From the IMG/VR virus record IMGVR_UViG_3300032243_001028, positions 71,097 through 135,096 of that record: a DNA stretch of 64,000 nucleotides. One strand, given 5' to 3'. Origin of the DNA: a virus (taxonomy: Duplodnaviria; Caudoviricetes). Positions 1 to 64,000 of the stretch are shown one piece after another. The notes under the pieces are model-generated. The model made no database searches. It was given only the letters and a program-made list of their open reading frames with translations, and was not told the origin of the DNA. A program made the position numbers and the translations under genes. Positions within the stretch are counted from its first letter, which is position 1. The number at the start of each line of letters is the position of its first letter.

Positions 1-2
1 CA

Positions 3-365
3 GTTGTCCTAACTGCAAACACTAACTTTGATATTGCTGTAGTTCAAAATACTCCAGCTACTTGGACATCTGTTGGAAAAACTGGAGCAGATGTATCGGT
101 GTTTTTTACTGATACAGGTTGGACTCCAGTAGTCACTATACGTAGCGGTGGATCTACCAAAAGTTTAGATATTGCATCTAGCAATATAGTTGTAAATAAT
201 ACAAACAGTTCTGTATCTTTTACAGTTACATACAATGATGCAAGATCGGTACTGGGTTTTATTGACCCAGGTACATGGACTCTGTACGCAACTAAGACCG
301 TAGCCGGTATTACGACCGTATCTGAGCTTGAAACTGGAAACCTCCAGATCAAGTTAAATAGCTAA
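3..365 (+). CDS. C-terminal part of virion protein (head-tail adaptor region), truncated by window start
   Basis: Frame is open from position 3 to TAA at 365; Ig-like beta-rich sequence; lies upstream of neck/tail genes. Confidence 0.6.
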   Translation, partial: VVLTANTNFDIAVVQNTPATWTSVGKTGADVSVFFTDTGWTPVVTIRSGGSTKSLDIASSNIVVNNTNSSVSFTVTYNDARSVLGFIDPGTWTLYATKTVAGITTVSELETGNLQIKLNS

Positions 366-379
366 GAAAGAAGGTAAGA

Positions 380-586
380 ATGTCAGCTCAGACTAACTTT
401 ACCGCTGCCGATATGATCGGTGGCATTTCAGCCGTAGCGCCTGTTGCCGAAGTGGTAGCAGAGCCTAAGGTTGCTGCAAAACCAGTTGCAAAGAAGGTAG
501 AAGCTAAGGTTGAAGAAGTTCAGCCTGAAGTTGTTGTCGAACCTGTAGCTGAAGTTGTTGCAGAAGAAGTTCCAGAGGTTAAGTAA
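380..586 (+). CDS. small V/E/A/K-rich hypothetical protein
   Basis: RBS AAGAAGG upstream; low-complexity ORF packed between structural genes. Confidence 0.6.
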   Translation: MSAQTNFTAADMIGGISAVAPVAEVVAEPKVAAKPVAKKVEAKVEEVQPEVVVEPVAEVVAEEVPEVK

Positions 587-588
587 TT

Positions 589-1092
589 ATGTCTGTGGCA
601 GGGAATATTGGTGACTTTTCTGAGGATGCTTTAAACCTTAAAGATATGATGGACGGAATACTTGAAAAAGTAGAAACCGTTTTTCAGTCATACAATGTTC
701 CTCTGCCTCAGCGTAGGTATTGGACAATGGGTACCCCAGCTATCGATTGTGATCAAGTTGTAGTTTCCTTCAGTCAAATGTATTTAGGAACTCCAGGGGA
801 TCAGGTAAATATGCCTCAACGATGCAACGTTCCTCGCACAGCTATTGTCAATATCAGTATTGCTCGTGAGGTCCCCACCGTTGGAATGAATGGACGCCCG
901 CCTACAGGAGAAAAGATTCAGCAAGGGGCTGCTTTATCGGCAGTGGATGCTTGGGTACTTATGGCTTCTATGAAATCTTTTGACATGTGGGACGGAATAT
1001 TTGGTCTAGGAGTTATGGCTACTATTGAAGCTGCAGACATGGAGGGTGGCTTTCAAGTTGTAACTATGGAGTTAACTTTGGCGGTTCCATAA
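589..1092 (+). CDS. putative tail terminator / head-tail joining protein
   Basis: 167 aa; position between adaptor and HK97 gp10-like gene. Confidence 0.5.
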   Translation: MSVAGNIGDFSEDALNLKDMMDGILEKVETVFQSYNVPLPQRRYWTMGTPAIDCDQVVVSFSQMYLGTPGDQVNMPQRCNVPRTAIVNISIAREVPTVGMNGRPPTGEKIQQGAALSAVDAWVLMASMKSFDMWDGIFGLGVMATIEAADMEGGFQVVTMELTLAVP

Positions 1093-1490
1093 TGGCTGCA
1101 AAAATAAAAATTACTTTATACCACGAAAAAATACAAAATCTTTTAAATTCTCCTAGGGGAGATGTTGGCAGAGAACTTTCAAGAAGGGCTAAAAAAGTTC
1201 AAGTTGCAGCTAAAAGGCAGGTGGGAGTTAGGACCGGAAGACTTAGAAACTCTATAAGAGTTTACGGCCATAGCAGAACTGCCAACGGTCAACACATGTA
1301 TATAGGATCGTCTGTTCCTTATGCTCTTATGCACCATGAGGGTACTAGAAAACATACTATTACTCCAAAAAGAAAATCTTACTTGAAATTCAGGCAAGGT
1401 GCGGTCTTTATTTATAGAAAGAAAGTCAATCATCCTGGTACCAAAGCAAATAGGTATTTAACAGATAATTTATACTTATTCTATAGCTAA
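1092..1490 (+). CDS. HK97 gp10-like neck/tail-completion protein
   Basis: Motifs VRTGRLRNSI, YALMHHEGT, HPGTKANRYL typical of this family. Confidence 0.8.
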   Translation: MAAKIKITLYHEKIQNLLNSPRGDVGRELSRRAKKVQVAAKRQVGVRTGRLRNSIRVYGHSRTANGQHMYIGSSVPYALMHHEGTRKHTITPKRKSYLKFRQGAVFIYRKKVNHPGTKANRYLTDNLYLFYS

Positions 1491-1535
1491 ATAGCTATAA
1501 ATACGCAAGTATTCAATACAAATTAAGGATAACAA

Positions 1536-1874
1536 ATGACTCGATTTAAAGACTTTGGTACTGGTGATCAGGACCCAAATGCTGAGCCAATCTCATTTAA
1601 ACTACACGGCCAAGAATTTCAATGCGTAAAGCAGATTCAAGGTAAAACCATGCTGGAGCTTATTTCGGCTAGCTCGTCTGATGACGCTACTCGAAATGCA
1701 GATGCAGTTACTCTATTTTTCGCTAAAGTTCTTTTGAAGGACAGCTACGAAAAGTTTGTAGCTCTACAAGAAGATCCAGAAAAAATTGTTTCAGTTGAAA
1801 CTCTATCCGAGATCACTTCGTGGCTCATCGAGGAGTATTCAAGCCGCCCTACAGAGCGGCCATCAGTCTCCTAA
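1536..1874 (+). CDS. tail assembly chaperone (G-like)
   Basis: First of two overlapping ORFs directly before tape measure; ends in ...YSSRPT... as many actinophage chaperones do. Confidence 0.7.
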   Translation: MTRFKDFGTGDQDPNAEPISFKLHGQEFQCVKQIQGKTMLELISASSSDDATRNADAVTLFFAKVLLKDSYEKFVALQEDPEKIVSVETLSEITSWLIEEYSSRPTERPSVS

Positions 1875-2278
1875 GTTGGGGGATTGATCTCTGGCCGTAC
1901 GTCAACGGAAAGGCATTAGTGAGCGGTCTACAACTTGCAAGTATGGAAGCATGTGACATGCTTGACGTCCTTCACTATTTCCTCGAAGAAGACTTCAGAT
2001 ACTCTGGCGAATATGAGCCAATTTACAAGGATAACTTTAGAAAGAATATTTATGATTCTTTGTATGGATCTGAGTATAAGTATCTAAGTCAAGATGAAAT
2101 TAGTCCTGATTTCGATGACATAAGTACATTAGGAGCTCCAGAAGAACCTCTAGAGCCCGAAGAGATTATTGAGCCTTTCAATCCAAGACAGGCCTCAGTA
2201 AAACCATATATTGAACCTACCCCGGTTTTTGATGGAATGCTACCTTTCGGTGGAATTCTAGATCAACCGATGGGTTAA
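1820..2278 (+). CDS. tail assembly chaperone second ORF (T-like; possibly reached by frameshift)
   Basis: Overlaps previous ORF in the -1 frame and precedes tape measure. Confidence 0.6.
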   Translation: MAHRGVFKPPYRAAISLLSWGIDLWPYVNGKALVSGLQLASMEACDMLDVLHYFLEEDFRYSGEYEPIYKDNFRKNIYDSLYGSEYKYLSQDEISPDFDDISTLGAPEEPLEPEEIIEPFNPRQASVKPYIEPTPVFDGMLPFGGILDQPMG

Positions 2279-2304
2279 TTGTAAGAAGGAGGTGAGTCAT
2301 ACCC

Positions 2305-5300
2305 ATGGCTGGTATAAATGAAGTTGGTAAAGCCAATGTTGTTGTAGGAGCTGATACTAAAAAAGCTGAAATCGATATTGAGAGATTTAGAAAAAGGCTA
2401 GAGCAAACTGGTCGTGGTTATGACAAACTTTTTAAAGAAGACATAACTAGAAAATTTTCTGAAAACTTTAGAAAAGGTTTTGAACAAGGAGTTCTTCGTG
2501 GAGTTCAAAAAGGTGAGAATCAGTTTTATCAACTTAACCGAGCCATAAACGTTGCTGCCACCTCTCTGCAAAAAATTAAAGGTCCTGCTGAAATGGCAGC
2601 AGATCGTTTTATGAAATTGCAGCGCACCGGGCTTAAAATGCAAGCAGCTTTTGGAACTATAGCCGGAACCATTGGAGATCTAGCTGGAGGAATTTTAGGT
2701 CTTGTAGGAGTTCTTGGGGCAGCGGCTCCTGCAGCTGTAGCACTCGGTGGAGCTATGGCATCAGTTGGGGTTGGATTTGTTGGCGTAAAAGTTGCTATGT
2801 CAGGTGTGTCAAACGCTATTGGTGCAGTTTGGCAATCTCAAACTGCTTTAAATGATACATTTAGAGCTGCTACTCAAGAATATATTGGATTAAAGTTTGC
2901 TGCTGAGGAAGCCGCTCTATCCCAAGAAGATGCTGCACTTAAACTTGAAGTTGCTCGTGAAGCACTGGCACGCGTTCAAGATCTTCCACCGGATAACCGA
3001 CTACGTCGTCAGACAGAACTTGCTTTTAAAAATGCAGAATTAAATCTTCGTGAAACTAAGCACAAAAGTGAAGAAGCTTTTCGAGCCGTTAAAAAGGGTA
3101 TTACTGCTACAAGTGCGTATCAACCCTTGGCCGCTCTATCTGATGTACAACTACAGTTTGTAAAGTTTGTAGTTGCGCTTAGACCTCAAATGCAGACACT
3201 TAAAAAAGAAGTTGCTGCAGGGTTTATACCTAAACTTACAGAGTCAATAAATACTATTATGAAGCATGGCTTTCCTATATTTAAAACTGGACTAAAACAA
3301 GTTGCATCTGCAATGGGGGATGCTACTAAGACTTTTGCAAGTGCATTTAAAAATCCTCAAAATCTACAGCAACTAGCTGGTTTCTTTAAAAGCTCTACTG
3401 GAATTATTCATAGTTTTGGAAGTGCTACTAAATCTTCATTTGGTATTTTAATAACTCTTCTTCATGCTGCTGAACCTATTACAAAACGTTTTGCTGATTG
3501 GGTAGATAAATATCTTGCAGGTCTTGATAAAAAAGTTAAAGTAGGTAGTTTTACCGGTAGCCTTCAGAGAATGTTTGCTCTTGCTGGAGACGTATCTGCA
3601 CGTCTTGGAAAAGCATTTAGCACGGTATTTGATGGAATAAAAAATATTATTAAAGCAACTTTTCCTAGCGGTCCCAAGAGTGGTGCTGGTGGAGTTTTAC
3701 TTGATTTTATTGATAAGGTAACACAGGGGTTTGAAAAATTTACTGGAAGTAAATCATTTGCTTCGTGGCTTGAAAATTCTACTAAAGGTGCTGTAGCTGC
3801 TTTAACTACTATTGGTAAATTTCTTGGTATTTTTGTTGATCTAGCTGGAAGTAAAGATACAAAAGCATTTTGGGACACTATACAACAAGCAATTCCTTAC
3901 GTAAAAACTATACTTGAAAACGGTCAAGCAGTAGGTGTGCAAATTGCAGGTATTTTAGTTGACGTGGCTAAGATTTTAGCTGCTTTTGCAGATCAAGGTA
4001 CGCTTGTTACATTCTTCAACTCTCTTAGAGTAATTTTTGATGCATTTGCTAATTTTGTAAATTCACCTATTGTAAAAACAATATTAGGATTCCTTGGAGC
4101 TTTGCATGGACCTATGCTTGCTCTTGGTGCAGTTTTTATATTAGGTAAAAAAGCTCTTGAAATATTTCTAGGTTATTTAGCTAAAGCTGCTAATATAATG
4201 GGGACTACCACTATGAAGGCTAGGGCTGCCCAGCAAGCTCATCAAGCATTTGGTAGAGAAATGAAACTTGCTGGACTAGCAGGAGAGACATTCTGGCAAA
4301 AACTTAGAAGAGCTTCTGCAACAGCTAATAATCAAAAGCTTTTGGCAATGGGTAGAGAAGCTGGTTTTGCTAAAGATCGTCTAGCTCAACTAGAACTTCA
4401 AATGATTTCTAACTCTAGAACTGCAACCCTATTTGATGAAACCACCCAAAAAAGCACTAACCTAATGGAGATGGATGCTAATCAAGCATTAGAGTTGGCT
4501 TTAAGAATTGAACAACTTGCAAAAGCTCAGGGCATGGATTCCGTTGCATTAAATAAATTAAATACGCAAATGTTAGAAAATATTACACTTGCTGGACAAG
4601 AAAATATAACCAATCAAGGACTACTTAGGGGTACCGAGCTTGCAAATGGTGCGTATAAAGCTCCATTTGTAAACGCCAATGAAGCTGCTTACTATGGTCA
4701 ACCTGGTACTAAAGGAGGTAATCCTAATTTAGTTCTTACCGGGGGTAGAGCCGGTTTTAAAGCCGTGGGAGCCGGTATAAAAGGTATGTTCGGTGGCATG
4801 GGTGGTGGAGGTGTTGCTGGTGGCTTAGGTATGGGAGCCATGGCAGTGAGCGGTTTAGTTGGCATGGGTACTGGTACCATGGGTCCAATTGGTATGGCTA
4901 CTCAGGCTATTGGTGGAATTGCTTCCATGTTTGGGCCTGGCGGTATGGTTGTTGGTGGTCTGCTATCTGTTGGTGGAACTATTGTTGATGGAATTATAGC
5001 TGCGGAAAATGAACGTCAAAAAGGTATTAAAGAATTTAGAATTGCCGTTGCAAATATGTCGGTTGAAAGCTTAAATCAAGTTCAAGGATTTGCTGAAAAA
5101 GCTGTAGCTGCTGGATATGTAGGAACTAAAGCAGAGGGATCTGCTCTAGCTTCAAAATATGATGCAACTGCAAGTAGGGTTATTCCAAGCACTACCCACG
5201 AAATTAGAGCAACGTATAGTAAAGATGCAACTAAGCAAGCTGCAGCTATGGACGAGGCATTGGCAGCATTTGCTTTATCTAATAAAAGAGCTTTTCAACT

Positions 5301-6531
5301 ATCTCAAAGAAATGTAAATCAAGAAAACATTTTAAATTCAGTTGGAAGTATTGCGCAACATAGTACTTTAAGTACTACTGACATTGCAGGAGCTTTAGGG
5401 TCTCTATCCAGCATAACCGAAGATACTAAGGACGGTGTTCTACAAGGATTAGTTGGTGCTGGACTAGTTGGTAAAGGTAATCTTACAGATCTTAAAAAAG
5501 ATCTTGGATATACTGATAAAGGTGTATTGACTAATGAATCATTTAATAAACTTTTAACAGATATAAAAAATATTAACAAATCTACGCCTACTACGCCTGG
5601 AGTAACTCCTCCCCCTGGCAGTCTCCCTACTGCAGTTGCTCCAAATAAATTTATACCTTTAGGGTCAGTTCAACCTAATCCAAATATTTATGATTATAAA
5701 ACTATATATGGAACAAATGGGTATACTGCGGCTCAGTCTCAAGCGGCTAGAAACTTTAAATTAGCTCCAGCTACTTCAGGACTATTGCCTGACGCCATTG
5801 GAGATTTGTCTACTCAAAGCTTCTTTAAACTAGATGCTAATAAAAATGTTACTGGTTTTAAGAGTCAAGAAGGACAGAATCAAGTTACAAATGCTATTTC
5901 TGACTTATCTTATGCTCTTTCTGGAATAAGAGGCAGTATAACTAATGAATCAAGGGGTTATTATAAGTATGCTGGAAATATTTATAGTCCGTCTGAATTA
6001 GAAAAATTAAAAACAAAAAATCCAACAAGATACAACGCTATAAAAAAAGATCCTGATGCATTTCAACAAGAGCAGGGGTATAACGTATCCGGTAAGTTTT
6101 TCTCAACAGAATTATTTAATAGTGCTTTAAAGTCAATTAAAGTTAAAATCAATGGAAAAGATCTAAATGCTTATGATGCATTAGCTGGAACTACTACCCT
6201 AGCTAATATCGGTAAAATTGGAGAATTGACTAGCACCGGGAAAACTGGAAATCCTATCCTTGACGCGGCAAATAAAACGGATTCAGAGCAATTAAAAACT
6301 TTTACAACAGCTAGTGATACGATGAAGACTAGTGCTGAAAGTTGGGGTAAGGCTGCTGCCAAATTTGAAGGCTATGGAGATCTTATTAAAGGTGAGACAA
6401 ATAAAGCAATAGCGTTTGCTGTAGTTGCTGCTTCCACTGAAGGAAAGAAAGCAATAGCTGCTGGCGATACTGGAGCAATAAATAATCTAATACTGACTGA
6501 AATTAAAAAACTAAGGCTGAGTACTAAATAA
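2305..6531 (+). CDS. tape measure protein
   Basis: 1408 aa, A/G-rich helical with hydrophobic segments; RBS AAGGAGG; follows chaperone pair. Confidence 0.9.
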   Translation: MAGINEVGKANVVVGADTKKAEIDIERFRKRLEQTGRGYDKLFKEDITRKFSENFRKGFEQGVLRGVQKGENQFYQLNRAINVAATSLQKIKGPAEMAADRFMKLQRTGLKMQAAFGTIAGTIGDLAGGILGLVGVLGAAAPAAVALGGAMASVGVGFVGVKVAMSGVSNAIGAVWQSQTALNDTFRAATQEYIGLKFAAEEAALSQEDAALKLEVAREALARVQDLPPDNRLRRQTELAFKNAELNLRETKHKSEEAFRAVKKGITATSAYQPLAALSDVQLQFVKFVVALRPQMQTLKKEVAAGFIPKLTESINTIMKHGFPIFKTGLKQVASAMGDATKTFASAFKNPQNLQQLAGFFKSSTGIIHSFGSATKSSFGILITLLHAAEPITKRFADWVDKYLAGLDKKVKVGSFTGSLQRMFALAGDVSARLGKAFSTVFDGIKNIIKATFPSGPKSGAGGVLLDFIDKVTQGFEKFTGSKSFASWLENSTKGAVAALTTIGKFLGIFVDLAGSKDTKAFWDTIQQAIPYVKTILENGQAVGVQIAGILVDVAKILAAFADQGTLVTFFNSLRVIFDAFANFVNSPIVKTILGFLGALHGPMLALGAVFILGKKALEIFLGYLAKAANIMGTTTMKARAAQQAHQAFGREMKLAGLAGETFWQKLRRASATANNQKLLAMGREAGFAKDRLAQLELQMISNSRTATLFDETTQKSTNLMEMDANQALELALRIEQLAKAQGMDSVALNKLNTQMLENITLAGQENITNQGLLRGTELANGAYKAPFVNANEAAYYGQPGTKGGNPNLVLTGGRAGFKAVGAGIKGMFGGMGGGGVAGGLGMGAMAVSGLVGMGTGTMGPIGMATQAIGGIASMFGPGGMVVGGLLSVGGTIVDGIIAAENERQKGIKEFRIAVANMSVESLNQVQGFAEKAVAAGYVGTKAEGSALASKYDATASRVIPSTTHEIRATYSKDATKQAAAMDEALAAFALSNKRAFQLSQRNVNQENILNSVGSIAQHSTLSTTDIAGALGSLSSITEDTKDGVLQGLVGAGLVGKGNLTDLKKDLGYTDKGVLTNESFNKLLTDIKNINKSTPTTPGVTPPPGSLPTAVAPNKFIPLGSVQPNPNIYDYKTIYGTNGYTAAQSQAARNFKLAPATSGLLPDAIGDLSTQSFFKLDANKNVTGFKSQEGQNQVTNAISDLSYALSGIRGSITNESRGYYKYAGNIYSPSELEKLKTKNPTRYNAIKKDPDAFQQEQGYNVSGKFFSTELFNSALKSIKVKINGKDLNAYDALAGTTTLANIGKIGELTSTGKTGNPILDAANKTDSEQLKTFTTASDTMKTSAESWGKAAAKFEGYGDLIKGETNKAIAFAVVAASTEGKKAIAAGDTGAINNLILTEIKKLRLSTK

Positions 6532-6567
6532 TGACACGTACAAACTTAATTCCTAAGGAGATCGCGA

Positions 6568-9500
6568 ATGAATCGCGTAAATCTTGTAACTAATCCGTCA
6601 TTTAAGACGGACACCTCAGGCTGGACTACTGTCGGCACTGGAACATCATTTGTTCGTTCTACTACCGATGGATTTTACGGTAGCACATGCTTAGAAGTAA
6701 CTAAGCCTGCTTTAAATTCAACTGGCGTGTCATGGACATCAGCTGCTACTCCTAACCTAGTTAGCAACTCAAGTTTTGAATCAGCTCCTAGCGATACTGT
6801 GAGTAGGACTAACTTACTAACAAACCCAAGTTTTGAAGCAGAAGCTAGTACGGTTGTTACTGCCAGAACTAACTTAGTGACTAATCCTGGTTTTGAAACA
6901 TCATCTAGCACAGCTACTATTCGTACTAATAGAATTCTTAATCCAAGATTTGAAGCAGCTCCTACTGTAACTACTAGCCGAATTAATTTACTTATAAATT
7001 CAAGTTTTGAAGCAACAACTGTTGAAACAACTGCTAGAACTAACTTATGTACAAACCCGAGTTTTGAGCACGCTACTACTCCCATTTCTGGATGGGCTGC
7101 TGTAAATGGTGCTAGTAGGGCAGCTTCAACTGCACAAAAAAACATTGGTGCTCAAAGTTTGCTTGTAACTTATGGTGCTGCAGCTGGAGCAACGTACACT
7201 GGAGTAGGTTATGCATTAACCCTTGCAGCATCTACTACATATACTTTTTCTGCATACGTATATACTCCAAGTGGATCTGTTTTTCCTCAGCTTAGCGTTC
7301 AATCATCAGTGACTCCCGCATTTACAGCTGTTATTTCTTCAAATGCAACGTCAACAGGTGCTTGGCAGAGACTTTCAGTTACATTTACCACAACTGCTGC
7401 CGGTTCTTATACGTGTTATGTACTAAACAGTGCTGCAGTTACTGGAACAAAAACTTTCTATCTAGACAATGTTTTAATAGAACAGACAAGTATTCTTAAA
7501 CCATATTTTGATGGTGCTACATCAGGAACTGGAACTGAATTTACTTACAACTGGACAAGTACTGCTCATCTAAGCACCAGTGAGCAAAAATATTTTAAAA
7601 ATCCTACTTGGGGCTATATTAGGGCGTTATCTGGAATTGCCTCAACTGCACAATGCCTGTATGGAACTAAATCAGCTTTGCTTACTGCTGACGGCTCTCC
7701 TGGAGCTTTTGGTATGTATAACTCTGGTATCGGGAGTGCTCGTACTGCGGTCACTGCTGGATCAACTTACACTTCTTCTATCTATGTTCGTGATATAAAT
7801 ACTGCAGTTTCTTATTATGCGGCTATTGAATGGTATAACAGCAGTGGTGGTAGCGCTGGTGCTACTTCAACTGGAACAGTGACAGCAGTTAATTCTTCAG
7901 GCTGGACCCGCATAAGTGTTTCAGCAGCTGCACCTACCGAAGCTGTTACGGCAGTACCTACTTTCTACTCAAATACTGCCCCAGCAAGCGGTACACAGGT
8001 ATATTTTGATGGTGCTCTTTTTGATTTTTCTGCTGAAGTTAGGCCATATTTTGACGGAGATACCGCCGCTGCTAATGAATTTACCTACTCCTGGTCTGGC
8101 ACTGCTCATGCAAGTACTAGCCTTCAAAAGTTTAATGCTGCACCTAGCTACTCATTCGATTCATTAAAAGGCGTTGTTGCTAGAAGCTCTGCAACATCTC
8201 CTTTTGTAGGTACTTATAGCGGTTTAGTAACAAGCCTCAGCAGCTTTGGTACTCTTGGTACTTATTCTTCAAACTCAACTGTTACTGCTGGAACTACTTA
8301 TGTTGGTTCTATTTATGTTAAAGATTTGAGCCTTGGTAGAACTATCCAAGTAAACATAGATTGGCGTGGCAGTGGGGGCTATATAAGTAGTAGTAGTGGT
8401 ACTGCAACAGCTATTTCTACCGGTTCATGGACAAGAATTAGCGTTACTGGAGTTGCTCCATCGGGAGCAACAGGTGCTTCACTTGTATTAGCTGTTCCTT
8501 CAACCGCCCCATATGGTTCACAATTTTACATAGATGCTGCCTTACTTGAAGCAGGCTCTTACGTCAATACTTACTTTGATGGATCAACTACTGCTACAGG
8601 TGATTTTACTCACGCTTGGACTGGAACTGCTGACGCTTCATCTAGTAATCAAGTTGCAAATATGGTTGATGGTTGGAGCAATGTATATAATCCAGAAGGG
8701 TTGTCATACGGATTTTATCGAACTAATGCAGATAAACAAAATGGCTCTTACTCAATGGCTTTGGCTATGTATCAAGGAACAGGTGCTAATCCAATTAATC
8801 TTGGTACACCAATCCTTAGTGCAATTACGGCTAGCAAGACCTATACATCTTCCATTTATGTCTACACTAATCGAACACAAAACATTAACTTTGTGTTTAC
8901 AGTTACTACTGCTGCTGGTTCTACTTACCCAGGTGTAGTGACTTCTGTACCGGGTGGAACTTGGACTAGAATAAATTATACGTACACTATGCCTTCCAAT
9001 TTGGTTAGTTCTACTGTACAAATTCAACCAAGTGCTCCAAAAAGCGGTGACTATTTCTACTTTGATCAATTTTTGTTAGAAGAATCTAGTATTTTAAAAT
9101 CTTATTTTGATGGCAGTACAGCAGCAGCAGGTGAATTTACTTATTCCTGGTCCGGCACTGCTAATGCTTCAACTAGCATCCAACAATATTCTATTAGCTC
9201 TACTTGGGGATCTATTGGATCATTATCTGCTATCACCTCAACTGCACAGTATTTATATGGGGCTAAATCTACACTAGCTACTGCCGATGGTTCTGGAACT
9301 TTTGGTATCTATAACTCGGGTGTGTCTTCTGCTCGTACTGCAGTCACTGCTGGTAAATCCTACACTTCTTCTATTTATGTTAAAGACATCGATACTGGAG
9401 TTTCATACTATGCAGGTATTGAATGGAAAGATAGCGGTGGTAGTAGCGCGGGCGCTACTTCAACCGGAACAGTCACGGCAGTTAATTCTTCAGGCTGGAC

Positions 9501-11892
9501 CCGCATAAGTGTAACTGCTACCGCACCTACCGGAGCCGTTACAGCAATTCCTACTTTTTATTCTGGGACTACCCCCGCAAGCGGAAAACAAGTGTATTTT
9601 GATGGTGCTCTTTTTGAACAAGCAAGTGAGATTAAACCATATTTTGATGGGAATATTGCTAGTGCTAATGAATTTACTTATGCTTGGTCCGGTACTGCTC
9701 ATATAAGTACAAGCTTAGAAAAATATTCTAAGGTTCCAAGCTGGGCAGGAGATGTGAACTCTGTAATTGCTAGAAGTTCTGTAACAAGTTATATTGGTAC
9801 ATACAGTGGTTTAGTTACTAGCACTAATAGCTCTAGTAAATTAGGTTTATTCATTATTACTGGTACTTCGGTAACTCCTGGAAAAGCTTATAGTGCATCT
9901 ATTTATGCTAAAGATTTAAATCTTGGAATGACAGTTAGAGTTGAAATTCATTGGTATAACGGAAGTTCTTATATAACTAACTCGACTAGCGCTTATACAA
10001 GTATTTCAACCACTGATTGGACAAAGTTAAGTGTAACTGGGACAGCTCCTACAAATGCAACTCTTGGCTATATAGTTGTAAATAGTTCATCAAATGCTCC
10101 ATTTGGAAAACAAATCTATGTTGACGCTGCTGTACTTGAACAAAGTTCTGTACCTACTTCTTATTTTAACGGAACAGCTGTAGCAACTAAAGCTGGAACA
10201 ACTTATGCTGCATCTTTATACGTAAAAATTCCAGTCGGGCAAGAAACTTCTTCATTTAAAATATATCTTTATTGGTATGATTTTACTGGTACTCAGATCT
10301 CGTTTACTTCCAGCGCGTTAGTAACTGTAACTAGTGACGATGGTTGGGTTCGTTTAGGTGTGGCTAGTACTGCTCCTACAAATGCTGTTATTGGAGAAGT
10401 TAGATTAGATCAACCTACCGCTGGAACTAGTGGGAAAAAATTCTTAGTTGATGCTGTATTGCTAGAAGAATCTAGCTATTATGGTCAGTATTTTGATGAT
10501 TTTACTCAAGATCAAGAGACCACTAAAGTCAATAATGCATTGCGTCGTGTCCCGCCCCCTCACCTTACAGGTATGCAGCTCAATGCGGATATTAATATTA
10601 ATGGGCTAATACTTAACACTATTGATGAAAATAACGTTGTTTGGGTCTGCACTGATATTAAAAATTGGTGGGCTCTACCTGAACCTGAAGTTCCAGATAT
10701 TGGACGTGGATTGGATGATGGTTCATACGATGTTCGTGGACGTTGGAAAGCTAGAGCCATAACTCTTGAAGGATCTATTCTTCCTCCAGATGTAGGTTCT
10801 ATGGTTGCTGCAAGATCTAAACTGATCGCTGCTCTTTCTCCTCTAGTATATTCAGGTGGAATTTTAGCTGTAGATGAGGGACCTATAAAAGTTTCTAAAG
10901 TATTTATGGTTGGGCAGCCTAACATGGAAGTAAAAAATGCACGTGGACGTATAGATTTCAGTGTTCAACTTAGATCTGGAGATCCTGTTAAATATGAATG
11001 GAACTATCAAGCTACTGATGGTTACTTTTCTGTTACGCCTTTTTCATATAAAACTTCTGGATCTATCTCAAACGTCTCCCAAGGACTTGGAATTCGTAGG
11101 TATTACGCAACTAATACTTTTGTTGTGGGGGATTACGTAACTATTTCAGGAGTAAGTCCATCAGGATATAATACAGAATCTACTTCTCCATTAGCTATTA
11201 CTGCAGTGGATCCTAATGGAGCTTGGTTCGAAGTGTCTGGAACTTCTTCCGGTGCTTACGTTTCTGAAACGAATAGTTCTGCAAAATTAGCTTACTCAAA
11301 TACAAGCATAACTAACTCAGGTAATACTTCTGTTCCTACTATTATAACTATTACTGGACCTATATCTAGTGGTAGCTACATAAAAAATACAACTAATAAT
11401 ACTTCTATGAAATTAGTTAAACAAATGAGAGCGGCTTCATATTTTGTAAATATTGGATATGTTTCTAGGTATGGAAATGTAGCTACTCTAACTACTACAA
11501 ACTCTACTGGCCATGGATTATTTGTGGGGGATGTTGTTAATATATCTATTTCTAGCGATCCTGGATCTTTTAGCGCTAGTTCTGTAACTATTACTTCAAC
11601 TACTACAAATACTTTTACTTATGATTCAGCTGGATCTGATGTATCACTTACCTCTGTTGCTGGTTCTACCACTACTTTGGTATCTGCCGATATTGCTGTA
11701 ATAGATACATATAATCAAACTGTAAAATATCGCGGTATAGCTGATGCTGGACGTTCTATTTTAGATGCAAATATAGATTGGTTGAAACTAGTTCCGGGAT
11801 CTAATAATATTCAAGTTCAAACGGGAGATAGTTCAGTATTAGCATCTGATAGCAAAGTAGTAGTCCAATACCGTTCCGGCTGGATCGGTTAG
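6568..11892 (+). CDS. distal tail protein (Dit-like) with seven N-terminal CBM4/9-like carbohydrate-binding domains
   Basis: NLxxNPSFE and W.R.SVT...Y.D...E motifs of CBM jelly-rolls; C-terminal part (GRWKARAITLEG, ITNSGNTSVP, WLKLVPGSNNI, YRSGW) matches Dit pattern; directly after tape measure. Confidence 0.8.
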   Translation: MNRVNLVTNPSFKTDTSGWTTVGTGTSFVRSTTDGFYGSTCLEVTKPALNSTGVSWTSAATPNLVSNSSFESAPSDTVSRTNLLTNPSFEAEASTVVTARTNLVTNPGFETSSSTATIRTNRILNPRFEAAPTVTTSRINLLINSSFEATTVETTARTNLCTNPSFEHATTPISGWAAVNGASRAASTAQKNIGAQSLLVTYGAAAGATYTGVGYALTLAASTTYTFSAYVYTPSGSVFPQLSVQSSVTPAFTAVISSNATSTGAWQRLSVTFTTTAAGSYTCYVLNSAAVTGTKTFYLDNVLIEQTSILKPYFDGATSGTGTEFTYNWTSTAHLSTSEQKYFKNPTWGYIRALSGIASTAQCLYGTKSALLTADGSPGAFGMYNSGIGSARTAVTAGSTYTSSIYVRDINTAVSYYAAIEWYNSSGGSAGATSTGTVTAVNSSGWTRISVSAAAPTEAVTAVPTFYSNTAPASGTQVYFDGALFDFSAEVRPYFDGDTAAANEFTYSWSGTAHASTSLQKFNAAPSYSFDSLKGVVARSSATSPFVGTYSGLVTSLSSFGTLGTYSSNSTVTAGTTYVGSIYVKDLSLGRTIQVNIDWRGSGGYISSSSGTATAISTGSWTRISVTGVAPSGATGASLVLAVPSTAPYGSQFYIDAALLEAGSYVNTYFDGSTTATGDFTHAWTGTADASSSNQVANMVDGWSNVYNPEGLSYGFYRTNADKQNGSYSMALAMYQGTGANPINLGTPILSAITASKTYTSSIYVYTNRTQNINFVFTVTTAAGSTYPGVVTSVPGGTWTRINYTYTMPSNLVSSTVQIQPSAPKSGDYFYFDQFLLEESSILKSYFDGSTAAAGEFTYSWSGTANASTSIQQYSISSTWGSIGSLSAITSTAQYLYGAKSTLATADGSGTFGIYNSGVSSARTAVTAGKSYTSSIYVKDIDTGVSYYAGIEWKDSGGSSAGATSTGTVTAVNSSGWTRISVTATAPTGAVTAIPTFYSGTTPASGKQVYFDGALFEQASEIKPYFDGNIASANEFTYAWSGTAHISTSLEKYSKVPSWAGDVNSVIARSSVTSYIGTYSGLVTSTNSSSKLGLFIITGTSVTPGKAYSASIYAKDLNLGMTVRVEIHWYNGSSYITNSTSAYTSISTTDWTKLSVTGTAPTNATLGYIVVNSSSNAPFGKQIYVDAAVLEQSSVPTSYFNGTAVATKAGTTYAASLYVKIPVGQETSSFKIYLYWYDFTGTQISFTSSALVTVTSDDGWVRLGVASTAPTNAVIGEVRLDQPTAGTSGKKFLVDAVLLEESSYYGQYFDDFTQDQETTKVNNALRRVPPPHLTGMQLNADININGLILNTIDENNVVWVCTDIKNWWALPEPEVPDIGRGLDDGSYDVRGRWKARAITLEGSILPPDVGSMVAARSKLIAALSPLVYSGGILAVDEGPIKVSKVFMVGQPNMEVKNARGRIDFSVQLRSGDPVKYEWNYQATDGYFSVTPFSYKTSGSISNVSQGLGIRRYYATNTFVVGDYVTISGVSPSGYNTESTSPLAITAVDPNGAWFEVSGTSSGAYVSETNSSAKLAYSNTSITNSGNTSVPTIITITGPISSGSYIKNTTNNTSMKLVKQMRAASYFVNIGYVSRYGNVATLTTTNSTGHGLFVGDVVNISISSDPGSFSASSVTITSTTTNTFTYDSAGSDVSLTSVAGSTTTLVSADIAVIDTYNQTVKYRGIADAGRSILDANIDWLKLVPGSNNIQVQTGDSSVLASDSKVVVQYRSGWIG
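7885..7919 (+). repeat. 35-bp exact direct repeat (second copy 9478-9512) inside a duplicated CBM body
   Basis: GCAGTTAATTCTTCAGGCTGGACCCGCATAAGTGT at both sites; flanks ~7630-8130 and ~9230-9730 are also highly similar. Confidence 0.95.
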
Positions 11893-11924
11893 AATAGATA
11901 CAACGACAATTACGTGAGGTCTAG

Positions 11925-14900
11925 ATGACAGAAGCATATCCAATAGGTACGTCTGCTACAGCAGCTAAGTACACCTACTACGCTGTTGATATTGTATCTA
12001 ACAAAATTCTTGCTCAAATCCCTTTTGAAGACGTTATTTATGAAAGAACTTTAAAGGGTGCTGGTTCATTTGATGGCAAAATTTCTATTAACAAGCAGAC
12101 TAAAGATCTTGATTTATACAACTCCACTCTCCCTGGAAAATGCGCTCTATACGTTGTTCGTAATGGCGTTTGTATGTGGGGCGGTATTATTTGGGGTAGA
12201 ACCTATGATCTTTTTGGAAGGTCTTTAAACGTCACTGCTTCGGAGTTTACTAGCTATTTAAAACATCGTATTATTTGGAAAACATATTCATATCAATTTA
12301 CAGCTGTAGTAAATAAAACTTCAAAAAAACTACCAGCTAAAGTTGTTTTACAAAATACTAGTAATATAAATTTAAAAATACCTATTAAAGTTTTAGATGA
12401 TTACGGAAATTTAAATCGAGTATATGTTAGCTTTACTAGATCTGATTTAATTAAATATAATGGGTACTACCCACTGTCTCCGTCTGTCACTCCTACAACA
12501 ACTGTATTTTATATAACTATTCCAGATCTTCCAGCAGAAAAATATACTGATGTAAGTATTTCTATACGAGTGGATACTTATGAATACTTAAAAGAATTAA
12601 TGAAAGAAGCTGCTCAGGATTTTGTAGATAGTAAATTTGCTAATGAGGTTATCACTCCAGGAATAAGGATTCCGTATCAAATTACAAATAAATCTGCTGA
12701 TGGAGGTATTGTAACTCTTACCACATCTACTACGCATGATCTGGTTCCAGGGCAAAATGTAGAAATACGAAATGTAGATGAAAATGTTGACGGCGTACGT
12801 TTAGTTTCAGAAACTCCTAGTAGTAATACTTTTAGGGTAATTGTTCCTGCTTACAATATAAAAACTCTATCTGCTAGCGCAAATACTGCAACAGTTACCG
12901 TTGATGTAGGCGATACAAACGACATATTTAAACTTACTGTAGGTAGTAGAGTAACAATTGCTGATGCTCCAACCTTTGGTGGATATAACTATTTTAATTT
13001 TTCAAACGTTAAAATACTTAGTGTATCAAATAACAATACTTTTACCTATGAAATAGTTAATCCTAGAGGAACCATAGCTATTTCAAATGCTACATCAACT
13101 GATTCTTTAATCACATACACTGCAACAAATACTTTATCCGTTGGAGACTATGTAACCGTAAAAAATTCAAACAACTCGAGCTACAATGTGGTAAATAAAA
13201 TTGTAACTTATGCAGATAGTACTAAATTTATAATAGCTAATCCTCTTAATTCAGCAATTTCTGGAAAATATTCTCCTTATACAGCCACTGCGTATGCTGG
13301 AATAAATACTATTTCTGGGGTTCCTGGAGTTGTTTCTCAGATATCTATTCCGCCAACTAACATATACACTAATAAATATGAGGTAGCTACTAGAGCTTTA
13401 AAACCTACTAAACCATATGGAGTAGTTTCAGCTAAACGATCTTATAATTCTGATAAAAGTCTTTTTATAGTAACTCTTCAACTAGGTAAATCTAGCTCTA
13501 AAACTTTTACTTTTCTTAAAGGAGATACTATAACTACAAGTTTGGCTGGAGATACTACTAAAGATGCTAATAAAAATCTTATGTACACTGCCTTAACTAA
13601 TGGTGATGGGGGAGGAGTTGTTCTTACAGCAGTAGACAAAGTGAAAAAAACTGTTTCATATGAACTTACTGGAGTAGCTACTAAAAAAGATGACGATACT
13701 TACATATCAGAGCAAACAACTTTTACTACATTATCTGGCACAAATACCATAAACTATGCAACTGCAACAACTGAAGTTGAAATTGGTATTTCAGAAGAAG
13801 CTCCTCTTAGAAAAGATATGTATGTTTATGTTACCGGTGTAGATGGGGTTAGTTGGAGTCAACCACTCTATAACGGTTTTCAACAGATAACTGATACCTC
13901 TGTTATAGACTCGGAAACTGGATCTATTAGTACAAAAATTACAAAATATGCTACAGAGGCTGGAGTAGCTACTTTATACACTAGTAAAAATAATAGTTTT
14001 GTTAATGATCAGATGGTTACTATTGCTGGATTTGCTGGATCTTTGAGTTATTTAAACGGAGTATTTAAAATAATAGATTCAATACAAGGATCTTTAGATG
14101 GAGAAAGTTATTTTACTTATTATATAGATGATAATGCTTCTATAGCTAGAACGGTTGCGGATAATGGAGTAACGGGCAGAGTTAAAGGTCAAAACGTATT
14201 TAGATACAAACTACCAGAATATGGTCCTATAAATGAACCGGATGGTAAATATGCTGTAACTTCATATAGAATAGGTGGCTACGCTAGCGATGCAACTGAT
14301 AAAAGATCAACGGTTAGAATAAAAACTCAAGAAAAAATTAAGTTTAATCCTGGAGATTCTGTAGATATAGCTATTGGAGTAGATGCAACCGATGGATCTT
14401 ATAAAGTTGGATCTGTTTCTCCGTCAAGAGATTCTTTTACATATAAAATTCCAGCAAGCAAATCTTCCGTGTCTAAATCTACAGATAGTACATACAAAAC
14501 TATCACCGGTACTGTATCTAGAACTTCTGCTCAATTAGATCAACAAAGTTTAAAGTACCAACCTACAATTTCTGCTATGAGCTGCGAAAGCAATGTAGTT
14601 ACAGTTAGAAGTGTTAATCATCAATTTAATGCCGATGATTCTATTAGTTTAATATTTCCATCAGCTTTTCAAGATTATGATAATAATGGATTTAAAGTTA
14701 TTATTCAATCTGCAGATAAAGATACTTTTACATATTCTTTAACTAATTTTAGAGATGGAGTTACAACTGCAGCAGATGCAGGAGTTGTTTCAATATCTAA
14801 ATATAAATTTACAAAAAATACTGCAAATAATACATCTGGAACTATAAGATATACAACAACTGACGAACACTACTACACGGTTGGATCTAAGGTTACAGTT

Positions 14901-16820
14901 ACAAAAATAAATAAAAATCCTACTGGAACTGCTTTTGCACAAAGTCTTACTTGGAGTAGTGTGTATGTAATCACTGAAGTAAATGATTTAGCAGATTCAG
15001 TTAAATATTTTGAAGTATCTGTGACAAATTTAACTAATGCAGCGGACATAACCGAGCAGACTTTAGCTTCTAATTTATACGGTAAAGCAGTTTCTACTGC
15101 AATGATGATTTCAAAAGCTAAAGCTCTTACTAGTGGATCTGCTTCTTCGACTCAAATAACTTACACTGGAACTAACTTACCTTTTGTAGCTGATGAAACG
15201 CTTACTGTTGTTGGATTTACTGGTACTGGATCTACTAGAATAAATAGTAAAGGTAAAATAACTTCTACAGCTGGTACTCCCACTACTTCAGTAAAAATTG
15301 ACGTAGCAGGGACTGTTGTATCTCCTGCTATCACTTCTGGAAAACCTTTTGGGTATGTTAGATCATATGCTAGTGCTCTTTTGGATTACTCAGAGTCTAT
15401 TACTGCACAAACTGTTTATGGCATTTCTGCTGTTGCTAGTACAAAAACTATAACTTTATATTGTCCAGACCATGGATTTGTTGATCAGGATGTAATAAAA
15501 TTAGTACTTCCAAATAACTATAAAAATTATTATCCATCTGATGATAAACCAGTTACAATTTCAAAAATAGATAATTCTACTTTTAGCTATAAAGTTACTA
15601 ATACCATAAGTAACATTGCTATGTCAGAAACTATTACAGATATAGGTACTAACTCTGGAACTGTTAGATTTACAGCTAATAATAGTTTTTCTGCAGGTCA
15701 AAAAATAACTATAAAAGGTGTGATCCCTGACGTTTATAACTTTACGTCAGCCACTGTAACTAATGCTACTGCAACATATTTTGAAATTGCTAGTACGGAA
15801 ACAGCGAGTTATGAAGCATCTAATGGTGTAGCTATGCAAGCACTAAGCCCTACTGGAACAGCAGTAGAAGCTCCTTATGTAGCTATTACTCCAGTTGTAC
15901 TCTCTAGAACTTACGGAGAGTTTCCAAAAAATACTAATATTGGTGGGCTTGATTTCGATGGCACTACATATAGCGGTAATTTCTATCCAAATACTATTGT
16001 TCGTGGTAGTGATATGGTAACTCTTGATGCTCATATGGAACAGTATAGTAATTCCGTAAATGGGTTTAATTATAGGATAGACTGTACTTTAAATAATTCC
16101 GGGGGGGAAAGTATGTTTAAACGTAAATTTGTTTTAGTTCCTATTACTCCTGCTACGCTTAAAGAATATTTAAATACTCAGCCAGGGGGAGTTCTTCCTG
16201 TAGGTAAAGTAGCTCCACCATATGCTTTTGGTGCAGATAAAATTACATTTGAGCATCCTGGAAATGTGGAAAATGTAAGTTTTAGTGAAAGTGCTGAAAA
16301 TGCTGCCACAAGAATGTTTGTATCTGGTAATAATGGTGCAGGAGATCCAAACTCTGTAGCAAGATTCTCTGGAGCTGCCGATAATGATCTTCTTGAAGCT
16401 GGATGGCCTATTTTAGATAGGGCAGAGAAAATTGATTGGCCTACTCAGTACAATCCTCTAGTTATAACTGTTAATAGGGATAATTGGGGTAACTATGATG
16501 CCGAGGCAGATTTTTATGCAACAGCTAAAAGATTTTTATATCAGTCTAGGCCCCCTCAAGGAGACTTTGTAATTAGAGTTAATGGCTCTTTACCGCCTGT
16601 AATTGGATCTTATAATCCCGGAGATTGGTGCCAATTAATAGTTGATGATGAAGCTGGATTTATTAATAGTAGATTAGCTAGTGTATTAGAACCTAGAAAA
16701 GACGTTATTCTTAGAAGGATTGATAACATTAAAATATCTGTTCCAAATAGCCCTGCATTCCCGGAAGAGATTGATTTAACTCTAGTGACAGACTGGGAGG
16801 TGGACAGAATTGGCAAATAG
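11925..16820 (+). CDS. baseplate hub / minor tail protein (Gp37-like) with many inserted ~70-80 aa beta modules
   Basis: N-terminus (LKGAGSFDG...VVRNGVCMWGGIIW) and C-terminus (YNPGDWCQLIVDD) fit siphovirus hub proteins; repeated H.(L/F)..G..V.I.G...YNG...FTY modules. Confidence 0.7.
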   Translation: MTEAYPIGTSATAAKYTYYAVDIVSNKILAQIPFEDVIYERTLKGAGSFDGKISINKQTKDLDLYNSTLPGKCALYVVRNGVCMWGGIIWGRTYDLFGRSLNVTASEFTSYLKHRIIWKTYSYQFTAVVNKTSKKLPAKVVLQNTSNINLKIPIKVLDDYGNLNRVYVSFTRSDLIKYNGYYPLSPSVTPTTTVFYITIPDLPAEKYTDVSISIRVDTYEYLKELMKEAAQDFVDSKFANEVITPGIRIPYQITNKSADGGIVTLTTSTTHDLVPGQNVEIRNVDENVDGVRLVSETPSSNTFRVIVPAYNIKTLSASANTATVTVDVGDTNDIFKLTVGSRVTIADAPTFGGYNYFNFSNVKILSVSNNNTFTYEIVNPRGTIAISNATSTDSLITYTATNTLSVGDYVTVKNSNNSSYNVVNKIVTYADSTKFIIANPLNSAISGKYSPYTATAYAGINTISGVPGVVSQISIPPTNIYTNKYEVATRALKPTKPYGVVSAKRSYNSDKSLFIVTLQLGKSSSKTFTFLKGDTITTSLAGDTTKDANKNLMYTALTNGDGGGVVLTAVDKVKKTVSYELTGVATKKDDDTYISEQTTFTTLSGTNTINYATATTEVEIGISEEAPLRKDMYVYVTGVDGVSWSQPLYNGFQQITDTSVIDSETGSISTKITKYATEAGVATLYTSKNNSFVNDQMVTIAGFAGSLSYLNGVFKIIDSIQGSLDGESYFTYYIDDNASIARTVADNGVTGRVKGQNVFRYKLPEYGPINEPDGKYAVTSYRIGGYASDATDKRSTVRIKTQEKIKFNPGDSVDIAIGVDATDGSYKVGSVSPSRDSFTYKIPASKSSVSKSTDSTYKTITGTVSRTSAQLDQQSLKYQPTISAMSCESNVVTVRSVNHQFNADDSISLIFPSAFQDYDNNGFKVIIQSADKDTFTYSLTNFRDGVTTAADAGVVSISKYKFTKNTANNTSGTIRYTTTDEHYYTVGSKVTVTKINKNPTGTAFAQSLTWSSVYVITEVNDLADSVKYFEVSVTNLTNAADITEQTLASNLYGKAVSTAMMISKAKALTSGSASSTQITYTGTNLPFVADETLTVVGFTGTGSTRINSKGKITSTAGTPTTSVKIDVAGTVVSPAITSGKPFGYVRSYASALLDYSESITAQTVYGISAVASTKTITLYCPDHGFVDQDVIKLVLPNNYKNYYPSDDKPVTISKIDNSTFSYKVTNTISNIAMSETITDIGTNSGTVRFTANNSFSAGQKITIKGVIPDVYNFTSATVTNATATYFEIASTETASYEASNGVAMQALSPTGTAVEAPYVAITPVVLSRTYGEFPKNTNIGGLDFDGTTYSGNFYPNTIVRGSDMVTLDAHMEQYSNSVNGFNYRIDCTLNNSGGESMFKRKFVLVPITPATLKEYLNTQPGGVLPVGKVAPPYAFGADKITFEHPGNVENVSFSESAENAATRMFVSGNNGAGDPNSVARFSGAADNDLLEAGWPILDRAEKIDWPTQYNPLVITVNRDNWGNYDAEADFYATAKRFLYQSRPPQGDFVIRVNGSLPPVIGSYNPGDWCQLIVDDEAGFINSRLASVLEPRKDVILRRIDNIKISVPNSPAFPEEIDLTLVTDWEVDRIGK

Positions 16821-19800
16821 ACGTATACAAAGAGGTAAAGAGCTCTCTGACTATTTAAGAGCTATGAGTGAAGATGTTACTAAATTAAATAATAGAAATC
16901 ACGTTACTTCTATTGCTGCAAATGCAATTGGATCTAATGAAATTGGTGAAGATATAGTTTTAGATAATAAATCTATATCTAGTTTAAATTATCTTCCGGG
17001 GGTATCTGGTTGGAGAATTGACGGATATGGGAACTCAGAATTTGCTAACGTGTACGTTCGTGGAAATATTAATGCTTACTCCGGAACTATTGGTTATTGG
17101 AATATTAGTCAACCTCTAGTTAAAAGAACTTTTGGAGACTATGTAATTCAAGGAACTCTTATAGAAAGTTCCAATATAGGTTTGACAGACGATAATGTAA
17201 CTTCTGGAACATATGTTGGTCTTTTTAAATCATACATAGATGATCAAATTGATATTATATCTATATCCAGAGATTCTGAAATTGCTGAGGTCACTGTTGC
17301 TGATCATAATTATTCAATTGGTGACTATGTTAAAGTTAGAGTTTATGAAGACTCTACTTTTAATACCGATTCTTCTGTAATTATTGATATAAGTGGTAAT
17401 ACATATAAGTACCACAGTGTTGGACCTGACACGGTAATTCCTGAAGTAAACGGTTTTTCAATTCTAGCCATTAGAGATATTGCTGGTCTATATCTACGTG
17501 ATTATTCAAAATCTGAATTTGATTATGGGTACTTTTCAAACACTGGTGTTGCTTATGTTTCAGCTGAAGATGTTAACTTAGTTAAAAATCCTAGTTTTGA
17601 ATATCTTACTTTATATGCTAGTAGAATTAGCAGTGACTTATCATGGACAACTAGTAGTGGGTACACTTTTGCTTTAGAACAATTTAATGATGGCACTAAT
17701 CCTCAATACCAATATGACAGCTCTTATGGTGCAAGTATTACTTGGGATAGCCCTGCTCCTTCTACTTACATTTCTGGAACTTTAGACTACGCTGTAGGTT
17801 CCACATACAATCTTTATAGATCTGGACGAATTTTATATCTGGGAATGAACATATTTCCTAAATACAATGCCTATGCTTCTACTCCTACATCAGTGGCTAG
17901 GCAAATTGTAACTGGAACATTTACATCAGCTTCATCAACCACTACTCAGATCACATATACCGGAACTGGATTGAACTTTGTAGTTGGCCAACGTCTAAAA
18001 GTTACTGGATTTGGTGATTCTGCCCACAATATAACTAACGTAAAGATTACTAGTGCTAGCTCTACTACAGTTGTTGTGACTAGAAATGGTGCAGCTGTTG
18101 CAACTTCTACCGGTACTGGATCTGCATCCGTATTGGTGTGGAAAGTTACAACGTCTACTGATCATTATTTAGATGCTTATGACACTGCACTTTTAGACTT
18201 TGAAGGTAATAAGTACGATTCTCTATACGGAGAGTATTTTGATTATGTACCTAGAATGATAAGTACTGGAGTATATGTACGAACTTATTCAGTTCTTGCA
18301 TACCCAAGTAGAACTAGATCTTCTGGAAACTATACTTTTTATGTAAGTTCGGATAACTACGTAGATGAAGTAAATGGTGCTGGAAGTCCTGTGTCCATGA
18401 CAAGTCTTGATCCAATTGGAACTAACCCAGATGTTGCTACCGATCCCTATGGATTTACTAGACCTGTTCAAGTTTATAAAGTAGTAAATGCTGCATATGA
18501 CATTTCTCAAGTTAGATTTAGATTTGGTAATGGTTCTACTGTAGCTATTTCTGATGTTGCATCTATAGCCACTAAATCCCAGTGGAATTCCGGAATAAAT
18601 AAATACTATATTTCTGACTCAACTTTATATGCTAATGGCTATAGAGATGCTACCCGTGGTCTACCCTACATGTATAAGTCAGACGCAATTATTATTGACT
18701 CTAATCTACTTGATTATAGCTACTCAATACTTGATGAAACTAACCATGCTTTGGGTACAGACATATCTATAGACATTCCTGCCTGGTTCTACACTCACGA
18801 TGGAGCTGGAACTGTAGTAGATTCAACAACTAAATTTGAAATGAATGCAATATCAAATGGTATTGGATTTATTTTAGATAATGTTTATTTATCTACATCG
18901 AACAAGATATTTTATGGAGATGTTCTTAGTACAAATAGATGGTACTCAGACACAGTTGAAATTCCTACTTATAATCCTTCTCAAGCTTCAATCGAAGGAA
19001 CTAAAAAATGGTTAAATATAGATCTCGACACTCAAACTGCTTATTTAAATTATTTTAATTACATTGGGTTCAAACCAAGTAATTTTTCTAAAACTATGTT
19101 TTTAAATCCAAGTTTAGGAACTTCTGGAACAAATGCTCTAAAAATATTAAAACCTACTGACTACGAAACTACTGCACTATCAAGCGGTGAATACCAGTAT
19201 GTGGATAATGCTGAAAATTATCAAAATTTAAGTGCATATCTAAATTTAACTTCTGGTGATAGAGAAGCTGGATTTGAACTTGTTTCAAGTAAAAAAGAAC
19301 ACCTTATTACCACATCAACAGTACTATTTGAAAACTACGCTCTAATTGCTGGATACTACGATAAATATAATTTAAGATCTGTAATTCAAGCTAGCGCAGA
19401 TAGGTTTGCTATTTCAGCAAATGGTCTTGAAGGTAAATTTGATCGTTTCTGGGTAGATAATTTAGGTATTGGTGGAAGTCTTAAAAATTCTTTAACTCTC
19501 ACTGCTGATAGCGGTACCAATGATGGTACTGATAGATATAAATTTAATAACTATTCGAGTCAATCTTTAAACTTTGTTGGTAGTTCAACTATAACAATTA
19601 CTAAAACCGCTGGAACTTGGACATTTTCGGCGTCTGGTGCCGTTAGCGGGTATATCGGTACTACTGCTGTACAAGCAAGTAGCGCAGCTCAAGGTATGAC
19701 TGGAATATCTTCTATTTCAAGTTTAAGTGCTATAACTATAACGTCTGCTGGTGGAAGTGCTACTTCTCTATATAGCGGTAGCAGTTCCTCTGTATCAGGA

Positions 19801-22083
19801 AATACTGGAAATATAAATATTACAACTGGAGGCCTAACCAATACTAATGCTAGCGGAACAACTGGAAGCATTTATATAAATGCTGGGGATCTTACTGGAG
19901 CATTTGCTACTGGAACTCCAGGATCTATAAATATAGGAAATACCACTCTAAATATAAATATTGGATATACGGGTGGAGCAAGTACTATTAATATTCCTGG
20001 AACAGTGAATATTGGTACTTCAAGTATTACTACAACAATAAATGGAAATTTAAATCTAGCTTCTGGCTCGGTTTTGAGATTAAATGGCGCAACAATTTTA
20101 GATACTAATGCTCCAAAAAGCATAGCAAGGTTGATGGGGTACACATCAACAGTTACATCTGGAACAGCATATGTACTATCAAATACAAGCTCTTATTATC
20201 AGCAATTTACTGGAAGCACTGCTCAAACAATTACTCTTCCAGTTACAAGTACTTTAATAACTGGTTGGACATTCCATCTTGTAAATAATAATAGTGCTGG
20301 AAACTTGACAGTTAACTCTTCTGGTGGAAACTTAGTGATCACCGTTCCTCCTAACACTACTGCAATGGTAACTTGTATCGGGACTACTTTAACTACTGCC
20401 GCAGATTGGGAATCTGGTATCACAGATTTCAGTACTTACACCGGTACTGGAAACGTAGTTATGTCTTCTTCTCCAACACTATCTTCTCCAGTTATATCTA
20501 CAATTACAAATACTGGAACTCTTACGCTTCCGACTGCAACTGGAACTTTAGCATTAAATCCTACAACTGCTAAGGGTGATTTGATCTATGCTTCGGCTAC
20601 AGGAACTCCTGGAACTTTAGCTGCCTTAGCTGTTCCGGGCACAAATGGTTATGTGCTTACCTATAACTCTACTTCTGGTCTTCCAGAATGGGCAGCCGCA
20701 GCTTCTGGTGGATCTCTTGGGTACGTTGGTCAGACTCAAACTACATCTTCTGGTACAAACATGGCTATTACTGGTATTACGTCAATTACCGGTCCTACTG
20801 GAACTACAGCCATTGCTTTAAACAGTGCAGCTGTTACTGGGGCTGCTTCAGGTGCAATAAACGTTATTACTGGTGCTACTACTACCTCTGGTACAACCGG
20901 TGCTGTAACACTTCGATCTGGAAACTCGGCTGCCGCGTCTGGTGCAGTAACTATTTCTACTGGAACTGCTACAGCACCAGCTAACGGTGGAGCTTTGACA
21001 TTAAGCACTGGTAATGGTTCGGGAATTGGAAGTACATCCGGAGCAATTTCTATTCTAACTGGTAATGCTGGCTCTACAGGTAACTCTGGTGCCATAACCA
21101 TTGACGTTGGAACATTTAGTACTGGATCTGCTGGAACAATTGGTATTGGTACCACTAACGAAGCTGCGTCTATAACTATCGGTAAGGCATCTTCTACTAA
21201 AGTAATAACTTTAAATGGGACAGTTAATTATGCAGGTACAACAAGTTCAATACAGTTAAATGGTTCCGCTGGAACTTCAGGTCAAGTTCTAACTTCTGCT
21301 GGTGCAGGTGCAACCCCTACTTGGACTACAGTATCTGGCGGTTCATTTACTGGTGGAGTACTTACATCTTCTCTAACGTTGCGTTTAGGTGGTGTAGGAA
21401 CCGCTGGAACTGGACCACTCTACTTTGACAGCACATCTGGTGCAACTAATATTCTTACTACTCCAGTTGCTGGTGCAGTAGAGTATGACGGAACAGCATT
21501 TTACAAAACCCCTAATGCCACTACAGGTAGAGCAGTTGATGTTGCTTCTTACTACTATGTTTCTGATGGTTCTTATGCTGCTGATTTTTCAATCACTGCT
21601 ACTGCTAAAAGCATTTTTGGAAGCGCCACGACTGGTCTAGTGCTTGTTGCTGGAACAACTTATGAGTTTGAACTAAACGTAACTACCTCCGTAACTGCTG
21701 TTGGTTCAGCCTCAACAGCAAAAAGCCACTCATTTTTACTAACTACCGTGTCTGGGTCACCTACTACAACTATCTACCAGCAAATCTCAATAGCAACTAA
21801 CACAACAAGTTTGGCAACTGCATCAACACCAACCACTCGCACAATCACCAGCAACGCCACTGTTACAGTGATTGCCGCTGCTACTGCTGGAACTTCTAGG
21901 TATTCAATCTATAACGTAAAAGGCATTATTCGTGTAACTGGCACAGGTAGCGTAAAGATTTCACCAGCAGCCACAGCCACTGGCGTTGACCCTGATTACT
22001 CTTTCCTTGTTGGTGCTGGTTCTTACATAAAAATAACCCCTATCGGTAACGGAACTGTTGCTGGTGTCGGTACATGGGCATAA
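16810..22083 (+). CDS. tail fibre / receptor-binding protein
   Basis: 1757 aa, S/T/G-rich; GWRIDGYGNSEFANVYVRG fibre motif; GTSGQVLTSAGAGATPTW and TAKGDLIYA fibre repeats. Confidence 0.8.
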   Translation: MANRRIQRGKELSDYLRAMSEDVTKLNNRNHVTSIAANAIGSNEIGEDIVLDNKSISSLNYLPGVSGWRIDGYGNSEFANVYVRGNINAYSGTIGYWNISQPLVKRTFGDYVIQGTLIESSNIGLTDDNVTSGTYVGLFKSYIDDQIDIISISRDSEIAEVTVADHNYSIGDYVKVRVYEDSTFNTDSSVIIDISGNTYKYHSVGPDTVIPEVNGFSILAIRDIAGLYLRDYSKSEFDYGYFSNTGVAYVSAEDVNLVKNPSFEYLTLYASRISSDLSWTTSSGYTFALEQFNDGTNPQYQYDSSYGASITWDSPAPSTYISGTLDYAVGSTYNLYRSGRILYLGMNIFPKYNAYASTPTSVARQIVTGTFTSASSTTTQITYTGTGLNFVVGQRLKVTGFGDSAHNITNVKITSASSTTVVVTRNGAAVATSTGTGSASVLVWKVTTSTDHYLDAYDTALLDFEGNKYDSLYGEYFDYVPRMISTGVYVRTYSVLAYPSRTRSSGNYTFYVSSDNYVDEVNGAGSPVSMTSLDPIGTNPDVATDPYGFTRPVQVYKVVNAAYDISQVRFRFGNGSTVAISDVASIATKSQWNSGINKYYISDSTLYANGYRDATRGLPYMYKSDAIIIDSNLLDYSYSILDETNHALGTDISIDIPAWFYTHDGAGTVVDSTTKFEMNAISNGIGFILDNVYLSTSNKIFYGDVLSTNRWYSDTVEIPTYNPSQASIEGTKKWLNIDLDTQTAYLNYFNYIGFKPSNFSKTMFLNPSLGTSGTNALKILKPTDYETTALSSGEYQYVDNAENYQNLSAYLNLTSGDREAGFELVSSKKEHLITTSTVLFENYALIAGYYDKYNLRSVIQASADRFAISANGLEGKFDRFWVDNLGIGGSLKNSLTLTADSGTNDGTDRYKFNNYSSQSLNFVGSSTITITKTAGTWTFSASGAVSGYIGTTAVQASSAAQGMTGISSISSLSAITITSAGGSATSLYSGSSSSVSGNTGNINITTGGLTNTNASGTTGSIYINAGDLTGAFATGTPGSINIGNTTLNINIGYTGGASTINIPGTVNIGTSSITTTINGNLNLASGSVLRLNGATILDTNAPKSIARLMGYTSTVTSGTAYVLSNTSSYYQQFTGSTAQTITLPVTSTLITGWTFHLVNNNSAGNLTVNSSGGNLVITVPPNTTAMVTCIGTTLTTAADWESGITDFSTYTGTGNVVMSSSPTLSSPVISTITNTGTLTLPTATGTLALNPTTAKGDLIYASATGTPGTLAALAVPGTNGYVLTYNSTSGLPEWAAAASGGSLGYVGQTQTTSSGTNMAITGITSITGPTGTTAIALNSAAVTGAASGAINVITGATTTSGTTGAVTLRSGNSAAASGAVTISTGTATAPANGGALTLSTGNGSGIGSTSGAISILTGNAGSTGNSGAITIDVGTFSTGSAGTIGIGTTNEAASITIGKASSTKVITLNGTVNYAGTTSSIQLNGSAGTSGQVLTSAGAGATPTWTTVSGGSFTGGVLTSSLTLRLGGVGTAGTGPLYFDSTSGATNILTTPVAGAVEYDGTAFYKTPNATTGRAVDVASYYYVSDGSYAADFSITATAKSIFGSATTGLVLVAGTTYEFELNVTTSVTAVGSASTAKSHSFLLTTVSGSPTTTIYQQISIATNTTSLATASTPTTRTITSNATVTVIAAATAGTSRYSIYNVKGIIRVTGTGSVKISPAATATGVDPDYSFLVGAGSYIKITPIGNGTVAGVGTWA

Positions 22084-22092
22084 GGATAACTA

Positions 22093-22236
22093 ATGGATGA
22101 GATAAACGAACTACTGGCTTACTGGGAGACTGAAGGTCTAGTAAATCCTCAAGCATTGAAAGCCGCCCATGATGCTATTATCCTACTAGTGGCTAAAGTA
22201 GAAGAATTAGAAGAGCAAATTAAGAATCTTTCTTAG
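22093..22236 (+). CDS. small coiled-coil protein, possible fibre chaperone (47 aa, not in ORF track)
   Basis: AAGGA RBS; MDEINELLAYWETEG...LLVAKVEELEEQIKNLS; directly after fibre gene. Confidence 0.55.
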   Translation: MDEINELLAYWETEGLVNPQALKAAHDAIILLVAKVEELEEQIKNLS

Positions 22237-22375
22237 GTCTAGGCTCTTGCTCTGGACGTCGAACAAATACTATTCCCTGATGTTTTAGTTCGCAGCACTC
22301 TGCTAGTTTTCTAACAACAAATACTTGTTTGCACTCGCTGCACTGATATGGATCTTTTCCATTATTCTGTTTCAC
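22220..22375 (-). CDS. small zinc-finger-like protein (51 aa, GTG start, not in ORF track)
   Basis: Translates to MKQNNGKDPYQCSECKQVFVVRKLAECCELKHQG...; C2H2-like spacing. Confidence 0.45.
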   Translation of the reverse strand: MKQNNGKDPYQCSECKQVFVVRKLAECCELKHQGIVFVRRPEQEPRPKKDS

Positions 22376-22481
22376 TCGGGGCCTTACGGTCTGCGATCAT
22401 TACTAGTTTATTATCTCATGCGTGTCAGACTGTATTGTGCTAGTGTCTTTGTATAAAGTTACTATATAGATAGGAGACAAA

Positions 22482-23024
22482 ATGACTAAATTTATTGGAA
22501 TATCTGGACTGGCTAGATCTGGAAAAGATACTGCCGCTGAGTATTTGGTTAAGAATCATGGATTTACGCGGGTATCTTTTGCTGATCCAATGAGAGAAGC
22601 ACTACTTGCATTAGATCCAAGCGTAGCGTTTGGCATATCCTCCATAAAATTATCAACATTGGTCAGGCTTGGTGGCTGGGATAGAGCTAAAGAAGATAAT
22701 CCTGAAGTAAGAGAGCTTATCCAAAAAATGGGTACTGAAGTAGGACGTAATATTTTTGGTAGCAATTTTTGGGTAGATCAAGCTTTTAAAAAAGCTGAGC
22801 AATACGACAAAGTTGTATTTTCAGACTGTAGATTTATTAATGAAGCAGATGCTGTGGCATCTCGTGGGGGATCTATTTGGAGAATAAATAGACCTGGGCT
22901 TCTTGCTCCAAATAATCATATATCTGAAAAAGAATTAAATAATTACAATTTTAATGCTGTTCTAAGTAATGACAGCACTATAGAAAATTTTTATGGCAAA
23001 ATTGAAAAACTTTTGGAGCTTTAA
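22482..23024 (+). CDS. deoxynucleoside monophosphate kinase
   Basis: P-loop GLARSGKDT, SFADPMRE, QKMGTEVGR, SDCRFINE, HISE motifs. Confidence 0.9.
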   Translation: MTKFIGISGLARSGKDTAAEYLVKNHGFTRVSFADPMREALLALDPSVAFGISSIKLSTLVRLGGWDRAKEDNPEVRELIQKMGTEVGRNIFGSNFWVDQAFKKAEQYDKVVFSDCRFINEADAVASRGGSIWRINRPGLLAPNNHISEKELNNYNFNAVLSNDSTIENFYGKIEKLLEL

Positions 23025-23680
23025 TGTCTGATCAAGGAATAGCACTTTTATATGCTCGTGTGTCTACCCAGCTCCAGGTAAGTGATGGAGTTTCATTAGA
23101 TGTTCAAGAACGTCAGCTACGTCAAGCTGCTGAACTAGCTGGATATACAGAGTTTGAACTTGTCCGTGAGGAGGGTCGCTCAGGTAAGTCAATTACGGGC
23201 CGTCCGGCTCTTACAGCCGCTTTAAAGCGTTTAGATACTGGGACTGCTTCAGCCCTATTTGTGACGCGTATCGACCGCTTAGCCCGTTCTACGAAGGATT
23301 TCTTGAGCATCATTGACCGAGCCAATGCTAATAAATGGCGTCTAGTCATGCTTGATCTAAATTTGGATACAGCTAGTTATCAAGGACGCTTTGTGGTTAC
23401 AATTATGTCTGCTTTGGCAGAGATGGAACGTGGGATTATTGCTGAACGTCAAAAGGATGTTCACAAAGATCGACGGGCCCGAGGTATTAAATGGGGTGTT
23501 GATATGGGCCCTAAAAATAAAACTTCTAATGAAGTAAAAGATCTCATTAGAAAACAGAAAGATTCTGGTCTTTCATTTCACGAAATAGCTAGACGATTAA
23601 ATAATAATGGCGTACCAACCCAAAATGGAGGGAAATGGTACGCCACTACAGTTAAAAATATTTACGATTCTTTAGATTAA
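23024..23680 (+). CDS. small serine recombinase (resolvase/invertase family) with C-terminal recombinase-type helix
   Basis: YARVST catalytic Ser, SGKSITGRP, TRIDRLARS; C-terminal IARRLN...GGKWYATTV. Confidence 0.92.
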   Translation: MSDQGIALLYARVSTQLQVSDGVSLDVQERQLRQAAELAGYTEFELVREEGRSGKSITGRPALTAALKRLDTGTASALFVTRIDRLARSTKDFLSIIDRANANKWRLVMLDLNLDTASYQGRFVVTIMSALAEMERGIIAERQKDVHKDRRARGIKWGVDMGPKNKTSNEVKDLIRKQKDSGLSFHEIARRLNNNGVPTQNGGKWYATTVKNIYDSLD

Positions 23681-24405
23681 TCTCTCTTCATAATTGTTTG
23701 AGCAAAACTGCCAGCAAAACCGTAATTTCCATAGTGAACTGTGTCAATCCACGGGGCAGCATAAATCTTCCCGCCAATAGACTTCCATCTTTCACAGAAA
23801 TAGTAATCTTCCCCGAGAAGTTGACCGTGCTCGTCAAATTGCATATCAAAAAATTGTGTAAGTTCGCGCTCAACTTGTTTTCCGTTGTGTTGAGTTATAT
23901 CTTTATACGTTTTACAACTTGGAGCTAGCTCTTCAAAAACTCTTCGACTTATATAGACAAGTCCAGTTCCAATTCTTTCAACTTCAAGTGGTTCCGTAAT
24001 TTTAATTTCAGTACCGCTAGGAATTACTCCGGTAAAAAATCCTGCATATTTTTCAAGATCTTCTTCACCGTTTAATGCAGCTTGTCTTACTTGCTCCCAG
24101 TTAATAGCTTTTTTAGGGTAAATAGCTCCAATAAAATCTTTCCCAGAGTGCACCATGTCTGCTACTCCAATTGGATCAAATCCAGTGTCTGCGTCAATAA
24201 ATAAAATTCCATCAGCTTCTTTATTTTGAAGCATGTCGTGGACTAGAGCGTCTCTACCTCTACTAATAATGCTCTCATTACTAATTACTGGATAAAACAT
24301 TGAGTCTCCCATACCAGCTAACGTAAAAGATAGCGGAAGAACGCTGTGCATATATCCCCCATGACACATACCACCGTACATAGGGGTAGCAATTGCAATT
24401 AACAT
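23677..24405 (-). CDS. GT-A fold glycosyltransferase-like protein
   Basis: IATPMYGG, NESIISRGR, LFIDAD (DxD), GEDYYFC motifs. Confidence 0.75.
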   Translation of the reverse strand: MLIAIATPMYGGMCHGGYMHSVLPLSFTLAGMGDSMFYPVISNESIISRGRDALVHDMLQNKEADGILFIDADTGFDPIGVADMVHSGKDFIGAIYPKKAINWEQVRQAALNGEEDLEKYAGFFTGVIPSGTEIKITEPLEVERIGTGLVYISRRVFEELAPSCKTYKDITQHNGKQVERELTQFFDMQFDEHGQLLGEDYYFCERWKSIGGKIYAAPWIDTVHYGNYGFAGSFAQTIMKRD

Positions 24406-24423
24406 AAAACTCCTTAATTATTA

Positions 24424-24451
24424 GAGGAAGGGGTCTTTTCAGACCCCCTCC
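24424..24451 (-). terminator. GC-rich hairpin after primase gene
   Basis: GGAAGGGGTCT-TTTC-AGACCCCCTCC inverted repeat. Confidence 0.45.
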
Positions 24452-24499
24452 ATGTCTTTCTCCCGAATAGATCCCAAGACACAATTAAATCCTATACCA

Positions 24500-27100
24500 C
24501 TAGTGCGCTAGGCGTACTGCAACATTCCAATCAATTTCTTTGGATTCTACTGCTCTAGGAGCTAACGTTCTATTCTTAATTTCAGCTTTAGATCCTTGGC
24601 CTATAATCTGTAGACCTCTGTCTGAAAGCTTTCTATGGAATGCGATCTGAGTAAGTGGACGCTCACCACGTTCATCAGACCACATTCTATAAATTGAGTA
24701 CATTTGCTTAACTAAAACCGAAGCACCATCGTTTTCACGAGTTTCTTCATTCAAAAACATGCCAATGCGATCTTCATTCTTACGATAGATCTCGGCTGCC
24801 TCAGAAACGGCCATACACCACCCTAAAGGGTCTCTAGCAGACGATCCTAGGTATTTTATAGCTCCCTCTACAGCCCAAGCTAAAACAGCCGGTAGACCGC
24901 CTTCAGGGTCGAATAGATAGGCTTTTAGGTCTGGGTCTGGGGACTCAGGTACGTTACTCCATGGAATAGGTCTAATACGACGCCACATAGCGTCATCATT
25001 GATCATTGGACGGTGATTAGTTGTAATCCACAGCTTGGCCTGAGCTTTAAATGTGAATGGTTTTTCACCTGGGGAACGTGCTGAGATTTCAGATGAACCG
25101 GTAAGTTTCTTAACAGCATTCTCTTTTAGACGTTCAGATTCAGGTAACTCGTCTACCCAAACCATTCTGCGACCACGCAACTCGGCCCAGTGGTACATAT
25201 CTGTGCTGCTAGTGCTAGCACCTGTGTCAGCAAGAATGCTTGAATCTAGAGGCCAAGCATACTGTTGAGTTCCAAGAGCTTTAACGATTGCTTCAACAAA
25301 TGTATTCTTACCAGAACCTGGGGGGCCGTAGACAAGAAACATAAGGTCCTGATTGTTTAGGCCAGTAAGTGTGTAGCCAACTGCTCGTTGAATCCAGTCT
25401 TGAAGTTCTTTATCTGCACCAGTAGCAAAATCAATAAATTGCTCCCAGCGCATATTACGCATACCGGGAGTATAAGACAAAGGAATACGCTTTGTAATGT
25501 GTAAGTCTGGACGACCTTTCATAAGTTCACCGGTCTTTAGATTGATAACACCGTTTAACACACCTAATAAATATTCATCACCGTCCCATGACTCGACAGA
25601 TGTAATTACTCTACTATCAGAGTTTGCACTTTCAATGGCAGCATTCAATCTACTGTTTGATCTAACTTGGTTAGCCCACTTAATGACTTCTCCACGCTTA
25701 TCTTCATCAGTGTAATTAACCACTTCAGTAGTAATAACAGTTGGTAAGTGTTTAGCTAACTCTTTCATTCCAAGGTCCTCGGCATCTGGTTTCCAGTACT
25801 GACCATCCCAAATAAACCAACCAATACCAGGAGTATATCGAACTGAAGATCCAAACGAATCAATTAATCGACGTCCATTACCGATATCAGATAGAGATCT
25901 TCTACCTGGCTCACCGCCCTCGGCTTCTGAAATAGCATCAACGTTCTTTGGTACATCCACGTTACCGCTACTAAAAGCATCTGAAATAGATATACCGTTG
26001 TGGGCTGCTTCAGATATTGAGTGCCCTACAGTTCCAATTTGAGATCTTGCTGTTGGGCTAGGCTCTGATTCTATTTTTGATTTAGCGGATCTAGATTCTT
26101 CTTGAGATCTATTTGCCCAATCTTGAAGTCCAGGCCAAATCTTTTCTGTAATAGGATTTTCAGCAACAAAATCCATTGCACGGCGGACGTGCATAAGAAG
26201 TGAGTTAACACCCTCTAGTTCCATTGGTGGACGTACTTTTTCATAGTTAAAACGAATCATTAAAGTTTCAACCATTAAACGTTTTTCTGGGGTTTCTACT
26301 CCGTATTTATTTGATAGAGCACAGGCAAGTTTATAAATGTCTATGGCTCGGGAGCCTTCGTCAATTCCTTCTTCAAGAATCTTGGCAATATCTACTCGAT
26401 CACCTTTATAATCGAGATCTCCCATCCAACCCCAATCGCCGTCGGAGTGGGATGATCCAGATTTACGATTCTTTTTACGAATAACCTCTAGTAAAGCTTC
26501 CGGGGCATCTGCCATTTTAATTTCCCATGGAGCATGTCCTGGCTTCCATTCATAGTTGACTCCAGATCCATGGCGGCTAGGTGCAAGCATTACATACCCA
26601 TTGTGCTTGATGTCAATACCGTTTAAACCGCTAGCTTTTAAATTACCTACAAACTGTTCTAAATTATCTACTTTAAAAAATAAGTGACGTCCACGTTCAG
26701 CTCGACCGTTATATGTATAACGTCCAGTAAGAGCTTCCACTGTGTTCGGTAGCGCACCGTCCAGTAGTTCATCTAGTTTTTCAAATGACTCGATACCACC
26801 TGAGCGAGGATCGATGTCAATAACAATAAATCCAGATGGTTGACAAAATACTCCAATGTTATTGATAGGAGATGCATTCCACCAGTTATGAATAACTAGT
26901 TGATCGTCTGTGGCACGTGAGTTCCATTCACCAATAGCTGGGTGTTTACCTACATCTTTAGGTTCACCATGAATACCATTACAGGTACAGCGACCACCGT
27001 CATCAATACCGTGGCAAGGTAGGATTTTCCAACCTTGCTGAGCATACCAGACGGATGCTTTAGATAATTTCTCAATGTGAGTAGATTCAGGTTGAGTCAT
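24500..27100 (-). CDS. bifunctional primase-polymerase fused to D5/P4-type SF3 helicase
   Basis: N-terminal Prim-Pol motifs (GKHP, NIGV, VIDIDP, GRHLFF, GYVMLAPS); Walker A GPPGSGKNT; D5_N motifs. Confidence 0.92.
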   Translation of the reverse strand: MTQPESTHIEKLSKASVWYAQQGWKILPCHGIDDGGRCTCNGIHGEPKDVGKHPAIGEWNSRATDDQLVIHNWWNASPINNIGVFCQPSGFIVIDIDPRSGGIESFEKLDELLDGALPNTVEALTGRYTYNGRAERGRHLFFKVDNLEQFVGNLKASGLNGIDIKHNGYVMLAPSRHGSGVNYEWKPGHAPWEIKMADAPEALLEVIRKKNRKSGSSHSDGDWGWMGDLDYKGDRVDIAKILEEGIDEGSRAIDIYKLACALSNKYGVETPEKRLMVETLMIRFNYEKVRPPMELEGVNSLLMHVRRAMDFVAENPITEKIWPGLQDWANRSQEESRSAKSKIESEPSPTARSQIGTVGHSISEAAHNGISISDAFSSGNVDVPKNVDAISEAEGGEPGRRSLSDIGNGRRLIDSFGSSVRYTPGIGWFIWDGQYWKPDAEDLGMKELAKHLPTVITTEVVNYTDEDKRGEVIKWANQVRSNSRLNAAIESANSDSRVITSVESWDGDEYLLGVLNGVINLKTGELMKGRPDLHITKRIPLSYTPGMRNMRWEQFIDFATGADKELQDWIQRAVGYTLTGLNNQDLMFLVYGPPGSGKNTFVEAIVKALGTQQYAWPLDSSILADTGASTSSTDMYHWAELRGRRMVWVDELPESERLKENAVKKLTGSSEISARSPGEKPFTFKAQAKLWITTNHRPMINDDAMWRRIRPIPWSNVPESPDPDLKAYLFDPEGGLPAVLAWAVEGAIKYLGSSARDPLGWCMAVSEAAEIYRKNEDRIGMFLNEETRENDGASVLVKQMYSIYRMWSDERGERPLTQIAFHRKLSDRGLQIIGQGSKAEIKNRTLAPRAVESKEIDWNVAVRLAH

Positions 27101-27151
27101 AGTTAGTTACCTGCCGTAAATTGTCGTTGCATAAAAAGCCTCTCAATAGGA

Positions 27152-27173
27152 GCTGTATCAAAAACGATACAGC
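27152..27173. promoter_or_regulatory. perfect 8-bp inverted repeat upstream of primase gene
   Basis: GCTGTATC-AAAAAC-GATACAGC. Confidence 0.4.
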
Positions 27174-27311
27174 AAGGACGTGAAAAATTCAAGTTGAAAT
27201 GTAATTTTAATTACTTTAAAAAAGAAAGCGTAGCACGTCTAGGGCTAATCGCCGATCAAGTGGTAGGGTACAATTATACACATAATATCCGTCATCAATT
27301 AAGGCATTATT

Positions 27312-27641
27312 TTGATCATCGACCAAGTTTTTACCGTGTCAGCTGTGGTAACAGCAATTGGCGTCATTGTTGGCGGAATTGTGGCTATCTATAGAATAAC
27401 ACATAAAATTCAAAAATCTATTGGATTAGACTCTCAAGGTAGAACAATTTCTGAAAGATTAGACCGAGTCGAGCACCAACTTTGGGAAAATGGTGGCAGT
27501 TCATTGGCTGATAGAGTCAATACTATTGAGCTTCATGTTGTAAAAACTCAGGCTGAAATTGGACTAATTAAGAATTTTGTTTTGGGCGTGTCATCTGAGC
27601 CTACTTCTACTAAGAAAACTAGACTAAAAAAAGTTGTTTAA
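27312..27641 (+). CDS. membrane protein (N-terminal TM helix plus coiled coil, NGGSSLAD motif)
   Basis: TM segment followed by ENGGSSLADRV, a motif frequent in actinophage membrane/lysis-associated proteins. Confidence 0.65.
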   Translation: MIIDQVFTVSAVVTAIGVIVGGIVAIYRITHKIQKSIGLDSQGRTISERLDRVEHQLWENGGSSLADRVNTIELHVVKTQAEIGLIKNFVLGVSSEPTSTKKTRLKKVV

Positions 27642-27709
27642 TTTGCTATAAAAGTAGTAAAAAGACGTTAGTATTAAAAAGACATACATGACACACTAAG
27701 GAGTACTAT

Positions 27710-27973
27710 ATGTCTCTATCGGATAAGTTAGCCGAAGCTTCAAAAAAATCAGGATCTAAATGTAAACTAGGAGCTTTGCTTATGGGTACCGTTTTGCCTG
27801 AAAAAGATCGTAACTATTTAATTGATGCTCTATCTGTACCTGAGGGAGATCCTCGTAGAATATCTAATGTAGATATAGGAAGAGTTCTTCGAGATGAAGG
27901 ATTTGACCTTTCAGATAGTTCAGTTGATCGTCATCGCCGCAAAGATTGTGGTTGCTACAGGAAGGTAGCCTAA
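27710..27973 (+). CDS. small HTH-like Cys/His protein
   Basis: AAGGAG RBS; ...SSVDRHRRKDCGC; coupled to the metallophosphoesterase gene. Confidence 0.6.
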   Translation: MSLSDKLAEASKKSGSKCKLGALLMGTVLPEKDRNYLIDALSVPEGDPRRISNVDIGRVLRDEGFDLSDSSVDRHRRKDCGCYRKVA

Positions 27974-29190
27974 TGGGTATTTCAGATAAATTAGAAACTT
28001 TAGCAAGTCCCGGAGTTAGTGGTTCAGATATTAAATCATTAAACACTCCAGAAGATTGGCGACCACGTTTAGATGTCGATGACTCTAAAGGTGGTTTTGT
28101 TGTATCTAAGCCTCACCCGGTAGGGGAGATTCCTGATACCGCTGATGTACTAAAAGAATTTGATCTAGATCCGAACTCATGGACAGTGACTTCTTTACGT
28201 CGTTCGCGTTGGCAGACGTATAGCGGTGAGTGGTTAGAATCAGTTCGTGTAAACGTCACCCCATCTAGCCTTATTATTGCTGATACTTTAGATGCAGAAG
28301 CTCTTATTGATGAAGTTAAGAAATGGCGTCCAGAACGTGGAATCAAAGTTGCTACTGGAAATGGTGCTTATGTTGTAGCTCCGAGCGATCAGCAAATTGG
28401 TAAAAAAGCTAATGGTCAGGGCACTCAACAATCAATTGATCGTATTCTTTACTTAACTGAAGCTTCAATAAATAGATTTAAAGATCTTAAAAAAATTGGT
28501 TTGAACTTAGGAACCATTGTTCTAGCTCTCCCGGGAGACCATGTTGAAGGTCTTACAAGTCAGAATGGACGTTTGCAAGGTCAAGCAGCATCTGATTTAG
28601 GACTTACAGAACAGGTGCGTGTTGCACGTCGATTGCTTATGGCACAAATTAAAGCTTTAGCTCCTTATGCAGAGCGTATAGTTGTTCCTGTTATCAACGG
28701 AAATCACGATGAGGTAACTCGTCAAGTTGCAGCTGATCCAGCTGATGGATGGAATGTTGAAATTGCTTCAGCAGTGCAAGATGCATGTGCCGAGAATCCA
28801 GCGTTACAACATGTTGAGTTTAGATACCCATCCTCTGGTCATCAAACTCTTACAGTTGATATTAATGGAACTATGCTTGGACTATTCCATGGTCACCAGG
28901 TTGGTAGAGACGTTATGAAATACTTATCTGGGCAAGCTGCAGGTCAAACTGCACTAGGTCTTGCTGATATTTGGATTTCTGGCCACTATCACAATTTTAA
29001 ATCGATGGATATTGGTCAACGTTTGTGGCTACAGTGTCCTACAACTGATCCAGGATCTGAATGGTTCCGTGATCGTGCCGGTCTTGAATCTAAGCCTGGC
29101 TTGTTGACATTGGTTATGGGTGGAGATTACGAACCTCGAGAGCACATAAGTGTTCTAGCTGTTAATCCAGATCTTCTTCCAACTCGTTAA
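27973..29190 (+). CDS. calcineurin-like metallophosphoesterase / nuclease
   Basis: SDQQIG, GDHVEG, GNHDE, FHGH, GHYH motifs; ATG overlaps upstream stop. Confidence 0.85.
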   Translation: MGISDKLETLASPGVSGSDIKSLNTPEDWRPRLDVDDSKGGFVVSKPHPVGEIPDTADVLKEFDLDPNSWTVTSLRRSRWQTYSGEWLESVRVNVTPSSLIIADTLDAEALIDEVKKWRPERGIKVATGNGAYVVAPSDQQIGKKANGQGTQQSIDRILYLTEASINRFKDLKKIGLNLGTIVLALPGDHVEGLTSQNGRLQGQAASDLGLTEQVRVARRLLMAQIKALAPYAERIVVPVINGNHDEVTRQVAADPADGWNVEIASAVQDACAENPALQHVEFRYPSSGHQTLTVDINGTMLGLFHGHQVGRDVMKYLSGQAAGQTALGLADIWISGHYHNFKSMDIGQRLWLQCPTTDPGSEWFRDRAGLESKPGLLTLVMGGDYEPREHISVLAVNPDLLPTR

Positions 29191-29707
29191 GATCAACTCC
29201 GCTTGCTTCAAGCTCTTCGTTTAATTCTTCTTGAGTGTCAAACTCTTCTTGCTTGTCTGCTGTGAGTTTGAAGTAAGCATTTACTGCGTTTACGCTTGTC
29301 CTACTTCTCCAAGTAAAATCACACATTGTACAATTTACTAAACGTACTGTGGCCCAACGTCCACCTTCTGGATTTTCTGCAATTAATGGACGAAGAAACT
29401 TAGTCTTAGCTCCGCAATATAAACATTTTGGGAATCGATCGTACCTAGTCTCAGCTTTATCTATATTCACTGAAAGAGTTCGTCTGATCTCATATTCATC
29501 GTGTCCTCCCCAGATCCCCCAAATTTCCATATTCTCTAAAGCTGACTTTACGCATTCTTTTCGAACGGGGCAAATAAAACAAAGATTTTTAGCCTTCATT
29601 CTATCTTCGTTTTTATGAGAAAAGAAGTCTACATCTCTATTTATTCTTTTAGCACATTCGGCTTCTTCTTGCCAATCAAATCCATTACTAGGTTTCCAGT
29701 TTGTCAT
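29162..29707 (-). CDS. whiB: WhiB-family transcription factor with C-terminal zinc ribbon and acidic tail
   Basis: C...C-x2-C-x5-C plus GIWGG; extra CLYC...CTMC. Confidence 0.88.
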   Translation of the reverse strand: MTNWKPSNGFDWQEEAECAKRINRDVDFFSHKNEDRMKAKNLCFICPVRKECVKSALENMEIWGIWGGHDEYEIRRTLSVNIDKAETRYDRFPKCLYCGAKTKFLRPLIAENPEGGRWATVRLVNCTMCDFTWRSRTSVNAVNAYFKLTADKQEEFDTQEELNEELEASGVDLNELEEDLD

Positions 29708-30042
29708 ATTATCTCAACCCAAGTAACGGGTTCTGGATTGGCTACCAGGTTTCCGTACTTAGTTTCTCCTTGTTCGGTGCATACGGTTGGATATATCTCT
29801 TCATCTATTTCTCCGACATATCCAAATGAAATATGACCTCTCTCGACAGCTTTGTATCCCTCTCCAAGAGATATAACAATTCCATCTCTTTGAAGAGCCG
29901 AGGCCAGTGCTCGTTTAATTAGGTCTATATCGAGATCTACGTGATCGTAGGTAAAAAATATGATTGAAGAAGGTCTGGAGGTATTAAACCCATCTCCAGA
30001 CCATTCAAACCATAAGCATTCACCGGTACGTTTATCTCGCAT
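29704..30042 (-). CDS. hypothetical protein
   Basis: 112 aa ORF overlapping whiB start. Confidence 0.65.
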   Translation of the reverse strand: MRDKRTGECLWFEWSGDGFNTSRPSSIIFFTYDHVDLDIDLIKRALASALQRDGIVISLGEGYKAVERGHISFGYVGEIDEEIYPTVCTEQGETKYGNLVANPEPVTWVEII

Positions 30043-30124
30043 AAATAATCAACTTCACAAGATAAGTGTACAAGTATTTTATATAAAATGTGTGGAAAAC
30101 GCCAGTCTATTTATAGTTATTTTA

Positions 30125-30343
30125 TTATAATGAATTTAAAGATATTCCGGTTTTTACTTGAATATGAGCTGTAACTTTAAATTTTTCAACGGTATCTGAG
30201 TCCTTAACTTTAAATTCTACAGATAGTTTTTCAGAGATCTCGGTCACATCTATTTTTAAAAAGTCTGCAGCTTGATTTAGTGCTATAGCTTGAGATTCAT
30301 AAAAATCGGAAGCTTCAAATTCTAGTTCAAATGTTGTACGCAT
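30125..30343 (-). CDS. hypothetical protein
   Basis: Translationally coupled in minus-strand operon. Confidence 0.6.
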   Translation of the reverse strand: MRTTFELEFEASDFYESQAIALNQAADFLKIDVTEISEKLSVEFKVKDSDTVEKFKVTAHIQVKTGISLNSL

Positions 30344-30762
30344 TACTGGACTCTTTTCAATAGGTGTTCTGGTTGGTAGTGAGCAGACTTAATTGGGGGA
30401 TTTTCTAGATCAGTTAGATCTACAATAATGTCTCCGGATCTAATAGCTACAATAACTCCTGGACGTCCATTATGAATCATACCAACGTCTCCAGCAAAAG
30501 CATCATTTTTTACTCTAACGATGTCTCTAACTTTTAAAAAGCCTCGTTCTGCTTGAACATATACTTCATCTTTTGGAGGCGGTACTAATGAATGCTCTAA
30601 AGCAAGGTGCATAAATAAGTTAGCTATTTGTTCTGCATCCTCACGCTTAAACTCTGGAAGTTCTTTCCAAGCATTTAGTAGATGAATTACAGCATTTCCA
30701 TTACCGTGTCTAACGTTTAAATTACCTAACTGATAGTTTATCCAGTCCATATTTATTTTCAT
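30343..30762 (-). CDS. hypothetical protein with SH3/KOW-like C-terminus
   Basis: LKVRDIVRV...NGRPGVIVAIRSGDIIV pattern. Confidence 0.6.
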   Translation of the reverse strand: MKINMDWINYQLGNLNVRHGNGNAVIHLLNAWKELPEFKREDAEQIANLFMHLALEHSLVPPPKDEVYVQAERGFLKVRDIVRVKNDAFAGDVGMIHNGRPGVIVAIRSGDIIVDLTDLENPPIKSAHYQPEHLLKRVQ

Positions 30763-30770
30763 GTTTATCC

Positions 30771-31787
30771 TTAATTTGTTAGTTTTAATGCTTTTTCAAG
30801 CAATTTTATTGATTGTTTTTTAGTTGGTATCTTAGCTATATAGCTATCTCTTTGAGCTATTGCTACTAGAGTTCTTTTTTCTTCAGACATAGATTCTAAT
30901 GCTGCAGCAAGTATATTCCACTCTGATCCAAGAGATCCTGACTCTTCCCACAGTGTTGCTATGGGGGTTAGACTATTGATCGACTGCACATATCTATATG
31001 ACCACCATGTGCCTTCATTTTTATATGGAGATAGTAGTATCCCCACAGACCTGGAGATTTGAGATAATGCATCTCTATCTGTTGATCCTTTATTTATTTT
31101 TACTGGAGAGATTGGAAGTTCTATAGTCTTTGAAATCTTTTTAGTCCAAGTTGATTCTGGTTGGTCTGCCGACCACTTATATATTTTATCTAATGAATTA
31201 ATTGGATCTTCAATTAAATGAGAATCTAAATTTAAATAAGTTATTGATTTCTTTGCTGATTTTGGAAGATTTAATTCTTTATCTGAATAGTTTTGTTTCC
31301 AAGGTAACACAGGTACAAGTGTGGTAGGCCAATCTTGTTCCAGCAATAAATCTATAGCTTTTAAAATACTTGTCTTTAATAATTGATTATTTACTACAGA
31401 AGAATAGCCTTTTTTATTTGAGAAAAAATCTTTAGTTAAAGTGTCTGGATTATTTTTTACAGATCTTAAAGAAGTTGTTATTTGAGATACGTTTGGAGCA
31501 TCTATAAGTAGGTTAAGTTTATCTGAGCCCCAGAGAAGATTGATTATATTTAAAGCTCCATATATTTTATTTGCACTAAGGCTGGTAACCGGTGCAATAC
31601 CTACAATTACGGAGTCGTACGAATGTAATTCGTCTTTTGTTATGTCGATCTTAGGATCTGACCAAACTACGGTATGACCGAAATTTTGAAGTGCCATGTT
31701 AATAGCTGAAGAAAAACTTAAATTTCTTGTATTGGCATTTAAAGACGACTGAGGTGCAGTCATACCAGTTAATAAAATTTTTGACAT
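30771..31787 (-). CDS. putative GT-B-like glycosyltransferase
   Basis: MSKILLTG Rossmann start, GHTVVW, C-terminal GILLSPY...WWSYRYVQS; weak family assignment. Confidence 0.45.
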   Translation of the reverse strand: MSKILLTGMTAPQSSLNANTRNLSFSSAINMALQNFGHTVVWSDPKIDITKDELHSYDSVIVGIAPVTSLSANKIYGALNIINLLWGSDKLNLLIDAPNVSQITTSLRSVKNNPDTLTKDFFSNKKGYSSVVNNQLLKTSILKAIDLLLEQDWPTTLVPVLPWKQNYSDKELNLPKSAKKSITYLNLDSHLIEDPINSLDKIYKWSADQPESTWTKKISKTIELPISPVKINKGSTDRDALSQISRSVGILLSPYKNEGTWWSYRYVQSINSLTPIATLWEESGSLGSEWNILAAALESMSEEKRTLVAIAQRDSYIAKIPTKKQSIKLLEKALKLTN

Positions 31788-31802
31788 GTAAACCTTTAAT
31801 TA

Positions 31803-31834
31803 GTGGGGGCACTAGTTTTACCTAATGCCCCCGC
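31803..31834 (-). terminator. hairpin after SSB gene
   Basis: GTGGGGGCA...TGCCCCCGC inverted repeat. Confidence 0.55.
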
Positions 31835-31846
31835 AATTACTACAGA

Positions 31847-32386
31847 CTAGAACGGAGCTGCAGGTGGGGCCGGTGGAACTGCCACTCCAGCAGTGCTTGG
31901 AGCAGGTGGAGCAGGTGGAGCAGGTGGAGCAGGTGGTGTACTTGCCTGAGCAGGAATAGTTCCAGCAGTCTGCTGAACGTAGTAACGCTTTAGTTCGTTA
32001 CGCTTGCTACCGTTCCAGGTACGTGATCCAATTTGAGCACGGAAAGTACGGCCGATCAAGGCTGATTCAATCTGTGCGTTAGTTGGGTTGTTGTTCGTGA
32101 AAAACTCACGAGGGAGCCCAAGAGCAGCCATCTTCGAGAAGAAAATGCCTAGAGCGTTTGAGCTCTCTGGACTGATCACCAGGTTGTCCCAGACGCGACG
32201 CTTGTTGTTTGCGCCACCCTGAACTTCGGTAGTGATCTTGAACATGGTTTTGCCACTCTGTGAAGTGGTTGCGGAAGCTTCGATGACCTTTAGATCATAG
32301 TCGCCATCTGGAAGTGGTTCGTAATTACCGCCACTTGCAGTTTCGCCAGCATCTTTGACTAGGTCGCCCCAGTTGAGAGTACTCAT
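31847..32386 (-). CDS. single-stranded DNA-binding protein (DUF669-like)
   Basis: YEPLPDGDYDLKV, SGKTMFK, Pro-rich tail ending PF; follows Sak4-like ATPase. Confidence 0.75.
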   Translation of the reverse strand: MSTLNWGDLVKDAGETASGGNYEPLPDGDYDLKVIEASATTSQSGKTMFKITTEVQGGANNKRRVWDNLVISPESSNALGIFFSKMAALGLPREFFTNNNPTNAQIESALIGRTFRAQIGSRTWNGSKRNELKRYYVQQTAGTIPAQASTPPAPPAPPAPPAPSTAGVAVPPAPPAAPF

Positions 32387-32433
32387 ATGTATAACTCCTA
32401 TAGTTATTATTGATGGTTTAGTCGGCTAGGGAT

Positions 32434-33192
32434 CTAAGCCGACTTCTTTTTCTCGGTCTGTGGACCGAAAATCATGTCGAGCATACGTTCAACACCAAGA
32501 TCTTGCTGTTCCACAATGGAACCCAATCGGCCTTGAACGCGCTCTCCAGCATCATACTTGTCCGTACGTTCCACGTACATACGGCGTGCCTTGTAAGGCA
32601 GCTGAGTAGGATCTGGATTTGGAATATTTTCAATTGCAATAGCACCTAATACATCATAAAAGTACGGAGCTTGAACTGCAAGTTGACCCTGCAAGTAAGG
32701 CTTCATATGACCATTCTGATCAGCGCGTGCCATTGCAGTTAGGACTACAGCCTCGAGAGGTTGAGTTGGATGCATTGTAAGGTCACGCAAGTCACGAAGT
32801 AGAGCACCCATGTGGCGAAGTAGTTCGCCCCACTGTTGCATCTTCATCTGCTCGGTACCGGCGATGTTATCCATGCATTTAACCTGAAGCTCCGAAATGG
32901 AGTCAATGATCAATGACTTGAACTGGTGCTTACCTGCTTGTAACCACTGGAAAGCTTTTAGAACTACGTCGTAGTCACGTACAGTGACAACTACGGTGTC
33001 CCAGGTGCCGTCAGCCACAGGTGGCTCTTCGCGCATTGGGTCCCAATACCTGACGTTAATTGGGAGGAAGCGGTGGCCACCTTCCACGTCAAGCATGAGG
33101 CGAGGATATGGTGCTGTGACTGCAAAGGTTGATTTACCAACCTTTGATTCGCCATAGACCATGATAGTTAGTGAACGCTGTACATCTGACAT
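32434..33192 (-). CDS. Sak4-like AAA/RecA-family recombinase ATPase
   Basis: Walker A YGESKVGKST, LDVEGG, IIDSIS. Confidence 0.85.
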   Translation of the reverse strand: MSDVQRSLTIMVYGESKVGKSTFAVTAPYPRLMLDVEGGHRFLPINVRYWDPMREEPPVADGTWDTVVVTVRDYDVVLKAFQWLQAGKHQFKSLIIDSISELQVKCMDNIAGTEQMKMQQWGELLRHMGALLRDLRDLTMHPTQPLEAVVLTAMARADQNGHMKPYLQGQLAVQAPYFYDVLGAIAIENIPNPDPTQLPYKARRMYVERTDKYDAGERVQGRLGSIVEQQDLGVERMLDMIFGPQTEKKKSA

Positions 33193-33194
33193 GC

Positions 33195-34157
33195 TTAGTC
33201 ACTACCTTTCTTTTCGTCTTGTGATTTGTAATATCCGTATGGGTCGGAGACCTCATACATATCTTCAATAGCTGCTTCTGCTGATGAACCATCATCAATC
33301 ATTGGGCAGATAGTGTAGAACTGGCACTTCCACTTGCAGTCCTTGGTAGGACGTGGGTAAGCGACAAAATTAGGATCCTGACCTGCATCAAGAGATTTCT
33401 TAACAGTCATTAGATCTGCAACTGTACCATGAATACGTTGCCAAAAAGCACGCATTGTAAATACGTTGTGTCGAACTTCAATTTGCTCGTAGAACGGTGG
33501 TTTAGCATTAGCTGTACGTTTTACTTTTTTAAGCATAGTAAAGATACCACCCTCGGAACGTTCTTCCGGTGATTTATTTTGAGCGTGTTCTAGCATCATG
33601 TAAGTAAGAATCTGCTCATTCATTTGAGCCTGGTTTGCAAAATCTGCAAAAGATCCACCAACAGTCTTGAAGTCACGGAACATACGAACGCCATCGATCT
33701 TACGGCGAACACGCATATCGAGCTTTCCTTGAAGAATAACTTCTCCATCAAACATTGGCATTTCAATAATCTCTTCAGTAGAAATCATTTCTAGCTCAGC
33801 GTCGATACCCTCGTCATCCATCCACTGAAGATATCCTTCAAGCATGATTCGTCCTAGTTCGGCCTCGGATTCAAGATCTGAGGTGTCGCGATATTCTGCG
33901 ACTAAAGTTTCCATATCCTTTTTTACAAGGGCAGCATGAGCCTCTAGGAGGTCCACTGTGCCGTTAGAAGAGTAGTACTGGTCTAGAGCTTCGTGGATAC
34001 GAGATCCAAGGGCTAAAGCACCGGTGTAGTCTCTTTTCTTTGGCATGAGACGTCTGTAGTAGTTTAGCCACCACTTACGTCTGCAATCTTTGAATACCTG
34101 AATCTCTGAGTTAGAGAGACGGTATGGCATAACTTCTTGTGTAGTTTCGTCGTTCAT
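33195..34157 (-). CDS. PD-(D/E)xK Cas4/RecB-like exonuclease
   Basis: SNSEI..FKDCRRKW, GSRIHEAL, GKLD...DFKT, CKWKCQFYTIC. Confidence 0.85.
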   Translation of the reverse strand: MNDETTQEVMPYRLSNSEIQVFKDCRRKWWLNYYRRLMPKKRDYTGALALGSRIHEALDQYYSSNGTVDLLEAHAALVKKDMETLVAEYRDTSDLESEAELGRIMLEGYLQWMDDEGIDAELEMISTEEIIEMPMFDGEVILQGKLDMRVRRKIDGVRMFRDFKTVGGSFADFANQAQMNEQILTYMMLEHAQNKSPEERSEGGIFTMLKKVKRTANAKPPFYEQIEVRHNVFTMRAFWQRIHGTVADLMTVKKSLDAGQDPNFVAYPRPTKDCKWKCQFYTICPMIDDGSSAEAAIEDMYEVSDPYGYYKSQDEKKGSD

Positions 34158-34159
34158 TT

Positions 34160-35974
34160 TTATAGCTTACCTGCCTTGTCGTCTTTTAGCAACTGTAGTA
34201 GTTTGTCTTTGTCTCGAACAATCTGTTCAAAGTTATCAGCCTTAGTTTCTAGAACTTGGATGACACGCTCTTCGATTGATCCCTCAGTAACGTAATCCAT
34301 CACAACCACTGAATCGTGGATCTCTGAACCGATTCTGTGAATACGGTCTAGAGCTTGTTTGTGATCAACTAGTGACCATGGTCTTTGTAGCATAACAAGT
34401 CTGCGGGCTGCTGTCAAGGTGACACCCACTCCACCGGCTTGTGCTGTAAATAGAATCCACTTAATGCGTCCAGCTTGGAAGTCATCAATTGCTTTTTGAC
34501 GTTCATCTTCATCTTGAGCACCAGTAATTAGACCGTGTGTAATTCCTTCTTTAGTCATTCTTGCACTTAAAAGTTCAATTAGTTGACGAGATACAGCGCA
34601 GACAGCTACGCTATCGTCTCCAAAGTCGCCTTCTTTAATGTCATCCATAACAGCATCAACCTTACAGGATGGCTCTGTCAAAATTGTTTTAGGTTCGCCA
34701 GTAGCTTCATCTGCGACAACTTCTGCAAAAGAACTAGCAAACTGAGAGAGTCTTATTGCTTGAGTTAGTACGCTAGGTGCAACTACTGCATCGCCATTTT
34801 CTACTTCAGCAATCATGTTGTCACGCATCTGTTCGTAAGCTTTCTTCTGCTTAACTGACATTTCGACATCACGGCGTTCAAACATCATCTCAGGTAGCCA
34901 CGGAAGTACGCGAGCCTTTAACATACGACGCATACGAGGATTAATAGTTGCGTGGAATTCATCTGCCATATGAGGCTTTACTCCAAGAACCATCATTCCA
35001 CCAAAAGCATTGATCATAGTGTCTACCATGCGATCGATCCACTTGGTTTTGCTAGGCCACTCTTCTGGAGAAATCCAGTGCAGAATTGCCCACATGTCAA
35101 GAACGTTATTGGCGATGGGTGTACCAGTAAGTGCAAAACGAATATCAGCATCTCCGGTAGCTGCCCATAAAGCACGAGTCTGCTTAGACTTAGGTTCTTT
35201 TGAGCGGTGCATCTCGTCAGCAATAACTGCTTTAAAGTCAATCTCGTTTAGATCACGCTTGTGAACTTCACAACGATTCTCTGAAACTCTATCGTCATGT
35301 CCGCCGCACTCTACGCAACGAGCAAGTGCAACTGATCCATAAGGAGCTAAACGGGAGTGAGTACGTAGTGACTCCCAGTTGATTATGTAAACATCTGCTG
35401 GAGTCTCAAACTGCTTGCGACGCTGTGCCGCAGATCCTTTAATAACTTGTACTGTTGGCCCGCCACTTGGCCACCACTTAGTAAATTCTCGTTGCCAGTT
35501 CTTTTTAAGAGTGTTTGGGCAAACAATCAAAGCTGGGAATACTGGGTCATTGTTTTCAGCCATTGTTTTTAGGGCACGAATTGCCTGAGCTGTTTTACCT
35601 AAACCTGGCTCGTCAGCTAAAAGTGCACGACGTGCTGTAGTTAAAAACTTTACTCCGGCTCTTTGGTGAGGGAATAGATCTGAATCACCCTCGCCATCTG
35701 GAAGTTCTTCCAAATCACGTAGTGAGTTAGATGGATCAATTCTATTTGCACGTTCTTCAATAGCCCATGCTTGTAAACGTTCTCCAATAACTAGATCGTT
35801 TTTAAAGGTAGAGCGAAGTGCTAGGCATGTAGCCCAAGAAGTCTGAACACGCCAAGTTGATGTTTTTGCGTCATAGCTAGAGCCTGGCACACTCTTGCAA
35901 AGCTCTTTGAATCGCCAATCAGCGAAGATGTTGATGTGAGAACCAGTCTCATTTAGCTCAACTGTTACAGCCAT
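34160..35974 (-). CDS. SNF2-family helicase
   Basis: ADEPGLGKT, DEMH, LTGTP, QALDRIHRIG motifs. Confidence 0.92.
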   Translation of the reverse strand: MAVTVELNETGSHINIFADWRFKELCKSVPGSSYDAKTSTWRVQTSWATCLALRSTFKNDLVIGERLQAWAIEERANRIDPSNSLRDLEELPDGEGDSDLFPHQRAGVKFLTTARRALLADEPGLGKTAQAIRALKTMAENNDPVFPALIVCPNTLKKNWQREFTKWWPSGGPTVQVIKGSAAQRRKQFETPADVYIINWESLRTHSRLAPYGSVALARCVECGGHDDRVSENRCEVHKRDLNEIDFKAVIADEMHRSKEPKSKQTRALWAATGDADIRFALTGTPIANNVLDMWAILHWISPEEWPSKTKWIDRMVDTMINAFGGMMVLGVKPHMADEFHATINPRMRRMLKARVLPWLPEMMFERRDVEMSVKQKKAYEQMRDNMIAEVENGDAVVAPSVLTQAIRLSQFASSFAEVVADEATGEPKTILTEPSCKVDAVMDDIKEGDFGDDSVAVCAVSRQLIELLSARMTKEGITHGLITGAQDEDERQKAIDDFQAGRIKWILFTAQAGGVGVTLTAARRLVMLQRPWSLVDHKQALDRIHRIGSEIHDSVVVMDYVTEGSIEERVIQVLETKADNFEQIVRDKDKLLQLLKDDKAGKL

Positions 35975-35999
35975 TTAAGCATTTCTTTCTGTCGTTATG

Positions 36000-36052
36000 A
36001 ATAGATACTATCAGATATTTTAAAACTTTATTTAAAAAAGTCAATAGTATCT
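36000..36052. promoter_or_regulatory. AGATACTAT-N32-ATAGTATCT element upstream of helicase (copy 1 of 3)
   Basis: 9-bp inverted repeat 36003-36011 / 36044-36052; 22 bp identical to 59857-59878. Confidence 0.7.
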
Positions 36053-36056
36053 CTAA

Positions 36057-36524
36057 TTATTTTAGTAATTTTCTAGGTATCCAGCCACTTTTTGCTAATC
36101 TTAGCAATCCGTGTCTTATTGCATCTAGGGCGTGTCCCTCTCCCCCACGATGCCAATAATCCAAAATTCTAATCTTTTCATTATTAAACATGGCTTTGGC
36201 ATCGGCTGGAGACTGAAAATAGATATCCTCTGGGTCACGTCCGAAGTCTAACATAACCTGTTTCAAAATTCCAATTTGCTCCAAAGAATATGGAGCTTGA
36301 GAATTTTTTACAGTTTGAGCATTAATGGTAAATCTTTCGCAAACTACTTCTAGCCTAGTTTCCCTAGCTTGTGCATAGTTAAAAGCTTTACGAATAGGAA
36401 ATGCATATTCATGTTGTTGATATTCTCCAGACCAAAGTAGTTCTGGTTCAGAATCTGGTTTAACTTCAAATAAAGCAATGCCGCTAGCTTTGCCTGGATC
36501 TACTGCAAGTATTACTCTTGTCAT
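36057..36524 (-). CDS. RuvC-like Holliday junction resolvase
   Basis: ILAVDPGKASG, VVCERF, HALDAIRH. Confidence 0.75.
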   Translation of the reverse strand: MTRVILAVDPGKASGIALFEVKPDSEPELLWSGEYQQHEYAFPIRKAFNYAQARETRLEVVCERFTINAQTVKNSQAPYSLEQIGILKQVMLDFGRDPEDIYFQSPADAKAMFNNEKIRILDYWHRGGEGHALDAIRHGLLRLAKSGWIPRKLLK

Positions 36525-38347
36525 TATTTATACTTTTCTCCCCAGTTATTTAGTGGACCATCGACATCAGCAGTTAGGGGAACTGCCCAGCCGTCTCGAG
36601 TTGTCATGCATTCACGAACTAGCTGTTTAATTTCTTCAGCTTCGCTACGAGGTGCATTGAGAACAATTTCGTCATGTACTGGAACAATAAGATAGTCGGT
36701 TAAATCAGCTCTGTCAAGTTTAATCAAGTTTGCCTTGAATACTTCGGCTGCTCCACCCTGAATCAGATAGTTTACAAGAGTATATACGCGATCTTCATCG
36801 CAAGGTAATCTACGTCCAGTCCATGTGTGAACATAACCCTGACCCTCATCACGAAGTCTACGCATACCAATATCTTCGATTTCCTTTTGGAATGAAATCA
36901 TTCCCGGAAATCTTTCATCAAAAGCATTAGATACAGCACGCATCTGTTCTTCTGGCACACCCGCAGTAAGAGCTTGCTTAGCCACACCTGCACCGTACAG
37001 ACGTCCGTAGACCACACCTTTGATTAGGTTACGACGTTTATCTGACTTAACCATTGATGGGTCTTGGTAGATTTCACGACCGATTTCAGTGAACGGATCG
37101 GAGCCAGTTGCATCAGCAAGATTGAATAGATTGATTAGGTTTGGATCTTTAGATAGAGATGCAAACATGCGAAACTCGACTTGGTCTAGGTCAGAGGTGA
37201 TAATAACATGGTCGTCATCTTTAGGTAAGAATGCACGACGAACAGTGTCATCGCCTTTTGGTAGAGTCTGCAAAGCTGGTGCTGTGATTGACATGCGTCC
37301 TGTTCGAGCACCCATAGTTTTTACGGATGGATGAACAAAACCATTGACATTGTCATTAATAAAGTTTAAGAAATATGTGCTAGCAAGTTTGTCAGCTTTT
37401 CTTTGCTTTAGAACAATTTCTGCTAGCTCTCTTACTTGTGGATTTCCATCAATAATTAGTTTCTTTAGCTGATCAGCTGAAGCAGATTTTTGACCAGATG
37501 GGGTTAGATCTGTAATCTCCCCGCCTAGCGTCTCAAGTAGTCTTACTAGCTGTACGTTACTTGTAATTGAAGCTCCGCCATACATACCCTTAGCCCAGTC
37601 TTTTACAGATTCGGAGTAGGCAGTTAGTTCATCATATTTTTTACGTGAGTAGTCAAGATCAATGCGAGCACCATTGAGCTCCATACGAGTTACAATTTTA
37701 CGTGCAGCCATTTCAAGTTCATATGCTTGGCTATAAGGTTTTCCTGGTCCACACTTTTCCCAGAACTGTTCGAATAAACGCATTGTAAGAACGGTGTCAA
37801 GGGCACCATAAGACCAGTAAGGCTGAAAGTTAGTAGGTACAGTACCCCAAGTCCAACCGTTTTTATGAAGCTCTTCATCTAAATGTGCCTGAAGTGCAGC
37901 TGCTTTTGAGTCTACATACTGAGATGTAAGTTTCTTCAGGGCACCTGAACCTAGTGGGTCAATTAGCTGAGCCATAATCATGGTGTCGTGAGATCGGTGC
38001 CAGGGCATACTCCAACGAGATCTAATTTCAAACCATTTAGCTTCAAAAGCAATATTGTGACAAACTATTTGACCATCAAATCTGCTCATTGCTTCATAGA
38101 AAACACCCCCCCACTCATTCCAGGGGATGGCCCATCCAGTCATGCCATCGCCAACTTGAACTAATCTTAAATCTCCATGCCATGGTGATAGTGCATCTGA
38201 TCGTGGGCGTCCTTCGCGTTCGCCTGTTTCAGTATCAATAGCAATTGCATCGTGTGGTCGACGTTCTCCTAACCAGGTAATAAACTTACCGGCAGATTCT
38301 ACGCTATCGACTAGATGAAGTTGTACATCAATTAATCCGTTTGTCAT
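36524..38347 (-). CDS. polA: family A DNA polymerase (3'-5' exonuclease + polymerase)
   Basis: DTETG (ExoI), HDTM, YGALD, RTGRMS, DLDQVEFR (motif A), KGVVYGRLYG (motif B), VHDE (motif C). Confidence 0.95.
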   Translation of the reverse strand: MTNGLIDVQLHLVDSVESAGKFITWLGERRPHDAIAIDTETGEREGRPRSDALSPWHGDLRLVQVGDGMTGWAIPWNEWGGVFYEAMSRFDGQIVCHNIAFEAKWFEIRSRWSMPWHRSHDTMIMAQLIDPLGSGALKKLTSQYVDSKAAALQAHLDEELHKNGWTWGTVPTNFQPYWSYGALDTVLTMRLFEQFWEKCGPGKPYSQAYELEMAARKIVTRMELNGARIDLDYSRKKYDELTAYSESVKDWAKGMYGGASITSNVQLVRLLETLGGEITDLTPSGQKSASADQLKKLIIDGNPQVRELAEIVLKQRKADKLASTYFLNFINDNVNGFVHPSVKTMGARTGRMSITAPALQTLPKGDDTVRRAFLPKDDDHVIITSDLDQVEFRMFASLSKDPNLINLFNLADATGSDPFTEIGREIYQDPSMVKSDKRRNLIKGVVYGRLYGAGVAKQALTAGVPEEQMRAVSNAFDERFPGMISFQKEIEDIGMRRLRDEGQGYVHTWTGRRLPCDEDRVYTLVNYLIQGGAAEVFKANLIKLDRADLTDYLIVPVHDEIVLNAPRSEAEEIKQLVRECMTTRDGWAVPLTADVDGPLNNWGEKYK

Positions 38348-38367
38348 TTTCGTCCTTGTATTTATTT

Positions 38368-38604
38368 TTAAAGTAGATCTAATCCATCATCTGGATCATC
38401 AAAATCCATTGGAGGAGTTTCCGGGGAATCACGCATATCTTTATTTGGAAGCATAGCTCCAAAAGCTACAGTCATTCCAACTATATGAGTTGCTTCTTTT
38501 TCAGTAAACCCCCCGCGTTGTAAAGATTGATACATCTCGTGGAGCTCTATAGCAACCATGTCCATGTGGGGTATTGAAAAAACTTCAGTCTGATTATTAT
38601 CCAT
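38368..38604 (-). CDS. hypothetical protein
   Basis: Likely start MDNNQ at 38604; LHEMYQSLQRGGFTEKEA motif common in actinophage small proteins. Confidence 0.6.
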   Translation of the reverse strand: MDNNQTEVFSIPHMDMVAIELHEMYQSLQRGGFTEKEATHIVGMTVAFGAMLPNKDMRDSPETPPMDFDDPDDGLDLL

Positions 38605-38623
38605 ATCAGATATAGTACTGGGT

Positions 38624-39100
38624 TTATGGAATAATTTCAAATTTATAGATTTTTTCAATCCCTGTGTCGTTTTTACCAGCATTTTCAAGAAGATTCTGAG
38701 CAACATAAGTTAGGTACTTTGATCCATTCTCGTCGTATTTGTACAATGCATCTAGGATAGCACTGGCTTCAGCACTAACTTGAGCCCAAAAACGATCTTT
38801 TTCCGGAAAAACTAATTCTGCTTCCTGAGTAGGTTTGCATTGTTCACACGGTGTAGCAGATTTAGCTATTAGGTTATAATCTACTTCTTGTAAATCGTAC
38901 CTTCTAACTAGTGGACAAGCTGCTCCATGATAAATAAGTGATACACCGATTCTAGATAAAACGTATGAGCCGCTTTCTGTTTTGTATAAAGAGAACTCGA
39001 TCCATCTATTAGATCCGCGTTTGTAAGAACTAGATTTACCGAGCAACTTGCCGTTAAATTGAAGCGTTCTAGCTCCATCTTTAACTTCAAAGGTGCTCAT
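38624..39100 (-). CDS. hypothetical protein
   Basis: 158 aa; RWIEFSLYKTESGSYVLSRIG, H..C..C..C metal ligands. Confidence 0.7.
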   Translation of the reverse strand: MSTFEVKDGARTLQFNGKLLGKSSSYKRGSNRWIEFSLYKTESGSYVLSRIGVSLIYHGAACPLVRRYDLQEVDYNLIAKSATPCEQCKPTQEAELVFPEKDRFWAQVSAEASAILDALYKYDENGSKYLTYVAQNLLENAGKNDTGIEKIYKFEIIP

Positions 39101-39103
39101 GGA

Positions 39104-39292
39104 TTACTTCTTATCTTTAGAATCTTTTTCCGTAAGCTCTGCTAGCTTCTTTTCTAGATCTGCAACTTTAGATCTTTCGGCACCGAGAAGTGCTTCGAGT
39201 TCTGCGTTCAGATTCATAGAGCGAGTTAGCTGCTCACGGGTGATGTTTAGTACATTGCCGATTAGTTCAATTTGGTCTTGCTGTTCAGCCAT
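39104..39292 (-). CDS. small coiled-coil protein
   Basis: AAGGAAG RBS; heptad pattern. Confidence 0.6.
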   Translation of the reverse strand: MAEQQDQIELIGNVLNITREQLTRSMNLNAELEALLGAERSKVADLEKKLAELTEKDSKDKK

Positions 39293-39356
39293 TTGTCTTC
39301 CTTAGTTTGTAGTTTGTATTTGGTACTTCTATTTTATAGTAGTACAAGATCTTTGA

Positions 39357-39485
39357 TTAGCGAGCTAAAACATCCTTAAATGCCTCATCGTAGGTCTCAT
39401 ATCTTGCAACTTCTTGTTTTGTAATATTGTTAAATACTACATAATATTGTACATTGTCTTCTGTGATCGTAATAATTTTATACAT
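39357..39485 (-). CDS. small hypothetical protein (42 aa, not in ORF track)
   Basis: MYKIITITEDNVQYYVVFNNITKQEVARYETYDEAFKDVLAR fills the intergenic gap. Confidence 0.4.
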   Translation of the reverse strand: MYKIITITEDNVQYYVVFNNITKQEVARYETYDEAFKDVLAR

Positions 39486-39524
39486 ATCTACATTCTAAGC
39501 TATTTGTATTTAAAAATGCTGTCA

Positions 39525-40091
39525 TTATACAGTCTCGTATGTTCCTGATAGGTAGAAGTAGTCTGCAACTACTGCTGTTTGTGGGGTAGAGTGATTCATT
39601 ACAGCCTCATTACCGCTACCAGCAGAGTGCCATAAAGACATTGTTGTTGAAGATGCTGTGGCATGAGCAGATAGTTCATATTGGTTTCCATTAGCACCTT
39701 TTACGTACAAAGCGTTTCTAAACACGTAATCTGCTGCAGGAGCAAATGGCAGTGTTACGTAATACTGAAGAGTGGCTCCAGAACCAAATGAGGTTACTGT
39801 TGTGTAAAGAACTTTAATTCTAAAATGGACTAACTTGCCTTGTTTCATGTATGAGCCAGTGGCTGGTGTTCCTGTAAAAGAAATTTGTGATGAGCCGCCA
39901 CTACTTGAAAATACTGGACTATATGCGGTTGGAGTGGGGTCGGAGGCTGGTGTTCCTGCTGGACCTGTAGCTCCCTGAGCTCCTACAGTAGAGACTACAA
40001 CTCTATTTGACTGATCTTCAATGATTACTTTATTTTCATCAGAAGAGTCGATAATAATTTTATTTGGAAGATCGTTATATATTGGAGACAT
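39525..40091 (-). CDS. short fibre / receptor-binding-like protein with collagen-like linker
   Basis: GAQGATGPAG; GSYMKQGKLVHFRI...VTLPF...LSGTYE head-domain pattern. Confidence 0.65.
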   Translation of the reverse strand: MSPIYNDLPNKIIIDSSDENKVIIEDQSNRVVVSTVGAQGATGPAGTPASDPTPTAYSPVFSSSGGSSQISFTGTPATGSYMKQGKLVHFRIKVLYTTVTSFGSGATLQYYVTLPFAPAADYVFRNALYVKGANGNQYELSAHATASSTTMSLWHSAGSGNEAVMNHSTPQTAVVADYFYLSGTYETV

Positions 40092-40453
40092 TATCTAGTC
40101 ACCTGAGCTTTTACTTTGAAGTTTCCTTCAACAATAGTGGTCTTCTGTCCTCCTCCAGAAACTAGTTCAAGATCATAGACGTATTGTCCAGCGTTAACTA
40201 TAGACATATTAGCTGCTGGAACGGTTAAAGTTATTGTCCCGGCTGTTCCACCTAAAACTATGTAACCATTAACAGTGCTAAGTTCTAAAACTACAGTAGT
40301 TGAGTCAGCTGAAGATCTGACTTGCATCTTTGCTGTGTAGCCAGTTAGGTTATTAGGGACTTTGGCATTATTAGTCCAGGTCAAGACTCTAGATAAAGTA
40401 TCGCCTTGTGTGACTGTAATGTTGTAAACGTCGGAAGATCCGCAGCAGCTCAT
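40091..40453 (-). CDS. BppU-N-like Ig-fold virion protein
   Basis: ITVTQGDT, NLTGYTAKMQVR, GQYVYDLEL, EGNFKV motifs. Confidence 0.7.
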   Translation of the reverse strand: MSCCGSSDVYNITVTQGDTLSRVLTWTNNAKVPNNLTGYTAKMQVRSSADSTTVVLELSTVNGYIVLGGTAGTITLTVPAANMSIVNAGQYVYDLELVSGGGQKTTIVEGNFKVKAQVTR

Positions 40454-40516
40454 GGGGGTCCTTAAAATATAAGTTGTTCTATAATTTTACCTTATTTAAT
40501 CTGATACTATTAATCT

Positions 40517-41476
40517 ATGACTGTCCCGACCTTTGCTGATCTAGGTGGAGAAACCTGGAAACTTAGAAGATATATAGACCCCTTAGATACAGGGTGGTCT
40601 GCCTTTAATCCTTCTATCTCATACTCCCCCTCCGAAGGCTATGCCATTTTATTTAGATCCAGTAACTACTTTTTTGATCCTGTAGAAGGTCATGTTGTCA
40701 GGACAGGAGCTGGAGTGGACCCTTATGCTATTCAAAATAGGATGTGGTTTGCAAAACTATCTGATGATCTAGAGATTATTGAAGATACATTAAAAGAAGT
40801 ATCTTTTATTCCGTGGGAAATTCCTATGATTCGTGGTGCTGAAGATGCAAGACTTTTTTGGAGAAATGAATCATGGGAGTTTACGGCAACTGTATATGAG
40901 AGAAATACTATCCCATACCCTCGTATGGCTCGATTTAGGTTAAATAATTATGAAGCTAAAATATTAAATTTTTATGTGACTAGTCCTAGCGAATCCCTAC
41001 AAGAAGTAGAAAAAAACTGGATGCCTACCAGCGATCACAATGAAAAATTTGACTACATATATAGTGGCACTTCTATATATTCCGAGCTAAAAGGAATAGT
41101 CAAAGTAAGATCTTGGCCTAATTTAGAAAAAAGTCTTAGGGGTGGCACTCAACTGATCGCCTTGAATTCTGGGGATTATTTGGCTGTAGTACATGAAACA
41201 GATAATAATTATGTAGAAAGATATAGTCCAAAATTTTTTGGAGTAAAAATATTAAATTTTAGAAAATATTTTCATAGATTTGCTAGATATACGTCTGATG
41301 GAGTTTTGTCGGGAATATCTGATAGATTTAAATTTGATGAAGCTGACATTGAATTTGCAGCTGGGTTAGTTATTAAAGGAGATGATCTTATAGTTTCCTA
41401 CGGACGTAAGGATATTGTTTCAATGCTGGCTAAAATAAAATTATCTAAAGTTTTGGAGATGATTAGAGATGTCTAG
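40517..41476 (+). CDS. GH130/GH43-like beta-propeller glycosidase-related protein
   Basis: AFNPSI, GAEDARLF, EKNWMP, RGGT, IEFAAGL, SYGRKD motifs. Confidence 0.7.
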   Translation: MTVPTFADLGGETWKLRRYIDPLDTGWSAFNPSISYSPSEGYAILFRSSNYFFDPVEGHVVRTGAGVDPYAIQNRMWFAKLSDDLEIIEDTLKEVSFIPWEIPMIRGAEDARLFWRNESWEFTATVYERNTIPYPRMARFRLNNYEAKILNFYVTSPSESLQEVEKNWMPTSDHNEKFDYIYSGTSIYSELKGIVKVRSWPNLEKSLRGGTQLIALNSGDYLAVVHETDNNYVERYSPKFFGVKILNFRKYFHRFARYTSDGVLSGISDRFKFDEADIEFAAGLVIKGDDLIVSYGRKDIVSMLAKIKLSKVLEMIRDV

Positions 41477-41696
41477 TACAGATCTACTTGAACGAACTGA
41501 TATTTCTGATACAGATGATTCAGAAGATTTTGCACATTATGCGGAATCTGCCAAGGTAACAGAGGGGTATATTATGGGAACTCCGGTAATAGCCCTATGC
41601 GGAATAGAGTTTATACCCCACAGAGACCCTTTAAAACTAAAGGTATGTCCGATTTGCAAACAAATCGTAGACGCACTATATTTAAATCACGACTAA
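41469..41696 (+). CDS. DUF3039-like actinobacterial zinc-binding protein
   Basis: FAHY...GTPVIALCG...P.RDP...VCPICK. Confidence 0.8.
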   Translation: MSSTDLLERTDISDTDDSEDFAHYAESAKVTEGYIMGTPVIALCGIEFIPHRDPLKLKVCPICKQIVDALYLNHD

Positions 41697-41770
41697 TACT
41701 CCCCATTCTTTTTTTGGGGTATACTAGTAAAACATTAAATACTCCCCCGAAGAAGAAGGTATAACTAAAT

Positions 41771-43813
41771 ATGTTCTCATTTAAATTAAATGAAGAGTTC
41801 GTAGCGGAGTACAAGCAAAAAGAATCCCCTTTTGGTTACAAAGATGCCGCTGGCAACTCTGTAGGCGAGATTACATTCTTGCGCACGTACTCACGCAAAA
41901 AAGAAGATGGCACCAAGGAAACTTGGGCTGAAGTCTGTGAGCGTGTAACTAACGGTACATACTCAATCCAAAAAGATCACGCTAAGCAGAACCGCTTGCC
42001 ATGGTCAGATGCTAAGGCTGCTGCCTCAGCAAAAGAGTTTTTTGACTCTTTATTCCGTCTCAAGTGGTCTCCCCCGGGTCGTGGACTCTGGGTTATGGGG
42101 ACCAATATTGTAAACGTCCAAAAGAACTCGGCTGCTCTGCAGAACTGTGCTTTTGTATCTACTTTGGAAATGACTAAGGCTAACCCTGCAAAGCCATTTG
42201 CGTTCCTTATGGAAGCCTCGATGCTAGGGGTGGGTGTTGGCTTTGATGACAAGGGTGCTGATAAAAACTTTGAGATCTACACTCCCGGTGAAGCTCAAAC
42301 CTACGTTATTCCAGACACTCGTGAGGGTTGGCAGGAGAGCACTGTTGCCCTAATCAACTCGTACCTAAAAGCAGAGCAAGCAAGCCTAGAGTTTGACTAC
42401 AGCGAGATCCGTCTGTACGGTGCTCCTATTGCTACCTTTGGTGGTACAGCATCTGGTCCAGATCCGTTGATTGCACTGCATGAAAAGATCCGTGAGATCT
42501 TTAACGGTCGTGCCGGTCAGCTTTTAACTACTGTTGATATTGCTGATATCGGTAACCTCATTGGTCGCTGTGTTGTGTCAGGTAACGTTCGCCGTTCAGC
42601 TGAGCTTTTGATCGGCCGTATTGACGACGACAACTTCCTAAACCTAAAAAACGTTGAGAAGTTTCCTGCTCGTAATTCTTACGACTCTGAAAACCCTGGT
42701 TGGGGTTGGATGTCAAATAACTCTGTCATGGTGGACGTTGGCACTGATTTCTCAAAGATTATTGATGGGATCATTCTCAACGGTGAGCCTGGCGTTATCT
42801 GGGAAGATGTCTCTAAAGCTTATGGACGTCTAGGTGATCCAATCAACAACAAGGACCATCGGATCATGGGCTACAACCCTTGTGCTGAACAGTCTTTGGA
42901 GAGCTACGAAATGTGTACTCTTGTTGAGACTTACCTAAACCGCCACGAGAGCAAAGAAGACTACCTTCGTACTTTGAAGTTTGCCTACCTATACGCTAAG
43001 ACCGTAACTCTTCTACCTACTCACTGGGAAGAAACCAACGCTATCATGCAGAGAAACCGTCGTATCGGAACCTCGATGTCTGGTATTGCTAACTTTGCTG
43101 ACCGAAAGGGTCTTCCAGAGCTACGTACTTGGATGGACGAGGGCTATGCGGTAGTCAAGAAGTATGACATTACATACTCGGAGTGGTTAGGTATCCGTGA
43201 GTCGATCAAGACTACAACTGTCAAGCCATCAGGTACTGTGTCTATCTTGGCTGGAGAATCTCCAGGTGTTCACTGGACTCCAGGTGGTAAGTTCTTCAAC
43301 CGTGCTATTCGTTTTGGAAATGATGACCCTATGTTGGCGTTGTTCAAGATGGCTAACTATACAGTCGAGCCGGACGTATCTAATCCGGATCACACAACAG
43401 TTGTTTACTTTCCGATTAAATCCCTTGCAGAACGTGCAGAACGTGATGTAACTATCTTTGAAAAGATGGCACTAGCTGCAACTGCTCAGCGTTACTGGTC
43501 AGATAACTCTGTATCTGTAACTATCTCGTTTGATCCTGAAACAGAAGCTAAACACGTTGAGTCTGTACTCCACATGTACGACGGTCAGCTAAAGACTGTG
43601 TCATTCTTGCCTTCAGGTAATATGACCTATCCTCAGATGCCTTACACCCAGATTACTGAAGAAGAGTATCTAGCTGCAACTGAAAAGCTATTCCCTATCT
43701 CTCTTGATGGAATTTACCAAGGTATGGGTCTAGAGGCTATCGGAGATGCTTACTGCACTACAGATGCCTGTGAAGTCAAGCTGATTACCGAAAACTTAAA
43801 GGACAAACAATAA
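41771..43813 (+). CDS. nrdJ: class II adenosylcobalamin-dependent ribonucleotide reductase (monomeric RTPR type)
   Basis: RTYSR, PPGRGLW, NCAF, GNVRRSA, NPCAEQ, TTVKPSGTVS, C-terminal CTTDAC; no small-subunit gene adjacent. Confidence 0.93.
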   Translation: MFSFKLNEEFVAEYKQKESPFGYKDAAGNSVGEITFLRTYSRKKEDGTKETWAEVCERVTNGTYSIQKDHAKQNRLPWSDAKAAASAKEFFDSLFRLKWSPPGRGLWVMGTNIVNVQKNSAALQNCAFVSTLEMTKANPAKPFAFLMEASMLGVGVGFDDKGADKNFEIYTPGEAQTYVIPDTREGWQESTVALINSYLKAEQASLEFDYSEIRLYGAPIATFGGTASGPDPLIALHEKIREIFNGRAGQLLTTVDIADIGNLIGRCVVSGNVRRSAELLIGRIDDDNFLNLKNVEKFPARNSYDSENPGWGWMSNNSVMVDVGTDFSKIIDGIILNGEPGVIWEDVSKAYGRLGDPINNKDHRIMGYNPCAEQSLESYEMCTLVETYLNRHESKEDYLRTLKFAYLYAKTVTLLPTHWEETNAIMQRNRRIGTSMSGIANFADRKGLPELRTWMDEGYAVVKKYDITYSEWLGIRESIKTTTVKPSGTVSILAGESPGVHWTPGGKFFNRAIRFGNDDPMLALFKMANYTVEPDVSNPDHTTVVYFPIKSLAERAERDVTIFEKMALAATAQRYWSDNSVSVTISFDPETEAKHVESVLHMYDGQLKTVSFLPSGNMTYPQMPYTQITEEEYLAATEKLFPISLDGIYQGMGLEAIGDAYCTTDACEVKLITENLKDKQ

Positions 43814-44388
43814 TGGTTGTACTTAGTAATATTTACACAAAGACTGGTGATACTGGAACAACTTCTTTAGGAGACGGGAGTCGTACTTCTAAGAACGACT
43901 CTCGCCTAGAGGCGTTTTCTACTGTAGATGAAGCTAATTCATTTATTGGCGTTGCATTACACTCTATTACTGATGAAAATGTTCAAAAGCTTTTACTTCG
44001 AATCCAAAATGATATGTTCGATGTTGGAGCGGATCTCTGTACTCCTGTAGTTGATGATCCAAAGGTGGCCCCTCTTCGGGTCACCGAGGATCACATCTCT
44101 TACATTGAGCAGCAAATTGACCTATACAATAAAGATCTTTCAGTGCTTAGGAGCTTTGTGCTTCCAAGTGGAGCCCTTTCGTCTGCTAATTTGCACGTTG
44201 CTAGGACAGTTGTTCGTAGAGCTGAAAGAGCTACTTGGGCGGCTATTAATTCATTTGGCGAAGGAGTAAACGTTCTAACTGCAAAATACTTAAATCGTTT
44301 ATCTGATCTATTATTTGTATTAGCTAGATACTCGAATAGAGAGACTGGAGATGCTTTGTGGACTCCTGGAGGTCATAATGAAACGTAA
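43813..44388 (+). CDS. pduO: PduO-type ATP:cob(I)alamin adenosyltransferase
   Basis: IYTKTGDTGTT, TVDEANS, QNDMFDVGADL, ARTVVRRAER, YLNRLSDLLF. Confidence 0.93.
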   Translation: MVVLSNIYTKTGDTGTTSLGDGSRTSKNDSRLEAFSTVDEANSFIGVALHSITDENVQKLLLRIQNDMFDVGADLCTPVVDDPKVAPLRVTEDHISYIEQQIDLYNKDLSVLRSFVLPSGALSSANLHVARTVVRRAERATWAAINSFGEGVNVLTAKYLNRLSDLLFVLARYSNRETGDALWTPGGHNET

Positions 44389-44860
44389 TATTTTAATTGC
44401 TAGTGGAATTACTTTAGGGTTACTCGGTTTGTTTTGGGTAAAAGGGGAGACTACCCCTCCTAAAGCAAATTGTATAAACGTCTATATTGATTTTGGAGTC
44501 CTAGCTAAAGAAACTCCAGACACTAGATGCTTTGCAGTATCCAAAAAAATCAATGCGGTTGAACTTTTAAAGCAAACTACTTTAAAGATTAACTATATTG
44601 ATTTTGGAGGAGATCTTGGTAAAGCAATTTGCACGATCAATAAACTTCCTAAGTTAAATTCCTGTGCTGAAATGGATTGGGAATCTTACTGGGGAGTTTT
44701 TGAGAAGCATGGAAGTAATAATCTCAGTGCTTCATCTCACTGGAATATGTCCGCCAAAGGACTATCTTTCATAGAACTAAAGTCTGGAGATTCCATTGGC
44801 TTAGTATATTTAGATAAAGGAAAGGTCAGGTATCCTGATGACGACACTAACAAGAACTAA
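44378..44860 (+). CDS. membrane-anchored DUF4430/transcobalamin-C-like protein (putative corrinoid binding)
   Basis: GGAGG RBS, N-terminal TM anchor; ICTINKLP...YWGVF...W..S.KG...L..GDSIGLVY resembles DUF4430 beta-grasp fold. Confidence 0.55.
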   Translation: MKRNILIASGITLGLLGLFWVKGETTPPKANCINVYIDFGVLAKETPDTRCFAVSKKINAVELLKQTTLKINYIDFGGDLGKAICTINKLPKLNSCAEMDWESYWGVFEKHGSNNLSASSHWNMSAKGLSFIELKSGDSIGLVYLDKGKVRYPDDDTNKN

Positions 44861-44993
44861 AGAATTTGCTATAAGTACGACTGCAAAAACCGTAATAACT
44901 GTAGTGGGGCTTGTTGTATTAGAATTAGCTGTAGTTTATGGACTTATACCTATTGGTATATATTTTTGGCGTCTATTGACTTGTCCCTGTTAA
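44838..44993 (+). CDS. small membrane protein ending in CPC (51 aa, not in ORF track)
   Basis: MTTLTRTKEF...VVGLVVLELAVVYGLIPIGIYFWRLLTCPC; overlaps previous gene end. Confidence 0.55.
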   Translation: MTTLTRTKEFAISTTAKTVITVVGLVVLELAVVYGLIPIGIYFWRLLTCPC

Positions 44994-45005
44994 AGAAAGA
45001 ATAAA

Positions 45006-45209
45006 ATGCCTACATACGAATATAAATGTTCTGATAATCCTGAAGATAAAGATCACAGATACTCTGAAGATAGAAGTATGAATGATCCATCTCCTCAGGA
45101 CTTGATTTGCAAATTTGAGGGGTGCGATGCTAAACTAATACGTATATTCACCGCCCCTCCAATTCAGTTTAAGGGAAATGGGTATAACACCTCTAAACCT
45201 TGGCGATAA
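45006..45209 (+). CDS. FmdB-family zinc ribbon protein
   Basis: MPTYEYKC...C..C...LIRIF..PPIQFKG.G. Confidence 0.85.
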   Translation: MPTYEYKCSDNPEDKDHRYSEDRSMNDPSPQDLICKFEGCDAKLIRIFTAPPIQFKGNGYNTSKPWR

Positions 45210-45231
45210 GCCAGAAAGATAAAAGACATAT

Positions 45232-45543
45232 ATGGAAGACATCATACCTAAGGACTACCCTGACTTTTTTAAAGAAGGGGATCCTCCTTGCTCTAGTACC
45301 GATCCTGAAGCTTTTTTCCCTCAGGATAGGGAAGGCGGAAGAATAGCTAGCTATTATAATGAATCTGGAGCAAAGGCTGTCTGTAAAACCTGCCCTTACA
45401 TGATTGAATGTCTAACTTATGCTGTTAAAAACAGCGAAATAGGTATTTGGGGTGGAACTACCGAGGGTGAACGAAAAGAGATCCGTAGAAGTTTAAAATC
45501 TGGAAAATCTATTACAGAAATAACAATTCGAATAAACAGGTAA
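45232..45543 (+). CDS. whiB: WhiB-family transcription factor
   Basis: C..TDPEAFFP...AKAVCKTCPYMIEC...GIWGGTTEGER. Confidence 0.92.
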   Translation: MEDIIPKDYPDFFKEGDPPCSSTDPEAFFPQDREGGRIASYYNESGAKAVCKTCPYMIECLTYAVKNSEIGIWGGTTEGERKEIRRSLKSGKSITEITIRINR

Positions 45544-45599
45544 ACTAGATATAGGCCTGGGAGAGAGGTTAATTTACCCCTACTATCCCGGGAGATCCC

Positions 45600-45863
45600 A
45601 TGAAAATTGCTTTAACTATCTTGAAGAGAACAATTGCTCTTGTTATTTTAAAGGTAAGCAGCGTTCTAGCTGCTGGTAGCATTGCTGGTATTGAACTTTG
45701 GAAGTCTGCACTTGTTGCTTCATTCGTTGGAGTTGCAGAAGTAGCTGAGTCTTTGGCTCGTGCTTACGTCGTAGATGGTGTCCTAGATCAAGATGAAATC
45801 AATACCGCTTTTGCCAGCTCTGCTGAAGCTAAGCTTTCTGAGACTAAAAAGTCTAGCGAATAA
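45600..45863 (+). CDS. small membrane protein (holin-like)
   Basis: Two hydrophobic segments, DGVLDQDEIN motif. Confidence 0.55.
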   Translation: MKIALTILKRTIALVILKVSSVLAAGSIAGIELWKSALVASFVGVAEVAESLARAYVVDGVLDQDEINTAFASSAEAKLSETKKSSE

Positions 45864-45869
45864 TTAAAT

Positions 45870-45903
45870 AAAAAAGCCCCCGGTGTTTAGCCGGGGGTTT
45901 TTT
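45870..45903. terminator. bidirectional intrinsic terminator
   Basis: A6-GCCCCCGG-loop-CCGGGGG-T6 between convergent genes. Confidence 0.9.
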
Positions 45904-45904
45904 G

Positions 45905-46366
45905 TTAGATAATTTCTTTTTGTTTTATTTTTGTTTTAGCTACTGCATAATAAAGTGGATTAGCAGAGCTTAGGCCCATGGCTTTAGCAATTTTACTTAG
46001 GGAGATTCCCTTATCTTCATACTGAACCCTAATAGTTTCGTGGTAGTTTTCAACATCTCCTGATCCTTTAGCAAAAAGAATAGATGTGACTGCTGAGCTA
46101 ATCTCTTCTGCAGTAGCTTTACTACGAGTTCTTTTGTCTTTTGGTCTGATCTCGTCGGTTAAAATTCTTCTACGAAGGCCGGCATATGTAACTCCTAGGG
46201 CATCTGCTAGTTTCAATAGGCTTCCACCTTTTGAATAGTATTCAATAGCTAGACGGGTATATTCCCGGCTTGCATCGTGTTGAACTGAGACTGTATCTCT
46301 TGATCCGTAAGCTTTACGGGCAAGGGGTAATAGTGGACGCATTAGATCTGCGTATTCTTCTGTCAT
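45905..46366 (-). CDS. tandem HTH DNA-binding protein
   Basis: SLLKLADALGVTYAGLRRR and ISLSKIAKAMGLSS. Confidence 0.7.
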   Translation of the reverse strand: MTEEYADLMRPLLPLARKAYGSRDTVSVQHDASREYTRLAIEYYSKGGSLLKLADALGVTYAGLRRRILTDEIRPKDKRTRSKATAEEISSAVTSILFAKGSGDVENYHETIRVQYEDKGISLSKIAKAMGLSSANPLYYAVAKTKIKQKEII

Positions 46367-46462
46367 TTGTCTTCCTTAGTTTATATTCATTATTGAATAA
46401 AATTATTATATACACGTGTTGGTTTACATGTCAAATTAAAATGTGTTATTATTTTTATACAT

Positions 46463-46536
46463 CGCGGGGTAGAGCAGCTCGGTAGCTCGCTAGCGTCATA
46501 AGCTAGAGGTCGTAGGTTCAAATCCTGCCCCCGCAA
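46463..46536 (+). tRNA. tRNA-Met(CAT), initiator-type scaffold, CCA not encoded
   Basis: Full cloverleaf CGCGGGG...CCCCGCA-A with C1:A72 mismatch, anticodon arm CTAGC-GTCATAA-GCTAG, T arm GTAGG-TTCAAAT-CCTGC. Confidence 0.93.
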
Positions 46537-46562
46537 CGCAGTAACAACAATAGGAGAATGAC

Positions 46563-46697
46563 ATGGCAAAAGGTAAACCTGGTGGAAAGCCAGTACCGGA
46601 AGTAAAAAGTTCTGGGAGACAGAATGGTAAAGCGTTTAAAAAGCGTCCTAAGATCTTTGATAAGATTAAACGTAAGCTAGTAAATATAACTAAATAG
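46563..46697 (+). CDS. 44-aa very basic peptide (not in ORF track)
   Basis: AGGAG RBS; MAKGKPGGKPVPEVKSSGRQNGKAFKKRPKIFDKIKRKLVNITK. Confidence 0.65.
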   Translation: MAKGKPGGKPVPEVKSSGRQNGKAFKKRPKIFDKIKRKLVNITK

Positions 46698-46704
46698 TGA
46701 ACAA

Positions 46705-47000
46705 GGGGATGACTGGTTTCGACAGTTGTCTTGATGTTAGTGAAGCAAGCAGAGATGACAGTATCTCTTGAATCTGTCAAAACAATAAATGCTAATACAT
46801 CTGCATACGCTCTAGCCGCGTGATTTAATCGCAACGCTTAGGCCCCTGACAAAGCACTAGTTCTAGGTGGGCAGTCAGGTTTTAAATAAATAGAACAAAT
46901 CCTCTCGTAGTGCCCTGTAGTACCGTGGTTGGTAAAACCTAAGCTTGTAGAAGAATAACTGAATGTCAATTGGACCGGGGTTCGATTCCCCGCATCTCCA
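46705..47000 (+). ncRNA. ssrA: tmRNA; tag ANTSAYALAA (46791-46823)
   Basis: 5' GGGGATG pairs with 3' CATCTCC-A including G3:U70; GGTTTCGAC near 5' end; T arm CGGGG-TTCGATT-CCCCG; resume codon after ATAAAT; tag ends YALAA. Confidence 0.95.
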
Positions 47001-47058
47001 CGCTTGTAGACAAAGGAGCGTAAAGCGGTCTACCCGTCCTAGGCAACGGAATCTCCAA

Positions 47059-47130
47059 GGACTGGCGTAGCCAAGGTGCTACGAGTCGATTCGGTAAGTA
47101 GTAGTCGGTAGTGCAAATCTACACAGTCCA
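47059..47130 (+). ncRNA. non-canonical tRNA-like element
   Basis: GGACTG/CAGTCC-A closing stem; CGTAGC/GCTACG arm; CGATT/AGTCG arm; GTAG-TGCAAAT-CTAC T-like arm. Confidence 0.5.
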
Positions 47131-47152
47131 CGGATTAGATAAGGAGTAAGTA

Positions 47153-47344
47153 GTGGCTGGTGGCTTCATAAATCCTTACCCAGACCCCATTCCAGACGAT
47201 TCACATCATAGGGAGAAGTATTCGACTGGTTGGCTTGGCTGGAAGAATGAATGGAAGAGTTGTTTACTTCTAGTAGTTGGGCTTACTCTTTTTGGCTTGG
47301 TATTAGTTGGAGCAATAGCTCTAGTAAACTACTTATACTCTTAA
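47153..47344 (+). CDS. small membrane protein
   Basis: AAGGAG RBS, GTG start, C-terminal TM helix. Confidence 0.6.
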   Translation: MAGGFINPYPDPIPDDSHHREKYSTGWLGWKNEWKSCLLLVVGLTLFGLVLVGAIALVNYLYS

Positions 47345-47359
47345 ATAACTAAAGGCTCT

Positions 47360-47478
47360 TTACTGCTGAGTCCACAAGACCAACCAGCAGAGCGAAAGCT
47401 TGAGACGACTTACAGAGATGTAAGTGGGAACCTCTGGAACCAAGGTCCAAACTTGGGAAAGGTCAGTACTAGGTCTTC
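47360..47478 (+). ncRNA. putative structured RNA, family not recognised
   Basis: AGC-GAAA-GCT and ACTTACA-GAGA-TGTAAGT GNRA hairpins, CCAAG/CTTGG, long-range TACTG/CAGTA and AAGACC/GGTCTT. Confidence 0.55.
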
Positions 47479-47503
47479 CAATTTTTTATGTTAGTATTTC
47501 TAT

Positions 47504-47845
47504 ATGAGTAAAAGTATTGAGCACAGAGTCTGGGAGATTATCTCTACAGATGAAGATCTCTTAGAAAAAGAATTTTCAACGGAGTCTTTAGAGGCACAGC
47601 GAGATGCTGTTAGATATGCTCTTGAATTATGGATGAAGTTTAATGATCTTCAATTGCATTTTCATCATACTTTTAATACAATTAAGTCTTCTGCAAATCA
47701 ATTGGATGATTTTAAAAAAGAATATTACAGTTTGATAGCTTCGCATCCTGAAAAGGAAGCTTTAGATCTTCTTTTTAAAAATGAAGAAATTGATAATTTA
47801 ATATGGAAAAAACTTGAACCTAAGTCAAGTTTTGATATAGAATAA
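47504..47845 (+). CDS. hypothetical protein
   Basis: 113 aa helical ORF with TGTTAGTAT promoter-like element upstream. Confidence 0.65.
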   Translation: MSKSIEHRVWEIISTDEDLLEKEFSTESLEAQRDAVRYALELWMKFNDLQLHFHHTFNTIKSSANQLDDFKKEYYSLIASHPEKEALDLLFKNEEIDNLIWKKLEPKSSFDIE

Positions 47846-47848
47846 AGA

Positions 47849-48068
47849 ACTACCCTGATATTAGGTAAAATCTAATAGGCAGTAGTGGAGGCTATTGATC
47901 TGGTTGCAAACGGATCTTTTGACCAAAGCTTGATCGCGCTGGATGGTTGGTGTATGAGGTTCCAGTGAGGCTGAATGGGGATGCCCATCTAATCTTCTTC
48001 GGGAGTGTGTCCTTCTATCGAAGATAGAAGTTCGGATGGTGGTTGGTTCGAGACCAGCGCAGTCTGCA
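47849..48068 (+). ncRNA. putative structured RNA with tRNA-like 3' domain
   Basis: Run of hairpins including CTTC-TTCG-GGAG, CTTCTATC-GAA-GATAGAAG and T-arm-like GTTGG-TTCGAGA-CCAGC; no ORF. Confidence 0.55.
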
Positions 48069-48098
48069 AAGTACTATTGAAGATCTTTGGAGGTCTAT

Positions 48099-48287
48099 AT
48101 GAGCATTGAAGCGTATGACTACGGTAAAAAAGATGGTATTGATGAAACCTGTAAAAAGATTCTAGATTGGATCGAAGAAAACAGGACCGGCATGGAACTA
48201 AGTGATGACTTTACTATGTACAGAGATCACTTCAGAAGTGAACATATAATCGAGTTTATTAACTCTTTAAGACCTACTGAGGAGTAG
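48099..48287 (+). CDS. hypothetical protein
   Basis: GGAGG RBS before ATG at 48099. Confidence 0.6.
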   Translation: MSIEAYDYGKKDGIDETCKKILDWIEENRTGMELSDDFTMYRDHFRSEHIIEFINSLRPTEE

Positions 48288-49503
48288 CTTTATCCTCGGT
48301 GATAGGACCACCAACAACCCATGCGTTGCAAGTTCTACTAGCTGCACACTTAAAGTCAAATGCCTCGCAGTAGCCTAGCTCTGCTTGATCAATAGCATCC
48401 CATGCGTTTTGGGATCCTGAATCTCCAGCAGCAATTCCACCTTCAATACAATCCAACATTTTTGGTGTGCGAATAAACATTACGCAAGTTCCGCAACGGC
48501 TTTTTTTGGCTTCATCGACTGTAACTGACCAGCGATCTGCCTTTTCTTTCCAGAACTGATCATTTGGTTCTTTAGGATTTAATGGACCGTAAGCTGCGGT
48601 TTCAATAGCTTTTTCTCGGTTAGCAAGATTTACTGCAATATCTTGTGTAGCTGGGGGGCAGGAATCATCATTCAAAGCTGCAACTAGAGATGCAAGTAGA
48701 GGTTGAATAGTAGAAGCTTCGTGGCTTCTTGGATGCATCTTTGGGAGAAGATCGTTGTCCTGAACATACTTAGGGTTGTTAGGTTTACCTGATCTAACTA
48801 GCTTTAGGAAAGCATTTACGCGAGCCATAGCCCATGAGTTACGATTCTGATCTGGTCTGTGAGAAGATGAAAAAGCTCCGGCTCCTCGTCTGTAAACTGC
48901 TTTTAGCTTGGTAAGAGTTACCTTTCGACCATTAGGAGCTTTAGCATTGTGCTCGGTTACTTTCTTTTCAAGAGCTTCAGTGATCTCTTTGGTAAAAGTT
49001 ACGCCCTTACCTGTATCGGCAGATCCTTCAGAATTCTTATCTGATCCTTTGATCTGATCTTTTTTGGGTGCTGGTTTAGATCCAGCAGTAGCAGTTACAG
49101 ACGCTTCATCGTCTGGGACACAGTTAGGAACCATTTTTCCATTCTTTTCTTTCATGCCAACTTGCTTATAGCCATCCCAGCAAGGGCCATCATTAGATAA
49201 CTCCAAATGCTCTTCCGGAATTGGAACTCCAGTAGGTTTGACTATGCCATCTGGAATAACTGCAAAGCGGCATAAACCGCCTTCTTCAGTTTCATGGGAA
49301 ATGATTTCGCAGCCGTTTGGAGCTTGCCAGAAGACGCAGTTTCCGCACTTTACGCCAATAGCAGCTAGCTCTGCGTTCTTCTCAGCAGAGTCATAGCCGG
49401 CCCAAACTCCGGTGTCATCAGCATTGAACTTGCCATGCTTTTTGACAATGACGCGCAAAGCGTTAGCTAGATCACGTTCTTCGGGTACGAGGTTTTCTTC
49501 CAT
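48274..49503 (-). CDS. multi-module Cys-rich protein (two HiPIP-like 4-Cys domains, PCWDGY...VPNCVP module, basic helical domain)
   Basis: CGNCVFW...C...LC and CGTCVMF...GYC...C...TCNAW; VYRRGAGAF...WAMARVNAFL. Confidence 0.7.
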   Translation of the reverse strand: MEENLVPEERDLANALRVIVKKHGKFNADDTGVWAGYDSAEKNAELAAIGVKCGNCVFWQAPNGCEIISHETEEGGLCRFAVIPDGIVKPTGVPIPEEHLELSNDGPCWDGYKQVGMKEKNGKMVPNCVPDDEASVTATAGSKPAPKKDQIKGSDKNSEGSADTGKGVTFTKEITEALEKKVTEHNAKAPNGRKVTLTKLKAVYRRGAGAFSSSHRPDQNRNSWAMARVNAFLKLVRSGKPNNPKYVQDNDLLPKMHPRSHEASTIQPLLASLVAALNDDSCPPATQDIAVNLANREKAIETAAYGPLNPKEPNDQFWKEKADRWSVTVDEAKKSRCGTCVMFIRTPKMLDCIEGGIAAGDSGSQNAWDAIDQAELGYCEAFDFKCAASRTCNAWVVGGPITEDKATPQ

Positions 49504-49708
49504 AGATATAGTGTAAACCCTCTAGATATAGGCGATTTAGCTGTATAAACTTAAGTTTAAGTTTACATGGGGAGGTTTAAAAAGCCTCTGTACAAAAGTG
49601 ATACCTTATATTATATAACTTTTATATTATAGATATTCGTACATCTGTTCGAAGTTTCATGGGAAGTTAATTTTAGAGCCTGTTGTATACTAGACCTGGA
49701 GGTAAAAA

Positions 49709-50056
49709 ATGGTCGACGTCCTTAAGTCAGTGAAGATCGGAGTACAAGTCTTCGAGATTATTGAGCGTACTCAAAAGGAAGACGGGATGTTAAATGAGGG
49801 TAGCTATGGCTACACTATAGATACGCAGAACGTTATAGTGATAGATTCTAATCTGCATGTGTCAAAAAAGAAAGTAACTATTATGCATGAAGTCCTTCAT
49901 GCTGCTAGAATGGTTTTTGATAACTCTGTCAAACCTAAGAAGTCAGATGACTTTGAAGTTTGGGAGCATTACTTTATTGGTGTTTGGGAGAACTCATTGA
50001 TCATGGTTATGAGAGACAATCCAGAGCTAATGCAGTGGCTTGTATCGGATTCCTAA
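49709..50056 (+). CDS. HExxH zinc metallopeptidase-like protein
   Basis: TIMHEVLHA motif; GGAGG RBS. Confidence 0.7.
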   Translation: MVDVLKSVKIGVQVFEIIERTQKEDGMLNEGSYGYTIDTQNVIVIDSNLHVSKKKVTIMHEVLHAARMVFDNSVKPKKSDDFEVWEHYFIGVWENSLIMVMRDNPELMQWLVSDS

Positions 50057-50094
50057 TAGAAAAGTTTCGACGTCCAGAAGAAAAGAAGACATAT

Positions 50095-50214
50095 ATGACA
50101 AATGAAGAATATGAAAAGATTATAAAAAAGATTCGATTTGATCGTCAAATGAAGAAGAAAAGACTGTATGAGCAGGCTAAAAGAGCAAATAAGAAGGTAA
50201 AAAATGGCAAGTGA
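50095..50214 (+). CDS. small basic hypothetical protein
   Basis: MTNEEYEKIIKK...; stop overlaps next start. Confidence 0.45.
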   Translation: MTNEEYEKIIKKIRFDRQMKKKRLYEQAKRANKKVKNGK

Positions 50215-51133
50215 ATGGCCACCGTTTAGTTACAACCAGCAAATGTTTGGTGGAACCGAGTATATGGCTAAGGGGGTTACAGAGAATATTCTGCCTCAAG
50301 TGCCAAAGTTTTATAACTATTTGTGCTTGGTCCTCCCGGGCAATCTTCCTAGCACTGATCCTGATTACTATTTGAATAAAGAGATTGTTGTTTGGATACA
50401 CTGCACTACTAATCAAATGGTGAAGTGGTTGATTGATACTTTGAATAGTCCTGAGGTAGCTAAGAATATTAAATTCATTGTTGGTGTATCTGAGTATCAC
50501 AAGCAAACGCTAATTCGTGACTTTACAAACGTATCCCCTGAAAAGTTTGTTGCTATCCCTAATGCTTTTGAGCCTGTGGACTTTGATCCGCAGAAGTTCG
50601 TCGACGTCCAGAAGGTAAAACTAATCCACGCATCGTCGAGCTATAGAGGTATGGAAGTACTTCTGGAATCTTTAAAGGATGTTGAGGAAGACTTTGAACT
50701 GAATGTTTTTAATGATTTCTATCCTGATACTACGGGGCATCCGTTTGCTGATTTAGCTAATGATCCAAGAGTAGTCTTCTGGGGCAGGACCCCTAGAAAG
50801 ATTGTTTCTAAGTTTATGAGTGAGGCTCATATCCACGCCTATCCTTCTGTTTGGGAAGAAACGTTCTGTTTGGTGCAAGCTGAGGCTATGTCAGCTGGCC
50901 TTTTGTGCGTTCATTCGGACTTCGGTGCATTACCGGAGACGTCTTTAGGGTATGGAGATATGATTCCGTACATCGAGTTAAGCGACTTTTACTACGCTGA
51001 GTTCTTGACAAATGCGATTAGAAAGATTAAGAATGGCGAGCATGATCCAATGGAGCAGAGTAAAGCTATTCGTGAGAAGTTCTCCTGGGATCAGGCTTTG
51101 CAGCATTGGAAAGCTTTAGAAGAAAAACTATAA
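50204..51133 (+). CDS. GT-B (GT4-like) glycosyltransferase
   Basis: GGTE, VSEYH, IPNA, YPSVWEETFCLVQAEAMSAG. Confidence 0.88.
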   Translation: MASEWPPFSYNQQMFGGTEYMAKGVTENILPQVPKFYNYLCLVLPGNLPSTDPDYYLNKEIVVWIHCTTNQMVKWLIDTLNSPEVAKNIKFIVGVSEYHKQTLIRDFTNVSPEKFVAIPNAFEPVDFDPQKFVDVQKVKLIHASSSYRGMEVLLESLKDVEEDFELNVFNDFYPDTTGHPFADLANDPRVVFWGRTPRKIVSKFMSEAHIHAYPSVWEETFCLVQAEAMSAGLLCVHSDFGALPETSLGYGDMIPYIELSDFYYAEFLTNAIRKIKNGEHDPMEQSKAIREKFSWDQALQHWKALEEKL

Positions 51134-51961
51134 ATGAAGAGTAAAACGTATGTAGTTGCCTGGGATGAAGTTATGGAAAACTGCCTGGACATTGATCAGC
51201 AGTTAAAAAGTGCTGGGCTAGAATACGTTATCTTCGACGTCAGTAATGTTCCTGTAGAACGTGAAGGATGGGTAGTAGCCGAGAAGGTTAGATACTTTGG
51301 GCATTTTTACAATGGACTAAAGGACTTCGTTGAATCTGATGCAGATATCTTTATCTTTAATGCTGGGGATGTTTATGGGAGTTGTCAAGCAGAGTTGACT
51401 AAAAGTGTTGAGAAAGCTATGGCTGCTGATCCAGATATTTGGATTATGGGCCCGAACATAACTAATGAAAAAGGGCATGGAAAAGATCCTATTGCATACA
51501 CTTCTTTTTCTAAGTCTAATAAATATCCTAACTATGTACTAACCGTTCATATATGCGGAATCTGGGTGGCATTGAGCCGTGAGCTTGCTACTGAAATCTA
51601 TAACTACTACGAGTGGGCTATCCCCCTAAACAAGATGAACTTTGAGAAGATGATTTCTGGTCATGGATTAGATTCTATATATGCTGCTTGGACTCTATAC
51701 AATAATAAAAAAATCTATAGAGATGTAAGTTTTGAAGTAACTACTGGACTTGTCCCGAGTTATGATACTTCTGGAGCTATATTTGATTATATTCAAGTAG
51801 GCGAGGGCTTTGCTGAGTTTATAGGATTAAAATCTGGAAATAGTTCAAAATTAAAAAATATTTATAACTTCATTCAAAGAAGAATAAATACAAAAACTGA
51901 TACCTATTCTTTAAGTGCAGGATATTTAAATTTAGATAACATAGAGGAGTTTAATTACTAA
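51134..51961 (+). CDS. putative GT-A-like glycosyltransferase
   Basis: Between GT4 and cytidylyltransferase; FIFNAGD, GHGLDSI pattern. Confidence 0.5.
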   Translation: MKSKTYVVAWDEVMENCLDIDQQLKSAGLEYVIFDVSNVPVEREGWVVAEKVRYFGHFYNGLKDFVESDADIFIFNAGDVYGSCQAELTKSVEKAMAADPDIWIMGPNITNEKGHGKDPIAYTSFSKSNKYPNYVLTVHICGIWVALSRELATEIYNYYEWAIPLNKMNFEKMISGHGLDSIYAAWTLYNNKKIYRDVSFEVTTGLVPSYDTSGAIFDYIQVGEGFAEFIGLKSGNSSKLKNIYNFIQRRINTKTDTYSLSAGYLNLDNIEEFNY

Positions 51962-52392
51962 TGCCAAATGTGTACACGGGCGGGACGTTCGATCTTTTCC
52001 ATAGCGGGCACGTTAGGTTGCTTAAGCGTCTTAAACAAATAGCTGGTAATGGAAAAGTTATTGTAGCTATTAATACTGATGACTTTATTGAAAAGTTTAA
52101 AGGTAAGAAACCTATTATGTCTGAGCAGGAACGTTATGATCTGATCAGTGCTTGCAAATACGTAGACGAAGTTCGAATCAATAAAAGTGGAGAAGATTCT
52201 AAACCTACTATTATTGCCTACCCTAAACCAGATATTGTTGCCATTGGATCTGACTGGGCTGCTAAAGACTATTACAAACAGATGGACTTCACCGAAGAGT
52301 GGTTGGATCAAAATGATATTGTGTTGATTTATGTTCCATATACCGAGGGAATCAGTACAACAGATCTTAAGAAAAGAATTAAAGATGGATGA
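51961..52392 (+). CDS. TagD/RfaE-like cytidylyltransferase
   Basis: GTFDLFHSGH, CKYVDEV, GSDW, YTEGISTT. Confidence 0.9.
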   Translation: MPNVYTGGTFDLFHSGHVRLLKRLKQIAGNGKVIVAINTDDFIEKFKGKKPIMSEQERYDLISACKYVDEVRINKSGEDSKPTIIAYPKPDIVAIGSDWAAKDYYKQMDFTEEWLDQNDIVLIYVPYTEGISTTDLKKRIKDG

Positions 52393-52585
52393 TGAAGAAG
52401 CTAGAATCATCTGGATGGCCGGAGAAGAAGTTGGTCGACGTGAGGAACGTACTCGGATCATTGAGGCACTTGACAAACTTGCTTGTAATAATGCATACTG
52501 TAGGGAAGCAAAACTAATGCGGACTCATGCAGGTTGCAGGGCTGTTCGTGAAAATATTGAATTGATTGAGAAAGATGCCTTATAA
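52385..52585 (+). CDS. hypothetical protein
   Basis: GRREERTRII motif common in freshwater phage small ORFs. Confidence 0.55.
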   Translation: MDDEEARIIWMAGEEVGRREERTRIIEALDKLACNNAYCREAKLMRTHAGCRAVRENIELIEKDAL

Positions 52586-52970
52586 AGATAAAGATAAACA
52601 ACGTAAGTATCAGGTTGAGTGGCTTAAAGCTAACCGCAATGCATTCATAGTTTCTCGTGGCGGATGCTGTGAGAGGTGTGGATCAGTTGATTCTTTAGAA
52701 GTTGATCATATAGACAGAAGTCTAAAGACTATGAACCCGACTAGCATATGGTCACGTACACCTGAAATACAGGAAAAAGAGTTGGCTAATTGCCAAGTAT
52801 TGTGTTATGGTTGTCACAAGAAAAAAACTAGTGATGAACGACGTATAGATAATGCTCATGGGATTTATGCAAAATATAAAGAGGGCTGTAGATGTACAGA
52901 CTGTCGTGCTGCCAATGCTGAACGTTCAAGAATCGCTAGAGCTAGACGTAAAGGATCTACAAATGAATGA
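52575..52970 (+). CDS. HNH endonuclease
   Basis: CERCG...LEVDHID...NCQVLCYGCHKKK; HG...Y..GCRCTDC tail. Confidence 0.88.
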   Translation: MPYKDKDKQRKYQVEWLKANRNAFIVSRGGCCERCGSVDSLEVDHIDRSLKTMNPTSIWSRTPEIQEKELANCQVLCYGCHKKKTSDERRIDNAHGIYAKYKEGCRCTDCRAANAERSRIARARRKGSTNE

Positions 52971-53142
52971 AGAAAACGCTAGAGCAATGGCGGTTGGCTG
53001 GGAAGCTGGTGAAGCTGCAGAGCAAGAGCGTATTATTAACTTGCTAAAGGATCGTCACAAGGCTTACACTGCTAAGCATTACATTGATGGCATCATGGAA
53101 ATGGAAGAGCTTATTGCTCTTATCAAAGGAGAAGACGAATGA
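52963..53142 (+). CDS. hypothetical protein
   Basis: EQERIINLL...LIALIKGE motif. Confidence 0.55.
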   Translation: MNEENARAMAVGWEAGEAAEQERIINLLKDRHKAYTAKHYIDGIMEMEELIALIKGEDE

Positions 53143-53203
53143 GTTTTGTATATGGTCTTCTAATCGTGCTGGTTGTGTTTGGGGTTGCGAGTGTGTTTGA
53201 TAA

Positions 53204-53410
53204 ATGAGCAAAGACGATCGTTTAGATGTAACTAAAAAAGATATTGTTGCTGTCATAGCTATTATGGTTTTAATGCTTGGCTCTTTGGTTTATGGGTACT
53301 TTTTGCTAAAGCATGAGCCTAAGCAACCACCTATGACCTGTTGGGATAAGTATAAGAATTCTTCGGAGCAGATTGCTATTCAAGCTTGCGAGGTACATAC
53401 CGGTGAGTAG
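53204..53410 (+). CDS. small membrane protein
   Basis: TM helix then CWDKY...AIQACE. Confidence 0.6.
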   Translation: MSKDDRLDVTKKDIVAVIAIMVLMLGSLVYGYFLLKHEPKQPPMTCWDKYKNSSEQIAIQACEVHTGE

Positions 53411-53558
53411 TGAAGCAAAGATGATGATTGCTACTGGATTAGTGTTGGCTAGTCTTGCTACTTTGATATATACTTTTCAGCATTACACCTGTAAAACTGT
53501 TGAATATCAAAATTTGAGTGGATCTCACTCGGAAAGCGTGTGCACATGGAAAAAATAA
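53403..53558 (+). CDS. small membrane/secreted protein
   Basis: GTG start overlapping previous stop; TM helix, two Cys. Confidence 0.45.
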   Translation: MSSEAKMMIATGLVLASLATLIYTFQHYTCKTVEYQNLSGSHSESVCTWKK

Positions 53559-53749
53559 ATAAAGATGCTTTGATTGCTTTTCTATTCTGGTTTGGGTATC
53601 ACGAGACAGTCGCAAGCATTATTTCCTACGGAACCGGTTTTAACTGGTGGATCCTTCAAGTTTTTGTTATACTTATATCTCTACTGATGTTTGGTTTGAC
53701 ATATGGTAGCCAAACGAAGATGGATACGAAGTGGTATGAAAATGATTAA
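53546..53749 (+). CDS. small membrane protein
   Basis: Two hydrophobic segments. Confidence 0.5.
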   Translation: MEKINKDALIAFLFWFGYHETVASIISYGTGFNWWILQVFVILISLLMFGLTYGSQTKMDTKWYEND

Positions 53750-54068
53750 GGATATTAAAACTGATGAATATGATCAAGAAGTGGTTGATGGTGGCGGGTT
53801 GGTACTTGTCGATTTCTGGGCTACTTGGTGTGGCCCTTGTAGGATGGTTGCTCCTATCCTTGATCAGCTTGCTGAAGAGTATTCTGAACAGCTAAAGATT
53901 GTAAAGGTAAATGCAGATGAAGAGCCTGAGTTATTGGATCGCTATGGTATTAGCTCTATTCCTACTATATTGGTATACAACAATGGGGAAATAGTTAAGA
54001 CTATTATTGGTGCTAGGCCTAAACCTGGCATTCTAAAAGATTTGGCAGAATATCTGGGTACGGAATAA
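53742..54068 (+). CDS. trxA: thioredoxin
   Basis: VDFWATWCGPCRM, SIPT. Confidence 0.95.
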   Translation: MIKDIKTDEYDQEVVDGGGLVLVDFWATWCGPCRMVAPILDQLAEEYSEQLKIVKVNADEEPELLDRYGISSIPTILVYNNGEIVKTIIGARPKPGILKDLAEYLGTE

Positions 54069-54102
54069 TATATTAAATCGACCATAGTGCCTGTCAAACC
54101 AA

Positions 54103-54137
54103 AGCCCCTCGGGAGTTATGACCCGGGGGGTTTCTTA
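54103..54137 (+). terminator. intrinsic terminator
   Basis: CCCCTCGGG...CCCGGGGGG followed by TTTCTT. Confidence 0.75.
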
Positions 54138-54169
54138 TTGAGTAAGTAAAGTCTTGATAGAATTACTGT

Positions 54170-54673
54170 ATGACTACCTCAATTGATACAGACAAACTAC
54201 TAATGTGGGCCCATGATGGTCGGGTCGTTACCGCCGACGTCCGTAAGGAGGGTGATGGATACTCATGTGAGTGGTGGGTATCAGGTAATTTTGGGGGGAG
54301 TTTACAGGTTATGGCAGTTATGAACTTTCCGATCTATGGAAATAATGAAGGTGAAGCTCGTCAACGTGCAGGATTCTTACTGGAGGACGTTCTGTATATC
54401 GCCAAAACTTTCTATGGAGGAGATGGCGTAGTAGGTAATATCGTTCCGGACGCTAAAAAGAGGGTTGCTTTGGCAATGATGCACCTTGCTGGTCATTGGA
54501 AGAATATGAGTGTTGGGTTATCAACTATCGAACGTACAGCAGAAGAGTATAAGTTTTTGAAACAATTTGGTATTTCAAATGTAGCTCAGATCATTGCAAA
54601 TCTTGAGGGGATTAGTTCCGTTAGAACTATTCACGAACGAATCTTTTTGGCTAAACAAAAAAAGTTAATTTAG
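54170..54673 (+). CDS. hypothetical protein with C-terminal HTH-like segment
   Basis: VAQIIANLEGISSVRTIHERIFLAK. Confidence 0.6.
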   Translation: MTTSIDTDKLLMWAHDGRVVTADVRKEGDGYSCEWWVSGNFGGSLQVMAVMNFPIYGNNEGEARQRAGFLLEDVLYIAKTFYGGDGVVGNIVPDAKKRVALAMMHLAGHWKNMSVGLSTIERTAEEYKFLKQFGISNVAQIIANLEGISSVRTIHERIFLAKQKKLI

Positions 54674-54709
54674 CTTGACAAATGTTGTAGACGTCAGTAT
54701 GGTTTGAGT

Positions 54710-55189
54710 ATGCAAACATTTCTACCATATAAGGACTTTGATCAGTCCGCACAAGTGCTAGACAATAAGCGATTGAACAAGCAGATTCTAGAGGGTTATC
54801 AAATCCTCAATGTTCTATCGAGTGACGACCCTAAAGCCGGATGGCGTAATCACCCTGCAGTAAAAATGTGGCGTGGGCACGAAAAATCATTGCTGGCTTA
54901 TATTATGTGTTGCGTTAAAGAAGCTGACAAACGCGGCATAAAAACTATAAATAACGTAATTAATATCAAGAATTTGTTCTTAGCAAATTATGATAATTGG
55001 GGTAATGGGCTGCCTAACTGGTTCCATGACTCTGATAAAAGCAGTCGAGTTATGGCTACACACAAGGCAAATCTTTATAAAAAAGATCCTGTGTATTACT
55101 TTCAGTTCTCCAGTTCTATGAGTGATCCAGATAATAAACCGTGTTGTGAAGGTTGTAATTATTATTGGGTGACTCATGCCGAGAAATAG
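54710..55189 (+). CDS. pyrimidine-dimer DNA glycosylase / endonuclease V-like (MSMEG_6728 family)
   Basis: MQTFLPY, LDNKRLNKQILE, HPAVKMWRG, HKANL..KDP.YY; TTGACA promoter upstream. Confidence 0.85.
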   Translation: MQTFLPYKDFDQSAQVLDNKRLNKQILEGYQILNVLSSDDPKAGWRNHPAVKMWRGHEKSLLAYIMCCVKEADKRGIKTINNVINIKNLFLANYDNWGNGLPNWFHDSDKSSRVMATHKANLYKKDPVYYFQFSSSMSDPDNKPCCEGCNYYWVTHAEK

Positions 55190-55385
55190 TAGGGATCAAC
55201 CGTTTAGCTATAGAGCTACTGTAAAAGCAAGATCTAAACTTCCTAAAAGAAGTCAGTTCCCACTAACTTTATTTATGTTAACTTTGTTAGTTTTATTCAT
55301 TTGGGTGCTACATACAATATTTAAATGCTTTTGGATTCTTCTGTGGCCAATAAGAAAATTAATTAATAAATTGAAAAAGAAGTAA
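55176..55385 (+). CDS. small basic membrane protein
   Basis: Hydrophobic core flanked by Lys/Arg. Confidence 0.5.
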   Translation: MPRNSRDQPFSYRATVKARSKLPKRSQFPLTLFMLTLLVLFIWVLHTIFKCFWILLWPIRKLINKLKKK

Positions 55386-55424
55386 AAGAAAACCCCCATC
55401 CTCGTCAGGTGGGGGCTTCTTTCT
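55385..55424. terminator. bidirectional intrinsic terminator
   Basis: AAAGAAAACCCCCA...TGGGGGCTTCTTTCT between convergent blocks. Confidence 0.75.
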
Positions 55425-55478
55425 ACCGGTCAGGTTTATTACGTGTTTTAATTACACCTTTATCTCCGGGCTAGCTTA

Positions 55479-56012
55479 TTACGCCTTCTTGGTAGGAACT
55501 ACCTTCTTGACGGCGGATACAACTTTTGCTGCAACAGTCTTTTTAGGAGCTGCTGTGAAAAGCTTTAGTGGATCAACTAGACGCTCGAATGGAAGCAAGT
55601 GTGCTTCAACTCCTGCAAAGTTCTTTCCCATTGTGGCAACAGTCATGTGGAGGTGGGCCCCGGTGCTTGCGGATCCGCTTGGTGTGTTCTTACCGCCACC
55701 AACTAGACCTACAACAGTCTGCCCACCAACAACTTTGTCACCCTTCTTTAGGGTAGGTGCTACTGCGAGGTGTGCGTATAGAACCCAGTGCTTGCCATCT
55801 GCTGATGAGTGTACAAGAATGTGTCCAAGAACATCAGTCCATTCAACAAGACCAACTGTGCCATCGCAGATAGCCTTGATTGGGCTCTTCTCCTTTGGGT
55901 GCCAGTCCTGTCCACGGTGTGGACGTCCATTACGATATGGTGCTAAGTTTCCAAGCTCGTCTCCGCGAAGCTTTGGATCAAATGGTTCGAAGTATGTCAC
56001 TTCAACTGCCAT
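55479..56012 (-). CDS. M23 peptidase (endolysin)
   Basis: HRGQD (HxxxD), YAHL, STGAHLH (HxH); AAGGAG RBS. Confidence 0.9.
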   Translation of the reverse strand: MAVEVTYFEPFDPKLRGDELGNLAPYRNGRPHRGQDWHPKEKSPIKAICDGTVGLVEWTDVLGHILVHSSADGKHWVLYAHLAVAPTLKKGDKVVGGQTVVGLVGGGKNTPSGSASTGAHLHMTVATMGKNFAGVEAHLLPFERLVDPLKLFTAAPKKTVAAKVVSAVKKVVPTKKA

Positions 56013-56053
56013 AATTTTGTCTCCTTAATAGTGATTTGGTGTTACAGTTAATT

Positions 56054-56254
56054 TTACAACGCTTTATTTAAGGCTAGTTGAGCTTTAGCGTAGTTCTTTC
56101 GGTAGGTGTGGATAAACCCTTTTTGAAAGTTGCGGCAGACATCCATATTGTAGATACGTGGTCTGCCTTTGATGTACTCTCTCCAAGCTTCTAATGCAAG
56201 TAGAGAGACATCTTTGTGCTTTATAGAGTAGTAGTGCTTTAAATAAGCAAACAT
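56054..56254 (-). CDS. hypothetical protein
   Basis: Start overlaps the stop of the upstream gene. Confidence 0.5.
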   Translation of the reverse strand: MFAYLKHYYSIKHKDVSLLALEAWREYIKGRPRIYNMDVCRNFQKGFIHTYRKNYAKAQLALNKAL

Positions 56255-56454
56255 TACTCGTCATCCTCGTCTTTTTCACGTCTAATAGGGAATGTAAGTA
56301 CCCAGATTAGAAGTGTTACTCCAATTAGTTTTCCTACGATATCTCTGGCAGATCCTTCTAGAAGTACCCAACCTAAAGCTAGACCTAGTAAGGTCCAAGC
56401 TTGGTCAAGTAGGTCTTTTAGTAGGTCTGATAGGAACTTTCCTAGTTTTTTCAT
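56254..56454 (-). CDS. two-TM membrane protein (holin-like)
   Basis: Two TM helices with acidic tail, near lysin. Confidence 0.6.
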   Translation of the reverse strand: MKKLGKFLSDLLKDLLDQAWTLLGLALGWVLLEGSARDIVGKLIGVTLLIWVLTFPIRREKDEDDE

Positions 56455-59339
56455 TACTTTCCTGTCTTCCTGTTTATTCTGTTTGTTTTGTTAGATGAAC
56501 CGCCTGAACTGGCGGTAGCTAGAGCTGCTGCTTGGGCAATTTGTCCAACAACAAGGGTGGTTACAACAAGGTTTTGAGCCTTTTTACGGGCTTTTGGTGA
56601 AATATCGGCTCCAACGTTGCCTACTAAGTTCAAAACGTTAGCAATGGCTACTGCAGCCTGTCCAACACCCGGAATATTGGCTAGGGACTCGTCAACGACG
56701 ATGTCATCTTGCTGTGCAGCTAGGTAAAGGGCGTCTAGGGCTTGATTGTACTCTGGAGAGCCTTCTGTGGCTGTATTGAAGGTTTCTAGAGCAGCTGCTA
56801 CAAGTAGTGTGGCTTGTTCTGGGCTAAGTTCTGTTGGGTCAATCTGAGCTAAATCAATGTCCTGTAAGTTGCTTGCATCTAGATTTGTTGGAATATCTGC
56901 TGAGCCCTGTGGTGTGCTGAAGATGTCGGTGGCTTCTTTGATGAGGCTTGGGATTGTGAGAATGGTAGCCTGGGCAACTTCCAATGAAGACTGAAATGAT
57001 GTTGATGAGTTGTCGGTGGTGATCTGAGCTTGCTGCGCCGTGCTTGATGCTTCGTTTAATGTGGTGTCGGCTTGGGTTGAGTTTGCTGCAGCTAGATCTG
57101 CGTCAACTTGAGCTTGGGCTTCGTTAGAAGTTGCAGAGCTTAGCAAGCTTGTTTGTGTTTTTAGATTTGCTTGGGCTTGAGACTGAGCTGAGGATGCTGC
57201 TTCCAATGATGTCTTTGCTTGTTCGTTGGAAGTTTTAGTCTCTTGGTTTTTTTGTTCTTCTATGTTATAAGCAAGTTGAGCTGCCTGTAATTGTGCATTA
57301 GATCCAGCTAAATACTGGGTTGCTTCGTTTGCAGTTTGTTCAGCTGATGCCAAATTTTGCTGGAATTCTAATCGCACGCTTTGTGCTTTCTGGAAATTTG
57401 AATCTGCTTCGTTAGAAGTTGCCTGGGCTTGGTTGAATGCGTTTTGTTCGACGTCCAGATCTGAAGAAAGGGCGTTCAAGGTGGTGGCAGTATCTATAAC
57501 TTGGTTGTAAGCAGTTGTAGAGTTCTGAGCTGCTTGTTGTTGATCTGCTTGTGCTAACTGCCAGTCTTCTTCTGCTTGTTGGTTTGCAAGGATGGTTGCG
57601 TTGTAGTAGATCTGTGCGTTCTTTAGGTAAGGCAGTAGAGCAGAATCGTTGATGAGTGGATGAACTTGATCAGGAATTACTTCAGTGGTGTAATAGGTTT
57701 CGGTAGTGTAGGTAGTCTGCTCAACGTAGGTGATTGTAGTAGTTGCCTGAGTGCCTAGGTAAGCTGCTGGAACAATTTGGAAGCCTATGGTTGGAGTTGC
57801 GTAGTAAAGCCAAACATTAGCTCCGCCGCCGTTCTCATAGAAGTAAAGAGTGATGGTGTGGGAAGAACCTGCTTCGAAATGTAGGTAGTTAGAAGTTGAA
57901 CCGCCTCCACCTTTATCGAACCAGTCGTTGATGATGAGGTTTCCGTCTATGTAAAGTTGAACTCCGTCATCTCCCGGTGCGTAAAAACGAACGTCCTGTG
58001 TGTCTGGGAATGAAATGTTTCCCGTGAAACGTACTAAGACGCGGTCATACCTGCCTGAATTGAGAACATTGCCTCCGCCCCATTGGTAGTTGATGTTTGG
58101 AACGTTGAGGGTTGCAATAGGGGTTTCGTTAGAAGTTGGAAGAGGAGGGCGGCTGCCGTAGTTCTGCCTGTTGAATGAATCAGCGGTTAGTCCACCAGTA
58201 AGGGTGGTTGTTGTAACTGGAACAAGAGTGGTCGTTGGAACTTGCCTGGTGTGCTCTTGTTCGTAAGTTGCTGGTGTCCACGTTGGATCTGGGATGAGGT
58301 TATTGTCATAGTTCCATTGTGCTTGGTCTAGATTCTGTTGTCCTGCTTGAAGATTGGTGCGTGTTAGGTTTACGTTCTGTTGCGTGTATAGATACCAGTC
58401 ATAAGCTTGGTTGTACTCATCTAGGGTTTGGTTGTAGTGAGCAACGGCGGAATTGTAGATCTCCCTGGATGAGTTAACTTCTGATTGCTTCGTTTGAAGT
58501 TGGACGGTAGCTGCAGCTAAGTTTTTCTGTGCTTGTGCTTTGTTGGAAGTTGCAGCTGAAAGATTTCTTTCTGCTTGTGCTTTCTGTTCTTCTGCATTTG
58601 TAAGTGTTTGTTGTGCTTGGGCATATGTTGACGATGCTGCGATGGCGTCAGTTTGACGTTCGTTTAAAGTTTGTAGTGCCTGAGCTGTGATGGCTTTCTG
58701 CTGCGTCAGTGCTTCCGTCGTCTTCGTTAGAAGTTCCTGTGCCTGGAGCGCACTTGCATCTGCTTCTGTGGCTTGAGTTTGAGCTTGAGCTACGGCGGCC
58801 TTCTGAACTTCTAATTGCTGCTTTGTGGCTTCGTGGGAAGTTTGCGATGAGCTGAGGATCGCTTTCTTATCCTTGGCATTTTTGTCAGCAAGAGTTTGTG
58901 CTTTTAAAGCATAGGTAAGAGCAGTTTTAGCATTGTTATAAGTGTCTAGGGCTTTTTCGGTAGCAGAAACGTTAGTTTTTAAGGTTTGAATGGCTGTTTG
59001 AGCTTTTTTGATGGCTGTTTGAAGTTCTGGGGAATCATTTGTAGGTTGTTTGCTGATTAGTGTGTCAAGTTGCGTGTTGTAATCGGCTAGTGTAGACTTT
59101 AGAGTATTAAGATCCTCAACTGAAGGAGTTAGAGATGATTGTAACCGTGAATTTAGATAGTTTTTGGGTTGGTTTAGTAGTTGGTTGGGTTTCACTGATT
59201 GTTGTAAGCTCGATTGCTTCTGTTCTAATAAACCGAAAGAAGAAGTAGCTAAAGCTGATTCTGCGTAGCAGATCGGTAATCCCGAAAGAAGTGTCACAAT
59301 AATAATTTGTGGCACTTTTTTTGATCTGTTGCGTTTCAT
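56454..59339 (-). CDS. exported coiled-coil protein with central PA14 domain and C-terminal membrane-associating region
   Basis: Signal peptide; A/Q-rich heptads; PA14 motifs INYQWGGG, DDGVQLYIDG, YFYENGGGA. Confidence 0.85.
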   Translation of the reverse strand: MKRNRSKKVPQIIIVTLLSGLPICYAESALATSSFGLLEQKQSSLQQSVKPNQLLNQPKNYLNSRLQSSLTPSVEDLNTLKSTLADYNTQLDTLISKQPTNDSPELQTAIKKAQTAIQTLKTNVSATEKALDTYNNAKTALTYALKAQTLADKNAKDKKAILSSSQTSHEATKQQLEVQKAAVAQAQTQATEADASALQAQELLTKTTEALTQQKAITAQALQTLNERQTDAIAASSTYAQAQQTLTNAEEQKAQAERNLSAATSNKAQAQKNLAAATVQLQTKQSEVNSSREIYNSAVAHYNQTLDEYNQAYDWYLYTQQNVNLTRTNLQAGQQNLDQAQWNYDNNLIPDPTWTPATYEQEHTRQVPTTTLVPVTTTTLTGGLTADSFNRQNYGSRPPLPTSNETPIATLNVPNINYQWGGGNVLNSGRYDRVLVRFTGNISFPDTQDVRFYAPGDDGVQLYIDGNLIINDWFDKGGGGSTSNYLHFEAGSSHTITLYFYENGGGANVWLYYATPTIGFQIVPAAYLGTQATTTITYVEQTTYTTETYYTTEVIPDQVHPLINDSALLPYLKNAQIYYNATILANQQAEEDWQLAQADQQQAAQNSTTAYNQVIDTATTLNALSSDLDVEQNAFNQAQATSNEADSNFQKAQSVRLEFQQNLASAEQTANEATQYLAGSNAQLQAAQLAYNIEEQKNQETKTSNEQAKTSLEAASSAQSQAQANLKTQTSLLSSATSNEAQAQVDADLAAANSTQADTTLNEASSTAQQAQITTDNSSTSFQSSLEVAQATILTIPSLIKEATDIFSTPQGSADIPTNLDASNLQDIDLAQIDPTELSPEQATLLVAAALETFNTATEGSPEYNQALDALYLAAQQDDIVVDESLANIPGVGQAAVAIANVLNLVGNVGADISPKARKKAQNLVVTTLVVGQIAQAAALATASSGGSSNKTNRINRKTGK
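57120..58735 (-). repeat. six copies of AACTTCNAACGAA on the minus strand
   Basis: Cores (CGTTNGAAGTT on +) at 57122, 57224, 57410, 58127, 58491, 58725. Confidence 0.9.
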
Positions 59340-59409
59340 ATGAGATATCTCTCTATAGAGGTGTATCTCTCCCGAATCTATTTTACCGCAGAATTGGGGT
59401 TATGACCTT

Positions 59410-59820
59410 TTAATCTAGATCTTTAGTGATATGGTCTGACCACTCTTTTATGGTCATTTCTCTGTGTTTTGGGCTTGTCCCGTGAGAAAAGCCAATTAGC
59501 AGCCAGCTTGTAATTCCGAATAATGCGCTGAAATAGCCAATTAAGACATAAAGATAGAAAGAGCCTAAATTGAAACAAATTGCCAAAAGTGCCGTAGATA
59601 GAAGAATTGAGAAAATAGGCCAAATGTATGATTTTGTCCAATACCAGATCATTACCGGCCAAGCTGCCGCACTTAAAACTATCGAAAGAATGATGTCTGG
59701 CGGATATTCGTCACCCTTAAACGTTGAGAAAATCCATGGGTTTCCAGAGGCTTTTTTATGTAATTTTTTGTACAGAAGAACCTCGGATTCGTCAAAATCT
59801 GGTGTTTCACGACAGCTCAT
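59410..59820 (-). CDS. membrane protein (about 3 TM)
   Basis: Multiple hydrophobic segments; AAAGGA RBS. Confidence 0.65.
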   Translation of the reverse strand: MSCRETPDFDESEVLLYKKLHKKASGNPWIFSTFKGDEYPPDIILSIVLSAAAWPVMIWYWTKSYIWPIFSILLSTALLAICFNLGSFYLYVLIGYFSALFGITSWLLIGFSHGTSPKHREMTIKEWSDHITKDLD

Positions 59821-59856
59821 CGGGGGGTCCTTTCGAGGGATCTTGTGTACAACTCT

Positions 59857-59966
59857 AATAGATACTATCAGATATTTTGAAAAGTTATTGCAAAAAGTGA
59901 ATAGTATCTATGGTGGAGATACTATCGGAAAAAACAAAAGTTTTTGTAAAAAAGTTGATAGTATAA
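59857..59966. promoter_or_regulatory. two tandem AGATACTAT-N32-ATAGTAT elements at the divergence point
   Basis: 59860-59868/59901-59909 and 59917-59925/59958-59966. Confidence 0.7.
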
Positions 59967-60124
59967 CTAATCCAATATACACTTTATGGTTTATTGCAAC
60001 TATATTTTCCCTTAATGCGGAATTTTTTCTCTATACGCGTAGTAAAAAAAGGTTGAAATAAACCAATAAATGGGTTTTTAGTTGTGTTATAGTTGTTTCG
60101 TAAGGTATCATTTTTAATTATCGA

Positions 60125-60574
60125 TTGGAGATAAAATTGGAAGAAAATAAGGATGCAATGAGCTTTTTCGATTTCTCGGAAGAAGAAGCTTTACAAGTTG
60201 CAGAAGAAGAAGTTATTCGAACTAGAGAACGTGATGGACGGATCTGTATCTGTGGACATCCAAATACTAGACACTCAACCTATGCTGATGTTGTAGCTTG
60301 TAATCCAACTAGGATGGCTTGCGATTGTAAGCAGATTCGTCTAGTTTTGGAAGTATCTGACACAAGACTGTTTTTGAGAAAAACTAATGGATCAGGAACT
60401 TCACACGCTTTGAGCAAATCTATGTCTAAGGCAAAATCTCTTGGAGTAGAGATTAAGTGGTTGATCGATCCTAAATGCGATAGATGTAATGTGGTAAAGC
60501 CAATTAGTCCAGTAGCGATCTCTCAAAATGGAAGACACGGATATAACGCGTTTCTCTGTGTTGACTGCCGATAA
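60125..60574 (+). CDS. Cys-rich zinc-binding hypothetical protein
   Basis: CICGH...H...C...CDC and CDRC...CVDC; start codon uncertain. Confidence 0.7.
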   Translation: MEIKLEENKDAMSFFDFSEEEALQVAEEEVIRTRERDGRICICGHPNTRHSTYADVVACNPTRMACDCKQIRLVLEVSDTRLFLRKTNGSGTSHALSKSMSKAKSLGVEIKWLIDPKCDRCNVVKPISPVAISQNGRHGYNAFLCVDCR

Positions 60575-60598
60575 GATAACCGATAGGATAAATACATA

Positions 60599-61084
60599 AT
60601 GACAATAGATAGACCAATAGTTCAGACCTACGCTGAGTTCAGATACACAAAGCAAGGTCAATACCTAGAAGTTAAATACCTAGATGAAGCAGTTCAGGTC
60701 GCTCGGGATGTAATCTACAAAAGCATCGGCGTTAGAGAAGATGTTACTGGTAGAGCAACTTACTCAATTAGTGCCAAAGGCACGATTGTTAAAGTCTGGA
60801 TTGAGCAATACATGAACACCATTAGTGAGTTCAATGCCAATGAAGTTATCCAGAAGATTATGGAAGAAATAGTCAAAGCAGAAATTGCCAATGTTGAGCT
60901 GGAAAGCGTTTATGAATATGAAAATCTAAATGGTGAGATACTTATTCCTTGCCCCAAGTGTTCAGGTTCAGGCTCAATTCGTAGAGTCGATGGTGAGGAC
61001 TGTCCTCAATGCGAGGGCTGGGGAATAACTTTCTCCAATGATCCAAAACTTAAAATCACCCCTCTTGTTTCGAAAGGTCTGTAA
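60599..61084 (+). CDS. hypothetical protein with DnaJ-type CxxCxGxG zinc finger
   Basis: CPKCSGSG...CPQCEGWG. Confidence 0.7.
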   Translation: MTIDRPIVQTYAEFRYTKQGQYLEVKYLDEAVQVARDVIYKSIGVREDVTGRATYSISAKGTIVKVWIEQYMNTISEFNANEVIQKIMEEIVKAEIANVELESVYEYENLNGEILIPCPKCSGSGSIRRVDGEDCPQCEGWGITFSNDPKLKITPLVSKGL

Positions 61085-61566
61085 TGGAATATATAGTTTT
61101 AGAGATTTCCGATATCGAATTGGAAGTTATGCCAATGCACGAACTCCCCGGACTTAAAGTTTTGAGAGTGTTAAGTATGCCAGCCGATATGCAACGATTG
61201 AAAATGTCAGTGGACTTGCTTAGACTAGCTTTACGCAACTCTGAAGATTGGAACGGGGTTATAAAATATCTAACAATGGGCGAGCTAATTAAAGTTATCG
61301 ATCAATGGATGGAAAAAAGTCAAGAAGAGTCAAATCGTCAAGCCGAAGAAGATGACTACTACAATGAACTTTCTAGAGAAGAGAAAGAGTTTGAAGATGA
61401 TCTGGAGTTCGAACGAACAGCTATGGAAGAGTACGAAGAAGAAATTGACGAAGATACTCCAGAACTAACTCCGGATATGCTTTACGAAGCATTCGTGTCT
61501 TACATAGAAGAATATCCAGAACCCCCGACACCAGAGGATTTCAATGAGGGCGAAGACCCCGAATAG
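61084..61566 (+). CDS. hypothetical protein with very acidic C-terminal half
   Basis: E/D-rich tail. Confidence 0.7.
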   Translation: MEYIVLEISDIELEVMPMHELPGLKVLRVLSMPADMQRLKMSVDLLRLALRNSEDWNGVIKYLTMGELIKVIDQWMEKSQEESNRQAEEDDYYNELSREEKEFEDDLEFERTAMEEYEEEIDEDTPELTPDMLYEAFVSYIEEYPEPPTPEDFNEGEDPE

Positions 61567-61570
61567 GCCA

Positions 61571-61708
61571 ATGTGCGGTTTTTGTATGACCGGGCACCAC
61601 GAAAATTGCAAAGCAGAGATCAAATATTATGACAACATTTGGTATTGCAATTGCACCAAATGTCATCCAGATAAAGAAGAGGAAGTAGAAGAAACCAATG
61701 AGCATTAG
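61571..61708 (+). CDS. small Cys/His-rich protein (45 aa, not in ORF track)
   Basis: MCGFCMTGHHENC...WYCNCTKCH. Confidence 0.55.
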   Translation: MCGFCMTGHHENCKAEIKYYDNIWYCNCTKCHPDKEEEVEETNEH

Positions 61709-61904
61709 TGAACCGCTTAGAGATTCTGTTGGAAGATTTATAATCGATCCACCTGAACCTCCTAAAACTTGGCCCCCTACTATTTGGGGACTAGATGATG
61801 ATTTAAAAGAACAACGCAGAATTAGAGTTTTGTCAGATAGAAATGCTAGGTTAGAAAAAACTCAAGAATGCTGGGAGATATGCAATTGCAAGAAAAAGAA
61901 GTAG
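61698..61904 (+). CDS. hypothetical protein
   Basis: RDSVGRF motif, shared with the end of the next gene (KDSRGKF). Confidence 0.5.
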   Translation: MSISEPLRDSVGRFIIDPPEPPKTWPPTIWGLDDDLKEQRRIRVLSDRNARLEKTQECWEICNCKKKK

Positions 61905-62338
61905 AGTTGGTAACTGCAAAAGAAGCAGGTAAAGCTCTTTACGTTACTGTCGGTATGATTCATTATTGGATTAGAAAAGGCAGACTAAAAAAGTATAAAG
62001 ACCCCAATGGTTGGAACTTTTTGGTCGATCTCGATGAAGCTCGGTCGGCGTCTAAATGGTTAAACCGTGTTCTAGAAAATCACCCGGATTTAATAACTTT
62101 GGATGAAGCTGCTGAAATGCTTTACCTAAATCGAAGAGCATTAAATTACCACATCAACCAAGGACGACTACAAAAGTATTATGTTTTAGGGAACAATAAA
62201 TACTATTTAGTTCATAAAGATGAAGTTACTAAACTTTTTTATCGGGAGTCTTTTTATAAAAACGAAGAGAGAAATCAAAAACTTCGTGAGAGAGCCTTGA
62301 CGCAGAAAAAAGACAGCAGAGGCAAATTTGCCAAGTAG
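61868..62338 (+). CDS. tandem MerR/excisionase-like HTH DNA-binding protein
   Basis: LVTAKEAGKALYVTVGMIHYWIRKGRL and LITLDEAAEMLYL...INQGRL; start uncertain. Confidence 0.8.
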   Translation: MLGDMQLQEKEVELVTAKEAGKALYVTVGMIHYWIRKGRLKKYKDPNGWNFLVDLDEARSASKWLNRVLENHPDLITLDEAAEMLYLNRRALNYHINQGRLQKYYVLGNNKYYLVHKDEVTKLFYRESFYKNEERNQKLRERALTQKKDSRGKFAK

Positions 62339-62376
62339 TTTATTTTAAAAAGTAAAACTTCAAAACTTTACTTAGT

Positions 62377-62414
62377 CCCCCCTGTAAGCCTTATGGTTTC
62401 GGGGGGATTTTTTT
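62377..62414 (+). terminator. intrinsic terminator
   Basis: CCCCCCTG...CGGGGGG followed by AT7. Confidence 0.7.
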
Positions 62415-62610
62415 GTTTCTAAACCAGAAAGGGTAGCGTTCTCACACCTCACGCCTAAAAAACTTTTCAAACTGCCCCCATAATGAAAACTATCAACCTT
62501 ATATAAAAAAAGGTTGCGGGAAGGCTCCCCTTATCGGCGTTTACAAAAACAAACGCAAAAGCGGTCGGGTGGAGTCACGAGCCTCTCCCCGGTTGACTCC
62601 ATCCGATCCA

Positions 62611-63824
62611 AACTTCGAACGAAGGAACATATGACAGACGATAGCTCAGATCTAGGATCCGGATCCTCAACTTCAAACGAACGTCCATTGGAAGTTAAGG
62701 CCATCCCTTCAGATCCTTTCGAAACTCCAGAGCTCGAAGCTCCTATTATAGAAATCAATGAACCTTTAAACCTACGTCCAGACCTTTCACTCCTCGGCAT
62801 TGAAGAAAGCGACCGCGGCGTCTGCGAAGATACGTTTGAAAACCGACAACTTCTCCGCCGTGCGAAGTTTAACTGGATACCGGTCTACGCATCCAACGGA
62901 GTTCCAACGGGATTGATTCAAGCTATCTCATCAGAGATGGCAACCGAGAAACGTATCCTCTCTCTTGCTGAGAAGAAGCCGATCCTCACAGATCCAACGA
63001 ACAAAAACTCAGATTATCTAACGGGCCTCGATCTTCTAGCTGAAGAAGCGTCCGACTACATCTGTCCACCTTGGGTCATCGGCGCAACCCGTGCTTATAT
63101 AAAAGAACAATCCGCGCCCCCAACGTCTGGAAAGAGAAAGCCGGCCGCACTTCCAACGAGATGTTCCAACGTAAAAGACGATGGGATCCGCTGCCAGCTC
63201 TGGTCTTCAGGACGTTTACAAGATGACGGTCTTTGCCGCATTCACTTGAGAAGCGTAAAACACAGACCAGGCGATGACATCGAACGAGCTCGTCAGAAGT
63301 TATTCCAGGCAGCTCCTTACGCCGTCGACGTTCTCGAACAAATGATGGAGTTCGCTGAGAGCGAACCGGTAAAGCTTAAAGCTGCAACCGAGATCTTGGA
63401 CCGAGCCGGAGTACGTGGAGGAATGGAAATTGATACCAACATAAATCTTGATGTCAGACCAGCCGCAAGCATCATTGCTGAACGTCTGAACCGACTTGCA
63501 ACGAACGCAATTGAAGCTGCGTCTAAGCTCAGCGAGGCAGGCATCCTCATAACTTCCAACGAAGTAGAACCGAACCAGGAAGCTGCAGCTGCACCCGCTG
63601 CCGGATCTACAACTTCCAACGAAGACGTCATCGACGCAGAGATCCAGGAGGACTAACCGACATGCACAGCTCAGATCCGCAACTTCTAACGAACGCACGT
63701 GAACTCGCATCCCAGCTCGCTGCAGACGTCAACCAAGCGTCTACTAGACTAGAACATATAAGACTTACAGCCAGAGCCAATGAAGCAGCGAATTTGCTGC
63801 AGGCCCTGGAGAAACTTCTAACGA
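62611..63824 (+). repeat. six copies of AACTTCNAACGA on the plus strand
   Basis: At 62611, 62669, 63551, 63611, 63681, 63813. Confidence 0.9.
62631..63656 (+). CDS. terminase small subunit-like protein
   Basis: GAAGGA RBS before ATG at 62631; C..C..C..H finger then A..AVDVLEQMM...SEPVKLKAATEILDRAG, a pattern seen in TerS-like proteins. Confidence 0.55.
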   Translation: MTDDSSDLGSGSSTSNERPLEVKAIPSDPFETPELEAPIIEINEPLNLRPDLSLLGIEESDRGVCEDTFENRQLLRRAKFNWIPVYASNGVPTGLIQAISSEMATEKRILSLAEKKPILTDPTNKNSDYLTGLDLLAEEASDYICPPWVIGATRAYIKEQSAPPTSGKRKPAALPTRCSNVKDDGIRCQLWSSGRLQDDGLCRIHLRSVKHRPGDDIERARQKLFQAAPYAVDVLEQMMEFAESEPVKLKAATEILDRAGVRGGMEIDTNINLDVRPAASIIAERLNRLATNAIEAASKLSEAGILITSNEVEPNQEAAAAPAAGSTTSNEDVIDAEIQED

Positions 63825-63868
63825 CCGGAGAGATTGATGACGAGAGCGAACCGCGAAGCCTTTCTTAA
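63662..63868 (+). CDS. small helical hypothetical protein
   Basis: GGAGG upstream; 68 aa. Confidence 0.6.
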   Translation: MHSSDPQLLTNARELASQLAADVNQASTRLEHIRLTARANEAANLLQALEKLLTTGEIDDESEPRSLS

Positions 63869-64000
63869 AGAAGCCGAAAACCATATCGGATACCAAACAC
63901 GCATGAACAAAGGTTCAACGTACGGAGAACTTGTTGGACATCCGAACCGTGATTGGAACGGCAGCTTCATCGACGTGATCGCACGAACCGTTGGTTTGAA
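63837..64000 (+). CDS. CHAP/NlpC-like protein N-terminus, truncated by window end
   Basis: FLKEAENHIGY...STYG...DWNGSFID resembles CHAP start (A...IGY...YG...WC..FV). Confidence 0.45.
   Translation, partial: MTRANREAFLKEAENHIGYQTRMNKGSTYGELVGHPNRDWNGSFIDVIARTVGL

Follow-up and report, generated by a model that had tools for sequence, protein, structure and literature searches.

Distal tail (Dit) proteins assemble as hexameric rings, and PMC7291167 describes evolved Dits, in lactococcal, streptococcal and Lactobacillus siphophages, that are decorated with CBMs by insertion: one or two modules, often of BppA fold, occupy loops in the galectin domain at the periphery, and the gene is flanked by the tape-measure gene on one side and the next tail gene on the other. 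Recursive insertion is described for Si3 of cyanobacterial RNA polymerase β′ (Prochlorococcus rpoC2), which comprises eight domains nested over six levels and is the deepest case named in a survey covering 48,551 insertion events (PMC13114784); nesting over six levels is thus known already, in cyanobacterial RNA polymerase. Here we analyze a Dit gene within a 64,000-nucleotide stretch of DNA (the window) that derives from a complete 135-kb phage. The first 1310 residues of its product probably form a rod of seven CBM4/CBM22-type β-jelly-roll domains built by recursive insertion, with Dit proper following this nested-domain array (Table 1).

The protein differs from both systems. Unlike in the evolved Dits, where CBMs occupy loops of the C-terminal domain, the seven CBM_4_9-type domains are N-terminal to the ring domain and appear inserted into each other; they occupy aa 1–1310, and the Dit family match spans aa 1332–1640. 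The likeness to Si3 is one of topology only: same-fold domains are recursively inserted in the order A1-B1-C-B2-A2 over about six levels, with the chain running out and back. The Si3 fold is a hybrid-motif sandwich barrel, whereas the domains here are CBM_4_9 jelly rolls and fall outside that family; protein, organism and function also differ. In the present case, moreover, just one strand of 9 residues would come from the host domain ahead of the insertion point, and outgoing and return linkers with dedicated motifs would pair with each other.

Gene order and domain matches identify the product as a Dit. The gene follows a tape-measure gene (2305–6531; matches to phrog_4197, phrog_305 and phrog_6090) and precedes the next large tail gene (11925–16820), which encodes a 1631-aa minor tail protein matching phrog_1885. 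The match in the ring region is to phrog_33, 'distal tail protein Dit' (E 7.9e-24), and a scan of aa 1311–1774 alone finds the SPP1_Dit C-terminal domain (PF22768) at 27.9 bits, above its cut-off of 25; in a scan of the whole protein it reaches 22.4 bits. A megablast search of the gene against phage records returned no match.

Regular expressions run over the 1774 residues of the product reproduced every motif count and coordinate of an earlier sequence-only reading, which had proposed a seven-deep nest of CBMs. Seven first-strand motifs (NxxxNxxF) follow in a row at aa 5, 63, 82, 102, 121, 140 and 159, so that seven NLxxNPSFE motifs are packed into 170 aa. Five outgoing R[TI]N linkers lie at aa 80, 100, 119, 138 and 157, with two more occurrences within bodies, and YF[DN]G recurs after the last strands at aa 313, 494, 669, 846, 1025 and 1199. 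A return linker of pattern YFDG...FTYxWxGTAxxSxS precedes each of the five strand-less bodies (aa 325, 505, 680, 857 and 1036). Loose NxxxNxxF matches also occur at aa 768 and 1172, both within bodies. Using position matrices for strand and linker built from 220 related proteins, we scored the seven strands at 21–35 bits (free strands 21–31, the complete domain's own strand 35) and the return linkers at 30–42 bits; shuffled sequences reached at most 11.5 and 2.7 bits, respectively, indicating that both motifs are far beyond chance. The strand units are regularly spaced, with a period of 19 aa in 292 and of 20 aa in 87 of 418 adjacent strand pairs (379 in total).

The seven bodies comprise one complete CBM_4_9-type domain, five strand-less bodies and one half body that completes domain 1. 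Aligned to our own full-domain profile of 156 positions, the five bodies begin at positions 12–22 and the complete domain at 1; the CBM_4_9 alignment likewise starts at profile positions 16–29 in the three bodies matched and at 2 in the complete domain. By profile alignment, then, the first-strand region is absent from the five bodies. CBM_4_9 (PF02018) passed its gathering cut-off of 25.9 bits in three of the six segments scanned (aa 159–312, 669–845 and 1025–1198) and fell below it at aa 494–668 (21.1 bits); no match was found in aa 313–493 or 846–1024 scanned singly, and none was listed in a whole-protein scan at E 0.01. A Protein Data Bank sequence search with aa 1–1310 brought up nothing meaningful: its 16 matches, at E 0.006 to 1, were without exception VP1 jelly rolls of picornaviruses.

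Table 1. Features of the Dit gene in the window (nucleotide positions count from the first letter of the window; aa, residues of the product).
Feature	Position	Strand	Basis or remark
Whole gene, Dit, 1774 aa	6568..11892	+	ORF list; neighbours are tape-measure and minor tail genes
Domain 1, N-terminal part (aa 1-62): first strand and next strands	6568..6753	+	own profile; A3Wally gp98
Five free outgoing units (aa 63-158), 19-20 aa each: 9-aa motif plus ~10-aa linker ending R(T/I)	6754..7041	+	strand matrix 21-31 bits
Innermost complete domain 7 (aa 159-312), predicted distal bead	7042..7503	+	CBM_4_9 47.3 bits, profile 2-120; model vs CBM22 1h6x_A
Return linker and strand-less body (aa 313-493), predicted partner of strand aa 140-148	7504..8046	+	own profile 22-151 only; model of aa 140-493
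Return linker and strand-less body (aa 494-668), presumed partner strand aa 121-129	8047..8571	+	own profile 21-153; CBM_4_9 21.1 bits, profile 26-132
Return linker and strand-less body (aa 669-845), presumed partner strand aa 102-110	8572..9102	+	own profile 12-154; CBM_4_9 29.9 bits, profile 29-131
Return linker and strand-less body (aa 846-1024), predicted partner of strand aa 82-90	9103..9639	+	predicted complex
Return linker and strand-less body (aa 1025-1198), predicted partner of strand aa 63-71	9640..10161	+	CBM_4_9 32.2 bits, profile 16-132; predicted complex
Domain 1, C-terminal part (aa 1199-1310)	10162..10497	+	own profile 53-153; A3Wally gp98 from residue 59
Dit proper (aa 1311-1774)	10498..11892	+	phrog_33 and Pfam SPP1_Dit C-terminal domain

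Sequence and homology together place domain 1 in two separate parts, as had been proposed. Our profile aligns through positions 1–61 at aa 5–61 and through positions 53–153 at aa 1200–1304, leaving the halves 1138 aa apart by profile match, or 1149 aa apart by alignment to A3Wally gp98. In the latter protein, the Dit of phage A3Wally, domain 1 is contiguous: residues 2–54 align to aa 3–55 (36% identity, E 2e-4) and residues 59–403 to aa 1205–1528 (40% identity, E 4e-69). The host domain is interrupted in the window's protein.

In the proposed architecture, the chain would begin domain 1 and depart from it after about 60 residues. On its outward run it would lay down one 9-residue first strand for each of five further domains, in units of 19–20 aa, and then make the seventh, distal domain in one piece. 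The return run would supply the remaining ~140 residues per domain in reverse order, closing domain 1 last, before the Dit ring domain. Between beads, the outgoing and return linkers would pair as antiparallel strands, and each bead would thereby be tethered twice. Numbering bodies 1–7 along the chain, as the sequence-only reading did, this last-in-first-out order matches strand k with body 8-k.

We then turned to structure prediction. The AlphaFold2 model of aa 140–493, spanning strand 6, domain 7 and the next body, is confident (mean pLDDT 89.8, pTM 0.77), with strand 6 at pLDDT 87, the unit aa 140–158 at 87–88 and the outgoing linker modeled as a β strand. A structure search with this model covered 48,161 solved chains and gives only the first and last aligned residue. 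Among the 50 matches listed, 14 are single CBM-type domains aligned to model residues 1(2)..347–353 with just 126–154 residues aligned; a span so long with so few aligned residues suggests that strand 6 takes the outer domain's first-strand place and that the inner domain is skipped. The model thus puts strand 6 at the first-strand position of solved CBMs, as anticipated. A jelly roll is evident in the predicted model from its superposition on CBM22 1h6x_A (Z 17.0, rmsd 2.3, 148 aligned) and CBM4-2 4bj0_A (Z 15.6, rmsd 2.5, 150 aligned, chain 3..167). Together with CBM22-1-CBM22-2 of Paenibacillus Xyn10C (4xup) and 1gui, these modules resemble the model at Z 15–17 and rmsd 2.2–2.5 over 133–150 residues. 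They differ in being contiguous and arranged head to tail, with identity of 14–22%; sugar binding was measured there, whereas for the beads here it is suggested by fold only. Both domains of the aa 140–493 model can also be superposed with publicly available predictions for minor tail proteins of other actinophages, among them that of Wheelbite (TMq 0.79, rmsd 3.8).

Docking in prediction addressed two bodies late on the return path. Strands 2 and 3, supplied as a separate 39-aa chain (aa 63–101), dock on bodies 5 and 6 (aa 846–1198) with ipSAE of 0.76, 0.73 and 0.74 in three runs, against 0.00 for the best of three controls; at least 86% of contacts agree between runs, and partner pLDDT is at least 74. 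Of solved complexes, 58 of 80 attain this docking mark, as do 2 of 110 mismatched pairs, a calibration that holds only roughly here because our own alignment was used. The score may also stem from intact CBM folds that the model has learned. Within the docked prediction, F89 of strand 3 contacts W880, D1012 and the last strand of body 5, while N82/L83 contact L1015–E1017; the interface also takes in the last strand of the body at aa 1025–1198 (aa 1185–1192), and the outgoing linker of strand 2 (aa 76–83) pairs with the return-linker strand (aa 1048–1055) before body 6. The order of these predicted contacts is last-in-first-out, strand 3 with body 5 and strand 2 with body 6. The contacts sought between strands and bodies did not appear when the whole insert was modeled (aa 63–1204, 1142 aa, 34-row alignment; mean pLDDT 71.1, pTM 0.36): the bodies are mostly at pLDDT 70–90, and aa 63–156 fall below 50 and stay undocked, lending no support to the nest. 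This model looks like bodies folding without the strands, the outcome that the sequence-only reading had named as telling against it. A Foldseek search with the model found multi-CBM likeness and nothing more. Nesting of one level in another is modeled for domain 7 within domain 6 and for domains 2 and 3, and the whole-insert model is without it. Pairing of strands 6, 3 and 2 with bodies 2, 5 and 6, respectively, appears on predicted models only, and that of strands 4 and 5 we infer. Overall, the nested interpretation is supported, the structural evidence being prediction throughout.

Comparison with homologues was suggested as a further check, since each strand should be gained or lost together with its body. 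Sequence and homology indicate that the numbers are matched in close homologues, free strands and strand-less bodies standing at 2:2 in P0005, 3:3 in P0004 and 5:5 in the window's protein. Counts read by eye gave 5:5 in Mimi gp188, 6:6 in P0010 and 1:1 in Molivia gp23; A3Wally gp98 has no free strands, yet one linker-type body. Mimi gp188 (Arthrobacter phage), Molivia gp23 and their metagenomic relatives share the strand motif, the return linker and the body family, with stacks of 1–7 in-phase strands and, after them, as many strand-less bodies. They differ in being non-Dit proteins, annotated merely 'minor tail protein', that open with a short conserved leader rather than a divided domain 1 and close with a different C-terminal domain, and complete domains are often interspersed on their return path. 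Among 36 proteins with a conserved N-terminal leader, the two numbers were equal in 20 or 21, depending on the count, and within one in 31 (Spearman correlation 0.80–0.84), compared with a mean of 6.5 equal after label shuffling (maximum 17 in 10,000 shuffles and 15 in 5,000). Two results are counted against the nest: over all 188–190 proteins with any token, 68–70 were equal (shuffles, mean ~29–30, maximum 47), and a purely profile-based classifier found equality in 12 of the 36 leader proteins, under its shuffle maximum of 16, with a correlation of 0.71. Automated token counts are noisy, with errors arising from degenerate strands on the innermost domain; six proteins discordant or doubtful by token count (P0033, P0114, P0122, P0155, P0177 and P0198) are balanced when read by eye, and in some metagenomic proteins, including P0018 and P0159, starts were probably called too late. 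The motifs are widespread among phage tail proteins: the region is matched by 2690 representatives at E ≤0.001 and by 142 at ≤1e-30, the check for nesting covering part of them.

One related family departs from this pattern. Its members (P0006, P0007, P0008, P0009, P0012, P0014 and P0105) carry 7–9 linker-plus-body units with one free strand and a half body first, which means that such bodies can exist without free strands. The idea that these proteins are downstream halves of split genes, with the strand stack encoded upstream, was rejected at one such locus (L003): no stacked-strand ORF lies within 6 kb on either side and none in any frame of the 17.8 kb, and the ORF in question begins 36 nt after an unrelated 411-aa ORF. 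A search of viral contigs for relatives of P0007 found none.

These proteins bear directly on a simpler arrangement, a tandem array, in which the SxS strand of the preceding return linker completes each body and the N-terminal units serve as a flexible spacer or rest on the domain surfaces outside the folds. The P0006 family and A3Wally gp98, whose linker-plus-body units lack free strands, fit such an array, as does the 1142-aa model with its folded bodies and undocked strands. The distance from SxS to the second-strand W, moreover, equals that from SFE in the complete domain, so the return-linker SxS might replace the first strand. Against this, CBM_4_9 leaves the return linker unaligned to its first 15–28 positions, and the free strands retain the first-strand motif in full (21–31 bits, versus 35 for the complete domain's own strand), recur with a 19–20-aa unit period in 379 of 418 pairs and match the bodies in number across homologues. 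The confident model, in turn, has strand 6 at the first-strand position, and docking in trans scores 0.74 with the best control at 0.00. We consider a tandem array unlikely.

Docking in trans is also what would be expected if the strands of one Dit subunit completed the bodies of its neighbor by donor-strand complementation, the six arms then forming a collar rather than separate rods. Donor and acceptor are indeed separate stretches of chain, Dit proteins form hexameric rings (PMC7291167), and such an exchange is compatible with the single-chain predictions. The split of domain 1, however, requires the insert to begin and end at one place, and linkers of ~10 aa tie every strand to the adjoining bead; the aa 140–493 model is confident as a single chain, and non-Dit tail proteins such as Mimi gp188 show this arrangement of strands and bodies too. 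Strand exchange between subunits thus seems very unlikely.

The order of pairing had been argued from paralogy, and this argument did not hold up. The body paralogy itself is real: aa 313–493 and 846–1024 share 72% protein and 74% DNA identity, and aa 494–668 and 1025–1198 share 53% and 63%, against 31–47% protein identity for every other body pair. The corresponding strand paralogies could not be confirmed, because strands 3 and 6 have 12 of 20 residues in common, the same as strands 3 and 4, and strands 2 and 5 have 9 of 19, below strands 2/3 or 2/6 (10 each). As a period-3 duplication fits colinear as well as last-in-first-out pairing, the paralogues decide nothing. Matching orthologues among the window's protein, P0004, P0005 and P0104 was rejected as a test of order, symmetric losses fitting both; the clearly assignable orthologue strands are those of window strands 4 (17/19), 7 (15–16/19) and 3 (14/19, in P0005). 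A colinear order, joining the first free strand to the first strand-less body and so onward, is served equally well by the period-3 body paralogy and is nevertheless extremely improbable, given that strand 6 lies only 10 residues from domain 7 and is joined to the next body in the model, that strand 3 contacts aa 846–1024 and the strand 2 linker contacts the linker before aa 1058, that domain 1 encloses everything, and that the linkers would have to cross several beads.

Returning to the recursively inserted rod, a broader reading is that free strands matched by strand-less bodies are a general building rule of actinophage tail proteins, which we regard as plausible while leaning slightly toward doubt. 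On this reading, a rod would grow, per bead, by a 19-aa strand unit outward and a linker-plus-body back, or alternatively by an entire nest entering the distal bead at its first loop. Natural nests would reach at least six levels, matching or exceeding the deepest case in the survey of 48,551 insertions; linker pairing would produce a stiff rod that tolerates single cuts, the order of synthesis would force folding from the tip inward, and linker-body families without free strands would be unzipped derivatives.

If the nest is real, it would rank among the deepest natural recursive domain insertions and, within the literature searched, would be the first found from CBMs or in a virus; that search yielded no account of nested CBMs in phage proteins, and the word 'nested' is absent from the Douge cryo-EM paper and the Cluster AZ preprint. 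For protein science, the homologues would offer natural nests graded from 1 to about 7 levels in which to follow discontinuous-domain folding and the growth of an architecture, and for engineering they suggest a scaffold that repeats a binding module and tethers it twice. In annotation, they would provide a rule for 'minor tail proteins' that ordinary domain scans show as scattered CBM matches. For the phage, six such arms may project from the hexameric Dit ring, the double tether may confer stiffness or tolerance of cleavage, and the beads could bind host cell-wall glycans multivalently and with low affinity during adsorption. The nest would thus represent a new way of making long receptor-binding arms at the tail tip.

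The Dit gene is directly preceded by a tape-measure protein gene (1408 aa; phrog_4197, phrog_305 and phrog_6090 matches) and followed by a minor tail protein gene (phrog_1885 match). Its product matches phrog_33 'distal tail protein Dit' over aa 1332–1640 (E 7.9e-24) and, at the C-terminus, Pfam SPP1_Dit (cut-off 25 bits; score 27.9 for aa 1311–1774 alone and 22.4 for the full-length protein). It is therefore a Dit carrying a 1310-residue N-terminal extension, whose carbohydrate-binding modules (CBMs) are probably nested, each inserted into the previous one. The virus record is complete (135,096 bp, direct terminal repeats), with the window as its right-hand 64 kb, and no such domains were found in other genes across the whole 135,096-bp genome. 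The ~45-aa repeat of the minor tail protein, which also occurs in the Dit and in A3Wally gp98, was recognized by eye; Pfam gave no match for it, and it looks like a small beta domain serving as spacer. Apart from the invertase-like gene, the replication region appears lytic.

Features of the phage genome, of a relative's locus and of the two close Dit homologues
Feature	Coordinates	Strand	Description
Dit gene with N-terminal extension	6568–11892	+	ORF of 1774 aa
Repeat region in Dit	about 11070–11640		aa ~1500–1690; same repeat type as in the minor tail protein
Minor tail protein gene	11925–16820		1631 aa; many copies of a ~45-aa repeat, '..V(A/T)TLTT...H.(F/L)..GD.V.I..' type
Downstream ORF	16810–22083		1757 aa; TTG start; 11-nt overlap with end of 1631-aa gene; isolated first-strand motif, single copy, at its aa 256; no Pfam or PHROG match at thresholds used
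Serine-recombinase/DNA-invertase-like gene	23024–23680		218 aa; phrog_95, phrog_125 (E 1e-40 to 1e-43); adjoins deoxynucleoside monophosphate kinase
tRNA-Met (CAT)	46463–46537		ARAGORN
tmRNA gene	46705–47001		tag peptide ANTSAYALAA; ARAGORN
P0006-type gene in L003	6001–11829 of L003		80%-identical copy
P0005			1111 aa; domain 1 split, 2 free strands, 1 complete domain, 2 strand-less bodies
P0004			N-terminally truncated; 3 free strands, 3 strand-less bodies

Domains are numbered from outermost (1) to innermost (7), and strands (NLxxNPSFE-type first-strand motifs) and bodies by their order in the chain; a free strand is not followed by its own body, and a strand-less body lacks the motif. The seven strands, five outgoing R(T/I)N linkers and five return linkers (FTxxWxxTAxxSxS) lie where the sequence-only reading had placed them, as do six YF(D/N)G sites. 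When scored with position matrices derived from 220 related proteins, the strands reached 21–35 bits (shuffled sequence, maximum 11.5) and the return linkers 30–42 bits (maximum 2.7). With a profile of 156 positions, built from 250 complete domains of relatives (random sample of 322), aa 159–310 aligned to positions 1–154 as a complete domain, and five later bodies aligned only from positions 12–22 on. Pfam CBM_4_9 agrees at the profile level on bodies lacking the first strand: the complete domain aligned from profile position 2 (47.3 bits) and, among the five strand-less bodies, three aligned from positions 16–29 (21.1, 29.9 and 32.2 bits). Domain 1 appears in two parts, aa 5–61 (positions 1–61) and aa 1200–1304 (positions 53–153), and is unbroken in the Dit of Microbacterium phage A3Wally (gp98). 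Residues 2–54 of gp98 align with aa 3–55 (E 2e-4) and residues 59–403 with aa 1205–1528 (40% identity, E 4e-69), placing a 1149-residue insert within domain 1; both ends of this insert must come together in space. Sequence comparison establishes both the mid-fold split proposed for domain 1 and the absent first-strand regions.

The expectation that predicted structures would link strands to bodies in last-in-first-out order was borne out for the two innermost layers and not for the whole insert (aa 63–1204), where AlphaFold2 modeled the bodies mostly at pLDDT 70–90 and left the five free strands undocked (<50). For aa 140–493, spanning the two innermost layers (47-row alignment), the model reached a mean pLDDT of 89.8 and pTM of 0.77, with strand 6 at 87, paired with body 2, and the outgoing linker forming a beta strand at 88. 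A search of this model against 48,161 solved chains, reporting only the first and last aligned residues, gave single-CBM matches of two types among the 50 listed. One covers the inner domain alone, as with CBM22 1h6x_A (model 16–173, Z 17.0, rmsd 2.3, 148 aligned); the other, comprising 14 of the 50 listed, runs from model residue 1–2 through 347–353 yet aligns 126–154 residues, as with CBM4-2 4bj0_A (chain 3–167, Z 15.6, rmsd 2.5). From these ranges and aligned lengths we infer that strand 6 occupies the first-strand place of the outer CBM in the model, the inner domain being skipped. Both domains jointly could also be superposed on publicly available predictions for other actinophage minor tail proteins (Wheelbite, TMq 0.79, rmsd 3.8; Zeta1847, 0.74; Mufasa8, 0.73; Bodacious, 0.71).

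For the outer layers, strands 2 and 3 (aa 63–101) were supplied to ESMFold2 as a separate chain with bodies 5 and 6 (aa 846–1198). The ipSAE values were 0.76, 0.73 and 0.74 (best of three controls, 0.00), with at least 86% contact agreement between runs and partner pLDDT of at least 74; in calibration, 58 of 80 solved complexes and 2 of 110 mismatched pairs attained the mark applied, figures that are only a rough guide for docking with a custom alignment. The model supports binding, although the pass may partly reflect memory of the intact CBM, a solved fold. The predicted contacts follow the proposed last-in-first-out order: F89 of strand 3 meets W880 (second-strand start) and D1012 (last strand) of body 5, N82 and L83 meet L1015–E1017, and the interface includes the last strand of body 6 (aa 1185–1192). 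Linker pairing is seen as well, between residues 76–83 (after strand 2) and 1048–1055, the latter forming the second strand of the return linker that leads into body 6. Of the five strand-to-body pairings, three are seen on predicted models; for strands 4 and 5, pairing is extrapolated by induction, the grounds being the 10-residue linkers and the kinship of bodies 3 and 6 (53% identical).

Paralogy had been offered as a further argument for this order. The bodies bear out the proposed kinship, bodies 2 and 5 being 72% identical in protein (74% in DNA) and bodies 3 and 6 53% (63%), against 31–47% protein identity for the remaining pairs. The strands do not resolve it: strands 3 and 6 have 12 of 20 residues in common, as do strands 3 and 4, and strands 2 and 5 have 9 of 19, fewer than strand 2 has with strand 3 or 6. 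Because both series have period 3, paralogy suits colinear as well as last-in-first-out pairing.

The nearest phage records, 86 in number and each below 60% identity, are from actinophages (55 Microbacterium, 27 Arthrobacter, 3 Streptomyces and 1 labelled Actinomycetia). Strands and bodies had been predicted to be gained or lost together, and in the close homologues P0005 and P0004, which share the outer parts and the inner domain with the window Dit yet differ in depth, their numbers do match. By eye, strand-to-body counts also balance in Mimi gp188 (5:5), P0010 (6:6), P0013 (2:2) and Molivia gp23 (1:1); complete domains occasionally occur along the return path. Automated counts are noisy, and six discordant or doubtful cases proved balanced on reading by eye. 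Among 36 proteins whose start is trustworthy because a conserved N-terminal leader is present, numbers were equal in 20 or 21 (two counts) and within one in 31 (correlation 0.80–0.84); shuffles gave a mean of 6.5 equal, with maxima of 17 in 10,000 and 15 in 5,000, respectively. With a classifier based purely on profiles, this subset had only 12 proteins with equal numbers and 28 that differed by at most one (correlation 0.71; shuffle maximum 16). Across all 188–190 proteins having any token, 68–70 were equal (shuffle mean about 29–30, maximum 47). Adjacent stacked strands (418 pairs) were spaced by 19 aa in 292 cases and by 20 aa in 87, consistent with one unit per bead. Stacks in phase reach seven strands at most (three proteins), and nine proteins, the window's among them, hold six.

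The called starts of the metagenomic relatives P0018, P0158 and P0159 fall within an apparent outgoing strand unit, that of P0018 where the first strand of Mimi gp188 ends; public gene predictions probably place such starts too late and thereby shorten the stacks. In leader-type relatives (such as P0122, P0177, P0114 and P0198), a return-linker-like motif, ..W.G.A.(A/S)STS, precedes a non-CBM C-terminal domain and is therefore not confined to CBM bodies.

A tandem arrangement of the bodies is improbable, and is kept alive by two observations: the linker SxS lies at a suitable distance from the second strand to fill the first-strand place, and linker-bodies can occur without free strands. Proteins of about 1800–2100 aa (P0006, P0007, P0008, P0009, P0012, P0014 and P0105) start with half a CBM body and contain 7–9 linker-plus-body units, yet only a single, internally matched free strand; gp98 likewise has a linker-type body without one. 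In L003, a relative's locus, the P0006-type gene starts 36 nt past an unrelated ORF, and stacked strands are absent from every frame of its 17.8 kb. P0006-type genes are located immediately before a homologue of the minor tail protein gene that follows the Dit gene in the window, and their products end in the final strand motif of the window Dit, ...YRSGW(I/L)G.

Evolved Dits have one or two CBMs inserted into the galectin domain (PMC7291167), a hallmark that the window Dit does not share. Recursive insertion as such is already known: the deepest case named among the 48,551 insertion events of one survey is Si3 of Prochlorococcus rpoC2, a six-level nest of eight domains (PMC13114784). The nested Dit would match that depth through six insertions that give seven domains, with a different fold and a dedicated pair of linker motifs. 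The full-text literature searched, whose coverage is incomplete, did not describe any nesting of CBMs in a phage protein. If the Dit forms a hexameric ring like that described in PMC7291167, the nested chains would project from it as six arms. Folding would proceed from the tip inwards, and the double tether could confer stiffness or cut tolerance. As the CBM fold suggests, the arms may bind host cell-wall glycans, and the complete distal domain, the most divergent (31–36% identity to the others), may set specificity.

Follow-up and report, generated by a model that had tools for sequence, protein, structure and literature searches.

The window analysed here makes up the final 64 kb (G000:C1:71097-135096) of a contig of 135,096 bp, whose source is an uncultured lake/freshwater actinophage with a genome of ~135 kb. 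The two contig ends share a 123 bp overlap, giving a circular assembly of 134,973 bp. Toward the right-hand end of the window, a divergent promoter region (59821..60124), with GATAGTATCT inverted repeats that are also present at window positions 36003-36052, separates a leftward operon from a rightward central operon. The leftward operon consists of a 136-aa membrane ORF followed by the gene for a 961-aa secreted coiled-coil/PA14 protein (56454..59339, minus strand); farther 3' on this strand come a pair of membrane-like ORFs, each of 66 aa, and the gene for an M23 peptidase (55479-56012). The central operon ends with a gene for a 156-aa protein with two winged-helix domains (61868..62338, plus strand), and is closed by a terminator-like G+C hairpin and T run (62378..62412, plus strand), which was read by eye since its loop is too long for the hairpin scan. 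A conserved junction element (62518..62607, plus strand) comes next, and then a rightward unit of TerS-like, CHAP-endolysin-like, and small genes. The TerS-like gene (62631..63656, plus strand; 341 aa from its ATG) encodes a product that matched PDB profiles of two small terminases (E values 8.6e-4 and 0.27).

Both flanking units contain a short asymmetric 13-bp word with the consensus AACTTYNAACGAA, which may be viewed as a pair of half-sites, each led by AAC, with a spacing of 7 bp. The exact word AACTTCNAACGAA occurs 16 times in the circle, and every copy falls within genome positions 128216-3533, a stretch of 10.3 kb or 7.6% of the genome. Six copies are on the minus strand, all in the PA14 gene; the plus strand has the other ten, starting at window position 62611. 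Given the overlap of the contig ends, the plus-strand array runs on across the contig junction, with further exact copies at genome positions 471, 626, 1358, 1415, and 3521; this wrap is beyond what the window alone could show. For the 12-mer AACTTCNAACGA, our recount agreed with the original prediction of 12 exact copies in the window, six on the minus strand (starts 57121, 57223, 57409, 58126, 58490, and 58724) and six on the plus strand (62611, 62669, 63551, 63611, 63681, and 63813), compared to a mean of 0.04 in dinucleotide shuffles of the window, where 0 of 100 reached 12. As was also predicted, 11 of these extend to GAA, with only 63813 ending in GAC, while the following base 14 is G in just 9 of the 16 exact copies.

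The PA14 gene carries the entire minus-strand array. On its sense strand, AACTTCTAACGAA is found at 57120..57132, 57408..57420, and 58125..58137 and AACTTCCAACGAA at 57222..57234, all in a frame encoding TSNE, while AACTTCAAACGAA at 58489..58501 is read as QLQT and a further AACTTCTAACGAA at 58723..58735 as ELLT. On the plus strand, AACTTCGAACGAA at 62611..62623 lies in the TerS-like leader, where it directly precedes the GAAGGA ribosome-binding site and the ATG at 62631, as had been noted. Three more copies, all in the TSNE frame, lie within the TerS-like gene, at 62669..62681 in an N-terminal insertion and at 63551..63563 and 63611..63623 in a C-terminal one; in the alignment, both insertions are absent from motif-free homologues. 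The neighbouring 68-aa gene has an exact 13-mer at 63681..63693 (QLLT) and the 12-mer with 13th base C at 63813..63824 (KLLT). All of the near matches reported previously were found. Degenerate co-oriented copies in the PA14 gene (57325..59026, minus strand) comprise six with one mismatch to the 12-mer (57886, 58232, 58540, 58660, 58831, and one at 57325 that was missing from the earlier list) and one with two (59015), and a co-oriented one-mismatch copy, CACTTCCAACGA, lies inside the TerS-like gene (63148..63159, plus strand). Across the circle, 9 of 12 one-mismatch copies and 11 of 36 two-mismatch copies fall inside the 10.3 kb stretch, and the whole lineage-specific array amounts to ~25–30 words. 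The predicted gaps held up as well: the first 56.9 kb of the window lacks exact copies (it has four with one mismatch, at 4394, 23521, 51070, and 52692), and the central operon (59027-62610) has no copy at ≤ 1 mismatch, covering the 59.4–62.5 kb interval originally described as free of exact copies.

The motif is under selection as nucleic acid, not protein, which is what the original prediction had argued from copies lying in different frames. The exact set uses all three reading frames (7 TSNE, 7 xLxT, 1 NFQR, and 1 intergenic), distributed over five unrelated genes plus non-coding DNA, and shuffling synonymous codons within the five host genes 2000 times yielded a mean of 0.87 copies and a maximum of 5, against 15 observed. 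In a four-genome alignment, 91.5% of motif columns were invariant (n = 130, N column included) versus 66.2% of other columns (n = 2751). In a three-genome alignment, the corresponding values were 92.6% for the specified motif positions (n = 108) and 75.1% (n = 2754), and the N column, at 44% invariant (n = 9), drifts while the other 12 positions are conserved. The array is also directional along transcription, as was claimed, with all 15 exact in-gene copies in sense orientation and the polarity conserved in relatives. Among 71 sites in four whole records, a crude ORF caller placed 49 in sense, 13 in intergenic sequence, and 9 in antisense, part of the latter being artefacts of the caller. Individual sites come and go between relatives while the array itself persists; some copies in the PA14 gene that are degenerate here are exact in relatives, and the reverse also occurs, which indicates site turnover. 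Conservation does not extend to the promoter-spacer site at genome position 3521, even when the relative compared is L008, at 98% identity.

The array is absent from sister clades and kept across one clade of related uncultured phages, where the same bipolar arrangement was observed throughout, with a C/T variant at position 6; its predicted retention in relatives was thus borne out. Matches to AACTTYNAACGA cluster in one 8–12 kb stretch in each of three whole records (20/21 in G001, 16/17 in G002, and 15/15 in G003), compared to 0–2 matches per record for the same pattern read backwards. Of three motif-free relatives, those with records of 135 and 133 kb had no sites and the one of 120 kb had a single site.

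Two proteins had been put forward as binders of the motif. The tandem-HTH protein encoded at 61868-62338 is a credible candidate, as it has a duplicated Xis/BldC/MerR-type winged helix and its presence follows the motif. Its sequence matches Pfam HTH_17 (E 1.4e-9) and is internally duplicated (E 3e-8), and its AlphaFold2 model (pLDDT 76) contains two E-H-H-E-E-H units, a predicted fold of the Xis/BldC type. With Foldseek, each half matched BldC-DNA complexes and the phage Pukovnik Xis (6ama, 6amk, and 4j2n) at a probability of 1.00, with TM scores (target) of 0.66–0.71 and rmsd of 1.8–2.1 Å over 48–49 aa; sequence similarity to BldC was not significant (E 0.24 and 0.99). Two-domain chains of TraN from pIP501, a protein with two excisionase-like domains, were matched at probabilities of 0.87–0.93. 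Only 4 of 141 ORFs were present in all three whole motif-bearing records and absent from the three motif-free ones, and the HTH gene is the sole one of these with a DNA-binding domain, a co-occurrence that is confounded by phylogeny since the motif-bearing loci form one clade. A homologue occupies the same slot in L008-L010, L013-L016, L019, and L021-L023, and the motif-free records G011-G013, which are complete, contain none. Two loci have sites without this HTH gene: L011, whose record is only 22% complete, keeps 12 sites with a DUF7417 ORF and no HTH in the slot before the TerS-like gene, and L041 has four T-type sites. The full 13-mer is retained even where the homologue has a single domain (lineages L016, L019, and L022), so the half-sites need not each have a domain of their own. 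By eye, the C/T variant at position 6 did not visibly track the recognition helix. The other proposed binder, the TerS-like protein, fared poorly, as its N-terminal and core regions are alike in motif-bearing and motif-free lineages; sister lineages share the junction hairpin and have TerS-like proteins that are 60–67% identical, with invariant residues across 45-150 and 170-290.

That hairpin is part of the junction element at 62518..62607, in which a box, GGGAAGGCTC (62518-62527), precedes a hairpin of 14 bp whose stems occupy 62564-62577 and 62594-62607. The box is complementary to the hairpin loop, which holds an invariant CTCTCCCC. The hairpin was found in 25 distinct relatives, with stem sequences that differ yet stay complementary, and in all relatives the element lies 24–113 nt 5' of the TerS-like ATG. 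In the cultured Microbacterium phages Cece, Big4, and Pumpernickel, the homologue of the TerS-like gene is gene 1, starting at nt 62–63; it is annotated as TerS in Cece, which has a direct terminal repeat of 18,079 bp. These phages also have gene order in common with ours (gene 1, small genes, endolysin). Since the TerS-like gene is thus the first gene at the physical left end of genomes that carry long terminal repeats, the genome end or terminal-repeat boundary probably lies in the centre of the array, near 62518..62607. The left end of Cece lies 6 nt before its own CCTCTCACC box, and the IMG/VR contig behind L012 begins within the hairpin loop. The copy at 62611 would be about 25–80 nt inside the inferred left end. 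A probable genome end at this position was not visible to the original prediction.

The reading that we favour, at a probability of roughly 45%, is that this is an operator or 'stoperator-like' array for the candidate 61868-62338 protein, controlling the two flanking packaging/lysis operons. The ~25–30 words would be putative binding sites for the phage's own winged-helix protein, whose gene sits last in the site-free central operon, just before the probable genome-end junction. They are embedded, co-directionally with transcription, in two units that diverge from that operon, the leftward one encoding the PA14 protein, small membrane proteins, and M23 peptidase. Bound protein may block elongating RNA polymerase in an orientation-dependent manner and act as at an operator in the TerS leader, and the outcome would be timing of the packaging and lysis genes. 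We infer both that the protein binds the motif and that binding acts on transcription, as well as the sign of the effect. Among the functions originally listed for the array, this one fits best; packaging was weakened, and nothing was found in favour of partition or replication signals.

The nearest parallel is with the operators and stoperators of Cluster A mycobacteriophages (L5 gp71 and the TipsytheTRex repressor), where actinobacteriophages likewise contain an asymmetric word of 13 bp, present more than 20 times and oriented with transcription; there a single polypeptide reads the word through two DNA-binding modules, as is proposed here (PMC9283540). The Cluster A sites, however, are spread over the whole genome of a temperate phage and fall chiefly in promoters and short gaps between genes, whereas ours occupy 10.3 kb and lie mostly in ORFs, and the Cluster A reader combines an HTH with a 'Stoperator' domain rather than the duplicated Xis/BldC-type winged helix of our candidate. 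Unlike in temperate Cluster A phages, no lysogeny module needing genome silencing was recognised here. Streptomyces BldC, which like Pukovnik Xis resembles each half of the candidate in predicted fold, binds head-to-tail to direct repeats in a fixed direction (PMC5859096); its repeats are 9 bp long and lie close together within a single operator, while here two 7-bp units form single sites 50–150 bp or more apart. The MerR-like repressor Gp36 of phage D29 binds a direct-repeat site and represses the phage genes downstream of it (PMC12266134). Other actinophage genomes, like ours, contain repeated short conserved words whose orientation follows that of the genes. These reportedly include the start-associated sequences found directly before start codons in Cluster K mycobacteriophages and the 17-bp repeats of Cluster O; only one of our 16 copies (62611) directly precedes a start codon.

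An unlikely alternative is that the words are genome-end or packaging signals, where the arrays would be docking sites for terminase in the form of the TerS-like protein, perhaps assisted by the HTH protein in the role of a winged-helix module like Nu1, and would organise the concatemer junction for cutting, terminal-repeat duplication, or packaging start. There is precedent: lambda gpNu1 is a MerR/Xis-like winged helix acting on cosB R sites, pac sites lie within the terS genes of P22 and SPP1, and T7 has short repeat arrays adjoining its terminal repeat. Here too, sites lie in and beside a left-end TerS-like first gene, repeats flank the junction on both sides and point away from it, the first copy lies just inside the conserved hairpin/box, and the gene 1 position, gene order, and terminal repeat of the cultured phages fit. 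Unlike in those systems, the sites extend over 10 kb rather than a few hundred bp, and the sister lineages with the same TerS-like protein and hairpin lack both motif and HTH, so packaging needs neither. The left array also travels with the PA14 gene, at about 3.6–9.5 kb from the junction among relatives, which suggests a tie to the gene rather than to the DNA end, and no comparable array was found in the first 14 kb of Cece.

About equally improbable is an RNA or single-strand signal, in which the mRNA word AACUUCNAACGAA, possibly as a tiny CUUC-NAAC-GAAG stem-loop matching the small CTTC-NAAC-GAAG palindrome in the motif, would be read by an RNA-binding protein or RNase that sets transcript stability or translation. 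Strict sense orientation of the exact in-gene copies and the copy adjoining a ribosome-binding site are consistent with this, and in RNA folds positions 3–6 and 11–13 were mostly paired (unpaired probability 0.14–0.45) and 7–10 open (0.73–0.83). The C6 to T6 clade variant would keep its pair with G11 (C-G to U.G), yet we observed no compensatory changes, the stem is just 3–4 bp with the variable base 14, and mean accessibility of the motif (0.49) was no different from that of control 13-mers (0.54, sd 0.17). Conserved inverted pairs also contain an antisense copy (genome 471+/488-, with the same pair in L008, L013, and L023), and the sole motif-tracking gene with a nucleic-acid-binding domain encodes a dsDNA-type winged helix.

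Less probable again is a polar guide or barrier for a machine tracking along DNA, whether a replication fork leaving or entering the region (Ter-like or lagging-strand-template primosome signals), a KOPS-like translocase, or a Chi-like RecBCD/AdnAB nuclease. The bipolar layout round one point is that of Ter traps or origin-proximal polar words, and forks leaving the centre would, by geometry, find every site on the lagging-strand template. However, the twelve specified positions are far longer than Chi or KOPS (5–8 nt), the words are local rather than genome-wide, and under the E. coli Chi polarity rule only enzymes moving toward the junction would read them, and those starting at ends created there would not. 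The primase-helicase, polymerase, and recombination genes are common to motif-free relatives at 66–99% identity, so none of the replication proteins tracks the presence of the motif.

Finally, a functionless by-product of repeated TSNE peptides in low-complexity proteins, or of recent duplication, is scarcely credible: seven of the 16 copies encode TSNE, and the Q/A/T/S/N-rich PA14 coiled coil has roughly 34-aa periodicity with recurring 102 nt spacings, but the three frames, five unrelated genes, non-coding DNA, and codon shuffles argue otherwise, as does a free N beside 12 fixed positions across relatives at 76–98% protein identity. The DNA word instead appears to drive the peptide, because 7 of the 9 TSNE peptides in the whole predicted proteome fall in two motif-bearing genes.

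The original prediction had described 12 exact copies of a polar 12-mer in the window, six on the minus strand (cores at 57122, 57224, 57410, 58127, 58491, and 58725) and six on the plus strand (62611, 62669, 63551, 63611, 63681, and 63813), together with near matches at 57887, 58233, 58541, 58661, 58832, 59016, and 63148, and all of these were recovered at those positions. By shuffling, 0.04 copies of the 12-mer would be expected by chance. The window is the final 64 kb of one contig (135,096 bp). The two ends of this contig share an overlap of 123 bp, which makes the assembly a circle of 134,973 bp; the plus-strand array therefore runs on past the contig end, with further exact plus-strand copies at genome positions 471, 626, 1358, 1415, and 3521. 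As an asymmetric 13-mer with N at one position (AACTTYNAACGAA or AACTTCNAACGAA), the motif has 16 exact copies of AACTTCNAACGAA genome-wide, 10 on the plus strand and 6 on the minus strand. All 16 fall inside one 10.3 kb stretch (7.6% of the genome), 50–1500 bp apart, and none was found in the remaining 124.7 kb. The same stretch holds 9 of the 12 one-mismatch and 11 of the 36 two-mismatch copies. Minus-strand copies form a left array in a gene for a 961-aa secreted PA14 protein, and plus-strand copies form a right array that begins at 62611, with no copy of one mismatch or fewer in the 3.6 kb between them. Of the 16 exact copies, 14–15 lie inside ORFs, and those within genes are all in the sense direction (15/15). 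In the 16-copy alignment the base before the word is A or C, and the base after it is never T. A recurrent exception to the polarity is an inverted pair 17–19 nt apart in an endolysin-like gene (genome 471+/488−), which is conserved in three related IMG/VR loci (L008, L013, and L023). A promoter reading of the motif was rejected, as no element in the alignment is conserved at a fixed distance downstream of the sites.

All three reading frames are used by the copies (TSNE 7, xLxT 7, NFQR 1, intergenic 1), and those within genes are spread over five unrelated genes. Synonymous-codon shuffles of the genes hosting them gave a mean of 0.87 copies and a maximum of 5 in 2000 shuffles, compared with 15 observed. 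In the right arm of four genomes, 91.5% of motif columns were invariant (n = 130, N column counted) versus 66.2% of other columns; in the left arm of three genomes, the values were 92.6% (n = 108, specified positions only) and 75.1%. The frames used, the codon shuffles, and the column conservation exclude a protein-repeat artefact. The N column was invariant in only 4 of 9 cases, and between close relatives single sites are gained or lost while the array persists. Together with the three frames and the codon shuffles, this argues that the motif is selected at the nucleic acid, not the protein, level, as had been predicted. Such a DNA-level signal can strongly shape proteins. Seven of the nine TSNE peptides in the whole predicted proteome belong to the two array genes, and the sites of the TerS-like gene (62631–63656, plus strand) sit in N-terminal and C-terminal insertions that exist only where the motif does, the motif-free homologues being without them (alignment A1). 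It is the motif copies themselves that encode the extra segments (N-terminal SSTSNERPLEV; C-terminal ITSNEVEP...STTSNEDV), which are probably disordered.

A homologue of the 380-aa TerS-like protein was found in forty IMG/VR loci, and the directional array is kept in L008–L023, in agreement with the original prediction. In these loci AACTTYNAACGA, which carries the C/T variant at position 6, has minus-strand copies leftward in the PA14 gene and plus-strand copies rightward; it is weakly present in L041 and absent from L024–L040, L042–L047, and Actinomycetia phage DSL-LC01. Position 6 is mostly C in some lineages and mostly T in others. Among whole motif-bearing records, one 8–12 kb stretch holds 20 of 21 sites in G001, 16 of 17 in G002, and 15 of 15 in G003; in G004 it holds 10 of 15, with 3 in the gap between TerL and portal genes and 2 elsewhere. 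As a control, the pattern read backwards gave 0–2 matches per record, and three motif-free records had 0, 1, and 0 sites. Compared with crude ORFs, the 71 sites of the four motif-bearing records were 49 sense, 9 antisense, and 13 intergenic, several of the antisense calls in G004 being artefacts of the ORF caller. An equivalent bipolar array was not found in the first 14 kb of Cece, a cultured Microbacterium phage with terminal repeats, or in motif-free lineages. A one-sided polar word, ACGGCAAGC, was observed in motif-free L029 (11 copies, 11240–16938) and L034 (8 copies), always on the plus strand downstream of the TerS-like gene and in some cases directly abutting an ATG. The same two loci carry a promoter-like GCATGGAAAAA-N-ACCC word in divergent pairs.

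The sister lineages amount to a natural experiment, in that they share genes and differ by the presence or absence of both the word and a tandem winged-helix protein of 156 aa (61868–62338; the HTH protein). The TerS-like and tandem-HTH products had both been proposed as binders, and it was the second that held up, on its fold and its co-occurrence with the motif. Long N-terminal and core stretches of the TerS-like protein are invariant in motif-bearing and motif-free lineages alike, and on this ground it was rejected as the main model for the reader. The HTH protein matches HTH_17 (E 1.4e-9) as well as excisionase/MerR models, and its halves are homologous (42% identity over 31 aa, E 3e-8). 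Its structure was predicted with a pLDDT of 76 as two strand-helix-helix-strand-strand-helix units, each of which superposes on the BldC-DNA complexes 6ama and 6amk and on mycobacteriophage Pukovnik Xis, 4j2n (Foldseek probability 1.00, rmsd 1.8–2.1 Å over 48–49 aa). Taken whole, the protein resembles TraN, a DNA-binding protein of Enterococcus (probability 0.87–0.93), with no overall Foldseek E-value below 0.001. The model suggests an Xis/MerR-like winged-helix fold that is without the MerR dimerisation coiled coil. No homologue was found in 50,697 phage records, and only 7 close homologues were found in a large protein collection.

Only 4 of 141 crude ORFs were present in G001, G003, and G004 and absent from three motif-free records (G011, the first 120 kb of G012, and G013): a 267-aa DUF1281_C-like ORF, a 137-aa ORF, a 61-aa ORF, and the HTH protein, which alone among them has a DNA-binding domain. 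A tandem or single-domain homologue lies just before the junction between the arrays in L008–L010, L013–L016, L019, and L021–L023, and none was found anywhere in the complete motif-free records G011–G013. This co-occurrence is not phylogenetically independent. Counter-evidence comes from L011, a 22% complete record that keeps 12 sites with a DUF7417 ORF in the slot, from L041, which is without the HTH protein, and from lineages with a single-domain homologue that keep the full 13-mer. One way to parse the motif is as AACTTCN + AACGAA(N), in which AAC recurs as a direct repeat of 7 bp; the 13-mer is the same where the homologue has a single domain. By eye, no co-variation was visible between the C/T variant and the recognition helices.

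Between the arrays lies a central plus-strand operon (60125–62338) that encodes, in order, a zinc-finger-like 149-aa protein, a DnaJ-type zinc-finger protein, an acidic protein, a 68-aa protein, and the HTH protein, and that is closed by a strong terminator-like hairpin and T run (62378–62412). A search with the 149-aa protein returned 3 close relatives only. The leftward unit comprises a 136-aa membrane ORF, the PA14 gene, two 66-aa membrane-like ORFs, and an M23 peptidase, and its promoter region carries GATAGTATCT / AGATACTATT inverted repeats. An element of ~50 nt with these repeats is found at window 59860–59926, before the PA14 operon, and at 36003–36052, where it precedes the leftward helicase/polymerase (replication) genes; it may define a promoter class or serve a second regulator as its operator. 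Promoters of a separate class, AAACTTGAC[AT]-N17-18-TAnnnT, number 16 on the plus strand at genome 3515–19127, where they precede many small genes; this part of the genome resembles an early region. The first of these promoters marks the exact end of the right array and has copy 3521 in its spacer, and this copy is not conserved in L008. Given this operon and promoter layout, the arrays cover promoter-poor units with packaging and lysis-type genes, not the presumed early region or the structural operon. Three more promoters of the AAACTTGAC class were observed on the minus strand at genome 24822–25712, in the ~3.4 kb TerL–portal gap that in G004 holds three extra 13-mer copies, and several promoters of the class are followed by TAGTTAGGTA.

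We propose that the HTH protein, produced from the site-free central operon, would bind the co-oriented sites and, once bound, would control outward transcription into the TerS/endolysin and PA14/membrane/M23 units. The simplest form of such control would be a multiple roadblock by which packaging and lysis genes are delayed, with both the timing and the sign of this effect presumed. The proposal draws on three precedents. Closest in documented behaviour are the repressors of Cluster A mycobacteriophages, described as binding more than 20 asymmetric 13-mers whose orientation follows transcription and whose reversal abolishes repression of elongation (PMC9283540). BldC is described as a winged helix of this kind that binds direct repeats head-to-tail and so reads them directionally (PMC5859096), and the MerR-like phage repressor D29 Gp36 as acting from its direct-repeat site on the genes that follow downstream (PMC12266134).

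As with Cluster A stoperators, there are more than 20 copies of a 13-bp asymmetric consensus here (16 exact, 9 with one mismatch, and 11 with two), and site orientation follows transcription. Stoperators of that cluster are dispersed genome-wide and sit mainly at early promoters or in short gaps between genes, whereas the sites here are confined and embedded in ORFs. The candidate reader has two HTH_17 / Xis-BldC-type domains, whereas in Cluster A, whose members are temperate, the reader is an immunity repressor of the L5 gp71 type that combines an N-terminal HTH with a Stoperator domain. Only 1 of the 16 copies here (62611) abuts a ribosome-binding site and ATG, in contrast to the start-associated sequences of Cluster K, which stand a few bases before start codons. 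Literature searches on stoperators, BldC and direct repeats, DSL-LC01, freshwater actinophages and whiB, cultured relatives, and start-associated sequences returned no description of the word, of bipolar arrays embedded in ORFs beside a terminal-repeat junction, or of phage members of this HTH family. Compared with known oriented operator and stoperator arrays, we rate the reader family, the placement, and the visible imprint on coding sequences as what would be new. To our knowledge, nothing is known of gene regulation in large uncultured phages of freshwater actinobacteria. If the roadblock proposal is right, orientation-dependent control of the stoperator type would not be peculiar to Cluster A mycobacteriophages with their special repressor: large uncultured phages that infect the abundant actinobacteria of fresh water would have arrived at it independently, by way of an Xis/BldC-type winged helix.

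The position of the arrays beside a probable genome end raises the alternative that the sites are packaging or genome-end signals. ATG 62631, preceded by a GAAGGA ribosome-binding site, is the most likely start of the TerS-like gene. A profile of 16 of its homologues matched the small terminases 7joq (E 8.6e-4) and 6w7t (E 0.27) over a 47-residue helical stretch only. No Pfam, PHROG, or NCBIfam match was found for the protein, an Atlas search returned viral clusters without names only, and its AlphaFold2 model was unusable (mean pLDDT 50.6). Because no family model matches and the AlphaFold2 model is poor, we regard the TerS-like identity as probable, not proven. Homologues with 38–41% identity are present in the cultured Microbacterium phages Cece, Big4, Zooman, Pumpernickel, and A3Wally as gene 1, starting at nt 62–63 of the linear record, with two copies per record. 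In Cece, both copies are part of an 18,079 bp direct terminal repeat, and the gene is annotated as terminase small subunit. The cultured phages and this phage share a gene order of gene 1 (here the TerS-like gene), small genes (here a 68-aa ORF), and endolysin (here CHAP/NlpC-type endolysin-like).

Upstream of the TerS-like ATG, every relative has a hairpin with a 13–15 bp stem and a ~15-nt loop containing an invariant CTCTCCCC; the junction element as a whole occupies window 62518–62607. In 25 distinct sequences the stems differ and complementarity is kept, with single-sequence folds of −16.6 to −28.9 kcal/mol, and RNAalifold on a poor MAFFT alignment of the junction gave 6 pairs only. A box, GGGAAGRGNC, lies ~60 nt further upstream and is complementary to the hairpin loop, and one position of this pair appears to co-vary (GGC/GCC versus GAC/GTC). 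The element may be a terminase cutting or recognition structure or an RNA leader pseudoknot. The physical left end of Cece lies 6 nt before its CCTCTCACC box, with a complementary AAGAGGG just outside the repeat, so that the end falls between the two complementary boxes, and contig L012 starts inside the hairpin loop. From these two positions, we infer by synteny a left genome end, or terminal-repeat boundary, near window 62,530–62,590, which would have the plus-strand array begin within about 25–80 nt of it. Contigs of sequencing runs X1 and X3 cross all of 52000–64000 and are uninformative on physical ends. Summed contig depth in runs X2 and X7 was about twice as high right of 62426 (62426–64000) as to its left. 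This is not readable as a terminal repeat, since the gene is conserved and the depths of several related phages add up on it. An IMG/VR scan with the loop 14-mer for contigs ending there gave 119 stretches, mostly chance matches, and the best 80 of 119 all had full 200-nt flanks. Whatever the mechanism, the conserved hairpin and box, with the Microbacterium phage link to a probable genome end, offer an annotation aid for metagenomic relatives. The arrays adjoin this junction, yet they are unlikely to be packaging or end signals: the sites span 10.3 kb, whereas pac and cosB sites cluster within a few hundred bp of the cut; the left array is tied to the PA14 gene, 3.6–9.5 kb from the junction; and sister lineages with the same TerS-like protein and hairpin are without the motif and the HTH protein.

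Reading of the motif at the RNA level receives similarly little weight from us. It would fit the strict sense orientation, and the word contains a small CUUC-NAAC-GAAG palindrome in which the C/T variant would keep the pair; however, the stem is only 3–4 bp, accessibility of the motif is the same as that of controls, and no RNA-binding candidate co-varies with it. A more speculative reading, which we consider a long shot, is a direction code around the genome-end junction instead of a transcription device. Co-oriented words in coding DNA on both sides would be read by the tandem winged-helix protein, and a machine that tracks along DNA (terminase, replisome, or ejection apparatus) would meet this protein, once bound, as a barrier or guide working in one direction only. 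This would be a phage-sized analogue of Ter/Tus or KOPS, with words under selection strong enough to have forced TSNE insertions into a secreted protein and a terminase subunit. Polar words of the replication, translocase, or Chi-like kind are very improbable, since bipolar geometry is their sole point of fit: the word here is local with 12 specified positions, whereas Chi and KOPS are 5–8 nt and skewed genome-wide with replication direction, and unlike origin iterons, which lie beside or within an initiator gene, the copies form no tight cluster of a few hundred bp and lie more than 30 kb from primase/helicase genes.

PHROG and Pfam scans of crude ORFs identify a tailed actinophage, with two WhiB-like proteins, tape measure, portal, and major head and tail proteins, and with replication-type genes for a family A polymerase, a primase-helicase, and a ribonucleotide reductase. 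TerL is at genome 22998–24395, and G+C content is ~40%. The only recombinase is a 218-aa resolvase/invertase-like serine recombinase, and the scanned ORFs gave no PHROG "repressor" match. At the DNA level, the only match among 50,697 phage records was DSL-LC01, a metagenome-assembled Actinomycetia phage from a lake (PMC10611076). The sequence occurs in at least 15 runs, which are freshwater or lake metagenomes, with no RNA run among the matches listed. Two giant ORFs lie between the portal and head genes, one of 3234 aa (genome 30846–40550) with RNase_T exonuclease, UvrD-like helicase, ArdC-N, and zincin (MPTase-PolyVal) domains, and one of 6251 aa (40986–59741) with exonuclease and GNAT acetyltransferase domains; both may be injected anti-defence proteins. 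An Rfam search of window 55–64 kb gave no match. Elsewhere in the window, the phage encodes a tRNA at 46463–46536 (plus strand) and a full-length tmRNA at 46705–47003 (plus strand; RF00023, 123.8 bits, E 6.6e-48).
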